Notes: generated from the letters alone by a model not told the origin. A stretch of DNA of 64,000 bases from Dehalococcoidia bacterium (GCA_965262725.1 OZ253555.1:1632001-1696000), one strand, 5' to 3'. Shown: positions 1-64,000, numbered from the stretch's first letter. Translations and numbers: made by a program.

Positions 1-350
1 ACGTGTCTGAGACGCACCGCCTGCTGCACGGCGAGGAAGCCGAGGTCTACGGCGACGCCGGGTACCGGGGCGTGCAGAAGAGACCCGAGAACGCGGACTC
101 CAGGGTCAAGGACTGGAACGTGGCGATGCGCCCGGGCCTCCGGCGTGCGCTCGACCCGGAGAGTCCTGAGGCCGTCGAGGAGAAGCGGAAGGCATCGGTG
201 CGAGCGCTGGTGGAGCACCCGTTCTACAGCGTGAAGCGGCGCTTCGGCTACGCCAAGGTGCGGTACCGGGGTCTCTTCAAGAACCACGAGCGGTGTGCGG
301 TCTTGCTGGGGTTCCACAACCTGCTCACCGCGAAGCCGCACCGTGCCTGA
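1..350 (+). CDS. IS5-family transposase, C-terminal part (runs off the window start)
   Basis: YGDAGYRG and R-x2-VEHPF..KRRFGYAKVRYRGL-KN motifs of IS5 DDE transposases. Confidence 0.9.
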   Translation, partial: VSETHRLLHGEEAEVYGDAGYRGVQKRPENADSRVKDWNVAMRPGLRRALDPESPEAVEEKRKASVRALVEHPFYSVKRRFGYAKVRYRGLFKNHERCAVLLGFHNLLTAKPHRA

Positions 351-512
351 CCGTGGGTGGAGTGCGCCCTCCCCGCCCCACACGGGGCGAGGAGGGGAGC
401 CACAGGGGCCCGCGAGGGGGCGGATATGACCACTGTCATCGGGAATCCGCCTGAGAGCGCCTGACCGCGGCGAAACTGGGTCGCTAGACCCACCTGATCA
501 GACTTGCCCTAG
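1..512 (+). mobile_element. Right end of IS5-family element; terminal repeat at about 494-508 followed by CTAG target (509-512)
   Basis: CTGATCAGACTTGCC|CTAG resembles IS5-subgroup ends, which target YTAR/CTAG. Confidence 0.7.
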
Positions 513-1075
513 GTACCGACGCGCTGGGCGACGACTTCCGCAGTCGGCTCGGGGATCTAACCGGCGCCACGGTCCCCGCCGACGCGTTCGTCGCGATGGA
601 CTACCATCTCGACTGGCTGCAGATGGCGCTCTACCTCGCCGGTACTCCCTCGCCGCCGCAGCCAATCCCCAATGACGACGAGCTCGTCGTCGGGAACCAG
701 GAGGATGCGGACCTCATCGTGGCCTTCGAGGGCGACTCCACGACGCACGTCGTGCTGGTGGAGGCGAAGGTGGAGACGGGGTGGACGAACGGCCAGCTCA
801 AGTCAAAGCCAGAGCGGCTCAGCAGGATCTTCGCCGAGGGCCGGCCCGGTGCTCACCTGGTAACGCCCTGCTACGTGCTCGCATCCCCCGAACCGCCCCC
901 TCCGGGCATCAGCACCGCCGGATGGCCCTCCTGGATGAACCTCGGCGGCGAGCCGCTCTGGATGGAGCTCGCACGGCCACCCGGGCTCAAGAAGCCGACG
1001 CGCTGCACCGCGCAGGGGGAGACCTCGCGTCGGGGCGGCTTCGTTCGCATCGATTCGTTGAGCGGCGCCGGCTAG
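512..1075 (+). pseudogene. PD-(D/E)xK-like nuclease, 5' end cut off by the IS5 insertion
   Basis: The frame is open from the CTAG site (GTDALGDDFRSRL...AFVAMDYHLDWL). Contains DADLIVAF...LVEAK...W..GQL, a D..E-x-K nuclease-like motif. Confidence 0.55.
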
Positions 1076-1587
1076 ACGACGTCGAGCGGCACCGGTCAGC
1101 GCGAGACAGAGCGCGGCGGCCCGGGGGTAAACCGTGTGACTCTGCGGGATTCGTCCTCTGGACCGCGGGCCGGTGCAACAAGCGCGCCTCAGGAGACCGC
1201 TACGCTGTCGCGGGGGAAGTGCATTGCGGACGCACTCCACGATCTGGGCCCGAGAGCGATGGCGGCGGGGTCGAAGCCGACGAGAGCGTGGCGAGCGTGA
1301 GGCCGCAGCACAGTGAGTCTTCGCTCCCGTTGCGAGATCGGCCGGGCAGGGACAAGCCTGCCCGGCCACCTCACCACGAACGCTCCGCCGACGAGATGAC
1401 CCCCTTGGGAAGTAGCTCGAGGCGAGCCGTCGCTCCTGGCGCATCGGGCAGCCACACCCGGTGCGGGCGACCTACTTCGCCTATCGGGAGACGCTGTAAG
1501 CGCAGGCCCTGCAAGCGGGCGGGCCACCGGCCCGCCCGGAGGCTGCGGCGCGGGCTAGCTAAACGAGCAACTGAGGGAGACGACAGG

Positions 1588-1714
1588 AACTCCGGGTGAA
1601 GCGCGGGTGCAGCGGGTCGGTCTCGGCCACCGGGGCCGGAAAATTGTCGATGACGACGTCGCGCGGCACACCATCGAAGAACGCCCACGCCGCTTCCAGT
1701 CCCTCGGCGGCAGC
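1588..1714 (-). pseudogene. IS21-family IstA transposase fragment
   Basis: Minus strand translates to EGLEAAWAFFDGVPRDVVIDNFPAPVAETDPLHPRFTR, the IstA DDE core segment. Confidence 0.65.
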
Positions 1715-1833
1715 CTATGGAGAAGGCGCTGGCGCGAGCGAGCAGGGCGGCCGCCACGCGCCGGCGTCGAGGCTGGCCTGGAGCGCGGCGCGGCGCGGCG
1801 CGTTGTGATGTTCGGCGAGCTGCCGCGGGCCTC

Positions 1834-2080
1834 AGGGCTCGGCGAACGCGAACCCGAACGAGTACGCCCTGAGGGCGAGGCCGGGCACGGCCCGCGCGGC
1901 CATCACCGCGCGCGGTCAAAGGCTCCCGCGACCAGATGCCGCCGGCAACGATCGTCAGCCCGGGCTCGAGTTGGTCGATGTCTCGCGGAGCGCCCACAGG
2001 AGATCCCGCTCCAGTGCGAACGCGAACTCGCCGCCGTACTCCCCGGTGGCCGCGTGCCCGCCTGCGAACTGGGGATTGAG
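1834..2080 (-). pseudogene. NucS-like endonuclease remnant (frameshifted, internally deleted)
   Basis: Pieces FALERDLLWALR / DIDQLEPGLTIVAGG / AARAVPGLALRAYSFGFAF in different frames resemble NucS C-terminal-domain proteins. Confidence 0.45.
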
Positions 2081-2323
2081 GATGGTGCGCAGTGACACCA
2101 CTTGCCGGGACGTGACCCACGACTCGCTGTCTGTATCATGCCGATGGGGCCCGGGCACAAGTCTGTTCGTTGCCTGTTGGCCCCATCGGCATGGGCGCTA
2201 CCTCGCATCTTTGCGGGGCCCTCACGCCGATCTCGAGTACGGCCGGCCGAGAGCCGGCTCCGGGGTGACCGGCTCGGACAGACGGCTCTCGTGTCCGGGG
2301 CGTCGGATGGGTTGTGCATCAGC

Positions 2324-2893
2324 GTGCCAGCATCCGTTGACCTCGACCGGCTTCTCAGATTCCGTCTCGCCGTGGGCCGCTTCGGCGAGATGGACGTCGC
2401 TCGCTGGTGGAACACGACGGGACTGCTCGGTCCGCGAGGGGCCACTGTTCTGTCGCGTGGTCTCCCTGCTACGCACTACTTCGCTCAGGCGCGAGTCGTC
2501 TTTGCCGTTGCGCATGCGCGCTGTGAGGAGGTGTTCAGTCCGCCGAGTGGCGCGATTACCCTGTGGGATCTTCCCGCAGAACTCGAGCAGCAGTTCGAGG
2601 AGCACTGGCAGACCTGGCTCGGCGAGGTGAACGACTGGCGTTCATTCTTCGAATCGCTCGCAGGACTCGGGGAAGCCGATCTCAGCGCCACGCTGGGGCA
2701 CGCGGCTTTCATCTTGCCTGAGCAGATGGAGGCCGCGGAGCGGCTCCGTCGATCGGCTGACGGTCGCGCTGTCCTCGTTCCCGCAGGTCGCGAAGTGGAC
2801 GATGATCTGATCTCACTGCTGGCATTGGGATTCGCGAAAGGGGTGCCCGGCCAGCTCGCCGTGCCGTATGCGAGCTTGGGCAATTCGACGTGA
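2324..2893 (+). CDS. brxE: BREX protein BrxE (start uncertain; ORF open from 2102)
   Basis: LLRFRLAVGRFGEMD.ARWWNT.GLLG..G...LSRGLP.THYFAQAR signature; first gene of the BREX operon; GTGA overlap with brxA. Confidence 0.8.
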   Translation: MPASVDLDRLLRFRLAVGRFGEMDVARWWNTTGLLGPRGATVLSRGLPATHYFAQARVVFAVAHARCEEVFSPPSGAITLWDLPAELEQQFEEHWQTWLGEVNDWRSFFESLAGLGEADLSATLGHAAFILPEQMEAAERLRRSADGRAVLVPAGREVDDDLISLLALGFAKGVPGQLAVPYASLGNST

Positions 2894-3678
2894 ATGATCC
2901 CCGGGCATTCATCGTCTCCTCGTTCACGATCATCAAGGGATCACTGATCGACGAGACTTATTCTGCCTTTCGTGACTGGGACTTATCAGCCTCGAAGTCG
3001 GAGAACTTGCGGCGCCTCATGGCAACGAACACTATCGGCGCGCGCAGCGCCCACTGGCTCCGGGATGTGTCGTTCGTGGTGAGCCGCCGCTTCGATCCTG
3101 AGAATGGAGACCGTCCGCTCGTCGAACTCGCCCAGCGTGGCTGCTCGCGGGAGATGTGGAATCCGCTGTTGCTCTGGCACATGACGCGGCACGAGTTTCT
3201 CGTGCGAGATTTCCTCGTGTCGTGGCTGCACCCACGCTACGTCGAAGGCGTCTACAAAATCCGTCCACACGATCTCCTGGCATATCTTGCAGGGTTGCGG
3301 TCAATCGACGGGATCCAGGTCGCGGAACACTGGACCGACTCAACAACGGCAAGGGTTGCGTCCGGACTACTCCGCATTGCGGAGGACTTCGGGCTACTCA
3401 CTGGCGGTTCAGTGAAAGAGTTCATTCCCTACCATCTGCCCGAGACGAGCTTCCTCTATCTGCTGCATGCCATCGCGGACGCGGAGCGGAACCCGCGGCG
3501 GGTCATTGACGCGCTCGCCTGGCGCATGTACTTGATGAGTGCCGAGGACGTAGAGCGTGAGCTATTCCGGCTCCACCAGTTCCGCCGGCTGCGCTTTGAA
3601 GTCGCAGGTTCTCTCGCAGAGCTCGATCTTCCTTGCCGATCGGCCGCCGAATTCGCGGAGACGATGACGTGTGACTGA
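2890..3678 (+). CDS. brxA: BREX protein BrxA (DUF1819-like)
   Basis: SSFTIIKGSLIDETY, LLWH...LVRDF, W.DST..RVASGLL..DFGLL; position before brxB. Confidence 0.85.
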   Translation: MNDPRAFIVSSFTIIKGSLIDETYSAFRDWDLSASKSENLRRLMATNTIGARSAHWLRDVSFVVSRRFDPENGDRPLVELAQRGCSREMWNPLLLWHMTRHEFLVRDFLVSWLHPRYVEGVYKIRPHDLLAYLAGLRSIDGIQVAEHWTDSTTARVASGLLRIAEDFGLLTGGSVKEFIPYHLPETSFLYLLHAIADAERNPRRVIDALAWRMYLMSAEDVERELFRLHQFRRLRFEVAGSLAELDLPCRSAAEFAETMTCD

Positions 3679-4246
3679 CGTACGCGAGCGCCTGCACGCA
3701 CTGGAGGCCATTCTCAGGGCCGCTGACCCACGGCCTACGATCAGCGCCTACCACGACATGCCGTACGCGATCTTTCGCTACGACCCGACAGACGAATTCC
3801 TTCTCCGTCAGGAAGTCACGCTGCTCCGCACTCGTCTAGAGCAGGCGGGCAAGCGCGTCACGGTAATCTCGCTCGCCGAGTGCATGCATTCCGCACTGGA
3901 AGCGGAGGGTCTCGGCAGGGATGCGCTCGCCGACGCAGAGCGGTCGGTCGGGCTGGAAGCAGCGATTGACACGGTGCATGAGGTACTGAGCCAGTACCAA
4001 CCGCTCGACCGCCTCGTCGCCGGCCGCATCCCTGCGGATGCCGATCCGCTGATGGACATTGTTCTCATCGTGCGGGCAGGAGCTCTTTTCCCCGCCTATC
4101 GGACGTCGTCTCTGCTGGAACAGCTCAAGGGCCAAGTGATGGTCCCGGCGGTACTCTTCTACCCTGGGATCCTCGATGGTTCTGCTGGTTTGAAGTTCAT
4201 GGCGGTGCTGGACGCGGAGCACAATTATCGGCCGCGGATCTTCTGA
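3671..4246 (+). CDS. brxB: BREX protein BrxB (DUF1788-like)
   Basis: PYAIFRYDP..EF, GALFP.YRTS.LL, VLFYPG, C-terminal NYRPRIF. Confidence 0.9.
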   Translation: MTDVRERLHALEAILRAADPRPTISAYHDMPYAIFRYDPTDEFLLRQEVTLLRTRLEQAGKRVTVISLAECMHSALEAEGLGRDALADAERSVGLEAAIDTVHEVLSQYQPLDRLVAGRIPADADPLMDIVLIVRAGALFPAYRTSSLLEQLKGQVMVPAVLFYPGILDGSAGLKFMAVLDAEHNYRPRIF

Positions 4247-4248
4247 GG

Positions 4249-7200
4249 ATGGCTGACATGACGACGAACGCGATCGGCGACCTGTTCGCTCAAGATGTTC
4301 ATCGGAACATCGAAGAGGTAATCAAGGTCGATCAGACCGACAAGCAGATCATTCGCGATGAGCTGAGCGAGTACGTCATTACTGACTCCATCCGCGAGCA
4401 CTTCACTGAGATCCTCGAGCGCTACTGGGAGACGCCTCAGAAACCGCACGAAGGGATCGGCGTCTGGGTTTCGGGCTTCTTCGGCTCCGGTAAGTCGAGC
4501 TTCGCGAAGTACCTCGGACTCGCGCTGGAGGACCGAAATGTGCTCGGTGAGGGCGCGGCCGAGCTGCTGGGCCGCCGCTCGACGGACGACAAACTGCGCG
4601 TCCTGCTCACGAACATCGCCGAGCATATTCCGACAGATGCCGTGATTTTTGATGTCTCGACCGATCGCGGTATTCGCACGGGCAATCAGACGATGACGGA
4701 GATCGTGTATCGCCAGCTGCTCGAGCGCCTAGGATACGCGCGTGATCTCGATCTCTCAGAGCTCGAGATCACGCTCGAGGGCGAGAATGGGCTCGATGAC
4801 TTTGAGGCGAAGTTCCAGGAGATTTTCGCGAAGGACTGGGATGTCGAGAAAGGCAAGGTAGCGCTCGCGGTTCAGCAGGCAAGCCGGGTGATGCACGAGC
4901 TCGACCCCTCGACGTACACCACGGTAGACAGTTGGCGGGAATCCGCGATGCGGCGCGCGGATGTCAGCGCGAACGCGCTTGCTGACCGTTGCGGGCAACT
5001 GATACAGCGTCGCCGGCCGGGCCGCAGTTTGGTCTTCGTTGTCGACGAGGTCGGACAGTTCGTCGCTCGGGACGTGCAGAAGATGCTCGACCTCCAGGGG
5101 GTCGTGCAGGCACTTGGGCGGGCGGGCCGGGGGAAGCTCTGGCTGATCGTGACCTCGCAGGAGAAGTTGAGCGAACTTGTCGGTGGGCTCGATGCTTCGC
5201 GCGTGGAGCTCGCGCGGCTGATGGACCGGTTCCCTCTGCAAGTGCACCTCGAGCCGTCGGACATCTCTGAAGTGACCAGTCGCCGCGTACTCGCGAAGAA
5301 CGCTGATGCCGAGCGGACGCTTCGCGAGTTGTTCGCTCAGCACCGTGGGAAGCTGAGCGAGAACACCCGTGTGTCAGCTGATGTGCGCCTGCCCGAGCTG
5401 AGCACTGAGTCCTTTAGCGATCTCTACCCGCTACTCCCGTACCAGATCGACTTGATCATCAGCGTGGTCTCTGGACTACGCACAGCAGGAGGCGCCAGCA
5501 AGCACGTGGGTGGCGCCAATCGCACGGTCATCAAGCTGGCGCAGCAGTTGCTCGTGCACCCGAATATCGACCTTGCTTCGCAGCCGGTCGGCGCGCTCGC
5601 GCGGATCGATCAGGTCTACGACCTGGTGTCGGCGAATATTCCCAGCGAGCTGCGGGGCAAGATTTCGGACATCGGTCGTGGCGTTGACCATCGGTTGTCT
5701 GAGCCGGTGGCAAAGGCGATCTGCCTTCTGCAGTACGTGCAGAGCGTTCACCGCACTCCAGAGAACATCGCTGCGACTCTCCACCCAGCGCTGGACGCGG
5801 ACTCCCGGCTGCCTGAGGTGTACGCGGCGCTTGAGGCGCTTGAGCGTGCACACATGGTGCGCCGCGGCGACGAGGGATACCGAATCCCCTCACCGGCCGA
5901 GGACGACTGGGAGCGACAGCGCGGCGGTTTCGCACCGCGCCCGGGGGATGTGCATCGGCTCCATGCTGAGGTCGTGACGGCGCTCTGGCAGCCGCAGCCG
6001 TCGCATCGATTGCTCGATGTCAGGCTCTTCAAGGCAGGGCTGAGCCTCGGCGGACGCGAACTCGTGCAGGGCGATATCACCTTCCACCTCACCCTCGCTG
6101 AAGGCGGGGGTGCGTACGACAGCGAGGTGGAGGCGGCGCGGACGCGTAGTCAGACCGAACCATCGACCGCGTTCTGGGTCGCCCCCCTGACCGAAGCCAT
6201 CGACCGCGAAACGGTTGAAATGTTCCGCTCGCGGGAGATTCTTTCCCGCAAGGAGCGGGATGCTCAGACAAAGGATGAGGCCCAGCTCGTTGCTGAGGAG
6301 CGCGTGCGAATGCGACGCCATCAGGATGAGCTGCGTCGCTTCTTCCGACAAGCGCTCGTCGGTGGCAGCATTTTCTTCCGTGGGAACGACCGTAGCCCCG
6401 GCGAAGCGGCTGAGGTCTTGAGCGCGGCCACGAACGTGCTGGCGCAGGCTCTTCCGCAGGTCTTCGACCGCTTCTCCGACGCCGCCGCGCGGGTGACTGC
6501 GAAGGATCTGGATTCGATCCTCACCAACGAGAATCTGAACGGTCTCGCACCCGTCTTCAGCACTTTGCACCTGGTCGGGGAGGAGGCAGGGAGGCCGGTC
6601 TTCAACACCGAGAGCGGTCCGCTCACGGAGATCCTCGGTCGCATTGAGAACCGCGCCAGCTACGGTGAAGTCGCCGACGGGCGCTACCTTGCGAATGAGC
6701 TGGCCAAGGAGCCGTACGGGTGGGAGTTCGACGCCGTCCGTTTGTTCGTTGCTGCGCTGCTGCGGGCCGGGAAGGTCACTATGACGAGCAAGGGGCAGAC
6801 CATCGAATCCGCCCTTTCGCTCGATGCCCGGACCACATTCAACAACAACAACCTGTTCCGCCAGGCCTCGGTCAGACCAAAGGTCGGTCTCGACTTCACG
6901 GAGATCGTCGATGCCTCCACGCACTTCAAGGAAGTGTTCGGCAACGACATCGCGGAGCTCGAGCAGAGCGCCGTCGCCCGGGCGATTCGGGAGGAGCTGC
7001 AGCGACACGAGCAGGAGTTGAGCGAAACTCACAGCCTCCTCGAGCGTCACGGGTTGCCGGGTGTTGCGATCCTGCGGGACGCGCTCGACCAGATGCGGGC
7101 GATTCGCCAGGGCCCTGAGGATCAAGCGATCCTTGCGTTCAGCGCCGCGTATCGCGAGCTGAAGGAGGCTATTAGACGGGCGGCAGAGCTAACGCAAACA

Positions 7201-7794
7201 CTGTCGAAGCCGCGGCTGCTCGACCTCCAACGTGCGGCAACGGCCCTCGGGCCTACGTGGCGATTTCTCCAGCGGGAGGTTGACCTGCCTGAGGACTGTC
7301 GCGAGCAGGCAGCGCTGCTTGAGGACTTAATGGGCAGAGAGACATTCTTTCGTGAGCTGCCCGCGATCGACCAGAGCACGCGTGTGCTTGAGTCCGAGTT
7401 CGAGGGACGGCACGCCGCCGCGGTCGAGGCACGCGTCGCCGCATACAGCAGCGCAATGGAGCAGCTTCGTGCAACGCCTGTCTGGGACGCGCTGCACCCC
7501 GACCAGCAGACACGTATCTCAGAGCCGCTGCTGGTCCGTTCGAGAAGAGATGGATGCGAGACCGAGACAGTTCCCATGCTGCGAGAGCAGACCGACGCGT
7601 GCTCGGCGCTACTCGGCCGGACGATCGAGGAAGTGCTTCGGCTCGTCGATGGGAACCGCGTCGTGCCGTTGCCTGCCTCAAGCTACTTTGCGGGAGGCAT
7701 CGAGACCGAGGAGCAACTGGATCAAGCGCTAGCCGGCCTGCGCGAGCGATGCCTCGAGTTGATCGGGGCGGGTAAGAAAGTGCTGGTTCAGTAG
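4249..7794 (+). CDS. brxC: BREX P-loop ATPase BrxC
   Basis: IEEVIKVDQ, EYVIT, GVWVSGFFGSGKS (Walker A), VVDEVGQF (Walker B), VTSQE, YPLLPYQ; 1181 aa. Confidence 0.95.
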   Translation: MADMTTNAIGDLFAQDVHRNIEEVIKVDQTDKQIIRDELSEYVITDSIREHFTEILERYWETPQKPHEGIGVWVSGFFGSGKSSFAKYLGLALEDRNVLGEGAAELLGRRSTDDKLRVLLTNIAEHIPTDAVIFDVSTDRGIRTGNQTMTEIVYRQLLERLGYARDLDLSELEITLEGENGLDDFEAKFQEIFAKDWDVEKGKVALAVQQASRVMHELDPSTYTTVDSWRESAMRRADVSANALADRCGQLIQRRRPGRSLVFVVDEVGQFVARDVQKMLDLQGVVQALGRAGRGKLWLIVTSQEKLSELVGGLDASRVELARLMDRFPLQVHLEPSDISEVTSRRVLAKNADAERTLRELFAQHRGKLSENTRVSADVRLPELSTESFSDLYPLLPYQIDLIISVVSGLRTAGGASKHVGGANRTVIKLAQQLLVHPNIDLASQPVGALARIDQVYDLVSANIPSELRGKISDIGRGVDHRLSEPVAKAICLLQYVQSVHRTPENIAATLHPALDADSRLPEVYAALEALERAHMVRRGDEGYRIPSPAEDDWERQRGGFAPRPGDVHRLHAEVVTALWQPQPSHRLLDVRLFKAGLSLGGRELVQGDITFHLTLAEGGGAYDSEVEAARTRSQTEPSTAFWVAPLTEAIDRETVEMFRSREILSRKERDAQTKDEAQLVAEERVRMRRHQDELRRFFRQALVGGSIFFRGNDRSPGEAAEVLSAATNVLAQALPQVFDRFSDAAARVTAKDLDSILTNENLNGLAPVFSTLHLVGEEAGRPVFNTESGPLTEILGRIENRASYGEVADGRYLANELAKEPYGWEFDAVRLFVAALLRAGKVTMTSKGQTIESALSLDARTTFNNNNLFRQASVRPKVGLDFTEIVDASTHFKEVFGNDIAELEQSAVARAIREELQRHEQELSETHSLLERHGLPGVAILRDALDQMRAIRQGPEDQAILAFSAAYRELKEAIRRAAELTQTLSKPRLLDLQRAATALGPTWRFLQREVDLPEDCREQAALLEDLMGRETFFRELPAIDQSTRVLESEFEGRHAAAVEARVAAYSSAMEQLRATPVWDALHPDQQTRISEPLLVRSRRDGCETETVPMLREQTDACSALLGRTIEEVLRLVDGNRVVPLPASSYFAGGIETEEQLDQALAGLRERCLELIGAGKKVLVQ

Positions 7795-7805
7795 GGCGGG
7801 GCAGC

Positions 7806-9719
7806 GTGGACAAGGACGTTCGGAATCGCATTCAGCGCGCGACGCAGGAGGTCCGTGCGCTGCTCGAGCGCGAGTTCGGCGAGCAGCTCGAGGGGCTCTT
7901 CGACATCCGAAGGAACGGCGTAATCGCCCCCGAAGCCGGTCCCCATCTCACGCCCAGGGAACGATTGTTGCGGGCGAAACTGATCGCGTCAGTCGAGCAC
8001 TTTCGCTCCGGTGGTGCTTCGCCGAGCGAGGCGGTCGCCCGCTATCAGCGCGACGCGGCATTCACAACGCTCAACCGCTTTGTCGCATTGAAGATGCTAG
8101 AGGCGAGGCAGCTGCTTCAAGAGTGTGTCTCGCGGGGAGACCAGTCCGCCGGCTTTCGGGAGTTCGTAGGTCTGGCGCCTAGCCTCGCGCAGATGCCCGA
8201 CCATGGCTACCGGCTCTACATCGAGAGCATCTTTGATGAGATTGGCCGAGAAGTTGGCGTGCTCTTCGACCGCCGCGATCCTGCGAGTCTGCTCTGGCCG
8301 CGCCGGAATACGCTACGGGAGCTGCTGGCAACGTTGAACGCCGCAGACCTAGCCGATGTCTGGGCGCAAGACGAGACGATCGGCTGGGTCTACCAGTTCT
8401 TCAACTCCGGTGACGAGCGCCGACAGATGCGCGACGAAAGCCAGGCGCCGCGGAACAGTCGCGAGCTGGCCGTCCGCAATCAGTTCTTCACGCCTCGCTA
8501 CGTGGTCCAGTTCCTTACCGACAACACGCTCGGACGCACTTGGTACCAGATGCGGTCAGGCGACACGGCCCTGGCGGACCGTTGGGAGTACTTCGTCGGC
8601 GACGAGGGGGTCGCGGTGCCCCGCGATAAGAAGGATCCCCGCGATATCAAGGTCCTCGATCCCGCATGTGGTTCGGGCCACTTCCTGCTATACGCGTTCG
8701 ATCTGCTGCTCGACATATACGAAGAGGCGTGGAGCGATCCTCAACAGCCGCGTAGCGAGGCCGGCACGACGCTGCGAGAGGATTACGAGGATGTGCCTTC
8801 GCTGCGTCGATCCCTCCCTGCGCTGATCGTCCAGCACAACCTCCACGGCGTAGAGATCGACCCGCGTGCGGCGCAGATCACGGCGTTGGCGCTCTGGTTG
8901 CGAGCGCAGCGCGCCTACAAAGAGTTCGGCGTCACCCCGACCCAGCGTATGCCGATCACTCAGACACACATCGTGATTGCCGAACCGATGCCAGGCGACC
9001 ATGGCATGGTCGACGACTTTGCGGCAGGCCTTGAGCCGGCCCTGTTGCGCGACCTCTTCCGGAAGATGGTTGGGGAGATGACTCTCGCAGGGGGACTTGG
9101 GTCGCTCCTCCAGGTAGAGCGCGCGATCGCAGCGGAGCTCCACCGCGCCCGGGAACAGTTCGTGAGGGAGCGCTCTGAGACGAAACCGAGCCTGCCCGGG
9201 TTGGAGCCCGAGCGACGACAAGGGGAGCTCGATCTATCCGGCGTCGACGACGATGCATTCTTTCATGAGGCAGAAACTCTCATCGTTGATGCGCTGCGTA
9301 GGTTCGCCGAGTCCACGACAGGCGGGGCAGGCGTTCGTCGACGCCTCTTCGCGGGTGACGCCGCACAGGGTGTCGCCCTCATCGAGCTGCTGCGGACGCG
9401 GTTTGACGTGGTGCTCATGAATCCGCCGTTCGGGGCTGGGAGCGTCATCGCGAAGCAGGCATTCGATAAGGCTTACCCGCGCACGAAGAACGATCTCTAT
9501 GCGGCCTTCGTCGAGCGCGGCATCCAACTGCTCCATGAGCGCGGAATGCTCGGCGCCATCACGTCCCGCACCGGGTTCTTCCTGTCAAGCTTCCAGAAGT
9601 GGCGCGAGGAGATCCTCCTGGAGGAGGCTCCCCCGACGGTGTTCGCGGACCTCGGCTACGGCGTGCTTGATGGCGCGATGGTCGAGGTCGCTGCGTATTG
9701 CCTCGAGGTCGCTGCATGA
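7806..9719 (+). CDS. pglX: PglX/BrxX N-terminal half: adenine methyltransferase subunit
   Basis: IGWVYQFF, QFFTPRYVV, LDPACGSGHFL (motif I), NPPF (motif IV), DLYAAF; ends just after the MTase core (VEVAAYCLE). Confidence 0.9.
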   Translation: MDKDVRNRIQRATQEVRALLEREFGEQLEGLFDIRRNGVIAPEAGPHLTPRERLLRAKLIASVEHFRSGGASPSEAVARYQRDAAFTTLNRFVALKMLEARQLLQECVSRGDQSAGFREFVGLAPSLAQMPDHGYRLYIESIFDEIGREVGVLFDRRDPASLLWPRRNTLRELLATLNAADLADVWAQDETIGWVYQFFNSGDERRQMRDESQAPRNSRELAVRNQFFTPRYVVQFLTDNTLGRTWYQMRSGDTALADRWEYFVGDEGVAVPRDKKDPRDIKVLDPACGSGHFLLYAFDLLLDIYEEAWSDPQQPRSEAGTTLREDYEDVPSLRRSLPALIVQHNLHGVEIDPRAAQITALALWLRAQRAYKEFGVTPTQRMPITQTHIVIAEPMPGDHGMVDDFAAGLEPALLRDLFRKMVGEMTLAGGLGSLLQVERAIAAELHRAREQFVRERSETKPSLPGLEPERRQGELDLSGVDDDAFFHEAETLIVDALRRFAESTTGGAGVRRRLFAGDAAQGVALIELLRTRFDVVLMNPPFGAGSVIAKQAFDKAYPRTKNDLYAAFVERGIQLLHERGMLGAITSRTGFFLSSFQKWREEILLEEAPPTVFADLGYGVLDGAMVEVAAYCLEVAA

Positions 9720-11881
9720 GGACCGTCTTTTTGCGCGCATTGGAGTCCGATGACAAAGCGTCGGCTCTGCTTGGAGCGATCCGCGGATCAGCCTCGGAGC
9801 GAGGTGGACGTTTCGATGTGCAGGCGGCCGCGTTCGGGCGCGTGCCGCGTTCACCATTCGCGTATTGGGTAAGCGATCGTCTGCGCACTGTCTTTGCCGA
9901 CCTCCCACCTTTCGAGGCGGACGGGCGTGTCGTGAAACAAGGCCTTGCGACTGCCGACGACTTCCGGTTCGTGCGCGCGTGGTGGGCTGTTCCGGTACGC
10001 GTCTTGGGTTTGCGGTGGTTCCCGTACACAAAAGGCGGGAGCTTCTCGCGTTTCTACGCCGACACCCATGTGCTCGTGAACTGGCACCGCAGTGGGGCTG
10101 AAGTGAAGGCGAACGTCAACGAACGCGGGCAGATTCGCTCGAACGTCTGGATGCTTCGGGATACCGCGGCCGAATACTTCTTTCGTCCAGGCATCACCTG
10201 GCCGCTCCGGGGGGTTCGCTACTCAGCTCAGGCCGTTCCCGCGGAATGCGTGTTCAGCGTCGCAGGTAAGATGGCCTTTGCTGATCCCGCTGATCTTCTT
10301 TGCGTGCTTGCACTATTCAATTCGACTGCCTTCGACAAGTTCATCGCGTTTTTTGCTGGGAAGATCGGTGGGGTGCAGTATGAGGTCGGCCTTATCAAGT
10401 ACGTGCCGATCCCGCTCCTGAGTGCCGATGATGAGCGCTGTCTAGCCACACTCGCCAGCCGCGGTTGGTCGATGAAACGCTCGCTGGACTCGGCTGTTGA
10501 AAGCTCGCACGCCTTCATAGCCCCCGCGCTTGTGCGGGTTGAGGGTGCCCCGCTGAATGCTCGCGCGGTAGCGTGGGCTGAGCACATTCACCTTGTAGAA
10601 GACGCGCTTGCGGGGATACAGGCGGAGATCGACGAGCGCTGCTTCGAGCTCTACGGCATTGATGAGGCTGATCGGCGCGCCATGACGGAAGGCTTCGACA
10701 CCTCGGGCGACGCTGCAGAGGATGATGACGCCGAGGTCGACAACTCAGCCGCCGAAGCCGAGGATGCGGATAGCGCCGAAGCCGACGCGACCGGTCTGAC
10801 CGCAGAGCTGGTGTCGTGGGCGGTGGGGGTGGCCTTCGGGCGCTTCGATGTGCGGCTCGCTACTGGCGAGCGGGCACTTCCGGCGGAGCCTGATCCGTTC
10901 GACCCGCTGCCGATCTGCTCACCCGGGATGCTCACTGGCGACGACGGCCTGCCGCTCCGCGCGGCGCCTGAGGGCTACCCACTCGCCTTTTCCGAGGATG
11001 GCGTCCTCGTCGACGACCCAGGCCACGCGCGCGATCTCACCGCCGCGGTACGCGCCATCTTCGACACGGTGTTCGGTGCCGACGCCGACGCCCGCTGGCG
11101 TGAGGCGGCCGAGCTCCTCGATCCAAAGGAGCGCAACCTGCGCAGCTGGCTCGCGAAGGCCTTCTTCGAGCATCACCTCAAGCGCTACTCGAAGAGCAGG
11201 CGGAAGGCGCCGATCATCTGGCAGCTCGCCACGCCGTCGGCGAGCTATTCGGTCTGGCTCTACGCGCACCGCCTGACAGCGGACAGCCTCTTCCACGTCC
11301 AGAACGACGTCGTCGCGCCGAAGCTTGCGCTCGAGGAGCGCCGACATACAGCGCTCGTGCAGGCCGCTGGTCCGAACCCGCCTGCGAGCCAGCGCCGAGA
11401 GATCGCCGAGGTGGAGACGTTTGTCGAGGAGTTGCGAGTCCTGCTCACTGAAGTGAGGCGGGTGGCGCCGCTCTGGCAGCCCGACCTCAACGACGGGGTC
11501 GTGCTCACGATGGCGCCGCTCTGGCGTCTCGTGACCCAACATCGGGCGTGGCAGCGGGAGCTGAAGTCGGCCTGGGATGCGCTCTGCGCCGGGAGGTACG
11601 ACTGGGCGCAGAGCGCAATGCACCTCTGGCCTGAGCGCGTCGTGCCGAAGTGCGCCGAGGATCGCAGCCTCGCGATCGCGCACGGCCTGGAGGAAGTCTT
11701 CTGGGTCGAGGATGCGACCGGGAAATGGGAACCGCGACATTCGCCAACGCGCTCGGTCGAGGAGCTCGTCAGTGAGCGGACGTCACCTGCCGTGAAGTCA
11801 GCGCTGCAGAGCCTGGTCGATGCACCCGCACTCGCTTCCAATGGGCGGGGGCGACGTTCTCGAGCGGGGTCGTCGACGTGA
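9716..11881 (+). CDS. PglX C-terminal half, copy 1 (target-recognition/specificity subunit)
   Basis: ATGA overlap with the MTase gene; PRSPFAYW, KQGLATADD, KGG.FSRFY, PGITW; PglX C-terminal motifs HLKRYSKSRRKAPIIWQL, DLNDGV, YDWA..AMHLWPERV..KC..DRSLAIAHG. Confidence 0.85.
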   Translation: MRTVFLRALESDDKASALLGAIRGSASERGGRFDVQAAAFGRVPRSPFAYWVSDRLRTVFADLPPFEADGRVVKQGLATADDFRFVRAWWAVPVRVLGLRWFPYTKGGSFSRFYADTHVLVNWHRSGAEVKANVNERGQIRSNVWMLRDTAAEYFFRPGITWPLRGVRYSAQAVPAECVFSVAGKMAFADPADLLCVLALFNSTAFDKFIAFFAGKIGGVQYEVGLIKYVPIPLLSADDERCLATLASRGWSMKRSLDSAVESSHAFIAPALVRVEGAPLNARAVAWAEHIHLVEDALAGIQAEIDERCFELYGIDEADRRAMTEGFDTSGDAAEDDDAEVDNSAAEAEDADSAEADATGLTAELVSWAVGVAFGRFDVRLATGERALPAEPDPFDPLPICSPGMLTGDDGLPLRAAPEGYPLAFSEDGVLVDDPGHARDLTAAVRAIFDTVFGADADARWREAAELLDPKERNLRSWLAKAFFEHHLKRYSKSRRKAPIIWQLATPSASYSVWLYAHRLTADSLFHVQNDVVAPKLALEERRHTALVQAAGPNPPASQRREIAEVETFVEELRVLLTEVRRVAPLWQPDLNDGVVLTMAPLWRLVTQHRAWQRELKSAWDALCAGRYDWAQSAMHLWPERVVPKCAEDRSLAIAHGLEEVFWVEDATGKWEPRHSPTRSVEELVSERTSPAVKSALQSLVDAPALASNGRGRRSRAGSST
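11146..11867 (+). repeat. About 720-bp near-identical direct repeat, copy 1 (copy 2 at 13317-14038)
   Basis: Constant 2171-bp offset with only scattered substitutions (e.g. PPASQ/PTASQ, AQSAM/AQLAM). Confidence 0.95.
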
Positions 11882-14061
11882 AGACCGTCTTCCTCCGCGT
11901 GCTAGAGGCGCGGGACAAGGGCCCGGCTCTGCTCGGAGCCATCCGCCGACCGGGAGCCTCCGGAGCAGGTCGGCGATTCGAGGTCTCCGTTGCGAGTTTT
12001 GGCGGGGTGCCTCGGTCTCCTCTTGCCTACTGGGTGAGTTCGAGGGTGCTCAGCCTGTTCGCGGACCTGCCACGCCTCCAAGCAAATGGGCGTGTCGCTG
12101 CATCGGGCGGCAAGACCCTCGACGACTTTAGGTGGATCCGCGGATCGTGGGAGATCGTTCCTGAGGCGGTGGACCGATGGCTTGGCTACGCCAAGGGCGG
12201 CACCTTCTCACCCTACTACGCTGACGTTCACCTCCTGCTTGACTGGCGCGATGACGCGAGGGCGCTGAAGACTTACTTGGTCAACTACCGCGAGAGTCGG
12301 GGGTGGTCACCTAACTGGACGGCCGAGTTGCATGGCAGCGACCATTATCGCCGGCCTGGACTGACCTGGCCCAGACGCACGCAGAGTGGGCTCGCGCTTC
12401 GGGCGATGCCGGCCGGGTGTGTGTTCGCGGACAAGGGTCCAGCTGCGTTCGTTGCGAACGACTGTGGCAGCCGCCTACTGGCGCTTCTGGCAGTTTCGAA
12501 CTCCATGGCTTTCAAGTCGCTTGTCGAGCTCCAAATGGCATTCGGGTCGTTTGAGGTTGGCGTCATCCAGCGCGCCCCTGTTCCCCTCACTGTTGGTGGC
12601 GATGAGAGCGGGCTCACACAACTGGCTTACCGTGCGTGGTCGTCGAAGCGCTCCTTGGACACAGTCGTCGAGACGTCGCACGCCTTCACGCTTCCTGCGC
12701 TACTCCAGTCCGAAGGCGGCTCGCTCGCTGGTCGCGCGGCAGCGCGGGCTGAGCACGTGCGCCGCATCGAAGACGAGCTTGCGGCCATCCAGGCGGAGAT
12801 CGACGAGCGCTGCTTCGAGCTCTATGGGATCAACGAGGAGGACCGCCGCGTCATCACCGAGGGCTTCGGCGGCTCGGGCGACGCCTCGGTAAGTGACGAC
12901 GGCGACGGCGACGGCGAATCAGACGATGCCGGGGCTGCGCAGGATGGGGTAGCTGAGGCGGTTGGCCTGACGGCGGAGTTGGCGGCGTGGGCGGTGGGTG
13001 TGGCATTCGGGCGCTTCGATGTGCGGCTCGCCACGGGGGAGCGAGCGCTCCCGGACGAGCCCGAGCCGTTCGACCCGCTACCGGTCTGCTCACCCGGGAT
13101 GCTTACCGGTGACGACGGCCTGCCGCTCACTGCGGCGCCCGAGGGCTACCCGCTCGCCCTCCCGGAGGATGGCATCTTCGTGGACGACCCCGGCCATACG
13201 CGGGATCACACCGCCGCAGTGCGAGCGGTCTTCGACGTCGTGTTCGGAGGCGACGCCGATGCGCGCTGGCGTGAGGCGGCGGAGCTCTTCGATCCGAAGG
13301 AGCGCAGCCTGCGCACCTGGCTCGCGAAGGCCTTCTTCGAGCATCACCTCAAGCGCTACTCGAAGAGCAGGCGGAAGGCGCCGATCATCTGGCAGCTCGC
13401 CACGCCGTCGGCGAGCTATTCGGTCTGGCTCTACGCGCACCGCCTGACAGCGGACAGCCTCTTCCACGTCCAGAACGACGTCGTCGCGCCGAAGCTTGCG
13501 CTCGAGGAGCGCCGACATACAGCGCTCGTGCAGGCCGCTGGTCCGAACCCGACTGCGAGCCAGCGCCGAGAGATCGCCGAGGTGGAGACGTTTGTCGAGG
13601 AGTTGCGAGTCCTGCTCACTGAAGTGAGGCGGGTGGCGCCGCTCTGGCAGCCCGACCTCAACGACGGGGTCGTGCTCACGATGGCGCCGCTCTGGCGTCT
13701 CGTGACCCAACATCGGGCGTGGCAGCGGGAGCTGAAGTCGGCCTGGGATGCGCTCTGCGCCGGGAGGTACGACTGGGCGCAGCTCGCAATGCACCTCTGG
13801 CCCGAGCGCGTCGTGCCGAAGTGCGCCGAGGACCGCAGCCTCGCGATCGCCCATGGTCTCGAGGAGGTCTTCTGGGTCGAGGACGCGAACGGGAAGTGGG
13901 AACCGCGACATTCGCCAACGCGCTCGGTGGAGGAGCTCGTCAGTGAGCGGACGTCACCTGCCGTGAAGTCAGCGCTGCAGAGCCTGGTCGATGCACCCGC
14001 ACTCGCTTCCAATGGGCGGGGGCGACGTTCTCGAGCGGCGTCGACACTGGGGGCGGATTAG
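11878..14061 (+). CDS. PglX C-terminal half, copy 2 (alternative specificity subunit)
   Basis: GTGA overlap with copy 1; collinear paralog with a divergent N-terminal TRD region and a near-identical C-terminus. Confidence 0.85.
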   Translation: MKTVFLRVLEARDKGPALLGAIRRPGASGAGRRFEVSVASFGGVPRSPLAYWVSSRVLSLFADLPRLQANGRVAASGGKTLDDFRWIRGSWEIVPEAVDRWLGYAKGGTFSPYYADVHLLLDWRDDARALKTYLVNYRESRGWSPNWTAELHGSDHYRRPGLTWPRRTQSGLALRAMPAGCVFADKGPAAFVANDCGSRLLALLAVSNSMAFKSLVELQMAFGSFEVGVIQRAPVPLTVGGDESGLTQLAYRAWSSKRSLDTVVETSHAFTLPALLQSEGGSLAGRAAARAEHVRRIEDELAAIQAEIDERCFELYGINEEDRRVITEGFGGSGDASVSDDGDGDGESDDAGAAQDGVAEAVGLTAELAAWAVGVAFGRFDVRLATGERALPDEPEPFDPLPVCSPGMLTGDDGLPLTAAPEGYPLALPEDGIFVDDPGHTRDHTAAVRAVFDVVFGGDADARWREAAELFDPKERSLRTWLAKAFFEHHLKRYSKSRRKAPIIWQLATPSASYSVWLYAHRLTADSLFHVQNDVVAPKLALEERRHTALVQAAGPNPTASQRREIAEVETFVEELRVLLTEVRRVAPLWQPDLNDGVVLTMAPLWRLVTQHRAWQRELKSAWDALCAGRYDWAQLAMHLWPERVVPKCAEDRSLAIAHGLEEVFWVEDANGKWEPRHSPTRSVEELVSERTSPAVKSALQSLVDAPALASNGRGRRSRAASTLGAD
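13317..14038 (+). repeat. About 720-bp near-identical direct repeat, copy 2
   Basis: Matches 11146-11867. Confidence 0.95.
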
Positions 14062-14062
14062 C

Positions 14063-16600
14063 TTGCACGCACTCCACGACTACCTCTGTCAGCAGCTCGA
14101 GGATCTGCTCCGCAAGCGTTCGGTCGTCGTCTTCTACGACCCTCGCCGGGAGTTCGCACCCTTCTTCCGTGAGTTGAGCGACGGTGGCTCAGAGGCTGGG
14201 CAGCTCCGGCACGTTGTCATCGGTTCACTGCCGGCAGCACTCGTGGAGTACAACGGCTCGTTCTACCAACTTCGCGCTGAGGTTGAGGAGCTGGTGGGGG
14301 AGGATCGACCGGCGCCGCTCATGCTCTACGTCCCTGGCGTCAATCGAGACCCGAAGAACTCCGTACTCATGGAACTCGAGCTCGGCGGCAGCCGTTACGA
14401 GCAGCCGCTCAACCGTCTCGCGCTCAACGTTCTCCGCAAGAGCTTCTCCGACGGACAGATCGATGAACTGCTCCGCCTGGGAAGCACGACTTACGAGGAC
14501 ATCGTGTCGTTCCTCCAGCAGGCTGAGGAAGGCGAACCCGCGTCGGCGCTCCGCGGGCTCTTTGGAGGCCTCCGTAGCGAGCCGCTCATCGCCGAGTGGC
14601 TCGCAAGTGTCGAGCGCGACGATGCGATTTCCGAAAGGGATGCGACTTCTGAGCTGTTCAAGTTGCTCGAGACCCGCGTGGGCCTGGCCCTCACCGAGGC
14701 GTCATCGCTCAGCGAAGCGCGGGAGCGGGCGGCACGGTACGTGCTCATTGGTGAGTTCCGGGCCGACCTCTCTGGAGAGCCTCCCCCGTCGATCTCGCTC
14801 GTCCCAGTCCCCCAGTCGAAGGAGCACCAGGCGCGCATCGCCGAGATAGCTCGCCTGCTTCGCCGTGACCGGCCAGACCGGTATGCCGCACTGGCAGACA
14901 GGGTGGAGCGAGAGCTGGGACTTCAGGATGCGCCCATCGCGCCCTCTCAGCTCGGTGCCGTGGACACGTTCGGATTCGAGGAGAGACGTCTGCTTGAGCG
15001 CGTCGGTGAGCTCATCGCGACCAAGGCATATGGCGAAGCCCTGGACGTGATCTCGGGCCGTCGACGCAGCTTCTGGGTGGACCGCGATGTGCCACGCCAG
15101 GCGCAGTGGGAGGCCAGCCGCCTCATGGCGACCTTGGGCACTGCAATTGCTGCGGCTCGTGTAGAGCTTCCGAAGTTTGGGGTCGATGCGACGGCGTGGG
15201 TCGAGGCGTATGCCGCCGACCGCGGCTGGCATGAGATCGACCGGCTGCACCGTGCGCTTGAGACCTGGGTCGCGAAGATGAGCGAGGAGCCCGAGAGCGA
15301 ACAGGCGTTGGCGGTCATCCGTCGCGAGCAAGAGGACCTGCTTCAGCTGATGGCGGAAGGATTCGGGAAGGCCTTCCAAGCAGCTGGCTGGACGGTTCCG
15401 AACATCCTTCACCAGACGGGCATCTATCCGCAGGTCGTGGAGTCGCTGCCGGGCCCGGTCGCTTACTTCTTCGTCGATGCAATGCGTTTCGAGATGGGCG
15501 CCGAGCTGGCGCAGCAGCTCCAGGGCGCAAGCGACCTCAGGCTGCGGCCCGCCATCGCGGCGCTCCCGTCGATTACGCCGGTCGGCATGGCCGCGCTCCT
15601 GCCGGGCGCATCGGCGAGCTTTTCGGTCGTGGAGGGGCGTGGGCGAATCGCCTCCCGCATGAACGGCACCGCAATGCCAGGCATCACTGAGCGTATGAGG
15701 TACTTGAAGGCGCGGGTTGTTGGTCTCCGCGAGCTGACGCTGGACGACGTTCTGCGTCGCCGGATGCCCGAGCTTCGTCGGAGCGTCGATTCCGCGCCAC
15801 TGGTGATCGTTCGTTCGGACGAGATCGACGCGCTCGGGGAGAACGTGCAGGACTCCACTGCGCGAGCCGCCATGGAGAGTGTAATCGGCAACATTGCTCG
15901 GGCCGTACGAAAGCTGGCCGCCGCCGGCATCGAGCGGTTCGTGATCACGGCCGATCACGGGCACCAGTTCGCCATCCGCAAAGAAGAAGATATGCGTACG
16001 GACAATCCGGGCGGCGACGCTCTCGAGGTTCACCGCCGTTGTTGGATCGGGCGTGGTGGAACCACGCCGCCGGGCACCGTCCGGGTGACCGGAGCGGAGC
16101 TCGGCTATGACACCGACCTCGAGTTCGTCTTCCCGACCGGGCTCGGTGTCTTCAAGGCTGGCGGCGGCCTCAGCTTCCATCACGGCGGGTTCAGCCTCCA
16201 AGAACTGGTGATCCCAGTCGTCAGCCTCCGCATTGCAGCAGAACCGGTGAAGCCGCAAGGCGGCCAGCGGGTTCGTCTCGAAGACGTCCCTGCGCGCATC
16301 ACGAATCGGATGTTCGTTGTCCAGGTCGTTTCAAGCGCCGACCTCTTCGATACGGAGCCGCTGTCGCTCCGGGTCGTCTTGCTCTCGGGAGACGAACAGG
16401 TCGGCCAAGCAGGCATGGCGACTGGGGCGGAACTCGATAACGTAAAGAGCGAACTGCAGCTCGCGCCCGGGACGGCTGCCAGCGTGGGTATGATGCTCAT
16501 GCGCGATGACATCACTTCGCTGCGCATCCTAGTCCAAGACGCCGTCACCGATGCAGTGCTCGAGCAGTCGGAATCCATCCCGGTGCAATTAGGGATATAG
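14063..16600 (+). CDS. pglZ: BREX alkaline-phosphatase-fold protein PglZ
   Basis: VVVFYDP, FVDAMRFEMG, LPSITPVGMAALLP, ITADHGH, FHHGGFSLQELVIP; probable TTG start at 14063. Confidence 0.95.
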   Translation: MHALHDYLCQQLEDLLRKRSVVVFYDPRREFAPFFRELSDGGSEAGQLRHVVIGSLPAALVEYNGSFYQLRAEVEELVGEDRPAPLMLYVPGVNRDPKNSVLMELELGGSRYEQPLNRLALNVLRKSFSDGQIDELLRLGSTTYEDIVSFLQQAEEGEPASALRGLFGGLRSEPLIAEWLASVERDDAISERDATSELFKLLETRVGLALTEASSLSEARERAARYVLIGEFRADLSGEPPPSISLVPVPQSKEHQARIAEIARLLRRDRPDRYAALADRVERELGLQDAPIAPSQLGAVDTFGFEERRLLERVGELIATKAYGEALDVISGRRRSFWVDRDVPRQAQWEASRLMATLGTAIAAARVELPKFGVDATAWVEAYAADRGWHEIDRLHRALETWVAKMSEEPESEQALAVIRREQEDLLQLMAEGFGKAFQAAGWTVPNILHQTGIYPQVVESLPGPVAYFFVDAMRFEMGAELAQQLQGASDLRLRPAIAALPSITPVGMAALLPGASASFSVVEGRGRIASRMNGTAMPGITERMRYLKARVVGLRELTLDDVLRRRMPELRRSVDSAPLVIVRSDEIDALGENVQDSTARAAMESVIGNIARAVRKLAAAGIERFVITADHGHQFAIRKEEDMRTDNPGGDALEVHRRCWIGRGGTTPPGTVRVTGAELGYDTDLEFVFPTGLGVFKAGGGLSFHHGGFSLQELVIPVVSLRIAAEPVKPQGGQRVRLEDVPARITNRMFVVQVVSSADLFDTEPLSLRVVLLSGDEQVGQAGMATGAELDNVKSELQLAPGTAASVGMMLMRDDITSLRILVQDAVTDAVLEQSESIPVQLGI

Positions 16601-16603
16601 GCC

Positions 16604-18646
16604 ATGATCAACGTGCAGGCTCCCGCCCGCGACGCGCTAGACGACAAGGTCAACCGCATCTTTGCCGGAAAGGCCGTGAGAAAGGACCTCGTCCGCAAGG
16701 TCAAGGTCGGTGCCAACGTTCCCGTCTTTGTTCTGGAGTACCTGCTCGGGAAGTACTGCGCTTCCTCGGACGAGATGGCAATCCAGATGGGGTTGCAGGT
16801 CGTCAACAACACTCTCGCCGAGAACTACATCAGGCCCGACGAAGCGCAGCGTGCTCAGAGCAAGGTAAAGGAGCTGGGGCGCCACACGTTCATCGATAAG
16901 GTGAAAGTGCGCTTGACGGACTCCGAGTACTGGGCTGAGGTGACGAATTTCGGTCACCGCTTTGTCCACATCCCTGACCACTACGTTCGTGATTTCGATC
17001 GCCTGCTCACCGGTGGTATCTGGGCGCAGATCGACATGCGGTTCGAGTATGACGAGGAATCGCGGGGCAAGAACCCGTTCTGGATTGAGAAGCTCACGCC
17101 GATCCAGCTCGCTACATTCGATCTTGATGAGTACCGCGGGCTGCGTGCCGAGTTCACCACTGACGAGTGGCTGGACCTCATGGTCCGGAGCATGGGCTAC
17201 GAGCCGTCGATCATGGATCGGAGACTGAAGCTCCTCTTCCTGCTCCGCCTCATCCCACTGTGCGAACGCAACTACAACTTGGTCGAGCTTGGTCCCAGGG
17301 GAACCGGTAAGAGTTACGCGATTCAGGAGTTCTCACCCTACGCGGCTCTGCTGACGGGGCCGACGACGGTCGCCAATCTCTTTGGCCATATGAGCGGCAG
17401 GCAGAAGGGTATGGTCATGATCTGGGACGTCGTCGGCTTCGACGAGGTCGGGGATCTCCAGAAGATGCCGAAGGAAGTGATCACCACGCTCAAGACCTAC
17501 TGTGAGTCTGGTCAGTTCCAGCGTGGGCAAGAGGCGATGGCGGGCTACGCCAGTATCGCCATGTTCGGGAACACTCAGCAACCGGTAGACGTGATGGTCC
17601 AGACCGGGCACCTCTTCGCACCGCTGCCCGAGGTGATCCGAGATGACATGGCATTCATCGACCGCATGCACTTCTACCTCCCGGGGTGGGAAGTGCCAAA
17701 GATGCGCAACGAGCACTTCACGGACCATTACGGATTCGTTGTCGACTACCTCGCGGAGGCGCTTCGCGAGCTGCGCAAGCTGAACTACACTGAGACTCTC
17801 GATCACGCTTTCTCGCTCGGCTCCCACTTGAACGCTCGCGACCGCAAGGCGGTTCGTCATACCGTCGCCGGTCTCGTGAAGATCCTGCATCCCAACGGCG
17901 ACGTGTCGAAGGACGACATGGAGGAGATCGCTGCGCTGGCGCTCGAAGGTCGTCGGCGAGTCAAGGAACAGCTCAAGAAGATGGGTTCCTTCGAATATCA
18001 CCAGACTTCGTTCAGCTACATCGACAACGAGTCCGGTGAAGAACACTTCGTTGGTGTACCCGAGCAAGGTGGTCGCGATCTCATCTCCCCGGACCCGCTC
18101 GCACCGGGCACGATCTACGCGGCTTCCGTGACAAACGACGGAACAGTCGGTCTGTATCGGGTGGAAGTCACAACGTCCAACGGAACGGGGAAGCTGCGCC
18201 CGGCGGGAGCACTGCGGGGGCTCGTGAGAGAGTCCGTCCAGCGTGCGTTCGGCTACCTGCAGTCGAATCAGACTTCGTTTGGCGTGGCGAGCGCACTCGA
18301 CGGTTCAGACCTCCACGTCGAAGTCGTTGATCTGCTGGGCAATCGCGCCGATGCAGAGATCGGGGTCGCGTTCTTCATCGCCGCCTACTCAATCTTGCGG
18401 CGGAGCGCCCCACTCCCGGCGCTACTCGTTCTCGGTGATCTCAGCATCCAGGGGAACATCAAGCCGGTGACGTCGCTCGTTGAACCATTGCGACTCGCGA
18501 TGGACAACGGTGCGAAGCGCGCACTGATCCCGATCGAGAATAAGCGCCACTTCTTCGACGTTCCTGCGGACATCCTCGAGATGGTAGATCCGGTTTTCTA
18601 CGGCGATATGCGAACGGCTGCCTTCAAGGCCTTGGACCTGGGCTGA
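16604..18646 (+). CDS. brxL: BREX Lon-like ATPase BrxL
   Basis: ANVPVFVLEYLLGKYC, ELGPRGTGKS, FDEV, AFIDRMH.YLPGWE, C-terminal Lon-like domain (LGDLSIQG). Confidence 0.95.
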   Translation: MINVQAPARDALDDKVNRIFAGKAVRKDLVRKVKVGANVPVFVLEYLLGKYCASSDEMAIQMGLQVVNNTLAENYIRPDEAQRAQSKVKELGRHTFIDKVKVRLTDSEYWAEVTNFGHRFVHIPDHYVRDFDRLLTGGIWAQIDMRFEYDEESRGKNPFWIEKLTPIQLATFDLDEYRGLRAEFTTDEWLDLMVRSMGYEPSIMDRRLKLLFLLRLIPLCERNYNLVELGPRGTGKSYAIQEFSPYAALLTGPTTVANLFGHMSGRQKGMVMIWDVVGFDEVGDLQKMPKEVITTLKTYCESGQFQRGQEAMAGYASIAMFGNTQQPVDVMVQTGHLFAPLPEVIRDDMAFIDRMHFYLPGWEVPKMRNEHFTDHYGFVVDYLAEALRELRKLNYTETLDHAFSLGSHLNARDRKAVRHTVAGLVKILHPNGDVSKDDMEEIAALALEGRRRVKEQLKKMGSFEYHQTSFSYIDNESGEEHFVGVPEQGGRDLISPDPLAPGTIYAASVTNDGTVGLYRVEVTTSNGTGKLRPAGALRGLVRESVQRAFGYLQSNQTSFGVASALDGSDLHVEVVDLLGNRADAEIGVAFFIAAYSILRRSAPLPALLVLGDLSIQGNIKPVTSLVEPLRLAMDNGAKRALIPIENKRHFFDVPADILEMVDPVFYGDMRTAAFKALDLG

Positions 18647-18744
18647 TCGTCGCAGAGTCGCTTCGTGACAGGAGTCGGCTGCATAGCAAGCGCTTCGGGC
18701 CTTCCACTGCTAGGCCTCAGTTGCGAGGGTGCGAACAATTGACC

Positions 18745-18758
18745 AGAACGCACGTTCG
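18745..18758. promoter_or_regulatory. Possible LexA/SOS box (GAAC-N4-GTTC) next to a TTGACC -35-like hexamer
   Basis: AGAACGCACGTTCG matches the Gram-positive/Chloroflexi SOS consensus; no clear target gene. Confidence 0.35.
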
Positions 18759-18939
18759 TCTGACCGGACCCCGTGTTCCACCACCGCGCATGAGCACCAG
18801 TTCGGGACACTGGGGGTCAAGAATCCCATCCCGAGCGTGTCCTCTCCGCCGTTGGTCGGCTCCCTCGAAGTAGTCTGGATCGTTCGTAGGCTCGGATGCT
18901 GTTGCGAGGGGGACGCGCTCCGTGGCGCCGCAGCCACGC

Positions 18940-19206
18940 CTACGGCAGCCGCCGGAAGGAGAGATCTGCGACTACTCCAAAGTGGTCCGAGAGGTTTCTC
19001 TTCTCATCGACATTGCTGATCACGTCCGCTCCCTCGACCGCCAGTTCCTCACTCAGCGCAATGTGGTCGATGCTCCTGCGCCCCTCGACGGCAAGCGACG
19101 AGGTCGCGATCGTCAGGCCCGGCGTGAAGGCCCGGCCCAGTGCCGACCTGACCTCGGCGGGTGCACGGCCGCCCGCCCCGACGACCTGGTTGAAGTCCCC
19201 CATCAC
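18940..19206 (-). pseudogene. Endonuclease/exonuclease/phosphatase (EEP) C-terminal fragment
   Basis: GDFN, IDHI, SDH motifs; N-terminus replaced by the IS110 fragment. Confidence 0.75.
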
Positions 19207-19208
19207 TA

Positions 19209-19403
19209 TCAGTCGTTCCGCAGTGCCCCGTCCGGGGAGCCGAAGGACTCCGCGCGAGCGAGGAGCGCCTCGATGTCGGCCTCGTCGTTCGCGACGGCGC
19301 CGGCGAACAGCGGCGAGCCTGCCGCGTCCAGCACGTCGGCGAAGTGCTCTGTCTTACCGATGTCGAGGCCGATCCACACGGTCGTTTCGTCGGGCGTACC
19401 CAC
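19209..19403 (-). pseudogene. IS110-family recombinase N-terminal fragment
   Basis: WIGLDIGKTEHFA.VLD..G......VAND, the RuvC-like DEDD N-terminus; stops after 64 aa; GGAAGGAG RBS upstream. Confidence 0.85.
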
Positions 19404-19439
19404 TGCAACTCCTTCCGGGTTTCCCCCTCACTCAGTAGG

Positions 19440-19638
19440 AAGGCCACAGGCGCGCTCGGCGTCATCCACCTTACAAATCAGCGATTGGCTCGCATGTCCC
19501 CATCAGAGGTTCACGCGCCGAACAGTGCCGGTGGCAACACCACCCGAGCCGTCCGTTGCGGCAGGGCCAGTTGAGCCATGCCGGCACTGCTGGGCTTCCC
19601 GGGCTCAGAGGTTACCGAGCTCGTTGGAAGAAGGTAAG
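19440..19638 (-). ncRNA. Putative IS110 bridge/seek RNA in the left non-coding end
   Basis: Two stems with large internal loops upstream of the IS110 ORF: CAGTGCCGG (19523-31) with CCGGCACTG (19581-89), and GGCGCG (19449-54) with CGCGCC (19514-19). Confidence 0.55.
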
Positions 19639-19654
19639 GGGTTATAACCCAACG

Positions 19655-19699
19655 CTTCTAATCCGCGGGTCGCGGGTTCGAATCCTGCCGAGGGTACCA
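19655..19699 (+). other. 3' half of tRNA-Arg(TCT); probable att site of an integrated element
   Basis: CTTCTAA anticodon loop, T-arm GCGGGTTCGAATCCTGC, acceptor strand ending in CCA; no D-arm or 5' acceptor strand upstream. Confidence 0.8.
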
Positions 19700-19809
19700 A
19701 CCGCCAGATGCGCTTCTTGGGGCTATCAGGTGGCTTCCCGAGGGCACTTCAGTCCACGGAATGGGCCAAACCATGGTGGAAATTCTTCAGCGTCTCGCTG
19801 ATCCTACCG

Positions 19810-20343
19810 TCACCGGGCGCCGCTCACGACAGCGACAATCACGCCCGCGGTACACGCGAGGCCATAGAAGCACATGAGAACCAACGGAATCTGCTTCTCC
19901 AAGCGGGTGAAGGGCCGATAGAGTGATGGGTTCTCCCCTTTGCCAAGCGCAACCCACTCAGCCCCGAAGACGGCCGCTGGGAGGTGTTGCTCCAGCAAAC
20001 CAATGATAGAGAACTTCGCAGTGTTCAGTTGCCGGAACGACGTGACCATTCGCCACCATACGAAGCACGTGAAGACGCCCGTCATTCCTACAGCCACGCC
20101 CACCCCGCCACCGACGGGAGATAGTACGTCCCCTTCACGAAGCAGGATGCCGGTCGCGATCAACAGCGCCGAGTTGATCGACAGAAAGAATGTATTCGCT
20201 GTTTGACGACGGGCTACGACGCGCTCGGACGACTCGACTATCAGCCGGTACTGATCGAGCAGTAATTGTTGCGCCCTATCGCTGGAGGAAGGCGAACCAC
20301 CGGGGAACAATACATCGTCGAGAGCCGCCTCATCGTCGGTCAT
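19810..20343 (-). CDS. Small multi-pass membrane protein (RipA-like family), putative effector
   Basis: QY...VESSERV..RRQ.AN.FFLSINS, WW....SFRQLN.AKF.II..LE..LP, Y.PFT.LE..IP; about 3 hydrophobic helices; ATGA overlap with the upstream TIR gene. Confidence 0.75.
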   Translation of the reverse strand: MTDDEAALDDVLFPGGSPSSSDRAQQLLLDQYRLIVESSERVVARRQTANTFFLSINSALLIATGILLREGDVLSPVGGGVGVAVGMTGVFTCFVWWRMVTSFRQLNTAKFSIIGLLEQHLPAAVFGAEWVALGKGENPSLYRPFTRLEKQIPLVLMCFYGLACTAGVIVAVVSGAR

Positions 20344-20726
20344 ACCGTCACACCAGAGAGCTTTCTCATGATCGCGTCGATCTGCCACGGGATCGGCGCA
20401 ACTCCGAGTTCCTCGAGAGCGGCGGGGAATCGCTGTATGTCATCCCTCAGCCACACCGCGATCACGTCATTCCCGAGTTCCGCGCTCTTGCGGACTTCCC
20501 AGTTCACGGCATCACTGCGGTAGGTGTTCTTTCCGACGAGGCAGATGGTCGCAGAGCACATCCGCAGCAATCTCTCAACGTTCGCCCTCCAAGCGTTTTC
20601 AAATGACTCTTTCACCGCGTAGTCGCGGCATTCGAGGTCGAAGGGGCTGCTCACCACTTGCTCTCGAAAGGTGTTCGAGAGTGGCTGATCCTCCATCGCG
20701 AAGCTGAGGAATACGTTTAGCGTCAT
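20340..20726 (-). CDS. TIR-like (ThsB/DUF1863-type) protein 3
   Basis: NVFLSF...D, TICLVG..TY.S.AVNWEV (catalytic Glu kept). Confidence 0.85.
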   Translation of the reverse strand: MTLNVFLSFAMEDQPLSNTFREQVVSSPFDLECRDYAVKESFENAWRANVERLLRMCSATICLVGKNTYRSDAVNWEVRKSAELGNDVIAVWLRDDIQRFPAALEELGVAPIPWQIDAIMRKLSGVTV

Positions 20727-20811
20727 GGGATACTCCTCTCCGCACGTCCGGCGCCCGAGGCAGCACGATCACACCGGATCTACGTCGCGAGACGCGTCGT
20801 AGCGATAGACC

Positions 20812-21201
20812 CTATCGGGATCCTGCGATCAGCCTCTTGAGGTTCTCCCATGTCCACTTGTACATTATATCAGCCGTTGCGGCAGATCGCGGCTTCTGAC
20901 ACGTCTTCTTGCTACGTCCGTGCAGGAGGAAGACATCATTGCCTTCGTCTAGTGTAATGTCGAATTCAACCGAGACACCCGTTGCGGAGTTCGTATGCTC
21001 GCCACAAATGATTATAGTAACATCCGTTCTCCGGATGCGACTACGAACTTTGTCCTTCCAGTTTCCAACGAACGGCTCCCTCAGCGACCAGTCTTGAATA
21101 CTGAACGGTGAGTCAGGGTTCTTCGCCTGGCCGACGAGCAAGTTGCGAAGGTCTTCGTCATGTTCGAAGTCAAAGCTGATGAATGCGCGCTTGGCAGCCA
21201 A
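20812..21201 (-). CDS. TIR-like (ThsB/DUF1863-type) protein 2
   Basis: KRAFISFDFEHD, DWSLREP, IIICGEHT.SATGVSVE, YKWTWENL; TTG start with GAGAGGGGG RBS. Confidence 0.85.
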   Translation of the reverse strand: MAAKRAFISFDFEHDEDLRNLLVGQAKNPDSPFSIQDWSLREPFVGNWKDKVRSRIRRTDVTIIICGEHTNSATGVSVEFDITLDEGNDVFLLHGRSKKTCQKPRSAATADIMYKWTWENLKRLIAGSR

Positions 21202-21498
21202 TGGGGTGATCCCCCTCTCGTCACCTGAGACTCGGAAGACGGAAACACTCTCGGATCCAGCCGAGCCTAGGCAACAGCGTATCACGCCGGAACGCGGCGG
21301 GCGTCTCCATTGTGGATCGGCGGCCAGGGTCGCCGGCCCCACCCGGATATCGTGGCTCCAAAGGGGTACGCACAGCGCAAAGTCGGTCGCTCGCCGCCGT
21401 TGACGGCGACCACGGGGGATCTCAGTTCGTGGTCGGCAGGACCCCACAGCAAGAACTCCTTGCGCTGCCGCCGTGCATTCCCTTCAGCTTGGTGCTCC

Positions 21499-21909
21499 TC
21501 ATCCAACGGCGCGAATCGCAGAGACAATGCTGTCTGTGTTCCACGCGACAATTGCATCGGCTGCATTTCGCACCGTGGCCGAGATCTTCGTGTTACCTCG
21601 AGGCTTCACCGCAATGACGGGTTTCGGTCTACTGAAGCCTGTCTTTGCCAACTTCACCTCGGTTGTTATCCATTTGCTGTATGTAGAGTAGACTCCGCCC
21701 ATCACAAGGATCACGTGACACGGCTGCATATGATTGGAAATCGCTTGCCGCAGTGCACGGTCGGTCGGTGCGTTGTGAATCGGGTCGTCGGGGGGTACGG
21801 AATAATTCCTGAATACGAAGTACGGTCGTTCCTCCAACAGACCAACAAGGCGCTCGTAGTGGTCTGAGTATCTCCACGAATGACTGATAAACAAGTTGTA
21901 CTGTCTCAA
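21499..21909 (-). CDS. TIR-like (ThsB/DUF1863-type) protein 1
   Basis: YNLFISHSW.Y, NYSVP..DPIH, GVYSTYSKWITTE, WNTDSIVSAIR; AGGAGG RBS before TTG at 21909. Confidence 0.9.
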   Translation of the reverse strand: MRQYNLFISHSWRYSDHYERLVGLLEERPYFVFRNYSVPPDDPIHNAPTDRALRQAISNHMQPCHVILVMGGVYSTYSKWITTEVKLAKTGFSRPKPVIAVKPRGNTKISATVRNAADAIVAWNTDSIVSAIRAVG

Positions 21910-21963
21910 GTGCACCTCCTTCAATGTCGCCGCGTTGGCCGCGAGGCGCTGATGCTAGCAGCC

Positions 21964-23403
21964 TCACTGCGCGGAAGCGCCAAGGGCCGCTCTGCACGCA
22001 GAATTGGCGATGGCGATGGCGAGGTCCTTTCTGGTGTCGGCGTACTTGAGCTGGCGGAGCGCTTCTCGGTAAGCGACGCAGAGTAACTCCAAATCGCTCG
22101 CGGCAGCGCCAGAAGCCCAGCTTCGACAGGCGCGAACGAACTCTGGCACCGGGCTCGCCGCGGCCCACCTCTCTACGTCAAACCAGTGCTCTGCTGTTTC
22201 GGCGGTGGCCCAATCCCCGATCGCCCCTCGGCCTTGGGGATGAAAGAGCAGACTTAGTTCCAGCACGATCGGATCCAGGCAGGCGGGTGCGGCGCCCAGA
22301 TTCCCGAAATCGATCATGAGCGGCTCACCTAGCGAGTCAACCAGGATATTCGCTCCATGGAGATCCCCATGCTGATAGCATGTCGAGACCGTCGCCCCGG
22401 ACCCTTCGAAGGCCCCGTCGTCACGGTCGCCGAGCTCAACCTGATAGTCGACGAGAACCGAATCTGGGACAACCTCACGACGAAAGTCGCGGATTCGCAC
22501 ACTGCTGTTCTCCTTCGTATTGAGCCATGGCTCGACCTTTTGGTGGAGCTTCGCAACGGCGGCCCCTGCCGCCGCATCGTCATCCGCTATGAGGTTGAAG
22601 AGAGAGCGGTCGAAACCCGTTACCAGTTGGTAGAAGACCGCCCCTCTGGACCCGAGGCCGGCGGTGATCTCGTCAGCATGGCTCGCAAACGTAGTTGGAC
22701 CGAGGAGCGTAGGGAGGCATCGGTTGTACTGCTCGATCTCGCGGAGAATTGCACTCCTACTATCGAACTTCGCGAAGACTAGCGCCCGCACGCCCGTCCG
22801 ACTCTTCACGGTTGCTCTATAGGTCTGGGCTCCGGACAGACCTCCGCCAAGGGGCTGGATGTGGATCACTGATCCATCGTTCCGCCGTGCGAAGACTTGC
22901 AGGCCGAGTTCTACGTGGGCTGGAATTAGCATCTTCGCTTCTCGATCTACGACAATGCGACTCAGCTCGTCCCGATTCGCTACGAATTCTCTTGTCCACG
23001 CTATCGCTTCCGGAAGTTCTTCTTTCGAAAACTGCACAACCATAGGGAAGTTCTCGCGCGTTCCGAAGATGTCCTTGTTCTCTCCCAAGCTCAGCGACTC
23101 ACGGATATTCTTCGCGGTGGCGTACCCCGTAAGAAACATGCAGGGCACGCCAGGACGGATCTCTCGAGCTCGCGCTTGAACGAACAAGCCCTGGGTCTCG
23201 TCGATGGCGAGCCCGCCGTCTGAAGGAGGAATACGAAGGTCACAGATGATGAGGTCGAACTCCTCGCCCTCGTCCTCTATGAGTGCGACCGCGGACGCAC
23301 TACTCCGAGCCGGGACAACACGGAAACTACTGTCGAGTGACACAAGTTCGGCCGACACTTCTTCGAGCCAGTGTTCCTCATCCTCGACGAAGAGAACTCG
23401 CAT
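21964..23403 (-). CDS. Response-regulator receiver fused to an APH/protein-kinase-like domain
   Basis: REC: LFVEDE, ICDLRIP, LTGY. Kinase: LGGGLSGA, FAK, HGDLHGANIL, IDFG. TAATG coupling to the HK gene. Confidence 0.85.
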   Translation of the reverse strand: MRVLFVEDEEHWLEEVSAELVSLDSSFRVVPARSSASAVALIEDEGEEFDLIICDLRIPPSDGGLAIDETQGLFVQARAREIRPGVPCMFLTGYATAKNIRESLSLGENKDIFGTRENFPMVVQFSKEELPEAIAWTREFVANRDELSRIVVDREAKMLIPAHVELGLQVFARRNDGSVIHIQPLGGGLSGAQTYRATVKSRTGVRALVFAKFDSRSAILREIEQYNRCLPTLLGPTTFASHADEITAGLGSRGAVFYQLVTGFDRSLFNLIADDDAAAGAAVAKLHQKVEPWLNTKENSSVRIRDFRREVVPDSVLVDYQVELGDRDDGAFEGSGATVSTCYQHGDLHGANILVDSLGEPLMIDFGNLGAAPACLDPIVLELSLLFHPQGRGAIGDWATAETAEHWFDVERWAAASPVPEFVRACRSWASGAAASDLELLCVAYREALRQLKYADTRKDLAIAIANSACRAALGASAQ

Positions 23404-24410
23404 TAGCGTAACTCGGTGGGCTGTGGCCATCTAATCTCGCACGCGACTCCGCGCTGCTCGCGTGGCCGGAGTTCGACGGTGCCACCGAGGGTGGCCATCG
23501 CGCGCCGAGCAAGGGGGAGACCGATGCCGAAGTGCTCGCTCTTTGGCTTGCCCGTCGCCCACATCTCGAACACTTGGTCGGCCCCAGCCGGCAACCCGAT
23601 CCCTTCGTCTAGCACGACGATCCAATAGTCCCGGTCTGTGATCCCGTAGTTGATCACGACTGCAGGGGATGGCAGCACGGTGTCGCCCGACATCGGGACG
23701 GCTAGTCCAACACCCCGTCTCCTCGCGTTGACGGATCCGGTTTCAGATCCAGTACTGGTGCCCTCCGCAGGGGCTCGCCTGTCAGCGCTTGCACGGTCCT
23801 CCATAGCCTCCACAGCGTTTCTCACAGCCTGAGCCAGCGCCAGCTGTACTAGACTCTCGTCGCCTACCACATGGGCTGGATCTATGCCGACGGCCATGAC
23901 CATAGACCGGTCCTCCTCTTCAAGCTCGGACTCGACCGTCTTTGCAACCAGATCAGAGAGATTGAACTCCGTCCAGGTCGGAGCGCTAGCGGACTCGCCC
24001 AGAAGCTCGGCAGCGCGTAGGAACGAGACGATCCTCTCGATTGAACGACTCGTGTTACTGCTCTCGAAGTCAGCGAGTTCTCGCCTGGCACGAAGGCGCA
24101 ACAAGCCGACTAGAGGCTTAAGTTCGTGTAGCAGCATGGTGGTCGCTTCGGCGGTGGCTTGAGCGCGGACCTCGCGGGATATCTCGCTCAGTTCTTCTGT
24201 CTCGAACCTGGGTGTAAGGGCAACGCCATCGAGGCGATCACGCGCGCGACCGAGTGCTGATCGAACCCACGAGTCCGTTTCGCGGGCGAGAGCTGCGTCG
24301 ATGTCTGCGCCGTGGGTTGACGTTGCAGCAGTGCGAAGAGCCCGAGCTCCCCGGAGGCGCTCGGATGCGTCGGCCGACTTCAGCAGGCTGAAGGCTTCCG
24401 CTGCGTCCAC
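23403..24410 (-). CDS. Soluble histidine kinase with HEAT-like N-terminus
   Basis: H-box LLHELKP, N-box VRNAVEA, G1 DEGIG, G2 HFGIGL; no transmembrane segment. Confidence 0.85.
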   Translation of the reverse strand: MDAAEAFSLLKSADASERLRGARALRTAATSTHGADIDAALARETDSWVRSALGRARDRLDGVALTPRFETEELSEISREVRAQATAEATTMLLHELKPLVGLLRLRARRELADFESSNTSRSIERIVSFLRAAELLGESASAPTWTEFNLSDLVAKTVESELEEEDRSMVMAVGIDPAHVVGDESLVQLALAQAVRNAVEAMEDRASADRRAPAEGTSTGSETGSVNARRRGVGLAVPMSGDTVLPSPAVVINYGITDRDYWIVVLDEGIGLPAGADQVFEMWATGKPKSEHFGIGLPLARRAMATLGGTVELRPREQRGVACEIRWPQPTELR

Positions 24411-26254
24411 TAGATGCCTGGAAAGACCCGGCCGTAGAACTCGGCCCGGCGCTGGAATGCCTTGAGACCGCCCTCCATCACACTCGTCACTGCGCGAACA
24501 CTCTCCTCATCGTTGAGTTTACCCTCGTGGAGCACGAAGGCACGGCGGCCGTCAGACCCCATGAGCACTATCCTGTCGGCCTCCCCGAGGACGGGGATGT
24601 TCGCATTGTGCGAAGCGAAGATCATCTGGTCGTTGGGTCGTCGGCTGCGCAACGTCCCGACAAGGGTGTTAGTCACGAATGAATTGTCGAGGTGGTCCTC
24701 CGGCTGATCGACAATCAAGGTTGGTAGAGCAGCCTGTAGCAGGACCGAAAGCACAACCGTGCATCTCTGACCAATCGAGAGTGCCCCCGTGGGTTTGTAC
24801 TCGGTACCGTCGAGAAGCTCAAGAGTAACGCCATCGCCGACCGGAGCAGAAATGATTGCCGCAGTGTCGCTGCTCCTCAGGTGAGCGATCATAGCGGCGG
24901 CGCGTTCTTGCGAAATCTCGGCAACATCAGCCAGCGCAAATGCATCGTCTGCTTCGACCGTCGTCACGAGCTCTAAGGGCGACATACGTGATGCGACTCG
25001 TGGCGCCAATGTGTTGTAGTGCAGGCCACTGCCGACGAGGTTGGCGATTATCGCATTCACATAGGCGCTGACATCCGCAGCCCGTGTTACGGTCGCGCGG
25101 ATGCTTGGACCAAGCTCCTGGTTGAGCTGCTGGGCAACCAATTGCCTGCTTTCGAATTGAAGATCAAGTGTCCGATCGAGGTGTAGGTATGTTTCGCCGC
25201 GACGGTGACTAAGAACTCCCACTTGTTTAGTCTTCTCGGCATGCGTGTTCTGGATGGCCGCGAGTTGCCCGTGTTTCTCCCTGAGTGTGCCGACTTCCCT
25301 CGCGATCGCGCCCAGCCCCTCATCGAGCTCTTCGAGTCGTTGCCTAAGCGCCCGGCTGTGCTCCTCAATTTGGGAACTCTCTATCCGCTTCTGGTCTAGG
25401 ATCGTGTCCACTTCAGAACTCCCGGAAGAAAGCTCAACGAGCGCGTGGCGTAATGCCGAGACCACCTCGCCCAAGTGCTTGCGGATGTTGGAGAGGGCGG
25501 ATTCATCTCCAGCACCAGGTGGCCACTGAACAGTTGGGGCCCGAGCAAGGACACCATCAACCATGGCCGTGTAATTCGCGAGTGCTGTAGCGTTTGCGTG
25601 AAGCGCTGCGATCTGCAACGACAGGCGCTCACCGACCTGTTGAAGGTCGCTCAGCTCCTTACGCTCAGTAGTAGTCGCCGCCGCTCTTTGGAGCGCGTCA
25701 TCCTGTCGGCGAGCAGCCTCGAGTAGGGCAGAGGGTGTTTCGGCTAGTGCGGCAGCCTGTTCATTCAGCCTGGACGCCTCGGCGATGAGCAGACGAAGCT
25801 CGGACGTCTCGGCCCTGAGTCGCGAAATCAGCCCCAAAGCGTGACTGCGGCGGTCGCCGGCATCCGGTCGAAAGCGGTCGAGCAGGGCGATCCGTCCCTG
25901 CGCCTGAGCTCCAACTGCCTCGACTTCGTTCTGAGCAAGCACGAGCGGCGGAGCCCCTGTGGACTCGGTGCGAGGGGACTCGTCCTTCGCAGAGCGCGAG
26001 ACCCTTATCTGTCCTGCAGCGGTCTCGAGAGTCACGGTGACCAAGCCGTCTTGCAGAACCGCCTGAGCATGGCTCCGACCTCGCTCCGCAGCTTCGCTAG
26101 TCAGCGCGCCGGCATCGAGGCAGAACCGAACGAGCTCAATGAGCGATGTCTTGCCGGTACCGCGCCCGCCAATAAGGACGGTCATCCCTGGAGCGATCGG
26201 AAGATCAAGCCCGTCGAGGAAGCCTCCATCGACCTGCAAGTGTGTGATCGCCAA
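24410..26254 (-). CDS. SMC/ABC-type coiled-coil ATPase (TrlF-like, no PHP domain)
   Basis: GGRGTGKTS, long coiled coil, LSIGQR signature, IVDQPEDHLDN, SHNANIPVLGEAD, MEGG..AF; probable TTG start at 26254 with AGGAG RBS. Confidence 0.85.
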   Translation of the reverse strand: MAITHLQVDGGFLDGLDLPIAPGMTVLIGGRGTGKTSLIELVRFCLDAGALTSEAAERGRSHAQAVLQDGLVTVTLETAAGQIRVSRSAKDESPRTESTGAPPLVLAQNEVEAVGAQAQGRIALLDRFRPDAGDRRSHALGLISRLRAETSELRLLIAEASRLNEQAAALAETPSALLEAARRQDDALQRAAATTTERKELSDLQQVGERLSLQIAALHANATALANYTAMVDGVLARAPTVQWPPGAGDESALSNIRKHLGEVVSALRHALVELSSGSSEVDTILDQKRIESSQIEEHSRALRQRLEELDEGLGAIAREVGTLREKHGQLAAIQNTHAEKTKQVGVLSHRRGETYLHLDRTLDLQFESRQLVAQQLNQELGPSIRATVTRAADVSAYVNAIIANLVGSGLHYNTLAPRVASRMSPLELVTTVEADDAFALADVAEISQERAAAMIAHLRSSDTAAIISAPVGDGVTLELLDGTEYKPTGALSIGQRCTVVLSVLLQAALPTLIVDQPEDHLDNSFVTNTLVGTLRSRRPNDQMIFASHNANIPVLGEADRIVLMGSDGRRAFVLHEGKLNDEESVRAVTSVMEGGLKAFQRRAEFYGRVFPGI

Positions 26255-26505
26255 CGGCTGCTCCTGTCGTCTTAGTGAGTATAGGCGTTCCAACGTGCCA
26301 CATTCACGGGATGCCGGGGGCCAATCCGGGTGTGTTCCGCGGCCCGTGGGGAGTGGCAATGGGATCGGTAGCCAGTGCGAGGATTGAAACACGATGACTC
26401 AGGAGCTCGACTTCACGCACTCGCTGGGAGCGCCCGGCCTACGGGCCGGGCGCGGATTGAAACGACCCGCGCGTGCTGGTTACATGTGGCATCGCCGCCA
26501 CAACT

Positions 26506-27063
26506 TCAGCTCAGCAGCGCCACGACCGCGCCGAGCGCGATGAACGGCCCGTAAGGCACGCGGGCACCCCAGCCAGCTCGCCGGGTGACCAGCAGCACCG
26601 CGGCCGTCACGCCTCCCGCGATCGCGGTCAGGAGGCCGGCCGATAGCACCCCTGGATAGCCAACGACCACTCCCATCAGCGCGGCCATCTTCACGTCGCC
26701 GCCACCGAGTCCACCTCCGCTCAGTCCGCGGATGGCGATCGCGACGGTGAGCGCGCCGAACCCGCCCGTGAGCGCCTCGGCCACCCCGCGGTCGGGCCAG
26801 GCGCCGGAGACGGCGAGCGCCAGGACCAGCGCCGGGTAGACGATCCGGTTCGGGATGACGCGGCGGCGGAGGTCCGACCAGGCCAGCGCCATGAAGATCG
26901 CACTGAAGCCCGAGCCCAGGGCGATCTCCACAGGCTCCCGCCCGCGCATCCCGAGGATCGCCCCGACCAGGAGGGCCGCTCCCGCGAGCACCGGGTACGC
27001 GGCCCACGGCTCCCGGGCCCTCACCAGCCACGCGGGGCGCCCGCCCGCGACGTGCCCCGTCAC
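26506..27063 (-). CDS. Prepilin peptidase (A24, TadV/CpaA-like)
   Basis: SDLRRRVIPN, GLGGGDVK, VPYGPF; GTGA overlap with the upstream gene. Confidence 0.9.
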   Translation of the reverse strand: MTGHVAGGRPAWLVRAREPWAAYPVLAGAALLVGAILGMRGREPVEIALGSGFSAIFMALAWSDLRRRVIPNRIVYPALVLALAVSGAWPDRGVAEALTGGFGALTVAIAIRGLSGGGLGGGDVKMAALMGVVVGYPGVLSAGLLTAIAGGVTAAVLLVTRRAGWGARVPYGPFIALGAVVALLS

Positions 27064-30000
27064 ACGACCGCTCCCGGCTCCCGGGCCAGGAGCTCGGCGA
27101 GCAGCTCCCTCGTCTCCTCGGCGGGCGCGGCCCGCGGGTCGTCCAGCTCCTGCTGCAGCGCCTCGGTCAGCGCCTTGAAGACCTTGCGGACCCCGTTGGT
27201 GTCCCGGAACGCTGCGAGATGGCGCATCCGTCCACGCGCGGCCACCTCGTCGGTCGGATCCTGCTCCAGGACCACCCCGTAGAGGAGCGCCGCCCGCTCC
27301 CGCTCCCCGAGGCGTTCGGCGATCGCCGCGCCGCGGCTCGCCCCGTCGGCCGCTCGCCGGCGGTAATCGGCGCGGTAGGCATCGAGCCACGGGAACGGCT
27401 CTCCCGCGAGGAAGTCTCCCCGGCAGAGCGCCGCGGCGCGCTCGTACTCGGCAAGCGCGTCCACGTCGGGGAGCACGGCCGCGCGCCTGAGCGCGAACTC
27501 GAACTCGTCGAGGTCGATGCGGAAGAGGGCGGTCTGGAGCTCGTATCGCTGGCGGGCTGTCACGACCGGCTGTAGCTCGTCGCTGCCCGCCGCGGACCGC
27601 ACGACTCCCCGCAGGCTGCTCACGGCATTCGCGATGGTGTGCCGGAGGCTCGCGTCCCAGGGGGAGTCCGGCCACAGCGCCTCCGCGACCGACTCGCGCG
27701 GCACGGGCCTTCCGCCCTGCGTGGCGAGGAACGCCAGCAGTTCGCGGGACTTCGCTATGGGCCAGCCCGCGACGGGGGTGGTTCCGACCCGCAGCTCGAA
27801 GGGGCCGAGGCAATTCACCGTGAAGACCGCCTGCGCGGCGGGCGGGTCATCCTCCGCCGCCGGGGCGAGGTCGGCGTGAGTGAGCAGCGCCGACTGACGG
27901 ATCGCCTGCTCGGGCCGGCTCATGCCGTCCGCCGCCGCCACGGGTTGCGGCTCCGGCAGCGTCACCGGGCTTTCGTCCCGCGGGGTTTCGCCGGAGGCAA
28001 TCGCTTCGCCGGGCGCCTCGCCGGGCTGCGGCGCGACCTCCCAGCCGGGCTGCTCCGGGGGGACGGCCGACCGCACCCGCGTGGCCTCGCACCCGGCATC
28101 CTGCTCGACCACGGGCCCCACGGGCTCGGAACGATCGGGCGCGGGCTCGCTGTCTGGTCGGACGGGCGCACAGGCCACGGTCTCTTGCCCGCCGCCGTCG
28201 TGCTCTGAGAACCCGGCGAGCGGGTCGTGGGGCATGACCGGGTGGGCGAGGGCGGCGCCCAGACCTTCGGCGCTGCCCTCGTGAGCGTCGCCGGTCCGCA
28301 GTCGTCCGTCGGGCGAGGGGCGCGCGTCCGGCTCCCCGGGAGGCGGCAGATTTCCAGTCATCCGGCCGAGCACCTCTGTCGGCGCCGCCGGGTCCGCGCT
28401 CTCGCTCCACCTGGCCGACGTATCCCGCCGCACGTGCACCGGCTCGAGCAGCAGCGGCTCGTCCCGGCCGGTCCTCAGGACGATCGCACCGGGCGGGATG
28501 CCGTCCGCGTCCCCGTCCGCTCCGTCTCCCGCGGCACCGAAGGCGACCAGCGCTCCGGAGTCCGCGAGGCCGTCCGCGGGTTGGCCCGGCGGCAGGCAGC
28601 GGATCACGAAGACCCCGGCCGCCGGCCCGTAGCGCACCGCCCCGGCGGGCACGTCGCCGCCGCCCCCGGCCAGGTCGAAGACGGCGACGAGCGGCCGGCT
28701 CACCCCGTCACCCGGGCTCCGGCTCCGGATGATCTCATCGAGCTCCTCCGCCAGGTCCGCGGCGCCGCCGGCCCCGGCTGCGCCGAAGTAGAGGAGACCC
28801 GCATCCGCATCGAGCAGCCGGGCGGCGTCTGCGTCCACGCGGAATGAGAGCTCGTTCGGGGTGCGGGTCGTCTGGAGCGTCGCGACCCACGAGCGCAGCA
28901 GCGCCCGCCGCTCCCCGGCGGTGCCGGTCACGGTCACGCTGCCCGCGGCCGCGAGGTTGAGGTAGACGATGCCCGCATCGGTCGCGCCGACCGGCACGAC
29001 GAGCGCGGGCGAGGCGTACGGCGCCTCGCCGAGCGCGTCTGGAGGCCGCCCGGACGCACCCAGCGTCAGTGCGACGCGCGTGGGGCCGTCCGCCGCGGCC
29101 TCGACATCGCAGCCGAGGCGGCGCTCGAGGTCGTGGCGCGCCGCGAGCAGGGCGCCGGCATCGCCGGGCGGGCACGCCACCGTGAACTCGAGCCCCGAGC
29201 CCCCTTCGAGCACGAGTAGCGGCATCGAGCCGGCGAAGCCCAGGTCGGCGAGCGCCGTCCCGAGCGCCGCGGTGGCGAGCGCGACGCGGCCGGCGTCGCC
29301 CGGACCGTCCCCGCCGCGGCCCGCGCGGGGGCGGAGCCGCAGCGAGCCTGCGCGGTGCAGCCGCTGCACGAAGAGGGCCGTGCCGCCGATCACCACGAAG
29401 CCCGCGGCGCTCCAGGTCACCGTTCGCGGAAGATGCGGCCATTCCCAGTCCCACCCGCCGCCACCGCCGCGCGCGGCGGCGGCGTCCCCGGGGGCGCCCC
29501 CCGACATCGCGGTGCCGGCGCGGACGGCGGCGCCATCCGGGGCGTCAGCGAATCCCGGCTGCGCCGCGCTCTCCACCGGGAGGGGCGCGGGGGGTGCTGC
29601 CGGAGCCCGGGCCTCCGCCGGCAGGATCGCCGCGCCGTCCCGGAGCGGCAGCTCCAGCAGCCATCCCGGGTGGATCTGGTTCGGGTCGGTGAGCCGGGAG
29701 CCCGCTTCCACCTCGCGCCCGCTGTTGCGCTCCCAGATCTCGACCCAGCGGAAGCCGTCCCCGAGGAAACGCTCGGCGATCCCCCAGAGGTGGTCGCCGC
29801 GGCGCACGCGGTAGGTCGTGACGTCGTCGCCGGCGTCCACGCTCGGCGCGGGCATCGGCACGCGCAGCACCCAGCCGGGGCGGATGACCCGCGGGTCGCT
29901 GAAGCGTTCGCCGCCGTCCATCGGCAGGCCGCGGCTCGCCTCGAAGATCTCGACGAAGCGACTGCCGTCCCCGTAGCAGCGCCGGGCGACCTCCCACAGG

Positions 30001-30584
30001 TCGTCGCCGGGCGCGACGGTGTAGAGGACGCACCGCGGCGCCGGAGCCTCGGGCGCGGCCTCGGCGGGCACCGGAGGCGCGTCCACCCACGCCACGAGCG
30101 GCGGCGGCGCCGCCGCGGCGGCATACGCGGGGCCGGCCGCGCCCCAGGCGTGCGCGGGCAAAGGCAGCCAGCTCGCAGCGAGCAGCGTGCCCGCGACGCC
30201 CCCGTCCACGAGGCGGCGCACGGCCGGGATCGTGACCAGATTGCTGAGGCGCAGGCCTGTGCGCGCCCACCGCGCCCCGCCGCTGAGCCGGCCGGCGAAG
30301 AGCAGCGCGAGCCTCAGCCCGACGCTGAGCGCGAGGTACGCGAGCACGAGCCAGGCGACGGCGGCCGCGGCCGCCACCAGGTCCGAGTCGGCGAGCTCCG
30401 TGCCGGAGAGGACCTCGCGGATGTGCGCGCCGTCCGGCGCCCGGGGTCCGCCGCCCAGCTCCCGCAGCACGAACCCCAGCACCGCGCCCCCGAGGAGCAG
30501 GGCGAGCAGGCCGAGCGTCCCGACCGCGTCCCCGCGCCGCCGGGCGCCCGCCCCGCTCCCCTGCCGCCTCACCACGCCTGCCAC
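27060..30584 (-). CDS. Membrane protein with two LysM domains and a C-terminal BTAD domain
   Basis: YTVAPGDDLWEVA..IRPGWVLRVP and YRVRRGDHLWGIA..IHPGWLLELP; LGPFEL..ELLAFLA..LWPD..G.FL.G...PW (OmpR/BTAD). Confidence 0.85.
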   Translation of the reverse strand: MAGVVRRQGSGAGARRRGDAVGTLGLLALLLGGAVLGFVLRELGGGPRAPDGAHIREVLSGTELADSDLVAAAAAVAWLVLAYLALSVGLRLALLFAGRLSGGARWARTGLRLSNLVTIPAVRRLVDGGVAGTLLAASWLPLPAHAWGAAGPAYAAAAAPPPLVAWVDAPPVPAEAAPEAPAPRCVLYTVAPGDDLWEVARRCYGDGSRFVEIFEASRGLPMDGGERFSDPRVIRPGWVLRVPMPAPSVDAGDDVTTYRVRRGDHLWGIAERFLGDGFRWVEIWERNSGREVEAGSRLTDPNQIHPGWLLELPLRDGAAILPAEARAPAAPPAPLPVESAAQPGFADAPDGAAVRAGTAMSGGAPGDAAAARGGGGGWDWEWPHLPRTVTWSAAGFVVIGGTALFVQRLHRAGSLRLRPRAGRGGDGPGDAGRVALATAALGTALADLGFAGSMPLLVLEGGSGLEFTVACPPGDAGALLAARHDLERRLGCDVEAAADGPTRVALTLGASGRPPDALGEAPYASPALVVPVGATDAGIVYLNLAAAGSVTVTGTAGERRALLRSWVATLQTTRTPNELSFRVDADAARLLDADAGLLYFGAAGAGGAADLAEELDEIIRSRSPGDGVSRPLVAVFDLAGGGGDVPAGAVRYGPAAGVFVIRCLPPGQPADGLADSGALVAFGAAGDGADGDADGIPPGAIVLRTGRDEPLLLEPVHVRRDTSARWSESADPAAPTEVLGRMTGNLPPPGEPDARPSPDGRLRTGDAHEGSAEGLGAALAHPVMPHDPLAGFSEHDGGGQETVACAPVRPDSEPAPDRSEPVGPVVEQDAGCEATRVRSAVPPEQPGWEVAPQPGEAPGEAIASGETPRDESPVTLPEPQPVAAADGMSRPEQAIRQSALLTHADLAPAAEDDPPAAQAVFTVNCLGPFELRVGTTPVAGWPIAKSRELLAFLATQGGRPVPRESVAEALWPDSPWDASLRHTIANAVSSLRGVVRSAAGSDELQPVVTARQRYELQTALFRIDLDEFEFALRRAAVLPDVDALAEYERAAALCRGDFLAGEPFPWLDAYRADYRRRAADGASRGAAIAERLGERERAALLYGVVLEQDPTDEVAARGRMRHLAAFRDTNGVRKVFKALTEALQQELDDPRAAPAEETRELLAELLAREPGAVV

Positions 30585-30603
30585 CTCACTCCCTCCCCGT
30601 CCG

Positions 30604-31581
30604 CTAGCGGTTCGCGGTCAGCACCGACTGCAGCTGCTGCACCGGGTAGGAGCGCGTGTACGTGCGCCGGATCGGGTCGAGCGGCAGCCAGGGACCGCCG
30701 TTCTCGCTGTAGCGGGCGCTCCAGGTGATCCGCAGCCGCACGGAGAAGGCGCCGCCGGCCTCAAACGATGACCGCCCGTAGCTGTGCCGGATGTCGCTCT
30801 GCGCCGGGTACGACCGCCCGACCGAGCGCGTGTACAGCGCCGCGCCGTCGCCGAAGCTCCAGCGGTAGCCGGTCGGAGTGATCTCGACCTCCACCATGGA
30901 GCGGTCGAGAGCCGACGATCCGCTCAGCGTCCCGCCGGAGTAGCCCCGGACCCAGAACCACGCCGGCATCGCGACGAGGCCCGTGCCCGGGTTCACGCCG
31001 ACCGATACCTGCGGCAGGCCGACGATGCGGAACGCCGACGCCCGGACCAGCGCGGGGTCGACCGGGGGGATCGGCGGCTCGCCGACGACGACGTCGGGGA
31101 AGCCCTGCGCATCCGTCGGCACCCAGGCGATCCCGAAGTAGCCGTTGTCACAGGTCGCGGCCCAGGGGAAGGTGCCGGGATTGGCCGCAAGGCCGTCCAC
31201 CACCCACTGGGTGCTCGAGTCGCCGACGTTCACGGGCGCGGCCGTGCAGCTCGGTGGGTCGCCGGACCCGGGCGTACCGGGCGTGCCGGGGGTGCCGGGC
31301 GTGCCCGGGCTCCCGGGGCTGCCCGGAGTCGATGTCTCGCTCTCTATGTAGATCGTCACGCCGTCCGGTCCGGACTCCACGATGATCTCGACGGAGGTCT
31401 CCGGCCGGTTGGGCATCGGCGCGGCGCCCTGGCCGGGAACCGACGCGCCCTCCCCGTGGGCGGTGCCGGCCCCCGCCCACGCGAGACCCAGGACGACCAG
31501 GGCGAAGAGGTAAAGCAGGGCGGCCGCTCCGCGCGGGCGCACTATCGCGGGCCTTCCCGCTGGCTCTCTACGGCGATCCAT
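30604..31581 (-). CDS. Secreted tad-associated protein with PKD-like C-terminus
   Basis: Signal peptide, PGT repeats, GLVAMPAWFWV, YRWSFGDG, H.Y; typical of tad-cluster accessory proteins. Confidence 0.7.
   Translation of the reverse strand: MDRRREPAGRPAIVRPRGAAALLYLFALVVLGLAWAGAGTAHGEGASVPGQGAAPMPNRPETSVEIIVESGPDGVTIYIESETSTPGSPGSPGTPGTPGTPGTPGSGDPPSCTAAPVNVGDSSTQWVVDGLAANPGTFPWAATCDNGYFGIAWVPTDAQGFPDVVVGEPPIPPVDPALVRASAFRIVGLPQVSVGVNPGTGLVAMPAWFWVRGYSGGTLSGSSALDRSMVEVEITPTGYRWSFGDGAALYTRSVGRSYPAQSDIRHSYGRSSFEAGGAFSVRLRITWSARYSENGGPWLPLDPIRRTYTRSYPVQQLQSVLTANR
31262..31330 (-). repeat. 9-bp coding tandem repeat, (PG[S/T])n
   Basis: Encodes TPGSPGSPGTPGTPGTPGTPGSG. Confidence 0.8.
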
Positions 31582-32150
31582 CTCTCACCTGCCTTCTCCA
31601 TGAACACCGTGTCGCGCAGCACCTGGCCGCCCCCCTCCGCCCGCGGCGGCTGCTTGCTGACGGGGTCGACGTAGAAGCTCCTGTTCGTGATCCGGTCCAC
31701 GACCACCGCGGAGGCGGGGGAGGTCACGACGACGAGCGGGTCGTGCTCGACCACGACCCGAAGCGCCACGCCGCTCTCCCTGAGGGACGCGATCTCATCG
31801 CGGATTCGCCGCAGCTCCTCCCCCGACGCGAAGCCCTCCATGAGCGAGGCGTCGAGCCAGAGGGCGGCCAGGGCGTAGGCGTCCCAGTACGCGAGGTAGG
31901 AGGCCTCGACCTTCTCCTCGACGGAGGGAGCCGGCGCCGGCGCCGGCGCCGGCGTGGGCGTGGGGGTGGGCTCGGTGGTTGGTGAGGCCGCCGCCGTCGC
32001 TGCCGGCGCCGCGGCCACGGGCACCGCCCCGGTGGCCGCCCCCGCGTGCTGCTCGCCGTCGCCTCCGCCTGCGGCGAGCAGCACGGCCGCGAGCGCCGCG
32101 GCCACGACCACGGCCGAGGCGAGCACCGCGAAGCGGCCCTCCCCGGTCAC
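31542..32150 (-). CDS. Membrane-anchored secreted protein with Pro/Thr linker
   Basis: N-terminal hydrophobic helix, PTPTPTPAPAP linker, Y.AYW..Y domain; coupled within the tad operon. Confidence 0.65.
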   Translation of the reverse strand: MTGEGRFAVLASAVVVAAALAAVLLAAGGGDGEQHAGAATGAVPVAAAPAATAAASPTTEPTPTPTPAPAPAPAPSVEEKVEASYLAYWDAYALAALWLDASLMEGFASGEELRRIRDEIASLRESGVALRVVVEHDPLVVVTSPASAVVVDRITNRSFYVDPVSKQPPRAEGGGQVLRDTVFMEKAGERWIAVESQREGPR

Positions 32151-32620
32151 GCCGCCGCCGCCTCGCCCGGTGCCCCACCACCCACCGTCCGCACGACCCC
32201 GTGCCGCGGTTCGGCCGAGGCGCGGGCGCGGATGCTCACGTGGCCTAAGCCGATCACGCGCAGGAAGGCCGTCGGGGCCCGGCGCTCGACCTCGACCGCG
32301 ACCCGCGCCTCGCCGGCCGTCACCGTGTAGGCGAGCCCGTCCTCCGCCGCCAGGTAGCCGGAGGCCGCCGCGTGCGCCGCGGCCTCATCGAGTACGACCT
32401 CCGACCCGCCGGAGGCGCGGTAGCGGGTTTCGTCGAGCTGCATCGCGCCGGCCGCGGCCGCCGCGTCGGCGACGTTCTGCAGCGCGCGGCGCTGCGCCAG
32501 CAGCATCCCGCCGTCGACGACGAGCCCGGCGACGGTGACCAGAGCCACCAGCCAGAGCGCCACCAGCACCATCGCCGCCCCGCGCTCGTCTTCGTGGAGG
32601 CGCCGCCGGCTCCCGCTCAC
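32147..32620 (-). CDS. TadG-like minor pilin
   Basis: ERGAAMV leader, LVVDGG......LQNVADAAA.AGA; GTG start at 32620. Confidence 0.85.
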   Translation of the reverse strand: MSGSRRRLHEDERGAAMVLVALWLVALVTVAGLVVDGGMLLAQRRALQNVADAAAAAGAMQLDETRYRASGGSEVVLDEAAAHAAASGYLAAEDGLAYTVTAGEARVAVEVERRAPTAFLRVIGLGHVSIRARASAEPRHGVVRTVGGGAPGEAAAA

Positions 32621-33069
32621 GGTCGCACCGCCGCCCGGCTGCGGTAGAGCTCGACGCGCTCCGCGTGCGCACTCCGGACCGTCACCCCGAGCCGGCCGAG
32701 CATCGGCAGGTCGCCGAGCGCGACGCGGTAGGAGGCGATGGCGCGCACCGTGCCGCCGCGGCGGAAGGTCCCCGCCTCCAGCACGAGGTCGAGCTCCGCC
32801 GCCTGAAGCCCGTGCCCGTCCGCCACGGCCAGCGCGCGCGAGCGGGCGCTGGCGAGCCCGTCCTGAGCGGACGGCGCCCGGGCGAGCGTGCGCCCCGCCT
32901 CGCGCGCCACGGCCGCCACGCCGATCTGCGCGTGGACGATGCGCCCCGCCATCAGGACGCCGAAGGCCACCAGCAGGACCACCGGGACCACCAGCGCGGC
33001 CTCGATGAGCACGCCGCCGGATTCGCCCGCGGCCGGCCGGAGCAGCGCCCGACACGCTCTACGGACCAC
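32617..33069 (-). CDS. TadE/TadF-like pseudopilin
   Basis: SGGVLIEAALVVP, AREAGR. Confidence 0.85.
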   Translation of the reverse strand: MVRRACRALLRPAAGESGGVLIEAALVVPVVLLVAFGVLMAGRIVHAQIGVAAVAREAGRTLARAPSAQDGLASARSRALAVADGHGLQAAELDLVLEAGTFRRGGTVRAIASYRVALGDLPMLGRLGVTVRSAHAERVELYRSRAAVRP

Positions 33070-33475
33070 TGCGGAGTCCCTCCTTGCGGACCTCGGATCG
33101 CGACTCGATCGCGACGGCGAGGTCGCTCACCCACGGGATGAAGAGCCGGTACTGCCCGCTCGCCTCGGTCACCACCGTCCCGCCCTGGTCCTCCGCCCGG
33201 ACGGAGAAGGCCGCACCGGCCGCACCGAGCCCGGACGCGAGCACCTCCCGCGTGCGTTCCGCGCCCTCGAGCAGCGTGTGACCCTCGGCGGCGCCGAGCC
33301 GCGCTCCCTCCGCCGCCGCGGTGTCGGCGACGTTCCGTGCGTGCTGGATGAGCGCGAACTGCACCGCGCCCACCAGCACGACCAGGAGCGCCGGCAGCAC
33401 GAGCGCCAGCTCGAGCGTGCTCTGCCCCGACTCGCCTTCGTGCACGCGGACCGGCCTAGATCCCGTCCAGCGCAT
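33059..33475 (-). CDS. TadE-like pseudopilin (start may be GTG at about 33445)
   Basis: SGQSTLELALVLP, AAAEGAR. Confidence 0.85.
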   Translation of the reverse strand: MRWTGSRPVRVHEGESGQSTLELALVLPALLVVLVGAVQFALIQHARNVADTAAAEGARLGAAEGHTLLEGAERTREVLASGLGAAGAAFSVRAEDQGGTVVTEASGQYRLFIPWVSDLAVAIESRSEVRKEGLRSGP

Positions 33476-33644
33476 CGGCGATGTCCTCGAAGACGCCGAC
33501 CACGCTGGTGCCGATCGCCTGCGCCGCGGTCAGCGCCACGACCGCGATCACGGCGGTGACGATCGCGTACTCGACCATCGCCGCACCGCGCTCGTCCTCG
33601 TGCAGCCTCCGCACCACCCCATGGATCCTCGTCAGCATCACCAC
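33456..33644 (-). CDS. flp: Flp family type IVb pilin
   Basis: DERG|AAMVEYA Flp motif; 62 aa. Confidence 0.9.
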   Translation of the reverse strand: MVMLTRIHGVVRRLHEDERGAAMVEYAIVTAVIAVVALTAAQAIGTSVVGVFEDIADALDGI

Positions 33645-33672
33645 ACCCCCTTCCGGTCCATGACCAGCCGTC

Positions 33673-34617
33673 TCACTTGCCCAGGCCGAGCAGCTCCACC
33701 CCGGCGGGGTAGAGCAGGACGACCAGGAACACCGGGAAGATGAAAATCGTGACCGGGAACAGCATCCGGACGGCCGCCTTGCCGCCCTCCTCCAGCAGCT
33801 GCGCCCTTCTGCGGTCGCGCACGGTCTCCGCGAGCGAGAGGATCGCCGGCGCCAGCGGCAGGCCCTGCGTGTGCGAGAGCTGCCAGGCGCCGGCGAGCGA
33901 GCGCAGCTCGGCGATGCCCTCGCGGTCGGCGAGTAGCTGCAGCCCCTCGGCGCCCTCGACCGTGCCGAGCCCGGCCTCGCGCACCACCTCGCGCAGCGCC
34001 TCCCCCAGCACGCCGTCCAGCTGGCGGCCGGCCTCGACCAGCGCCTGCTCCGGGGAGAGCCCGGCCGACGCCGCGATCACGAAGAGGTCGAGCGCCACCG
34101 GCAGCTCGGCGTGGATCGCGCGGCGCCTTCTCGTGAGCCGGCCCGCGAGCTGCCAGCTCGGGGCGGCGAAGCCGATTGCGAACGCCCCCACCCAGAGCCA
34201 GACCGGCCACGCCCCGAAGGGGTGCACGCCCAGGACGTTCAGCGCGGGGAGAACCAGCGCCGACACGGCGCCGGTCGCGAGCTGCTGCCCGCGGAACTGC
34301 GGAGCGCTCATCCCCGGCCAGCCGAGCGCGAGCCGTGCGTCCAGGTCCCCCGCCTCGAGGCCGAGGCGCCTGAGCAGCCCCGAGGCCGCGCCGCCGGCGT
34401 CCTCCAGCAGCGGCCGCAGCAGCCGCTCGAGGAGCGCCCAGCGGAACATCGGCGCGCCGGGAGCGCCGGCGCGCTCCTCCTGGGCCATCCGCTCCTGCAC
34501 CGAGAGCCGCCGGAGCCGGGCCCCGAGCTCGGGGCGAGGCCGCCCCACGGGCTGCCCCATCAGCATCAGCCAGAGCCCGGCGCCGAGCGCGCAGCTGAGG
34601 GCGAGCGCGGCGCTCAC
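33673..34617 (-). CDS. tadC: Tad inner-membrane platform protein TadC
   Basis: ELP.ALDLF....SAGLS..QAL, G.PLA, K..VRMLFP; GTG start overlapping the tadB stop. Confidence 0.85.
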   Translation of the reverse strand: MSAALALSCALGAGLWLMLMGQPVGRPRPELGARLRRLSVQERMAQEERAGAPGAPMFRWALLERLLRPLLEDAGGAASGLLRRLGLEAGDLDARLALGWPGMSAPQFRGQQLATGAVSALVLPALNVLGVHPFGAWPVWLWVGAFAIGFAAPSWQLAGRLTRRRRAIHAELPVALDLFVIAASAGLSPEQALVEAGRQLDGVLGEALREVVREAGLGTVEGAEGLQLLADREGIAELRSLAGAWQLSHTQGLPLAPAILSLAETVRDRRRAQLLEEGGKAAVRMLFPVTIFIFPVFLVVLLYPAGVELLGLGK

Positions 34618-35492
34618 CTCAGCACCCGCTCCTGGCCCGGCAGCGCCGCCTGCCGGAGCATCACCGTGTAGCCGACGGTGATGCTGAGCAGGCAGCACGC
34701 GAGCACCGCCTGCCCCACGGGCTGCGAGAAGGCGGCCAGGTAGTTCGGGTTGGAGCCGCGGATGACCAGGATCAGCAGCAGCGGCAGCGCCGCGATCACC
34801 CGCGCCGACAGCACGTTCTGGGCCTGGTTCGCCCGCACCTCGCGGCGCACCTGCACGCTGCCGCGCACCGAGGCGCTGAGCCCGTCGAGCACCGCCGCGA
34901 GATTGCGGCCGCCGATCCGGTAGGCGGTGAGGAGCGCCACCGCCAGCGTGTCGAAGAGCGGCTCCGCCAGCCGCTCGCGCGCCCGCTCCAGCGCCTCCTC
35001 GAAGCCGGCCAGCCGGAGGTCGCGCTCCACCTGGCTGAAGACCGGCCGCAGCGCCTGGGGACCGGTCACGGCGAGCGCGCGCAGCGCCTCCTCGACGCCG
35101 AGCCCGATGCGCACGGCGTCGCGCAGCGTCTCGACCGCCTCGCCGACCGCCTCCTCGATCTCGCCGCGGCGCCTCTGGGCGCGCTGCCGGTAGTACCACG
35201 TCGGAAGCAGCAGCCCGGCGCCCGCGGCCGCGAGCGTCACCACCGGCCAGCCGAAGAAGAGCTGGGAGAGGAGCGCGCTCGCCGCACCCGCGGCCGCGCT
35301 CGCCGGCGCCAGCTCGCGGAGGCCCACCCCGTCCGCGCCGGGCGAGGCGAGGCGCCGCGCGATCCAGCCCGCACGCCCGGCGGGCGGCTCGTTCGGGTCC
35401 TCGTCGGGGCGCGCCTCGGCCTGCCCGCCGGCGAGCCAGCGGAATATGAGGTAGAGGCCGAGCCCGAAGGCGAGGCTCAGCACGACGTGCAC
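34614..35492 (-). CDS. tadB: Tad platform protein TadB
   Basis: T2SS-F-like: LRDAVRIGLGVEEAL, GGRNLA.VL, SARVI..LP. Confidence 0.85.
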   Translation of the reverse strand: MHVVLSLAFGLGLYLIFRWLAGGQAEARPDEDPNEPPAGRAGWIARRLASPGADGVGLRELAPASAAAGAASALLSQLFFGWPVVTLAAAGAGLLLPTWYYRQRAQRRRGEIEEAVGEAVETLRDAVRIGLGVEEALRALAVTGPQALRPVFSQVERDLRLAGFEEALERARERLAEPLFDTLAVALLTAYRIGGRNLAAVLDGLSASVRGSVQVRREVRANQAQNVLSARVIAALPLLLILVIRGSNPNYLAAFSQPVGQAVLACCLLSITVGYTVMLRQAALPGQERVLR

Positions 35493-35514
35493 GGGAGGCT
35501 CCTCCCCGGCGCCG

Positions 35515-36786
35515 TCACGGGGCGCTCGCGCCGGGTCCGGGGTAGCCGGCCTCGAGCATCCGCGCCGCCCGCCGGGGGCGGATGCCGGTCCACGCGAGCC
35601 GGCCGGCGCCGCGCGCGAAGAGCTCGCTCCCGGCGACCTGGTCGCCCTCCAGACCCGTGACCTCGTAGATGCTCGAGACGAGGCGGCGGCCCGACGGGTC
35701 CATGCGCAGGTGCACGACGAGCTGTATGGCCTCGGCGATCATCTCGGTGACGGCCTGCGCCGGGAGCGCCTCCTCCGCCATCAGCGCGTAGGTGCGGAGC
35801 TTGGTCAGCGCCTCGCGCGGGCCGTTGGCGTGGATCGTGCACATCGAGCCGTCGTGGCCCGAGTTCATGGCGGTGAGCATGTCGAGCGCCTCGGCGCCGC
35901 GGACCTCGCCCACCACGATCCGCGTCGGCCGCATGCGCAGCGCGTTCTTGACCAGCGAGCGGATCGAGACGCCGCCGGCGCCCTCGGCGTTGGGCTGACG
36001 CGCCTGCAGCGCGACGCAGTCCGGCAGCACCGGCTCGAGCTGGAGTTCCGCCGTCTCCTCGATGGTGACGACCCGCTCCGTCAGCCCCGAGACCGACGAC
36101 CCGAGCGCGTTCAGGCAGGTCGTCTTGCCCGAGCCGGTGCCCCCGGCGATCAGCATGTTCAGGCCGCAGCGCACCGCCGCCTCCAGGAACGCGGCGGCCT
36201 CGGGCGTGAGCGCCTCGAGTGAGACGAGGTCCTCGAGCGTGCGCGCCCGCAGCAGGAACTTGCGGATCGTGGCGTGCGTGCCGCCGGAGGCGAGCGGCGG
36301 CATCACGGCGTTGAGCCGCGAGCCGTCTGAGAGGCGGGCGTCGACCATCGGGGAGGTCTCGTCGAGCCGCCGCCCGAGCGGACCGAGCGCGCGGCGCAGC
36401 AGCGCCAGCAGCTGCTCGTCGTCCTCGAACACGACGTCGGTCAGCCGCTTGCTGCCGCCGGCTATGGCGAAGATGCGCTGCGGGCCGTTGACGATGATCT
36501 CCTCGACCTCGGGGTCATCCAGCAGGGGCTGCAGCGGCCCGAGGCCGAGGAGATCATCGAGGATGCGGCGCGCGAGCCGCTCCGGCTCGACGAGCGCCGG
36601 CTCGCCGAGCGTCGCCGAGCGCCGGTTGGCGGCAGCGATGCGCTCGGAGACGAGCCGCTCCACCTGCTCATGCTCCGCCGGCCCCGGCTGAAGCAGCGCC
36701 TCGGCGTCCAGCAGCGTCCGGAGCTCGTCGCGCACCTCGCTCCTGATCGCGCGCTCGCGCTCGCCCCCGACGGCCGGCGCCACCAT
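35515..36786 (-). CDS. tadA: Tad assembly ATPase TadA/CpaF
   Basis: [53 protein letters not shown]. Confidence 0.95.
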
Positions 36787-36787
36787 C

Positions 36788-38017
36788 TCAGTACCCCTCG
36801 GCCAGACCGAACGTCAGCCAGTCGGCGCCCTGGAGCGCCGCGGCGGGCGCCGCCGCTGCCGGTGCCGCGGGGGCAAGCGCCCCTGCGAGCGCGCGGAGGT
36901 CGAGCGTCACCTTCCCGCCCGCGGCGGAGAGCGGGATCTGCCTCGACACCGCCCGGCGCGCGCTCTCGCGCTCCTCCCGCACCACGCCCAGGACCGCCAT
37001 GCCGAGCGCCCGCCCGACCTCGCCGGCGGGGTAGTGCTCCCGGCCCTCGCGGCGGTTCACGACCGCGCGGGGCAGTGCGGAGCCCGTGTCCTCCCGGATC
37101 GCGGGGAGCGCGGTGCGCGCGTTCCAGATCGAGACCAGATCGGGGCCCGTCACCAGCAGCAACTCGTCGGCCGCCCGCAGCAGCCCCGCATCAGGCGGCG
37201 CGCCGAGGTCCACCACCACCGTCTCGAAGCGCTCGCGCAGCGCCGCCAGCACGCCGCTCAGCGCCCCGCCCGCCAGCCCCGCCGCGAGCTCGGGGCGCTC
37301 CACGCCCGCGAGCACGGAGCAGCCCGGCCCCTCCTGCAGCTCGCGGTCGAGCCGCCCGCCCGCCGCCGCCAGTCCCACCAGCCCGCGCCGCGGGTCGAGA
37401 TCCAGGTAGGGCGCGACGTTGCCGCCGCGGAGGTCCGCGTCCAGCAGCACGACGTCCGTGCCGCTCTCACCCAGCAGCGCCGCCAGCGAGATCGCGATCG
37501 TCGTCTTCCCCGGCGCGCCCTTGCCGCTGGTGACGGCCACGACGCGGCCGCCGGGACGCTGCGCGCGAGGGGCCGGGACGTCCCGCTCCGCCGCGGGAGG
37601 GAGCGCGGCGGGCGGGGCGCCGGCTGAGCCGGCGGCGTCCACGGGGCCCGCAGGCCGCGCGCCGGACGCCGCGGCCTGCCGGAGGGCTGCCGCGACGATG
37701 GCGCCGGGCGATGCGGCGGGAAGCACCCGCCCGAGTCCCGCGAGCCTCGCCGCGTCGGCGGCGTCCGCCGCCAGCAGCACCACCGGCAGCCCACGCTCGC
37801 GCAGCGCGGCGAGCACGCCGTCCGAGAGCCGGTGCAGCTCCGCCGCCGCCAGCACGACATCGAAGCCGGGCTGAGAGGCCCGCTCCAGCAGGCTCGGCCC
37901 GTCCAGGCAGCGCCCGCCGATGGCGATCCCGGCCTGGGCCAGCTCCCTGCTCAGCCGCCGCTCCAGCTCGCGGCTTCCGGCCGCGAGCAGCACCCGCGGG
38001 TCGCTCTGCATCGTCAC
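36788..38017 (-). CDS. CpaE/TadZ-like receiver-MinD ATPase
   Basis: Degenerate REC N-terminus, VAVTSGKGAPGKTT, LLDADL. Confidence 0.85.
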   Translation of the reverse strand: MTMQSDPRVLLAAGSRELERRLSRELAQAGIAIGGRCLDGPSLLERASQPGFDVVLAAAELHRLSDGVLAALRERGLPVVLLAADAADAARLAGLGRVLPAASPGAIVAAALRQAAASGARPAGPVDAAGSAGAPPAALPPAAERDVPAPRAQRPGGRVVAVTSGKGAPGKTTIAISLAALLGESGTDVVLLDADLRGGNVAPYLDLDPRRGLVGLAAAGGRLDRELQEGPGCSVLAGVERPELAAGLAGGALSGVLAALRERFETVVVDLGAPPDAGLLRAADELLLVTGPDLVSIWNARTALPAIREDTGSALPRAVVNRREGREHYPAGEVGRALGMAVLGVVREERESARRAVSRQIPLSAAGGKVTLDLRALAGALAPAAPAAAAPAAALQGADWLTFGLAEGY

Positions 38018-38784
38018 GGACGGCCTCCCTCACCTCCTGCGGGCCGGACGGCGGGCCCGGAGCCGGGCTCCGGCTGAAGCAGCAGCAGCGTCAGCTCGGC
38101 GTTGACGAGGGCGTGCGCGACCGCCTCCGCCCGCTCCCTGGGGATCACCAGCGTCACGTTGGCGGGGCGGCCGTCCTCCGAGGCGTCGCCCGACCCGCCG
38201 AGGGAGACCCGCGTCGACTCCAGCGCCACCGCGTAGACCACCGCCCGCTCCAGGAGCGCCACCGTCCGGCTCTCCGGCCGGCCCGGCTCGCTCGTCGCCA
38301 TCACCGTCACCACGGCGCCGCGGCGCAGCCGCCCGAAGACGGCGTCGTCTTCGACCGGGATCGTCACGGCGAGCTCACCGGGGCCGATCACCGGGCCGCT
38401 CCCCAGGTCGGGACGCACCACGAGCTCGCCGGCATGGATCGCGCCGGTCGCCGTACGGCCGACGGCGGCAGCGAGCTCCGCCTCGGGCAGCGCGAGCGCG
38501 GCGAGCGGCCCCTCGAGCCGCGCCTCGGCCAGCGCCAGGTCGTCCGGCTCGATCACGGCCCCGGAGCCGATGTCGCGTGCGGCGACCACCACCGCTGTCG
38601 TGGTCCGCGCCGCGCTCCACAGCGTCAGGCCGCCCACCACGGAGACGGCGACGAGGGCGAGGCCGGCCAAAAGCCGCATGTCGACGCGGGGCAGCGCCAC
38701 CGCTCGTCCGCGTTGCTCCGCGCTCTCGGCCGCCATCGCCCCGCCCCCGCCCGTCTCGCCGACCCGGCGCCGCTCCGAAGCCAC
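38014..38784 (-). CDS. CpaB/RcpC-like SAF-domain protein (start may be ATG 38736)
   Basis: TM helix, VVVAARDI..G..I...DL, I.AGELV; first gene of the tad operon. Confidence 0.8.
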   Translation of the reverse strand: MASERRRVGETGGGGAMAAESAEQRGRAVALPRVDMRLLAGLALVAVSVVGGLTLWSAARTTTAVVVAARDIGSGAVIEPDDLALAEARLEGPLAALALPEAELAAAVGRTATGAIHAGELVVRPDLGSGPVIGPGELAVTIPVEDDAVFGRLRRGAVVTVMATSEPGRPESRTVALLERAVVYAVALESTRVSLGGSGDASEDGRPANVTLVIPRERAEAVAHALVNAELTLLLLQPEPGSGPAVRPAGGEGGRP

Positions 38785-38914
38785 TCGACCTGGACGCCGG
38801 CGCTCGGCGAAACGGCCAACACCCTACGACGGGCACCGTTCCCATTTGCGCGGCAGATCCGCGCCCCGGGGACGGATATGGGCCCACCGGCGCCCCCATC
38901 GCGCACGCCATGGC

Positions 38915-39018
38915 CCCGAAACAGGTTCAGAACAGGCGGATATCGGGGATCGCGTTTTGGTACGCCACTTGGAACGGTCTGTTCCACGGAATAGAACATC
39001 GAGTCACCCGAAACAGGT
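38915..39018. promoter_or_regulatory. Divergent promoter region with repeated motifs
   Basis: CCCGAAACAGGT at 38915 and 39007; AACAGG repeated 11 bp apart (38920, 38931); palindrome TGGAAC-N5-GTTCCA at 38970-38986. Confidence 0.45.
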
Positions 39019-39020
39019 GG

Positions 39021-39827
39021 ATGGCGGCGGGAGAGGAGGAACGGAGGCATGTGATGCGCGTGGATGACCCCGCCGGAGGAACGCGCCCGCCGGTCCGCCG
39101 GACCCGCGGGCGCGTTCCCCGGGAGCTCCGCGTCTCCCTGCTGGGCACGTCCGCGGTCACCGCGGACGGCGTCGAATGCGAACTGCCGAAGGGCGCCCGG
39201 CGCCTCGTCGCCCTGCTCGCCCTCAACCCGCGCGGCCTGCACAGGAGCGACGCCGCCCGCCGGCTCACCCCCCTCCTGGAGACCGAGAGCGCACGGGCGA
39301 GCCTGCGCAAGGCGCTCACCCGCCTGCGGGCCACGCGCCTTCCGCTGATCGAAGCGGACGGCGCCACGCTGCGCCTCCACCCCCGCGTGACGGTCGACGT
39401 GCGGGAGGCGGAGGCGCTGGCCGCCCGCATCGCGGATCCCTCGCAGCCCCTGCCCGGGGACGGTCGCCACGAGATCCTCATGCTGGAGCCGCTGGCCGGC
39501 TGGGACGACGAGTGGGCCGACCGCGCCCGCACGGGGCTCAGCGGCCGGTTCCTGCGCGCCCTGGACGGATACGCGCGCCGGCTCGCCTCGCGCGGCGATG
39601 TGGACGAGGCGCTGGCCGTCGCCCAGCAGACATGGGACAGCGATCCGCTGCACGAGAGCACCGCCGGCGTGCTGATCGAGATCCACATCGACGACGGGAA
39701 CGCCGACCAGGCGCTGCGCGTCTACCACGCCCTCGAGCGGCACATCGCGGTGGCGCGCGGGCGCGAACCCTCGCGGAAGCTGCAGGCGCTGGTCGCGCCG
39801 CTGCTCGACGGACGGCCGCGATCCTGA
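39021..39827 (+). CDS. SARP/AfsR-type transcriptional regulator (wHTH + BTAD); start uncertain
   Basis: LRVSLLG, RLVALLAL, ARASLRKAL.RLR, VDV, L.GW.DEW, DPLHES, G....AL..Y. Confidence 0.85.
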   Translation: MAAGEEERRHVMRVDDPAGGTRPPVRRTRGRVPRELRVSLLGTSAVTADGVECELPKGARRLVALLALNPRGLHRSDAARRLTPLLETESARASLRKALTRLRATRLPLIEADGATLRLHPRVTVDVREAEALAARIADPSQPLPGDGRHEILMLEPLAGWDDEWADRARTGLSGRFLRALDGYARRLASRGDVDEALAVAQQTWDSDPLHESTAGVLIEIHIDDGNADQALRVYHALERHIAVARGREPSRKLQALVAPLLDGRPRS

Positions 39828-40010
39828 CGGGGGCCCGGGTGCGGAGCACGGGCGCCGTGATGCGTCGACACGCGCGTGGCTGGCCGCCGGCCACCGACGT
39901 ATGCAGTCCCCGCGCTCTGGTTCGGCAGAGCGTCCAGTGGGAAAATGAGCGCTCGGTCCGGCGTGCCGTGTCTCCGATGAGTCGCGTGCGGCGGTGGGAG
40001 CGAGGGGCGG

Positions 40011-40931
40011 GTGAGCGACGTCGCCATTCGGACCGATGGCCTGACCAAGCGGTACGGCAGGAATGTCGCCGTCGACGGGCTCTCGATCGAGGTGGCGCGA
40101 GGGCACGTCTACGGCCTTCTCGGCCCGAACGGATCGGGCAAGACGACGACGATCGGCATGCTGCTCGGGCTGCTCCGACCGACGTCGGGTACCTTCAGCC
40201 TCCTGGGCTCGGCTGAGAGACACCGGGACGCCCTGCGTCGAGTCGGCGCCGTCGTGGAGACTCCCTCCTTCTACCCGTACCTCTCGGGGCGCCGGAACCT
40301 CGCCTACTTCCAGGGGATCTCGGGCCGGGGCTCTCCCGCGGACGTCGACGCGCTGCTCGACAGGGTCGGGCTCCTGCCCCGCGCGGACGGCCGCTTCCAC
40401 ACCTACTCCCTCGGCATGAAGCAGCGCCTGGGCATCGCGTACGCCTTGCTGGGGGACCCGGAGCTCCTGTTTCTGGATGAGCCGACCAACGGGATGGACC
40501 CGGAGGGCATGGCCGAGATCCGGGAGCTGATTCGGAGCCTGGGAACAGACGGCCGGACCGTGCTCCTCTCGAGCCATCTCCTCAACGAGGTCGAGCAGGT
40601 CTGCGACAGCGTGACGATCCTGTCGAAGGGACAGCTGGTGGCGCAGGGCCGGGTCGCCGAGCTGTTAGGGGGCCGGGGCCGACCGCAGATGCGGATGCGG
40701 ACCACCGACGACGCGGCGGCCCACGGGATCCTCTCGGCCCTGGACTGGGTCGACGAGGTGCGTCCGGCGGACGGCTCCCTCATGGTGTCGGCCCCGCACG
40801 AGCGATCCTGGGAGCTGACGGCCGCCCTGGGTCACGCCGGTGTGTACGTCTCCGAGCTCACGCCCGTCCAGACCTCACTCGAGGCGTACTTCCTCGAGGT
40901 CACGGGCGACGGCGAGGCGGAGAGCGCATGA
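40011..40931 (+). CDS. ABC transporter ATP-binding protein (BcrA-like)
   Basis: GPNGSGKTT, YSLGMKQRL, LDEPTNG, SSH. Confidence 0.95.
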   Translation: MSDVAIRTDGLTKRYGRNVAVDGLSIEVARGHVYGLLGPNGSGKTTTIGMLLGLLRPTSGTFSLLGSAERHRDALRRVGAVVETPSFYPYLSGRRNLAYFQGISGRGSPADVDALLDRVGLLPRADGRFHTYSLGMKQRLGIAYALLGDPELLFLDEPTNGMDPEGMAEIRELIRSLGTDGRTVLLSSHLLNEVEQVCDSVTILSKGQLVAQGRVAELLGGRGRPQMRMRTTDDAAAHGILSALDWVDEVRPADGSLMVSAPHERSWELTAALGHAGVYVSELTPVQTSLEAYFLEVTGDGEAESA

Positions 40932-41929
40932 TCGCGCACGTCCTGCGCCTCACGTACTGGGAGTGGTTCAAGCTGCGGCGGCGCTGGATGCCCTGGATCC
41001 TGCTGGCCGTCGCCGTCGTCCTCGCGCAGATCGGCGTGTGGGCCAGCTACGCCCTGTTCCACAACGAGTCCCTGCAGGACGCTCTTTCGGGAGGGAGCTT
41101 CTCGACGACCTACGTCAACGACGGCCGGACCATCACGGTGACGGCGACGTGCGCGGACCTCGTGAACGAGCGACCGCCCGACGGCCTCGAGCTGCTCTCC
41201 GATGCGCAGCGGCGGGACTTCCTGGCCGACGCCGAGCGCTTCCGCGACGAGAGCTGTTCCGGCGCTCCGGCACGCGAGAACATGCGCGAGGGATTCGCGC
41301 TGCCGAGCGCCATTCCGAGGGCCGTGGCGGGCGTGTTCGGCATCGCCGCGCTGCTCGTCCTGATCCTGACCGCATCGGCCCTCGGAAACGAGTACGGCTG
41401 GGGAACTCTCAGGCCGGCGGTCTCCGGGGGGGCCGGACGCTGGCCGCTGCTGCTGTCGAGGCTCGTCCTGCTGATGCTCCTGGGCGCGGGGGGACTCGTC
41501 GTCGTGGGCGCCTCCGCGGCCGTCTCCAGCGTCCTCGCCTCAGTCGTCCCGCCGGCCGAATCCGGAGGGCTCACGGGATCCGGCGAGTGGACCGACGCCG
41601 CGATGACGATGGGCAGGGCCGCCTACGGGCTCGCCCCCTACGTCGCGCTCGCCGCCCTCCTGACCGTGCTGACCCGCTCCGCGAACGCGGCTATGGGCAT
41701 CAGCCTGGGGTACTTCGTCGTCGAGCTCATCTTCGTCCCCCTGCTTCGGAGCTTCGACTGGGGCGAGAGCGTCTCGGCGGCGCTCATCGGCACGAACGTG
41801 GGCATATGGATGGACGGCTCGGATGCGCTCCGGGCGTTCCTCGTGCTGCTGGCGTATACGGTGGCGTCCGCGGGGGGCGCCCTCTGGATCTTCGAGCGCC
41901 GGGACATCACGGGCGCGACGGGCAGCTAG
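40928..41929 (+). CDS. ABC-2 type permease
   Basis: EWFKL, EYGWGT.R, about 6 TM helices, FERRDI; ATGA overlap. Confidence 0.9.
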   Translation: MIAHVLRLTYWEWFKLRRRWMPWILLAVAVVLAQIGVWASYALFHNESLQDALSGGSFSTTYVNDGRTITVTATCADLVNERPPDGLELLSDAQRRDFLADAERFRDESCSGAPARENMREGFALPSAIPRAVAGVFGIAALLVLILTASALGNEYGWGTLRPAVSGGAGRWPLLLSRLVLLMLLGAGGLVVVGASAAVSSVLASVVPPAESGGLTGSGEWTDAAMTMGRAAYGLAPYVALAALLTVLTRSANAAMGISLGYFVVELIFVPLLRSFDWGESVSAALIGTNVGIWMDGSDALRAFLVLLAYTVASAGGALWIFERRDITGATGS

Positions 41930-42574
41930 CCGGAATCCCCGGACCGGGGCGGCGCCACTTCTGGCAGCAGGTCGGGGCGCAGTTCGGGCAGACCGCGCGT
42001 CACGGCGATCGGTCCTCACGCGGTCGCCCGCCCAGTGCGGGCTCGGCGCAGGGGCGAGCACCCGACGTTCGAGACCCTCTGCTTCGAACCGGCGCTGCAG
42101 TGCGAAGCCAGTCGGGACGGCTACCTGGCACGCCACGAGCGAGCCAGCCGTCCCGTGGCGCGGGCGCACGCCTGCTGCGCTTCACGCCGCGGGTCGTGTG
42201 GTCGCTCCGCCGCACGGGACTCTCGCCATCGCGCCTCGACCCGGACCGTCTCCCGTCCGAGTCGCCTGTCGGGTACCGGTCTTCCTGGTGTCTCCCCGGA
42301 TCCGCAGGCAACGGGGCCCCGACTCACTGGCTGCCCCGGATGTGCACGCGGACATGCGCGGGATCGGGGGGCGGGTGGAGGAGTCGCCACTCGCCGCGAT
42401 CACGGTGTAGCGGTGATGCGAGCCGGGGCCGTCCCGCCCGGGCCGCGAGGCGTTGGCGGCGCAGCAGGTGGAGACGGCCGCCGACCCCGGCGATCCGCAT
42501 CCGAGCGCCCGCGCAGCGGGCCGGGCGAGCGCCCGCGCGGCGGGGTATGCTCGCGCGACGACGATGAGCACGGC

Positions 42575-42850
42575 AGACAACCTGCGAGCCACGCAGCCTC
42601 CTCCTGCTTCTTGTCGTACGACAGCAGCGTCCACATGCCATCCGGCGCGAACAGGAGCGTTGATGGAGCGTGCCGCAGTAGCAGGTGGACACACTCGTGC
42701 GTCAGATCGCTGAAGCGCCGAGGGGAAGAGTTCTGCGGGTTTGCAACAACGAGGATTCCGGCGGGCGCGGAGACCGTGAGCGCAGACCAGTCATCCGACT
42801 CATCCTCCAAGGTGCCGAGCGAGGCCGCCGAAATACCGAGTGCTTGAAGT
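42575..42850 (-). pseudogene. ImmA/IrrE-family metallopeptidase fragment
   Basis: WSALT, N......R..SDLTHECVHLLL.H (HExxH), QE..AAWLAGCL; no intact start or end. Confidence 0.7.
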
Positions 42851-42922
42851 TGACGACACCGACTCTCGGCTGATGAACTACACAGCCGTGGACGCTGTCC
42901 GCCCGTCGCAGGCCCGGCTCGC

Positions 42923-45610
42923 TTGGAGGATGCCCTGATCGCCCCGCTAACTCGTCTAAGGGTGGCCGAGGAACTGCTCAAGGCAGTTCGTGTTGGTTCG
43001 CTTCAGGCCGCCGCGCGTGCTCGCCCGGGTTGGGCCGAGTATGCGTTCCGCGGCTTCCGCCCCACCACCATCTCGAGATCGACTGCTCTCTCCAGAACGA
43101 GATGGTTCGCATCCGATCCGAAGTATCTCAGCGAACTCCTCGACATTTATCTCGATGACCTATCAATTCCAGGAGCGTTCAATGACCGACTCGTGACGGC
43201 AGTTGGCAACGCCAGGATACCCACTACTCTCAGAGAAGTGTTCGCCGAGATCGGATCGTTGAGCGATCCTCTGGCTCTTCCGTCCGGAATCGACGTTCGT
43301 GACCAGACAGTAGAGGCGAGTATTTCTCAACACCATCAGGCCGACGCTGGCGAGGTAACCGCTGGAGCGAATGCGGCTGGAGTTCACTCACCGAGCGAAA
43401 CCACTACGCAGAAAAGAAAAGTCTTCGAACGCGTAGACTTCGAATGGGAGTCTCCGACAGACGATGCCAGCGTCGTTCAGGATGCCGTGACCTTATTCGA
43501 AAGGAGCCTCAGCGCCTTCGTCGAGCACGGCCTCCGCCGCATACACGGAGATGCTTGGTTGCGAAGGGGCTGCGGTTCTTACAATGCCCGATGGCGGGAT
43601 CGAGCCAAGAAGGCAACAGCTTCGCCTCCCCTTTCGCAGCTGGGATATGCGGAACTGGCAGAACTTGACGAGATCATACGAGCAAAGCAGAATTGGCCTG
43701 TGTTCAAGCCGTATTTCGCCAGTAAGGAATGGGTTGCCAACCAGTTCGCCAGCATTGTTCCGCTTCGCGTGGAGGGTTTCCATCCGGGAGCTCGGCACAT
43801 GTTCGTACCCGAGGAGGCAGCCGGCTTCGCTGCTATGGCTCGCTTAGCGAGCTGCTACCATGCCTCGACCGGCGATGCCATCGACCTACTGTGGGCGTCT
43901 GAAGAGACTGGGCAACCGGATCCCCCAGACGAAGTCGTCCTGACTTCAAACTTGATTCTCAAGAATTTCGAGAACCTCCCTCCTCACCCACGTGTCTTCG
44001 GAAGAGACACGCAGCTTCGAGCACTTCACAGTTTCTGGAACAGCGAATTTGAGCGGTGCATTGCAATCACGGGCCGAGGCGGGCTTGGAAAGACTGCCCT
44101 CGTCTATGAATTCTTGGATGACCTTCTCCGCGTCCCAGTAGAGCCAGGAATGCGTCCGGAAGTGGATCTTGTCGTGTTCCTCACTGCCAAGCAGATTTGG
44201 GCTGAACACGATGACCAGCAGCAACTTCCAGGTGAACAACGCTTCGGAACGTTGCGCGAGGCTCTCGAGACTACCCTAGGGATCCTCGGCGTGAGCGCAC
44301 CAAGGGATCGCGACATTTCAGAACTCCGTACGGACGTCCTTGAGCTTTCTCGAGACCAACGATGCCTTTTTGTCTTCGACAACCTCGAAACCCTCGACGA
44401 TGAAGAAATTCGAGCCGTAGCGTCGTTCTGCCAGCAGTTGCCGAGTCCGTCGAAATCGATCGTGACAGACAGAGAACGACGCGGAGTCGGCATCGGAACG
44501 TCCATGATCCTACCCGGTCTTTCTCATAGTGCATCCACCGGTTTGATCGACGATCGACTCGAGCGAGCAGGCACAAGGCTCCCCGACCGGAGCAGAAGCA
44601 CGCTCGCTCAAGTCGTCGACTGGCTTGGCGGTGTGCCCCTTTACTTGCACTATCTTGCTAACCTGCTAACGCAAGGGCATACACCCACAGAAGCACTGCA
44701 TAAGATCCGGGGTGAAGACACACTGGGATTGTTGAGGTTTTCGTTCGAGAGTTCGCTGGTACGTCTACCGGAGTCTGCCGTTCAATTGCTCTACTACATG
44801 TCTCTAAAGCGAGAACCGGCTACCCGAAAGGAACTGCTCAGGCTCAGTGATGACCGGACCGACCTCGGAGAAGATATCGACGCTCTCAAGAGCGCCCACT
44901 TCCTTGAGTTGGTGCCGGGACGTAATGCAATTATGTTCCGCGTTGCCGACCGCACACTCGGAGAGTACGTGCGCCTTCAGGCACCAACGCAACTGGAGGC
45001 CGGAGTCGTATCCCGGCTACAGCAGAAGGCCGGTGTGCGCAGCGAGTTCGAGCGCCAGCCGAACGTCGAACAAGCCATTCGCCAGAGTCTTGACGAGGCG
45101 TCCGAGCTCGCTGGTCGTGCTTGGTCGGATGGCATCAGATATCTCGAAGACAAGCGTCTTGAATTCGGTGACGCCCCGCCAATCCTGGGCCGACTTGGAC
45201 ACTTCTATTTCCGGAATCACGACCTTATGGCAGCCCGGCCCCTTCTTGAGAGAGCACTTGCGAGTGAATGGGAAGATTCTGCGACACTCAGGACTTTGGG
45301 GCTCATCAATTTTTGGGAACGACAATTTGAAGAGGCGCAAAACAATGCCGAGGCCGCACTGAGTCTTCAACCCGAGAGTGACCAAACGAAGATGTTGCTA
45401 GGCGAAGTCCTCATGGCTCGGGTAGAGCGATCCCGGCTCACGCTTGATGGCAGGCGCCGTCTCGAGATAGCGAGAAGGGCACTGCGACTGATCGAGGATT
45501 CGCTTATCGAGGACGACTACGCGCATTGGCAACGAAGACACAATGAGCGACGCGATCGACTGCTAGGTAGGTGCGAACTAGTTGTTGCCGAGGCGCGTCG
45601 CGACATCTAG
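42923..45610 (+). CDS. Swt1-like HEPN + STAND (NB-ARC) NTPase + TPR protein
   Basis: FE..L..FV...L....G..W / Y.EL.EL..II...NW..F..YF / RVEGFH (Rx4H); GRGGLGKT, FVFDNLE, GVPL; C-terminal helical repeats. Confidence 0.8.
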   Translation: MEDALIAPLTRLRVAEELLKAVRVGSLQAAARARPGWAEYAFRGFRPTTISRSTALSRTRWFASDPKYLSELLDIYLDDLSIPGAFNDRLVTAVGNARIPTTLREVFAEIGSLSDPLALPSGIDVRDQTVEASISQHHQADAGEVTAGANAAGVHSPSETTTQKRKVFERVDFEWESPTDDASVVQDAVTLFERSLSAFVEHGLRRIHGDAWLRRGCGSYNARWRDRAKKATASPPLSQLGYAELAELDEIIRAKQNWPVFKPYFASKEWVANQFASIVPLRVEGFHPGARHMFVPEEAAGFAAMARLASCYHASTGDAIDLLWASEETGQPDPPDEVVLTSNLILKNFENLPPHPRVFGRDTQLRALHSFWNSEFERCIAITGRGGLGKTALVYEFLDDLLRVPVEPGMRPEVDLVVFLTAKQIWAEHDDQQQLPGEQRFGTLREALETTLGILGVSAPRDRDISELRTDVLELSRDQRCLFVFDNLETLDDEEIRAVASFCQQLPSPSKSIVTDRERRGVGIGTSMILPGLSHSASTGLIDDRLERAGTRLPDRSRSTLAQVVDWLGGVPLYLHYLANLLTQGHTPTEALHKIRGEDTLGLLRFSFESSLVRLPESAVQLLYYMSLKREPATRKELLRLSDDRTDLGEDIDALKSAHFLELVPGRNAIMFRVADRTLGEYVRLQAPTQLEAGVVSRLQQKAGVRSEFERQPNVEQAIRQSLDEASELAGRAWSDGIRYLEDKRLEFGDAPPILGRLGHFYFRNHDLMAARPLLERALASEWEDSATLRTLGLINFWERQFEEAQNNAEAALSLQPESDQTKMLLGEVLMARVERSRLTLDGRRRLEIARRALRLIEDSLIEDDYAHWQRRHNERRDRLLGRCELVVAEARRDI

Positions 45611-45651
45611 CGTGTGCCATCTCCGAATGGCGGCGACAGTTCGGGCAATTG

Positions 45652-45685
45652 GGGGGCCAGGGTTCGAATCCTCGCCGGCGCGCCA
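45652..45685 (+). other. Degenerate tRNA 3' fragment (possible second att site)
   Basis: GGTTCGAATCC T-loop followed by an acceptor-like strand ending GCGCGCCA; imperfect T-stem, no 5' half. Confidence 0.55.
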
Positions 45686-45769
45686 CCCTTCGACCCCTCG
45701 ACCTTCTCCAAGAACCGCTGACCCGACCCCCTGAGACGGAACCGCTGTTGAAGAGAGTCCCATAGCCCG

Positions 45770-46095
45770 CGAGAGCCTCGGCGCGCTCGCGCGGGATCAC
45801 GAGCGTGACGTTGGCGGGGCGGCCGTCCTCCGAGGCGTCCCCGCTCCCGCCGAGGGAGACCCGCGTCGACTCCAGCGCCACCGCGTAGATCACGGCCCGC
45901 TCCAGGAGCGCCACCGTCCGGCTCTCCCGGCCGGCCCGGATCGCTCGTCGCCATCACCGCCACCACGTCGCCGCGGCGCAGCCGCCTGAAGACGCCGTCG
46001 TCCGGGACGGGGATCGTCACGGCGAGCTCGCCCTGACCGATCGCCGGACCGCTCCCCAGGTCGGGCCGCACCACGAGTTCGCCGGCATGGATCGC
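45770..46095 (-). pseudogene. Frameshifted remnant paralog of the cpaB-like gene
   Basis: AIHAGELVVRPDLGSGP and ALLERAV.YAVALESTRVSLGGSGDASEDGRPANVTLVIPRERAEA, nearly identical to 38120-38440. Confidence 0.9.
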
Positions 46096-46348
46096 ACGCC
46101 CCGCGCAGACCGTCACATTGGACTCGAGAACGGTGTGCGATGCCGTCTGTCGGCGCGGCATGCAAGTCCTCCGCGAGTCCGGCGCGACACGATGCACTTC
46201 GCAACGATCACCGAACTCGCCCTCAGCGAGAGCGGCGAAACGAACTCCTCGGGGCTCACCTACAAGGAAGGACAACGTAAGCGCGGTGGTGCCGGCGCCA
46301 AGTTCGCCCTCTGACCGGCCGACAGTGGATGGGTCGACGACGTTGCCC

Positions 46349-47707
46349 CTACTGAAACCGCCAAAGACTCCGGATGTCCTCAACGTACTTCCTATACTGC
46401 GACAACCAGGGTTCCCTACCGTCGTCGGCCTCGGCGACCGACCTCATGTAGGCATCGTACAGACCCCGGCGCTCCAGCCCGGGAACGCCTAGCCACAGGA
46501 GTGCGGTCTTGGGGACAGTTCTCCGTTTGCGAGCGAGTCTTTCGAAGAGAAACTCCTCGAGCCGGTCGCTTGAGTCGAGGGCTTGACGTGCCTCCCGCTC
46601 CGAGGGCCGATATCCGTGATGCACAACCCGGTGGCGACATTCCTCAACCGCGTCTCGCCATCCGCCGACCGGTGCATCTGTGAGCGTCACATCCCATTGC
46701 CCGCCTAAGCTCGAGGAGTATCTGGTCTTGATGCGTCCGATGAGACCGCGATCGAACCACTGTGCAGCTTCGTTCGCCGGAACACCTTGTTCCCAAGCGA
46801 TCATCAACAGCAATCCATCCAGTAGTGTTTCGCCCCGGGCGTATAGCCATGTCAGACAAGCCTGATAGTCAGCGTCGACATGATATGCGCGCTGAGCGCG
46901 CCGGAGATGTTCTAACGCAGTGGCTACGGGGTCGCCCGACTCACCCGCGAAGGTTCGACGTGTCAGCAATACCATCATGCGGTGAATGCGTTCTTCGTCC
47001 ATAGTGGGGATCGACACGGCAAGGCTGGTTGCTCCTTCATGTGTTTGGAACATGCCCAACCCACCAAGTCCCGTGCGAGGCTCGGATGTGGTCCACGGAA
47101 TTGTGGCAGCGATTGACCTCCGCGTCGGAATCTCGACACGCCAATCATTCTCAGCCGTGATGTAGGCGCGATACAGTCTCTGTAGAGACTCAAGGCATCT
47201 ATCAAAGGCATCGGAGACGGTTGATTCTATGTCGATCTCGTCTTTAACGATCGTTGGAATCAACGGAGTGACGACCTCGAATACTGTCGCTTCCGAATCC
47301 ACACCTAGCTCCTGCAAGAGGGGCGGCGAAAAATCACCACGATCTTCCCCATCCGGGTCCATCATCCATCGGTAGGCGCGAAACGCACGCCTAATCAGGC
47401 TCGTCTCTAAGGTCATTCTCTCCGCAAGTCGCCAGACCTTGATCGATACGAATCCTCCCCTTTCCTCTTCCGGATCCACATACCGTGGCTGGACCCAGGG
47501 GACGGGCGCGATTGCGACGCCTTGGAGCCAGGGCACCTCTTCCTCACGAGCGAATCTGAAAGTTGATTCGTGTGGTATCGCAAGGGGCACGGAGGCAGGA
47601 ATAAAGAAGACGACGAAGCGCGGTTCCCCCGCCCAATGCGGAGGCAGGGGCGGATCTTCACCTTCGGGCGTCACGATTTCAGGATTCCAGTCTCCCTTCG
47701 GCGTCAC
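46349..47707 (-). CDS. Hypothetical protein with C-terminal HEPN-like domain
   Basis: Helical C-terminus with RHRVVH.GY.P...EA..AL (Rx4H); lower GC. Confidence 0.6.
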   Translation of the reverse strand: MTPKGDWNPEIVTPEGEDPPLPPHWAGEPRFVVFFIPASVPLAIPHESTFRFAREEEVPWLQGVAIAPVPWVQPRYVDPEEERGGFVSIKVWRLAERMTLETSLIRRAFRAYRWMMDPDGEDRGDFSPPLLQELGVDSEATVFEVVTPLIPTIVKDEIDIESTVSDAFDRCLESLQRLYRAYITAENDWRVEIPTRRSIAATIPWTTSEPRTGLGGLGMFQTHEGATSLAVSIPTMDEERIHRMMVLLTRRTFAGESGDPVATALEHLRRAQRAYHVDADYQACLTWLYARGETLLDGLLLMIAWEQGVPANEAAQWFDRGLIGRIKTRYSSSLGGQWDVTLTDAPVGGWRDAVEECRHRVVHHGYRPSEREARQALDSSDRLEEFLFERLARKRRTVPKTALLWLGVPGLERRGLYDAYMRSVAEADDGREPWLSQYRKYVEDIRSLWRFQ

Positions 47708-48185
47708 CCCGCAGGGAGTGCCCGTATCTCGGAGATCCCGCTCGTGAGACCCGCGACCAGCCGCTCGACCTCACCGACTGCGGCAGCATAGTCTATCGAC
47801 CCTGCCCGGACGCCCTTGCTGGACGCATCGGCGAACGGATCATGCTCGAACTGCACCGCAGCACGCCCCCCGTGTCGCACCTCGCGCTGGTCGGGCTCGG
47901 CGAGGCCCTGAGCGACGCAGGTGAGGACGAGGGAGACGAATGACCACCTTGCGGGTCTGCGTCCCGCCGAGGAGAGCGCGGCCACCGGGCTCCGCCCCGT
48001 GCCCACGCCGGACGGGCATCGCGTCCCGATCGACGACCAGGATGGGGAGTTACCAAGGCAGGGATGCGGGACCGGCGATACAAGCACCCGATCGGCCCTT
48101 CCCCGGTGTGAGCGAGGCCGCTTGAGCGGCGTGATCGATCGTCGCGAGTAGCTGCGCGGTCGGTGTTGGACTGACGAAATCGCGA

Positions 48186-49040
48186 GTGCGGGAAGGGCAG
48201 ATTCGCCTGGCGACCGTCAAGATCGTCTCCTGGAACGTCGCGCGCCGCCGGAAGCCTTGGCGCGTCCTCAGCGATATGGATGTCGATGTCGCGTTGCTCC
48301 AGGAGGCGAGCCGCCCGCCGCAGGATGTCGCCACCCGCATCGAGCTGGACCCTGCACCCTGGCCGAAGCCAGGTGCGCGCGCATCGGGACGCTGGCGAAC
48401 GGCGATCGCCAGACTCTCCGAGCGCGTCAGCCTGGAGTGGATCGAGGCGAAGTCGCTCGAGGATGCGGTCGGCGGGGAGCTGGCCGTCAGCCACGCCGGC
48501 ACACTCGCCGCTGCACGCGTCTCCGCCCCCGACATCGAGCCCTTCCTCGTCGTCTCCATGTACGCGCCGTGGAGGAGGCCGCACGTAATGACCGGCAGCA
48601 GGCGGATCGTCTCGGATGCATCGGCCCACCGGGTCGTCTCCGACCTCTCCGCGCTCGTCGGCCGCGAGTCCGGCCACCGCATTCTGGCCGCCGGTGACCT
48701 CAACATCCTCCTTGGCCATGGAGAGCACGGCAGCTCGTATTGGGCCTCGCGCTACGGAACCGTGTTCGACAGGATGGAGGCGCTGGGACTCCCCTTCGTC
48801 GGCCCGCAGGCTCCACACGGACGCCAGGCCGATCCATGGCCGCGCGAGCTCCCGAGGGAGAGCAGGAACGTCCCGACGTACCACTCGAACCGCCAGACGC
48901 CGGACACGGCAAGGCGCCAGCTGGACTTCGTCTTCGCCTCGAGAGAGCTGGCAGGCTCCGTGCGGGTACGGGCGCTCAACGAGCCGCACCGGTGGGGCCC
49001 CAGCGACCACTGCCGTCTGAAGATCGAAGTCTCCCACTGA
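48186..49040 (+). CDS. EEP-family nuclease/phosphatase
   Basis: SWNV, DVALLQE, GDLN, QLDFVF, PSDH. Confidence 0.9.
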   Translation: MREGQIRLATVKIVSWNVARRRKPWRVLSDMDVDVALLQEASRPPQDVATRIELDPAPWPKPGARASGRWRTAIARLSERVSLEWIEAKSLEDAVGGELAVSHAGTLAAARVSAPDIEPFLVVSMYAPWRRPHVMTGSRRIVSDASAHRVVSDLSALVGRESGHRILAAGDLNILLGHGEHGSSYWASRYGTVFDRMEALGLPFVGPQAPHGRQADPWPRELPRESRNVPTYHSNRQTPDTARRQLDFVFASRELAGSVRVRALNEPHRWGPSDHCRLKIEVSH

Positions 49041-49559
49041 GGCGTGGGCGTGAGAGCACCGGCGGACGCGCCGACGCGAGGCCGCCATCGCACGCCTCAG
49101 GGCGGGGCGGTCCCGCCGGGCGCGTCGCGACGGCTGACGCCGGTTCGACACCGTGCGCACGGGCGTGGGGTTGCCGGGAGTCCTCATCCCGAGCACCAAG
49201 GGCGATGTCCTAGTCTCGCTGCCCGCGCACTCACAGCGCGATCCACACGCCCGGATCCTGTCTCTCGGACCACAGCGCCCAGTAGTGGCAGCCCGCGCTC
49301 CATTCGTCATTCGACGGCGGGAACAGCGGCTGCGTGGCCTGCGCACCTAGGCGAGACCGAATCTCATCCGACCACCTGCCACGCCCGAACTCCCTTTCGC
49401 GCGCCCTCGCAGGATTCGTGCCGGCTCCCGATAGACGGTGTAGCCGATCATGAACATCGCGGACTGGAGAGCCCGCTGGCGTTCGGAATCGAGCTCCGCG
49501 AACGGCGACTGCCGCGACAGGACGTCAAGCACACGCGGCCATAACGTCCGACTTTGCGC

Positions 49560-49893
49560 AGCGCCGCGGCGTCCAGAGTAGACTCTCGTGCTCCCACAGC
49601 AGCTCGGCGAGGTGTGTGTGGTTCGCTCCCGGGTAGCGGGTGGCAGCGAGACGCACCACAGCCGAGGCGACCTCGGCCGGGACGGTGTTGTGCGGAAGGC
49701 GCCCGCGGTCGCCGTGGGCGAGCGCCGCGGCTCCGCGCGCCCGGTAGGCGGCGAGCAGTCTCCACGCGTGGCGCTGGCTGACACCCAGGATCTCGGCGGC
49801 CTGGACGAGCTGCAGATCTCCGGCGATCACCCGGTCGAGTACGTAGCGTCGTGCCTCTTCGAACTGCTTCTGTGAGGGTCGTCTGATCCGCAA
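49560..49893 (-). pseudogene. ISNCY/IS481-like transposase N-terminal HTH fragment
   Basis: QAAEILGVSQRH.WRLLAAYR..G...LAHG.RGR.PHN...Y...NHTHL.ELL. Confidence 0.75.
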
Positions 49894-50714
49894 GGCCGAC
49901 GTGGCGGCCTTCTGCGCCGTTCTACCGATCGCGCCTCCCGTCCGCAGCCCTCTGTGGTGGTCGTCGGTGCCGATGCGAGTGGTGCCGCCGCCGGCACGGC
50001 GCTCGACGCCCTGTAGTAAGTCGACTCCGGGTGTGCGGCGACGTTCGCGAGCGGAGCGCTGGGCGCTCGATCTCCGTATGCGCGCTCGTCTGTGACGGCG
50101 GCGTCAGCTTCGAGTTGCTTGCTCATCGCATCTGGTGACGTGATGAGCGGCGGAGTGCCGCCTCCGCCTGGCGTACCCATCACATACCAGCCGATGTCGG
50201 CCGTCGCCGGCAGCGTGGAGATCCGGTTGTCGCCGGTGTCGTATGCGTCCACGTCGAGCCGCACGCGGCCGCCCGCCGCGACCGCGACGGTCGCGCTCCC
50301 GCGCGGCTCGATCCTTCCGACCGTGGTGGTCTGTGTGGTTGCGCCGGTGGGGAGGGTGTAGATCAGCGCGCTGGCCGCGAAGCCGACGCCGACGAGCAGC
50401 AGCAGCGGCGCCGCCGCGCGCAGCTGCCCGGCGAACGGAGGACGCGGGGAGGTCACTGGGTACGCTCTCGATGGTGCGCCGCGAGTGTCGTCTCGGATGC
50501 GGGACGGTCGAACCTCTCCGGCCTCCTGGTACCGCTCGCTGGTCGTGGGGGATCGCTGCCCTCGCCGCTTCGCTGACGGCACAGGCGGCGACCACGCAGG
50601 GATGGATAGCGCGGCAGTGTCCACACCATCGCGACGGTGATGGTCGGACGCGCGGCTGCTCCCCAGGGTGGGAATGACAACCGATTCTGGCCCCACCTTG
50701 ATCCTCGAAACTGG

Positions 50715-52632
50715 GAGCGCCAGGCGAACTGGTGCGTGGGCAGGAGGTGCAAGTCCTCTGCGGCGAAGGAGCAAGCCACTCCACGCCGCTCCGCGAGCCG
50801 TGCGCGGGTCATCGCGAGGTGGCCCGCGAAGCGTCGGTAGCGGGGTATGCGGGCGGAGCTATTGAGCATCGAAAGGACAATCTGGAGCGTCGAGGCCCTC
50901 CATTTGGTCGAAGGCAACACCGGCGACGGCGGTACGGGCGAGTCGTCGTCGGGCTCCACGGTGTCGAAGAACTCAGGCACGCATACACGTCCATCACCGG
51001 GACCTGGGAGGGCTCCGTGTCGTCCCGGCGGGTCGTACGCCGGGACCGCATCGGGAAGGGAGGCAACCGTAGCCGATGATGCACGACTCGGAGCAGTCTG
51101 ATGGGGCCGTACGAGCTACGAAGGCGGCGAACAAGGGGGCGCGAGCCTCGGCGGAGTCGCTGGAGCAAAGGGCCCCAGCCAAGAGGAATCTTCGAAGCAC
51201 CGGCACGGTCCGGACGCAGAGTCGGGTGGCCGTGTCACCCGGAGCGGAGAGGATACGGCAGTTTGTGGAGAGGAAGCCGGGAGAGAAACTCACCACGCTC
51301 CTGCACCACATCACGCCGGAAGCGCTGAGGGAGGCGTACCTCGCCTTGAAGCGAGACGCGGCTCCGGGCGTGGACGGGGTGACGTGGCGGGAGTACGGGG
51401 ACGAACTGGACGAGCGATTGCTCGACCTGCACGGCCGCGTGCACCGGGGAGCGTATCGGGCGAAGCCTGTGCGGCGGGTAGAGATACCAAAGCCGGACGG
51501 GGGAGTACGGCCGCTCGGTATCGTCTCGCTGGAGGACAAGATCGTTCAGCGGGCAGTGGTGGACAATCTCCTGAACCCGGTCTTCGAGCCGGGCTTCTAC
51601 GGCTTCTCGTATGGCTTCAGGCCGGGACGCTCGGCGCATGACGCGCTGGACGCACTGGCCTACGCGGTGGACCGGCGCAAGGTCAGCTGGATTGTCGAGG
51701 TCGATATCCGGGGGTTCTTCGACAGCATCGACCGGGAGCAGCTGATGCTGTTCTTGGAGAAGCGCATCGGGGACCAGCGGGTGTTGCACCTGATACGAAA
51801 GTGGCTGAACGCCGGCGTCATAGACGCGGGACTGGAAGTCGATTTCGTACGGGGGACGCCGCAGGGAGCGCCGATATCGCCGCTGCTTGCGAACGTGTAC
51901 CTCCATAACGTGCTCGACGACTGGTTCGCGCGCGAGTGGCGACCGCGGGAGGCCCGGGGCGAGGCGTACATCGTGCGGTATGCCGATGACTTCGTCCTGG
52001 GATTCCAGTACCGCAGCGATGCGGTGCGGTTCATGGAGGCACTCCGGGAGCGGTTCGCGGCCTACGGGCTGGAGCTACACCCGGAGAAGACGCGCCTCGT
52101 GGAGTTCGGCAGGTACGCGATTGCGAACCGGCGTGAGCGCGGGGAGAGTCGGCCGGAGACGTTCGACTATCTTGGGTTTACGCACTACTGCCGGACGACG
52201 CGCAAGGGGCGTTTCGGGCTAGGGCGCAAGCCCTCAGCGAAGCGGATGCGGCGCACACTCAAGGCCATCAAGGTCGAGTTGCGGCGGCGCATGCATGACA
52301 ACCCCGTGAAGACGGGGCGGTGGCTGGGAAGCGTGCTGCGTGGATGGCTTGGCTACTACGCGGTGCCGACCAGTGTCGCGGCGCTGACACGGTTCGCTCA
52401 TTTCGTGAGGCGGCTCTGGCTGCGACGTCTCCGTCGGAGGTCGCAGCGGGACTACTTCACATGGGAGCGTCTCCACGCCCTGTGTCGCCGACTGTGGCCC
52501 CGCATCGCCATCCTGCACCCGTGGCCAGTGGAGCGATTTGCCGTCAGAACTCAAGGCGGGAGCCGGATGCGTTAGCGCGCTCGTCCGGATCCGTGCGGGG
52601 GGCGCCGGGTAACCGGCGTCCCTACCGCGAAC
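50715..52632 (+). mobile_element. Group II intron (probably bacterial class E-like)
   Basis: 5' GAGCG (GUGYG variant); domain V GAGCCGGATGCG..CGCTCGTCCGGAT; domain VI ending CCCTACCGCGAA(C); RT ORF inside. The 3' boundary is uncertain by 1 nt. Confidence 0.85.
51076..52575 (+). CDS. ltrA: Group II intron reverse transcriptase/maturase (no En domain)
   Basis: APGVDG, IPKPDG..RPLGI, SYGFRPGRS.HDAL, GTPQG..ISPLLAN.YLH, YADD, FLGF-like YLGF, GW..YY. Confidence 0.95.
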   Translation: MMHDSEQSDGAVRATKAANKGARASAESLEQRAPAKRNLRSTGTVRTQSRVAVSPGAERIRQFVERKPGEKLTTLLHHITPEALREAYLALKRDAAPGVDGVTWREYGDELDERLLDLHGRVHRGAYRAKPVRRVEIPKPDGGVRPLGIVSLEDKIVQRAVVDNLLNPVFEPGFYGFSYGFRPGRSAHDALDALAYAVDRRKVSWIVEVDIRGFFDSIDREQLMLFLEKRIGDQRVLHLIRKWLNAGVIDAGLEVDFVRGTPQGAPISPLLANVYLHNVLDDWFAREWRPREARGEAYIVRYADDFVLGFQYRSDAVRFMEALRERFAAYGLELHPEKTRLVEFGRYAIANRRERGESRPETFDYLGFTHYCRTTRKGRFGLGRKPSAKRMRRTLKAIKVELRRRMHDNPVKTGRWLGSVLRGWLGYYAVPTSVAALTRFAHFVRRLWLRRLRRRSQRDYFTWERLHALCRRLWPRIAILHPWPVERFAVRTQGGSRMR

Positions 52633-52651
52633 CCCACCCCCGGGGCCGTGA

Positions 52652-53435
52652 TCAAGTGGTTGGTGCACCTCCCTTCGGGGCGGAAGTGACCCGCAGGCGG
52701 TAGGATTCTCTGCCGGTCTCGATGATGTGTGCGCGGAAGGTGAGCCGGTCGACGACGGCGGCGGCGAGCCGGGGGGTCGGCGAAGGTCTGGCCCCACTCC
52801 GAGAACGGGGCGTTGGAGGCGACCGCCACCGAGGCCCGCTCCTCCCGCTCCGTCAGCACCTGGAAGAGCAGTTCCGCCCCCCGGCGATCGAGCTGCAGGT
52901 AGCCCAGCTCGTCCAGGCACAGCAGGTCGAGCCGCCCGTAGCGGGCGACCAGGCGCGAGAGCACGCGCTCGTCCGAGGCCTCGGCGAGCTCGTTCACCAG
53001 CTGTGCCGCCGTCGTGTAGCGCACGCGCAGCCCACGCTGGCAGGCGGCCAGGCCGAGGCCGATCAGCAAGTGCGACTTGCCGGTGCCGCTGTCGCCGAGC
53101 AGCACCACGGGCTCGCCCCGCTCCACCCACTCGCAGCGCTCGAGCGCGGCGAGCAGCGCCGGGTCGACCGTCGGCGCCGCCGCCAGGTCGAAGTCCGCCA
53201 GGTGCTTGAGCCGGGGGAAGCGCGCCTCGGCGGTGCGGCGCTCGCGGCGGCGCGCCTCGCGGTCCTCGAGCTCGGCCGAGAGCAGCTCGCCGAGGTAGGC
53301 GAGATGGCTCAGGCGGTCGCGCAGCACCGCCTCGGCGAGGGGACCCGCCTGCTCGCGCACGGTCGGGAGGCGCAGCGCACGGCTCGTCGCCTCGACCGCC
53401 AGCGCCGCCGCCTGTTCGGTGACCGAAGCCCTCAT
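52652..53435 (-). pseudogene. istB: IS21 helper ATPase IstB (+1 frameshift in the G6 run at 52771-52776)
   Basis: LRLPT, GDSGTGKSHL, LDELGY, SN.PFSEW; VVDRLT...HIIETG..SYRL continues in another frame. Confidence 0.9.
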
Positions 53436-54272
53436 CGCGTGCTCCCGGCGAGCAGCGCGTCGTAGCCGGCGAGGCTCGGGGCCGGGCGGTCGAAGCGCCG
53501 GAGCGCCGGCCGCTCCACGACGGCGGCCGTCCGGCGGCCGTCGGCGATGCGCCGTGCCTCGATGGCGACCAGCGCCGGGTCGACCGAGCCGATGCGCTCC
53601 ACCGCGTCCAGCGCGGCGTGCACCGGGATGAAGGGCAGGCGGCGGTGCAGCAGCAGCACCTCGATCAGCGAGCGCGACCGCGCCGGGGAGCGCACCCGGC
53701 TTGCGCGAGAGCACCTCCAGGTAGTGGTCGAGCACGAGGACCTCGGCGCCCTTGCGCGTGCTGCGCTCGTGGCGGGCGATCTCGCGGCCCTCGGCGTGCA
53801 CGGTGAGCATCGCGCCGCCGAGGCGCACGTCCACGCTGCGGCCGGCGCAGGCCGCGGGGACCGAGTAGCGCGAGCCGCGCACCGAGATGCGCGCCTTGCG
53901 GTCGGCCTTCGCGCGCAGCGGGACCGCGGAGTCGAACGGCTCGGCGGGGAGCGGCCGCAGCGAGGGCCGCTCGGCCTCCGCCGCCTGGCCGACGGTCGCG
54001 AGCCGGCCGGTGATGTGGCGTGCGTCGTCTGCACGGTCGGCGGCCTCGAGCAGCGCGTTGAGCTCGGCCAGGCTGCCCACGTGCGGGACCGGCACGAGGT
54101 GGCGGCGGCGGAAGCGGCCGACCTCGCCCTCCACGCCGCCCTTCTCGTGGGCGCCGCCCGGCCCGGGCTCGCAGTAGAAGGCGTCGAAGCCGTAGTGCGA
54201 GCGCAGCGCCGTGAAACGGTCGCTCTCCACGCGGTCGCGGCCGCGCAGCACGCGCACCACGGCCGCCTTCAG
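53432..54272 (-). pseudogene. istA: IS21 transposase IstA, C-terminal part with internal deletion
   Basis: SHYGF....C.PG..GAHEKGGVEGEVG.FRR, RYSVP, LDHYLEVL.RKPGALPG; frame junction near 53668. Confidence 0.85.
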
Positions 54273-55185
54273 ACGTCCAGCCGGCCTCGCGGATGTGCGC
54301 CGCGGCCTCGTTGATCAGGTCGTGGAAGTCCCTCTCCCCTCCCAGGAGCCCCTCGTAGCGCGACCGGACCTGCTCGAACACGTCGAGGAACGCCGCGCTG
54401 CGCTCGCGAGCGCCCGAGTCGCGCGCACGAGCGCGCAGCAGGTCGGGGGGGAGGCGGTTGGTCTTGACGTGGTGGAGGAAGGTGGCCGCCAGCCGCGCCA
54501 GCCCCGAGGTCACCCAGCTGCCGAGGCTCGCGAGAAGCGTCTCCACCGGCACGGGCGCGAGCGTCACGCCCGCCTCCTCGAGCTGCTTGCGCAGAGTCTC
54601 CTCGAGCACGCCCTCGCGCCGCTGCCAGCTGTATGTCTCGATCAGCCACGTCTCGTTCTCCTCATGGATGCGGCGCTTCCACGCGGCGCCCTCGGCGTAG
54701 CCCTGCCACCCCGCCGGCGGCCTTCCCAGCCCGTCCAGCGCGAAATGCTCGATGTATATGCCGTGGTCCGGGAGGTAGAAGTCCGGCCGATACTGTTGGT
54801 ACTGCGGCGTCGCGGTGTCGATCTCGTAGGGCGCCTCGTACAGGAAGTTGACGCCGTTGAGCGCGAGGAAGTTCGCGATCTCGAGCTCCTCGAAGCTCTT
54901 GACCAGATCGCCGCTCAACGCGCGCCGGTCGAAGCGACGGACGTAGTCCGCGTACTCGCCCGGCGTCTCGAAGTCGAACTGCGAGCGGTAGTCCACGCGG
55001 TGGCGGGCGATGAAGGTCGCGACCGTGTCGCTCTGCTCGGGATCGGCGAGCAGGTCGAGGAGGATCCGGTCGATCGCCGCGACGAGCCGCGCGTCATCCT
55101 CCGCCAGCTTCGACACCGTCGGGGCCACGCCGACATCGGCGATGACGCGTCGCCCGAAGGAGTGGAAGGTGTGGACGTGCCCCGA
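54273..55185 (-). pseudogene. UvrD/helicase IV-like protein, internal fragment with nuclease-like insert
   Basis: HTFHSFG, VKSFEE..IANFL..NG..F.YE, Y.PDFYL, YIEHFA, LIETYS, DF.DLI. Confidence 0.8.
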
Positions 55186-55199
55186 CGGGGATGCCGGCG

Positions 55200-55934
55200 T
55201 CATTCCCGAGGCGGATCACGTCGCCGTCGAGCGAGACGCGGGAGCTGCGAGTCACTCACCGGGCTGGGAGTCCCGAACTTCAGGGGACTCCGCTCCAGGT
55301 AGAAGCGCGTCCAGCCCGCGGGCAGCGGCGCCGCCGTCACCACCGTCAGCTGCTGCCCGCGCGCCACGCGGTAGCGCCCGGTCGCGTCGGGCTCGAGCAG
55401 CACGTCCGCGGGGATGTCCACCACCTGCGCGTAGTCGCCGGGCGCTCCCCGGTACACGGCACGGATGCAGTCGGAGGCGGCCGGGGCCGCGCAGCGGCTC
55501 GCCGGCAGCTCCGTGAACGTCGCCGTGACGCTCCGGGGCGCGTCCATCGTCAGCACGCACTGAGAGCTCAGCGCCCCGCTGCAGTCCCCGCCCCAGCTGA
55601 ACTCGTGCGTCGCGTCGTTCCAGCTCGCCCGAAGCGTGACCTCGACTCCGTCCTCGTGCGTCGTCGTCCCGTCGGGCGTCACCGTGCCCTCACCCGTCGC
55701 CGACACCGTCAGGGTGCGCGTGATGCGCTCGAGCGCGGTGCTCGCCGCCTCCGTCGGCGCTGTAGGCGGGGCGGCGGTGGACCGTGGCTCCGCCGGCCCG
55801 CGTGACGCCGCCGGGGACGGGGATCCCGTCGCGGCCTGCGGCGAGGCCGGAGCCCCTGCGCCGGAGCACGCCCCGGCCAGCATGAGCGCGAGCGCCAGGG
55901 ACGCCGCGAGCAGGCGACCGCCCATCGTCCTCAT
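55200..55934 (-). pseudogene. Lipoprotein with divergent InlB B-repeat domain, truncated at the helicase fragment
   Basis: LAGAC lipobox, LTVS..GEGTV...G.EVTL.A....F.WGGDCSG...C.LTM...SVTATF. Confidence 0.6.
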
Positions 55935-56718
55935 GCTGCCACGACCGACGATGCGGGCCGCGCCGTCCGAGGCTTGGAGATCGCAGTGGTGCGGTGGCGT
56001 CCCGCGGGGAGGCCGGGGGCGTGGGCGCAACGCCGCCGCCCGTGCACGCGAGCGCCGCCCCGACCGCCGCCAGCAGCAACACCGAGCCGAGCGTTGCGAG
56101 CAAGACCGGCCCCACCGGATCCGGGCGGGAGTTCCGTGTCGCGGCGTTGCCGGTAGTTCCACGTCACGCCCGACGTCCCGTCCCATTGAGGCACGATGCC
56201 GCAACCGTCCTGCGCATCATGTCACCGGTGCGCAGGGAAGCCCGCGACGCCGCACGGCGACGACGCCCGGGCGGCGGTACTGCGCGCGTCTCGAGGCGAC
56301 GCCGCCCGCCACGGCGGGAGAGGCCGACCATGACCTCGCCCACCGCACCGCTCACGTGGCCGCGGCGGCACCCGCCGCCAGGGCGGCCGCTAAGGCTCCA
56401 GACGAACTCGTCCCGGCGCAGACCGCTGTCTACGCAAGATGCCCCCGGCATCAAGCCGGCCGGCACACGGATCGAAGGCGATGGCCCCGACGGTCCAGGA
56501 GATGCTCCGTGCGCCGCTCGCCTGCTCGGGGGAGGCGCTCGATGCCCCGGGGATAAGCGGAAGCGTTGACTTCGGCGCAGCCCCGGGAACCCCACCGTCG
56601 GTAGGCTCGGGAGCCCGCCGATCACCGAGACCGGAAACTGCAGAGGGAAGGTTCACCGCCACCGTCCGAATATCGGAGGCCCGGTTCCAGGAGGCGCGAC
56701 CCACGCGAGATGCACGGG

Positions 56719-56976
56719 CTAGCGCGTGCCGACCTTCTTCCACACCAGCATGCGCTGCTGGCTGTCCGTCCACGAGCAGCGGATGCGGACGTTCGACTGG
56801 CGTGCCGCTTCCTGGAGCAGCCGCTTCACGGTCGCCGGCTTCTCGCCGCGCTCAAGCTCCACGCTCCCCGCGTCGCCCGCGTTCAGCGCCTCGATGTAGG
56901 GCTTCCGCCTCTCCGCACCGGCGCGCCCGCGCCCGACGGCAACATCATCAGGGTTCACCTTCGTGAATGTGGGCAT
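56719..56976 (-). CDS. Small basic hypothetical protein (possibly DNA-binding)
   Basis: 85 aa (MPTFTKV...); ACGGAGG RBS; Lys/Arg-rich. Confidence 0.6.
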   Translation of the reverse strand: MPTFTKVNPDDVAVGRGRAGAERRKPYIEALNAGDAGSVELERGEKPATVKRLLQEAARQSNVRIRCSWTDSQQRMLVWKKVGTR

Positions 56977-57615
56977 CAGATCCTCCGTTCCCCATCTCCA
57001 GCAATGCGGTCCCGCGGCGCTCCCGCCCCGGTGTGGCCGGCGACCCGCCGCTCCCGGCGGTCGGCGGCGGCAGGGGCGGAAGGCCGTCAGACTCCATTGT
57101 CCCAGAATCGGCGAGGCACCTCTGTGCATCTCCCCGCACCCACGGCGGTCAGGGCCGTCGGTGGAGCCGTGCCGGGCAGGTGCTGCCGGCGGCGGCCCGG
57201 GGCGACGAGGATGGCATTCGCCGTGCGAACGGGTCCCCGTGCGGGGGAGCAGGCCGGCGTCGCGCACACCTGCGGAGCCTTCGGTCGTCGTGCTGCTCGG
57301 CCGGCCGTACCACGACGTCGTGGATGCGCGCGGGCAGCACGACGAGGGTCGTCGCCTCTCCTCGCATCTCGCCCGTGCGTGACCGGCAGTCGCCATGCGA
57401 CCGACCGGTACCGACTCCAGCAGTGAACTCGTCCAGCACCCGTGAGTTCGCAAGAAGCCGCACGTCCGCTGAGGCGGGATCATTACCGCTGAGGACAGAG
57501 CCGACGGCCGGGACGTGCTGCTCGCTGTGGGGATGCACGGATCGTCCGTGAGCGAGCCGGAACGCGACCTGCACACCCCGTTCAAGAAAACAAAATACAA
57601 AGATCCGCTCCTAAT

Positions 57616-58069
57616 TTGTTCCGGATTTGTTCACAGGGCGTTCCTGCGACCCGAAGGCGGAGTCGCCTGCCCGGGCGAAGCCGCGGGCCCGTGGCCGGCC
57701 CGTGCGCGGGCGCCCGAGCGGGCCCGCACGGCCCTGACCGGACGGCGTGGGCCACAGGCAGGGGCCCCTGGAGAGGTTCCGAGGGTCGTGTGGCCAGATT
57801 CAATCCATGCGCTGCTGAGGTAGCTGGCCGTCGGCACGCGGCTGATCGCTCGTGCGACCAGCCTGGACCGGGGTCGAGCCGCGTCCACGGCCGTGCGGCC
57901 GGCGCCGTGCCCATCGTTCCGGGTCATTCCCGCAGCCCGGGAGTCGCGGCGCCCTCCGGGACGGGGCTGGCGGCGCCAATCGGCCCCGCACGGCGGAAAA
58001 GGAACAAATCCGGAAGAAATCCGGAACGTTGTGAACTCTCATGGAACGCAGCCGGAACTTTCTGTGAAC
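57616..58069. repeat. Non-coding inverted and tandem repeats (GAACAAATCCGGAA / TGTGAAC)
   Basis: 57616-57632 is the reverse complement (16/17) of 58002-58018; AAATCCGGAA in tandem; CCGGAAC..TGTGAAC occurs twice. Confidence 0.6.
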
Positions 58070-58597
58070 GTCTGGGCGTAGCCTTCTCCTCGTCAGCAGT
58101 GCGTTTCGCCGGTACCGCCAACTCCAGGGAGAAGAGAAACCGGCACGGATCGCTCATCCGGGACGCAGGCACGGATCACCCTCACCCGAGGCAACGAGCA
58201 GAGCTCTCCGCGGCAGGCATCGAATCGAGCAGACAGGGCAACCCGGGGACGAGTGACGGTAGGGGAGGTGCACGAGCGGCAGGGAAGGCAGCGAGACAGC
58301 GACGCGGCGGACCGAGAGGTTCGACAGACGGAGGAGGACAACCGAGGAAGACGAATGAAGCGGACCGGCCCCGGTTCGCATAGAGGCGACCACGAGCGAC
58401 GACTGAGACCCGAGGCCTCGCAGAGGCGAGCTGCGGCATCGCCCCGCGCGTGCCGCGGGTCGGGTGTCGGCGGCGAAGCGGCCCCGTACGGCTCCCGTGC
58501 CACGGGGCTTTTCTGTGCCGGGGAGAAGAGGGGCGATCGGATTCAGGACCGTCCGGCCGCGATGGGCCGGGACGGAGCAGCAGGAAGGGAGAATCGA

Positions 58598-59221
58598 ATG
58601 GCAGGCAGGAAGAAGAGCCGGAGGGGCCGGGCCGCGGGGCCGGTGGCCCGCATGCGGAGCTGGTGCGGCCGGCGGTTCACGGCGATGCGGAGCGCGTGTG
58701 CCGCACGCAGGCGGCCGTGGCGCCCGACGGTCGAGGCGGACGTGGACGGAAGACAGGGGCGACGCCTCAGGCGTGCGATCACGCGCGTGACGCGGGATCA
58801 CCTCCGCGGACTCGGCGTGGCGCCGCCCGGGCACCTGCTCGTGGTGGTGCAGCGCACGGTCACGCTCGAGGAGCGTCCGCTGGAGTCGCTGCTGCAGGTG
58901 TTCGAGGACGCAGAGGGCCACAGGCGGCACGTGCTCTTCCTCGCGCTGACGGCATCAGGCCGGGACGTGGACGACGAGGAGCTGCTGGCGACGCTCAGGC
59001 AGCAGCTCCAGCGCGTCGTGGCCCCGCAGCTCGGAACGCCCGTCAGCATGCCGCGGGAGCCGGAGCGGGTTCGGCCCGAGCAGGAGCCGGCGCCGGAGCC
59101 GGCACCGGCGGAACCGACCCCGTGGGTGGGCCCGTTCGAGAAGGAAGCATCGCCCCTGGAGGCGTTCGAGGGCCGCAACGGCGCATTCGCCGCAGCGGCG
59201 GGAAGGAGTGATGGAAGGTGA
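58598..59221 (+). CDS. Hypothetical protein (start uncertain)
   Basis: GGGAGA RBS before ATG 58598; GTGA overlap with the next gene. Confidence 0.55.
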   Translation: MAGRKKSRRGRAAGPVARMRSWCGRRFTAMRSACAARRRPWRPTVEADVDGRQGRRLRRAITRVTRDHLRGLGVAPPGHLLVVVQRTVTLEERPLESLLQVFEDAEGHRRHVLFLALTASGRDVDDEELLATLRQQLQRVVAPQLGTPVSMPREPERVRPEQEPAPEPAPAEPTPWVGPFEKEASPLEAFEGRNGAFAAAAGRSDGR

Positions 59222-60204
59222 CGCAGGAAATCGTGCTGACGAGTCTGGGTGAGCTGGCAGGGGTCCGCGGGTTGTTCGCGGAGGTGGGGCCGGTCCCCGG
59301 GACGCGGGCGCTCGTGCCCGTGATCCGGCGCAGCGGACCGGAGGAGATCGAGGCGCTCACGCGGGCGGCGCGGCGGGCGCTGGACGAGCTGCAGGTGCTG
59401 CTCGCCCGTGACGGCGAGCGCCGCCGGGAGGCGGAGCAGGGTCTCGGCCGCCTCAGGGCGCTCCAGGGCGAGGCCGCACGGCTGCGGGGGGTCGCCTCGG
59501 AGCTGGCCGAGGCCGCGGGCCGTGCCGGCGCACTCGCGCGGTCGGCCTTCGAGCCCGCCGCCGGGCAGCGCGCGGAGGGCGTCGCGGGGGCGGCTCAGCG
59601 GCTCGTGAACCAGGCCGAGGCGCACGCCGCCGTGCTGGAACGAGAGGCCGCGGCGCTCGCCGGGAGTGAGGACATCGCCCGACTGCTGGCGGAGGAGCAG
59701 GCGCAGGAAGAGGAGGTGAGGATGCGAAACGAGCTGGAGCTGGCCGGGGACCACCTGGACGGCGGAAGGATTGGTGAGGCCCGGCGGCTGCTGGTTTCCG
59801 TCGAAAAGAACATCAGCAGCGTGCCGGACCTCGAACTAACGTTCGCAACGCTACGGCGGCGCGAACAGGACGTCAAGACCAGGGCCGCGGAGGCGGCGCT
59901 CCGCGAGGCGCGGCGCCTGTACCGGCGCGAGCCGGCCCGGGCGATCGAGCTGCTCGAATCCGCCGAACTGGACGGGCTGCCGGACGAGCTGGCACGCCAC
60001 CTCTACGGCTGCTGGCTCACCGCCTGCCGCCGCCTGGAGCTGCTGGCCGCGATCCACTACCGCGCCGGCTTCGGCCGCGGGGCCGTGCTGATCCCCACCG
60101 CGGACGGCGGCTGGGAGGTCGTCTCGGCGCTCGGCCTCAGGCGCTGGGAGCGCGGCCGCCGCTTCGCCCCGCAGGCGCTCCGGGGTGCACGCCCGCTCGC
60201 CTGA
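59218..60204 (+). CDS. Coiled-coil hypothetical protein
   Basis: Ala/Glu/Arg-rich helical ORF in the operon. Confidence 0.65.
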   Translation: MTQEIVLTSLGELAGVRGLFAEVGPVPGTRALVPVIRRSGPEEIEALTRAARRALDELQVLLARDGERRREAEQGLGRLRALQGEAARLRGVASELAEAAGRAGALARSAFEPAAGQRAEGVAGAAQRLVNQAEAHAAVLEREAAALAGSEDIARLLAEEQAQEEEVRMRNELELAGDHLDGGRIGEARRLLVSVEKNISSVPDLELTFATLRRREQDVKTRAAEAALREARRLYRREPARAIELLESAELDGLPDELARHLYGCWLTACRRLELLAAIHYRAGFGRGAVLIPTADGGWEVVSALGLRRWERGRRFAPQALRGARPLA

Positions 60205-60355
60205 CCCCCTCGTAGCCACCGGCACCGCCGTCATCTTCGGGGCCGCCTTCGGGCGGCCCCGATGTCGTCGTGTCCATGCGTGGGCGAGATGCGTCCGCCC
60301 GCGGGCGCGAAGCGATCGGCTGGTGTCCAGCGAGTGTCCGAGGAAGGAGTGCGAC

Positions 60356-60658
60356 ATGCAGAGGGAGAATCGCTTCCGGCAGGCGGTGCGAGCCGTCTGG
60401 GAACGCAGCTACGAGCAGTACCTCGGGTGGCCCGAGGAGCGACGCGAGGCGGCGAAGCCCGCCGTCTCGGCACTGCTCGCCCGGCTGGGCGAGTGCGACA
60501 GCGTGGCGGAGCTTCATCTCCGCTACTGGGAGTCCGGTGACCCGCCGGGGGTGCTGCTCGGGCGGCACCTGCCGGGCGGATGGGGCGCCGGCGCGAGGCT
60601 CACGCTCGAGGAGGCCTGCTTCCGGCGGCGCCTGCTCGAGCTCACCCGCGGTGGCTGA
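60356..60658 (+). CDS. Hypothetical protein
   Basis: AAGGAG RBS before ATG 60356; overlaps the primase start. Confidence 0.6.
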   Translation: MQRENRFRQAVRAVWERSYEQYLGWPEERREAAKPAVSALLARLGECDSVAELHLRYWESGDPPGVLLGRHLPGGWGAGARLTLEEACFRRRLLELTRGG

Positions 60659-61739
60659 GCTCTACGACATCGAGGCGATCCGGGCTCAACACCCGATCGC
60701 GCACGCGGTCTCGGGCGCCGGAGTGGAGCTCCGGCGCTCGGGCCGCCGCCTCGTCGGGCTCTGCCCGTTCCACGAGGACCGCACCCCGAGCCTCGTGGTC
60801 TACGAGGAGTCGGGCAGCTACTTCTGCTTCGGCTGCGACGCGGGCGGCGATGTCTTCGACTTCGTCGGCCGCCTGCAGGGAATCGGGTTCCGGGAGACGG
60901 CCGCCCTGCTCGCAGGAAGCGCCGCTGGGGGTCACCCGCCGCCCGCCGCCGACCTGCGATCCCCGCTGCGGCGAGCGGTCCGGGCGGTGGCCGCGGACGA
61001 GGCGGCGGTCATCGAGGCCGCCGCCTCCCTCTACGCCGGGCAGTACGGGCGCAGCCGCGAGGCCCGCTCGTACGTCCGCGGCCGCGGTATCGACGACGGC
61101 GTGGCTTCCGGGCTGCGCGTCGGCTTCGCGAGCGGCGGGCTCGCCCGTCACCTGGAGCGCTCGAGGCTCGGGCTCGACACGGCCCGGGGGCTCGGGCTCC
61201 TGAGCGGCGATCGCGACGCGCTCGCCGGGCGGATCGTCGTCCCGGACCTGGACGCCCGGGGCCTGGCGACCTGGCTCACCGCGCGGTCGCTCGACGGCCG
61301 GGAGCCGCGCTACCTCAACCTGCGCCTGCCGTCGCCGCTGCTCGGCCTGGAGCAGGTACGCCGGGCCGGGGCCGCGGCCGCCGTCGTGACCGAGGGTCCC
61401 TTCGACTGGCTGACCCTCTGCGCGTGGCGGCTGCCGGCCGTCGCGCTGCTCGGCACCCACGTCTCGCGGGAGGCGCTCGCCGCCCTCCGCTCGCTCGGGC
61501 GCGTCTACCTCGCGCTCGACGCCGACCACCCCGGCCGTCAGGCCGCCGACCGCCTCATCTCCGCGCTCGCGGAGCGGGCGACCGTCGTGCCGCTCCCCGG
61601 TGGGGCGCACGACCTCAGCGAACTGGGACGGCGCCGCGATGGACGCGCGGCGTTCCTGCGTTCGCTCCACGAAGCACGCGAAGGAGAGAAGGAATCATGG
61701 CTGAAGTCAGACGCAGGGCGACGCGCACGCGCCGCCTGA
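60651..61739 (+). CDS. DnaG-like primase (CHC2 zinc finger + TOPRIM), mobile-element type
   Basis: CPFHEDRTPS..CFGC..GGDVF, YVRGRGI, RYLN, VTEGPFD, LALDAD..G. Confidence 0.9.
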   Translation: MAELYDIEAIRAQHPIAHAVSGAGVELRRSGRRLVGLCPFHEDRTPSLVVYEESGSYFCFGCDAGGDVFDFVGRLQGIGFRETAALLAGSAAGGHPPPAADLRSPLRRAVRAVAADEAAVIEAAASLYAGQYGRSREARSYVRGRGIDDGVASGLRVGFASGGLARHLERSRLGLDTARGLGLLSGDRDALAGRIVVPDLDARGLATWLTARSLDGREPRYLNLRLPSPLLGLEQVRRAGAAAAVVTEGPFDWLTLCAWRLPAVALLGTHVSREALAALRSLGRVYLALDADHPGRQAADRLISALAERATVVPLPGGAHDLSELGRRRDGRAAFLRSLHEAREGEKESWLKSDAGRRARAA

Positions 61740-62371
61740 GCCGGGCTGCGCTTGAGCAGCTGGCACATCCGCTCGACCCGGCACTCGTGTCGGAGCGCAT
61801 CACCGAGGACGGAGAGATACTCCGCTACGTCGAGGGCTGGCGTGCCATCGAGCAGGCCAACGCGGTCTTCGGACACGACGGCTGGGGGGCCGAGGTCGTG
61901 GGCGAGGTCGCCTACCGACCGCTGCCCGCGGACGACCGTGGCGACAACGCTCCTGCCGGCATCTACACGGCGACCGTCCGGGTCGCCGCCCGGGGCTGCC
62001 CGCCGCACAGCGACGTGGGCACGGCCGCCGCCCGGAACCAGTCGGCACAGGAACACGCGGCCGCCTCCAAGGCCGCCGTCACCGACGGGCTGAAGCGCGC
62101 GCTGCGGCACTTCGGGGCGCGCTTCGGCAACGGGCTCGGCGCCGAGCCGGCCGGGGCGGCATCGCTCGCGGCCGGTACGCGGCCCGATGAACTCCGGCGC
62201 CGCGTGATCGAGATCGCGGCGAGCGCGGGATCCGACGAGACCCGCACCCAGAGCTGGGTCGAGCAGCGCTACGGGCGCCCGCTCGCAGAGCTCGACGCGT
62301 CCTCGCTCCTCACCTGCGTGGACGCGCTCACGCGCGGACTCCACCGCCGCAACGGGGCGCGGGCGGCCTGA
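61697..62371 (+). CDS. Rad52/Rad22 (Sak-like) ssDNA-annealing protein
   Basis: YVEGW..I..AN.VFG..GW, D.G, K.AVTDGLKRALR.FG..FGN. Confidence 0.85.
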   Translation: MAEVRRRATRTRRLSRAALEQLAHPLDPALVSERITEDGEILRYVEGWRAIEQANAVFGHDGWGAEVVGEVAYRPLPADDRGDNAPAGIYTATVRVAARGCPPHSDVGTAAARNQSAQEHAAASKAAVTDGLKRALRHFGARFGNGLGAEPAGAASLAAGTRPDELRRRVIEIAASAGSDETRTQSWVEQRYGRPLAELDASSLLTCVDALTRGLHRRNGARAA

Positions 62372-62375
62372 ACCG

Positions 62376-62585
62376 ATGGCCTACCGCCCCAGCCGCGTCA
62401 TCGAGACGCGCCACGGACGCTACGACGTCGCCTGGATCCCGCTGCCCGAGTGCCCGATCCCGGGCTTCCGGGCCTGCCTCATCCAGGCCGTCGACGCCGA
62501 TCGCCCGCCGACACGGGCGATCCGACTCACGCTCTACGAGCGTCTGGGCCCACCCCGCGACGGGGACGACCCCGGTGCGGCGTAG
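62376..62585 (+). CDS. Small hypothetical protein
   Basis: 69-aa ORF tightly packed between rad52 and ardC. Confidence 0.45.
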   Translation: MAYRPSRVIETRHGRYDVAWIPLPECPIPGFRACLIQAVDADRPPTRAIRLTLYERLGPPRDGDDPGAA

Positions 62586-63477
62586 ACAGCCGGGCGGCCG
62601 GACCGACCCCTACCAGGAGATCACCGGCCGCATCATCTCCGCGCTTGAGCGCGGCACCGTGCCGTGGCGCACGCCGTGGCGCGTACGCGGGCATCGCAAC
62701 GCCCGCTCCAACCGCCCCTACCGCGGCATCAACACGCTGGTCCTCCAGATGACCGCGCTCGAGCGCGGCTGGAGCGACCCGCGCTGGCTCACCTACCGCC
62801 AGGCCGAGGCCGCGGGCGGACACGTCCGCCGCGGCGAGCACGGCACCCGCGTCGTGCTCTGGAAATGGATCGAGCGGAGGGACCCGGAGGACCCCGAGCG
62901 GGTGGAGCGTTTCCCGCTCATCCGCCTCTACGCCGTCTTCAACGTCGACCAGTGCGAGGGCGTGACGTTGCCCGCACGGGTGGACGGCGGCTGCACGGAT
63001 CCGCTGGAACGCGCGGAGGCGGTGATCGCGGGCTACCAGGACCCACCGACGCTCCACTGGGACGCCGAGGGCGCCTACTACGTCCCCGAGCACGACGAGG
63101 TGCACGTGCCGCCGCGCGCAGCCTTCTCGGATGCGCACGGCTACTACGCGACGCTCTTCCACGAGCTCGCCCACTCCACCGGTCACCCGAGCCGACTCGC
63201 GCGCGAGGGCTACCGGACGGCCGCCCGCTTCGGCTCCGAGCGCTACTCGCAGGAGGAGCTTGTGGCGGAGTTCGCGGCCGCCTTCCTCGGGAGCGAGGCC
63301 GGGATCGACCCCTCGAGGGTCGATCAGTCCGCGGCCTACATCGCCTCGTGGCTGCGCGTGCTCGACGACGACCGACGCCTGGTCGTGGTCGCCGCCGCGC
63401 AGGGGCAGCGCGCCGCCGATCACATCCTCGGGCGAAGTCCCGGGACGCCGGGGGAGGCGGCGGCAGAGACAACGTGA
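62575..63477 (+). CDS. ardC: ArdC-family antirestriction / ssDNA-binding zincin protein
   Basis: IT..II..LE.G..PW..PW, YRGIN, WLTYRQ, VFN.DQ, AYY.P..D.V.VP, HELAHSTGH, YS.EELVAE. Confidence 0.9.
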   Translation: MRRRQPGGRTDPYQEITGRIISALERGTVPWRTPWRVRGHRNARSNRPYRGINTLVLQMTALERGWSDPRWLTYRQAEAAGGHVRRGEHGTRVVLWKWIERRDPEDPERVERFPLIRLYAVFNVDQCEGVTLPARVDGGCTDPLERAEAVIAGYQDPPTLHWDAEGAYYVPEHDEVHVPPRAAFSDAHGYYATLFHELAHSTGHPSRLAREGYRTAARFGSERYSQEELVAEFAAAFLGSEAGIDPSRVDQSAAYIASWLRVLDDDRRLVVVAAAQGQRAADHILGRSPGTPGEAAAETT

Positions 63478-63644
63478 CCCGGTCGAGAGCGGAGATGCGC
63501 GGCGGAGCGGGGTGGCGCTCGGAGCGATCGATGTCGCCGGGGACCTCCGCCCGCCGCGCGCCGCGCACCGCGGGATCACGCCGGACCGGACGCCCCGCTC
63601 CGGCCCCACCACCCATGACAGCACCGAGAGAGAAGGAGAACCTG

Positions 63645-63962
63645 ATGCCACGACGGATCATCTGCTGGGAGATCACCGACGCGTTCTCGAAGTTCGGCTT
63701 CGACGACGGCGATGGTCCCAACTTCACCGACGAGGTTGTCGCCGCCATCGAGGCGGCTGGCCCCTACCGCTGCCGCACCCAGATCTGGGGGCTCCACAAC
63801 TACGGGATCGAAGCGATCGAGGAGGAGGTCTCGCCGGAGGAGTGGGTGCCCGTCGCCGAGTTCGACGGCTACGAGCTGCCACCCTGGGAGAACCTCCCGG
63901 AACCGGTGCGCGACGCGCTCGTCGCCCTCAACGACGGCGAGCCGTTCGCGTGGCGGCTCTGA
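63645..63962 (+). CDS. Hypothetical acidic protein
   Basis: AAGGAG RBS; MPRRIICWEITDAFSKFGFDDGDG... Confidence 0.6.
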   Translation: MPRRIICWEITDAFSKFGFDDGDGPNFTDEVVAAIEAAGPYRCRTQIWGLHNYGIEAIEEEVSPEEWVPVAEFDGYELPPWENLPEPVRDALVALNDGEPFAWRL

Positions 63963-64000
63963 GCGGGTCGCTCGCGACAGCGGCCGGACAGGCAGAACCT

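Follow-up and report, generated by a model that had tools for sequence, protein, structure and literature searches.

A BREX operon with PglX split into one methyltransferase gene and two candidate specificity genes

The solved PglX/BrxX proteins of type 1 BREX systems (Salmonella D23580 PglX, 8C45/8Q56; E. coli HS BrxX, 9EWZ/8ZEK) are single polypeptides in which an N-terminal helical bundle and a gamma-class N6-adenine methyltransferase (MTase; motif I, NPPF/Y) are followed by a hinge (638-675 in BrxX), a TRD, spacer helices and a C-terminal domain. In E. coli BrxX, the TRD reads positions 1-4 and a loop of the MTase domain reads position 6; K681, D684, Q784 and N823 are base-reading residues. 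Type 1 BREX is characterised by methylation of the host at a non-palindromic 6-bp motif and by exclusion of phage that lack this mark. The Salmonella C-terminal domain could not be expressed on its own, according to Went et al. Variation of pglX has also been described. BREX-1 of L. rhamnosus and L. paracasei has an inverted second pglX copy together with a recombinase. For Brevibacterium casei, Milman et al. 2023 report a PglX made of two CDSs that break after the variable region, the first containing the N-terminus and middle and the next the C-terminus.

The window, i.e., the whole 64,000-nucleotide stretch of a Dehalococcoidia bacterium (GCA_965262725.1 OZ253555.1:1632001-1696000) analysed here, carries a complete and tightly packed type 1 BREX operon with the gene order of the canonical systems, in line with the original prediction of a BREX locus. 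Its pglX, however, consists of three genes, which we term M, S1 and S2:

2102..2893, + strand: brxE-like, first gene of the operon, at the equal position in related loci (NCBIfam NF033447 BrxE family, 132.5 bits, cut-off 40)
2890..3678, + strand: brxA (Pfam PF08849 BrxA, 61.9 bits)
3671..4246, + strand: brxB (Pfam PF08747 BrxB, 58.6 bits)
4249..7794, + strand: brxC, P-loop ATPase (Pfam DUF6079, 42.6 bits, cut-off 23)
7806..9719, + strand: M, PglX N-terminal half (helical bundle and N6-adenine MTase core), 637 aa
9716..9719, + strand: ATGA overlap of M stop and S1 start
9716..11881, + strand: S1, stand-alone PglX C-terminal half, 721 aa from ATG
11878..11881, + strand: GTGA overlap of S1 stop and S2 start
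11878..14061, + strand: S2, second stand-alone PglX C-terminal half with another TRD, 727 aa
14063..16600, + strand: pglZ (Pfam PglZ PF08665, 71.4 bits, cut-off 25), start probable
16604..18646, + strand: brxL (Pfam BrxL_ATPase, 411 bits; BrxL_N; Lon_C)

The products of brxA, brxB, brxC and brxL score above their Pfam cut-offs, pglZ is likewise present by Pfam, and the order is A-B-C-X-Z-L. All nine genes are open and free of internal stops. Matches of the brxC product to the BrxC helical and wHTH domains stay below their Pfam cut-offs, and it is 50-67% identical to BrxC of related loci. The NCBIfam PglZ models match the pglZ product below their cut-offs, the top one being BREX-6 PglZ (266 bits, cut-off 400). 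The pglZ ORF opens at ATG 13991, inside a repeated S tail where this ATG has a second occurrence at 11820; homologues align only from residue 25 of the ORF, and the gene probably starts at TTG 14063, 1 nt past the S2 stop. S2 is thus spaced by -4 nt from S1 and by +1 nt from pglZ. Terminator-like sites showed no excess between 1500 and 19500 (11 found, 9.6 expected by shuffle).

M carries MTase motifs I (LDPACGSG) and IV (MNPPFG) of the gamma-class N6-adenine enzymes, invariant across 42 M homologues, and matches the Pfam families Eco57I, MmeI_Mtase and N6_Mtase; its N-terminus aligns with the PglX N-terminal bundle. Aligned to the NCBIfam PglX profile NF033452 (1210 positions), M spans 4-609 (399.2 bits), S1 653-1209 (272.1 bits) and S2 654-1209 (238.8 bits). 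The pieces are therefore collinear with PglX, and no ORF spans the profile as a single-polypeptide PglX of about 1200 aa and at least 500 bits would. The MTase motifs in M, the two collinear C-terminal halves of about 720 aa, the coupled overlaps at both junctions and the homologous first residue of both paralogs (MRTVFLR in S1, (GTG)KTVFLR in S2) had all been anticipated from the sequence, and each was found. M had also been expected to stop at the end of the MTase core. It does not, however, reach the end of the MTase fold: about 30-50 residues of the MTase domain of solved PglX/BrxX are encoded at the S start, before the hinge, and S position 36-38 aligns to PglX/BrxX 645-646.

Profile and fold comparisons show S to be a homologue of PglX 645-1213 and BrxX 646-1193 (profile E-values 2.8e-39 for 8c45 and 8.4e-36 for 9ewz). 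The Foldseek hits with E below 0.1 were six PglX/BrxX chains, all at E<=6e-11. S corresponds to residues ~610 to the end of the solved proteins, beginning with the last MTase strand and helix as a docking element and continuing through hinge, TRD, spacer helices and C-terminal domain, the latter three homologous to their solved counterparts; its first 230 residues were modelled at low confidence when S was folded alone. In comparison with canonical PglX/BrxX, the chain here is broken into two polypeptides ~30-50 residues before the hinge at an RTGA overlap, and the second polypeptide is doubled. What could not be expressed from Salmonella PglX is here a natural stand-alone protein.

Can the halves reassemble? 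The proposed check by complex modelling was run for M with S2(1-330) and predicted docking, with ipSAE values of 0.78, 0.79 and 0.78 in three runs and 0.00 for the best of three controls. Solved complexes attained this ipSAE mark in 58 of 80 cases and mismatched pairs in 2 of 110, counts that are rough here because the alignments were this analysis's own. The runs shared at least 91% of contacts at a partner pLDDT of at least 83. In the model, the N-terminal strand of S2 docks on the last M sheet, with contacts of S2 3-9 to M 609-617, S2 14-22 to M 230-236 and 261-267, and S2 46-51 to M 589-594. Of the 27 interface residues on S2, S1 shares 17. As the halves belong to a known fold, this outcome may reflect the model's memory of single-chain PglX/BrxX structures.

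Among 80 related metagenome loci, the best of 431 relatives, which include the near-duplicates L071/L073, L074/L075, L040/L041 and L051/L052, M and S were split and adjacent in 53 and split with 0.7-5.3 kb between them in 14; 4 were fused, 8 lacked coverage of the junction and 1 was of another kind. In 47 of the 53 adjacent junctions, start and stop overlap by 4 nt at the equal residue (29 ATGA, 16 GTGA, 2 TTGA), M ending in ..AAYCLE.. and S starting with M[KR]TVFLR, as in the window. The homologs are thus far from always fused, and the genome search proposed earlier, for an equal split point with variable S number, returned these 53 loci, five of them with two S genes. The best 150 representatives at 50% identity comprised 75 stand-alone S proteins with the shared N-terminus and 34 fused ones, and 117 of the best 120 clusters at 90% identity were stand-alone S. 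As the original prediction had argued, the M/S split is not a frameshift accident, judged by this recurrence. That pglX was broken by frameshift and partial duplication, leaving BREX inactive, is very unlikely. Disrupted pglX is reported from elsewhere, as in Halobacterium salinarum 91-R6, where A methylation is absent, and each half by itself falls short of the 500 bits required by the NCBIfam PglX model. Against such decay, dozens of diverged loci (M proteins 57-73% identical) share the break point and overlap, the nine genes are open and under purifying selection, and full-length PADLOC models exist for each half.

Fused relatives are collinear across the split point (e.g., L032, ..AAYCLEKGLEARGMRTTFLR..), and on the tree the fused forms are interspersed with the split ones. 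Both facts would suit programmed read-through, in which frameshifting at the overlap joins M and S into one canonical PglX, yet we regard this as highly improbable. In the window, no slippery heptamer was seen before the M stop; across junctions, RTGA was the sole conserved nucleotide motif seen; and each S has its own start codon at one shared residue. Moreover, the 14 loci with intervening genes make fusion by read-through or frameshift impossible there. The same holds for the T. mobilis plasmid NC_019941 of a cultured isolate, which encodes brxC, a 'DNA methyltransferase' (M), an ATPase, DUF2290 and a 'hypothetical protein' (S), followed by a TA pair, pglZ and brxL. Genes between M and S were other defence genes in the three loci where they were seen: an OLD-family AAA_15 plus TOPRIM (L047), AAA_21 plus DUF4435 (L009) and AAA_21 plus DUF4276 (L069).

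S1 and S2 are 70% identical overall, and this identity is distributed as a mosaic. It amounts to 33/59 over residues 1-60, 79/197 over 61-263, 151/210 over 264-473 and 243/251 over 474-727, i.e., about 40% for the TRD against 97% for the final 250 aa; the four divergent segments quoted in the original prediction are all present in the alignment. The features concerned are:

9896..10495, + strand: S1 TRD-coding segment, aa 61-260, where divergence is greatest
12058..12666, + strand: S2 TRD-coding segment, aa 61-263
11146..11867, + strand: direct repeat copy 1, 3' part of S1, near-identical to the S2 3' part
13317..14038, + strand: direct repeat copy 2, 3' part of S2, offset 2171

Nucleotide identity falls to 41-64% over 9716-10570, a span that includes the S1 TRD segment, and the 720-nt direct repeat has 15 mismatches, just one of them within 11146-11611. 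Either TRD shares 60-68% identity with S proteins elsewhere and ~40% with its sister: the S1 TRD is closest to S proteins from other loci and not to S2, that of S2 to P0141 (68%), L050 (61%) and L049 (60.5%) and not to S1. From these comparisons, the two TRDs are of different lineages. At the positions aligned to BrxX K681, D684, Q784 and N823, S1 has Q75, A78, V182 and Q221 and S2 has S76, K79, D185 and S224, so that the copies differ at all four, with the caveat that this mapping was made by hand at ~20% identity and is approximate. Both copies are intact. They keep all 56 invariant columns of a 47-sequence family alignment, and dN/dS between them is 0.19-0.28 in the three segments with computable dS, the 0.19 being found in the recently diverged 3' part.

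Such a tandem might arise falsely if two strain variants of one S gene were concatenated during assembly. The genome was assembled into one contig, probably from a metagenome (completeness 91.55%, contamination 2.97%), and short-read contigs break within the repeat. Short-read contigs from two studies nevertheless bridge M and S1 (X1 record 2, 8450-10648; X5 record 9, 9462-10353) and the S tail and S2 start (X1 record 5 and X5 record 12, each 11838-12819) with no differences, one reservation being that X1 may be the sample behind the window's own assembly. No contig joining M to S2 was seen among them, and tandem S genes with like junctions occur in independent loci. As far as the contigs reach, the arrangement is not an assembly artefact, an explanation to which we give next to no weight.

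Two S genes also occur in L029, L034, L039, L054 and L065, all of them among the 53 adjacent loci and together 5 of the 67 split ones; the two-S state is hence a minority condition and could be transient. In L029, L034 and L039, where both copies are complete, divergence is strongest at ~aa 60-240, as it is in the covered part of the L054 pair. A rather unlikely alternative is that only M with S1, the coupled first copy, works. S2 would then be left over, or kept as a spare, after a TRD cassette was replaced by recombination with another BREX locus, tolerated for a while and perhaps removed again through the near-identical 3' repeats. Mosaic identity and foreign-lineage TRDs do point to recombination, the repeat is a substrate for deletion, and a piece of the 3' end of M precedes the second S in L029, which would fit import of a cassette together with flanking sequence. 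Few loci have two S genes. In L. paracasei Zhang BREX, methylation was reportedly lost on inactivation of pglX and not of a second MTase gene, so extra copies can be silent. Speaking for use of S2 are its full length, its preserved invariant residues and low dN/dS even in the 3' part, its conserved docking residues and modelled docking on M, its place within the operon, ahead of pglZ and brxL, and a coupled overlap of the M/S1 type. S-S junctions are built like the S1/S2 overlap in L039 (TTGA) and L054 (GTGA). The S2 start is GTG, with a weaker purine-rich stretch upstream than that of S1.

We favour, at roughly 55%, a non-covalent two-subunit PglX in which both S proteins are translated and compete for M, yielding two motifs. 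M would supply the N-terminal bundle, SAM binding and catalysis, and S everything from the last MTase beta-strand and helix through hinge, TRD and spacer helices to the C-terminal domain. S would be made by translational coupling through the ATGA overlap; its strand TVFLR would extend the M sheet at its edge and so lock S onto M, with helix 14-22 packing alongside. S1 and S2, which have a common docking segment, C-terminal modules that are nearly the same and TRDs of different lineages, would be rivals for one M site and form two PglX holoenzymes. BREX would then mark and survey two non-palindromic motifs; given the reading of positions 1-4 by the TRD and of position 6 by the MTase loop, these should differ at the 5' side and share the methylated A and 3' end. 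Use of both S genes is plausible; their joint expression, the two motifs and a benefit for defence are what we infer.

Some bacteria have several hsdS genes that share one hsdM. The Type I-like M+S layout originally proposed holds in that separate genes are coupled through ATGA/GTGA overlaps, and the likeness ends with this layout. S1 and S2 matched no Pfam family at E<=0.01, HsdS (Methylase_S) included, each S has one TRD rather than two, and no HsdR/helicase family was found with Pfam among the 19 ORFs of 596-30584, restriction depending on BrxC, PglZ and BrxL instead. Docking here is, in the model, strand complementation at the MTase sheet. With Type IIL/IIG MmeI-like enzymes M has the MmeI-type MTase domain in common (PF20473 MmeI_Mtase on M 280-388, 39 bits, cut-off 27); their N-terminal endonuclease domain has no counterpart on M, where Pfam detected no nuclease family. 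In the lactobacilli and B. casei, a BREX locus likewise contains multiple pglX segments with a TRD. There, a recombinase generates the variation through programmed inversions, whereas a Pfam search of the 19 neighbouring ORFs (596-30584) found no recombinase domain. Compared with what is described for B. casei, the break here lies before the TRD, and the copies are complete, in direct tandem and with their own coupled starts.

We may further speculate, at a little short of an even chance, that a large BREX-1 clade uses a Type I-like PglX with a portable, stackable S cassette for multi-motif defence and an operon gap for defence genes. The TRD-bearing S gene would then be a cassette moving among BREX loci by recombination, and its stacking, two in the window and in five or more further loci, would give one BREX machine several target motifs. 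Phages might evade such a multi-S system less easily by site loss or acquired methylation, and the M-S gap would admit other defence genes (PARIS-like, OLD-like). A literature search found no description of this PglX break point among searchable papers. In PADLOC-DB 2.0, 'PglX' models fit the halves end to end: M 1-636 matches PDLC02526 1-639 of 640 positions (1018 bits), S1 3-719 matches PDLC02532 2-680 of 682 (810 bits) and S2 3-719 matches 2-678 (673 bits). The halves hence already exist as database clusters named PglX, and these full-length matches with the RTGA overlap at ..AAYCLE../M[KR]TVFLR place the window locus in the split clade. The half-length models are automatic and carry no description; PDLC02527 (1332 positions) is the fused form of the same clade. 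In RefSeq, M is named 'DNA methyltransferase' and S 'hypothetical protein', the name that S homologues also bear in their sources.

Nine close-packed genes on the + strand span 2102-18646 of the window, and their content, as assigned with Pfam and NCBIfam, is that of a type 1 BREX operon:

2102-2893, + strand: brxE-like gene
2890-3678, + strand: brxA
3671-4246, + strand: brxB
4249-7794, + strand: brxC
7806-9719, + strand: M, pglX-related, 637 aa
9716-11881, + strand: S1, pglX-related, 721 aa
11878-14061, + strand: S2, pglX-related, 727 aa
probable start TTG 14063, + strand: pglZ
16604-18646, + strand: brxL

Translations, Pfam and the NCBIfam profile bore out every detail that the original prediction had read from the sequence, i.e., open reading frames, motifs, overlaps and collinear S genes. 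M contains motif I (LDPACGSG) and motif IV (MNPPFG) and matched Eco57I, MmeI_Mtase and N6_Mtase in Pfam, where neither S1 nor S2 matched a family. On the 1210-position NCBIfam PglX profile, M corresponds to 4-609, S1 to 653-1209 and S2 to 654-1209, scoring 399, 272 and 239 bits against a cut-off of 500 bits, and none thus qualifies as a single-polypeptide PglX. Because neither half reaches this cut-off, pipelines built around a single PglX may score split loci as incomplete or as lacking pglX; current labels are 'DNA methyltransferase' for M and 'hypothetical protein' for S. M and S1 share an ATGA overlap (9716-9719), S1 and S2 a GTGA overlap (11878-11881), and the candidate pglZ start TTG 14063 lies one base past the S2 stop. 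The longest pglZ reading frame opens at ATG 13991, and homologues align only from its residue 25 onward. This ATG sits in the repeated S tail and hence recurs at 11820, where it opens a 103-aa ORF. TTG 14063 fits the homologues better and is the probable start, and gene callers may hand pglZ a false 24-codon extension overlapping S2. Between 1500 and 19500, promoter-like sites (1 found, 1.8 expected) and terminator-like sites (11 found, 9.6 expected) gave no signal, and a tRNA search of 1-30000 found none. The source genome (3.67 Mb, one contig) has no S copy beyond these two and no second M.

A false tandem of S genes created during assembly was rejected, since short-read contigs of two studies span both the M/S1 junction and the junction of the S tail with the S2 start with 0 differences; the window itself may come from the sample of one of the two. 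All runs compared with the window were contigs ending inside the S repeat, and only bridging contigs serve as evidence. Of the contig sets, X5 left most of 6500-9400 uncovered, while diverged pieces were all that X6 and X8 contained.

We consider it highly probable (roughly 0.9) that PglX in this locus is a two-subunit enzyme. A word-index search with S1, covering proteins up to 1262 aa, yielded 4162 relatives; among the best 120 clusters, 117 were stand-alone S proteins with the same N-terminus, 110 of ordinary length and 7 extended at the C-terminus. Where given, their source name was 'hypothetical protein', from Mesorhizobium, Methylocella, Microbacterium and Acidobacteriota. In an exhaustive HMMER search, which had no length limit, the 150 best representatives comprised 75 stand-alone S proteins, of which 57 were full, 14 C-terminally extended and 4 truncated. 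M and S were fused in 34 proteins of 1041-1793 aa; the rest were 13 partial M+S proteins, 20 N-truncated fragments and 8 others. Ten related stand-alone S proteins of 850-916 aa (P0125, P0126, P0128, P0129, P0136, P0140, P0143, P0145, P0155 and P0165) are extended at the C-terminus by about 150-190 aa and showed three matched stretches.

The same split point was then found at the locus level, as the original prediction had proposed to check. Among the best 80 of 431 metagenome relatives, with ORFs labelled against the BREX proteins of the window, 53 had M and S adjacent in different frames and 14 had them separated by 0.7-5.3 kb, the remainder being 4 fused, 8 without cover of the junction and 1 other; because of near-duplicates (L071/L073, L074/L075, L040/L041, L051/L052), the number of independent events is below 80. 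Overlaps of 4 nt at the same residue made up 47 of the 53 adjacent junctions (29 ATGA, 16 GTGA, 2 TTGA); one was a 1-nt overlap and five were of other kinds. As in the window, M ends in ..AAYCLE.. and S starts with M[KR]TVFLR. A separate single-protein scan of genome contigs gave 19 loci, of which L005, L006, L008 and L009 have M and S in different frames at most about 75 nt apart; in L007, S was covered and M was not. On viral contigs we found 12 BREX loci, all of which we read as whole clusters: four were split, seven fused and one (L116) broken inside S, with no orphan phage-borne S gene among them. Split PglX is a conserved and widespread architecture. Decayed copies coexist with the intact split form: in L008 (10001-11724), L096 (2058-4850) and L076 (4835-7222) the S gene is broken into two or three frames.

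In relatives, M and S are parted by inserted genes of other defence modules, always in the orientation of the operon:

L047, 6531-8402: OLD-family ATPase-TOPRIM protein
L009, 8017-9998: PARIS-like, AAA_21 ATPase and DUF4435 protein
L069, 5030-9745: ParA-like protein, unknown protein, AAA_21 ATPase and DUF4276
L060, 2654-5511: ParA-like protein and unknown protein
L104, 6133-8986: ATPase and DUF2290

In a further insert, that of L088, the one unknown protein searched matched no family. The complete plasmid of the cultured Thioflavicoccus mobilis 8321 shows, in RefSeq order, brxB, brxC, 'DNA methyltransferase', ATP-binding protein, DUF2290, 'hypothetical protein' (which is S), a TA pair, pglZ and brxL. 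The original prediction had argued against a random frameshift, and the recurrence of the break in many loci, together with the kilobase-scale separation of M and S in some, bears this out. The separation also excludes sequencing error as a general explanation, and a programmed ribosomal frameshift joining M and S was likewise rejected, since other genes part the two in relatives and on the T. mobilis plasmid. Fused relatives run uninterrupted across the break point, for example ..AAYCLEKGLEARGMRTTFLR.. in locus L032. Split and fused forms were mixed among the branches of a FastTree tree of 106 S regions, with 22 changes, at least 13 of them forced by well-supported branches; this count is rough, since the tree used S over its full length and thus took in the recombining TRD. 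The break thus appears evolutionarily easy to open and close, much like the EcoKI hsdM-hsdS fusion experiment (PMC3510504).

A profile of 47 S proteins aligned S 36-381 with 645-986 and S 427-611 with 1015-1213 of Salmonella PglX (8C45), and S 38-381 with 646-966 of E. coli BrxX (9EWZ). At E≤0.001, an AlphaFold model of S1 retrieved PglX/BrxX chains only; with a mean pLDDT of 72.4 and residues 1-230 mostly below 60, it is a basis for fold retrieval and not for the fold of the TRD. Published descriptions of E. coli BrxX place the hinge loops joining the two 'jaws' at 638-675. From the alignments, S residue 1 corresponds to about PglX/BrxX residue 608-610, and the break hence lies inside the end of the MTase fold, some 30-50 residues before the hinge and not in it. 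The complex prediction that had been suggested as a check gave ipSAE values of 0.78, 0.79 and 0.78 for full M with S2(1-330), as opposed to 0.00 for the best of three controls; of 80 solved complexes, 58 attained this mark, as did 2 of 110 mismatched pairs, a rough calibration since own alignments were used. At least 91% of contacts were common to the runs, and partner pLDDT was at least 83. In the model, S docks on M by strand complementation: S2 3-9 (TVFLRVL) runs alongside M 609-617, the S2 helix 14-22 packs against M 230-236 and 261-267, and S2 46-51 lies against M 589-594. This score may stem from the model's memory of single-chain PglX; the halves fit as they do in PglX, and binding in the cell would be a further step. 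Of the 27 residues with which S2 contacts M in the model, S1 shares 17, and most of the 27 match the family consensus; S1 and S2 should hence occupy one site on M in such a complex.

The two S genes form a mosaic, as seen in a MAFFT identity profile, where an ungapped repeat search showed only a 300-nt direct family:

9716-10570, nucleotide identity 41-64%
10573-11112, nucleotide identity 67-87%
11146-11611, one mismatch
from 11611 to 11867, nucleotide identity 90-99%
residues 1-60, protein identity 33/59
residues 61-263, protein identity 79/197
residues 264-473, protein identity 151/210
residues 474-727, protein identity 243/251

The copies do differ most in their N-terminal segments, as had been noticed at first, and over the last 250 residues S1 and S2 are mutually nearest (97%). 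In the TRD segment, each copy is nearer to S of other loci than to its neighbour; the S1 TRD is 64-67% identical to P0006, P0007, P0008 and P0013, that of S2 68% to P0141 and about 61% to L050 and L049. Such a pattern is what TRD exchange by recombination would yield, with the constant part homogenised afterwards or at the same time. Both copies retain the full set of 56 invariant columns in the family alignment, and dN/dS was 0.24, 0.28 and 0.19 in the three segments with computable dS. A decayed BREX with a broken pglX was rejected, since the break recurs in relatives, both S genes are intact and dN/dS is low. The coding 3' part of S1 contains, at 11578-11617, a palindrome of 40 nt with a 13-bp stem and a 14-nt loop. 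Its S2 counterpart (13749-13788) carries two neighbouring substitutions, at 11612-11613 in S1 coordinates, which disrupt the stem and replace Ser by Leu (AQSAMH vs AQLAMH).

Five of the 53 adjacent-split loci, L029, L034, L039, L054 and L065, likewise carry two S genes; in the pairs of L029, L034 and L039 and in the covered part of L054, divergence again peaks at about residues 60-240. The S-S junctions of L039 and L054 are TTGA and GTGA, respectively. Between the S genes of L029, a 156-codon open frame (6560-7027, stop to stop) overlaps the second S by TTGA, and its last roughly 90 residues, with 75% identity to M 544-634, correspond to the 3' end of that gene. This M fragment looks like the scar of an S cassette imported with its upstream flank. 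In L034, an extra full-length S (23-2284) lies upstream of brxB besides the S after M, so that a tandem is not the only layout of S copies. Identity within this pair is 91-96% across roughly the final 240 aligned residues and 80-96% across the final 360, as opposed to 40-43% at about residues 60-180.

According to a preprint by Drobiazko et al., the BrxX TRD reads base pairs 1-4 via K681, D684, R751, Q784 and N823, and a loop of the MTase domain reads base pair 6. Four of the five residues were mapped by hand on an alignment of about 20% identity, and their positions are hence approximate:

BrxX K681: S1 Q75, S2 S76
BrxX D684: S1 A78, S2 K79
BrxX Q784: S1 V182, S2 D185
BrxX N823: S1 Q221, S2 S224

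These positions fall within three of the four divergent segments quoted in the original prediction, and we infer that S1 and S2 would confer two specificities, unlike in the 5' part of the motif. That both S genes are in use at the same time seems somewhat favoured over the use of one. A silent extra copy has a precedent in L. paracasei Zhang, where methylation needs pglX and not the second MTase gene. A BREX with two motifs would be the most interesting consequence of the architecture.

That L. paracasei system has inverted copies and a recombinase, whereas the S copies of the window are direct, complete, within the operon and coupled by start and stop; among 19 neighbouring ORFs given to Pfam, none had a recombinase domain. 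The comparison with Type I restriction-modification held for the layout of separate, coupled M and S genes but not for membership, since S has no HsdS family match and one TRD each, and there is no HsdR. PglX of Brevibacterium casei is split too, but after the variable region (Milman et al. 2023), whereas the split here precedes the TRD. In PADLOC-DB 2.0, half-length 'PglX' models fit M (PDLC02526) and S (PDLC02532) end to end and a 1332-position model (PDLC02527) is the fused form; the halves are already known to a database as sequence clusters. A 2025 review regards the TRD as integral to the BREX MTase, and the main text of a 2026 BREX survey in NAR (PMC12839542) uses 'split', 'fission', 'two ORFs' and 'separate gene' 0 times. 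Our literature search of main texts, beside which supplements may list such cases, found no description of a pre-TRD PglX split, of stand-alone S genes or of multi-S BREX. M+S PglX is a real, widespread and testable architecture.

Its natural occurrence means that the two 'jaws' of PglX can exist as separate proteins. To our knowledge, work on BREX specificity and its engineering has so far used single-chain PglX; the M+S form is a ready-made means of swapping specificity by exchange of a single gene. The two-S loci put directly the question whether one BREX complex can police two motifs. Furthermore, S offers a natural stand-alone TRD/C-terminal protein; that of Salmonella PglX could not be expressed on its own (Went et al.).

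A search with S1 (query P0002) covered the source genome (G000) and 60 related genomes, and the system was absent from all 60; the sole other match, in G020, consisted of two short pieces at query 415-501 (E 5.8e-13 and 8.4e-10). The BREX locus is therefore an island gained by horizontal transfer. Downstream of brxL, 19810-26392 on the - strand contains further defence-like genes, with a GC content of 0.57-0.61 as opposed to 0.61-0.69 in the BREX genes, and together with BREX they look like a defence island:

19810-20388, - strand: 8xMP membrane protein, adjoining the ThsB-TIR-like gene
20812-21447, - strand: ThsB-TIR-like protein
21964-23430, - strand: receiver+TCAD9+kinase-like protein
23403-24410, - strand: HATPase_c protein
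24410-26392, - strand: SMC/AAA_21-like ATPase
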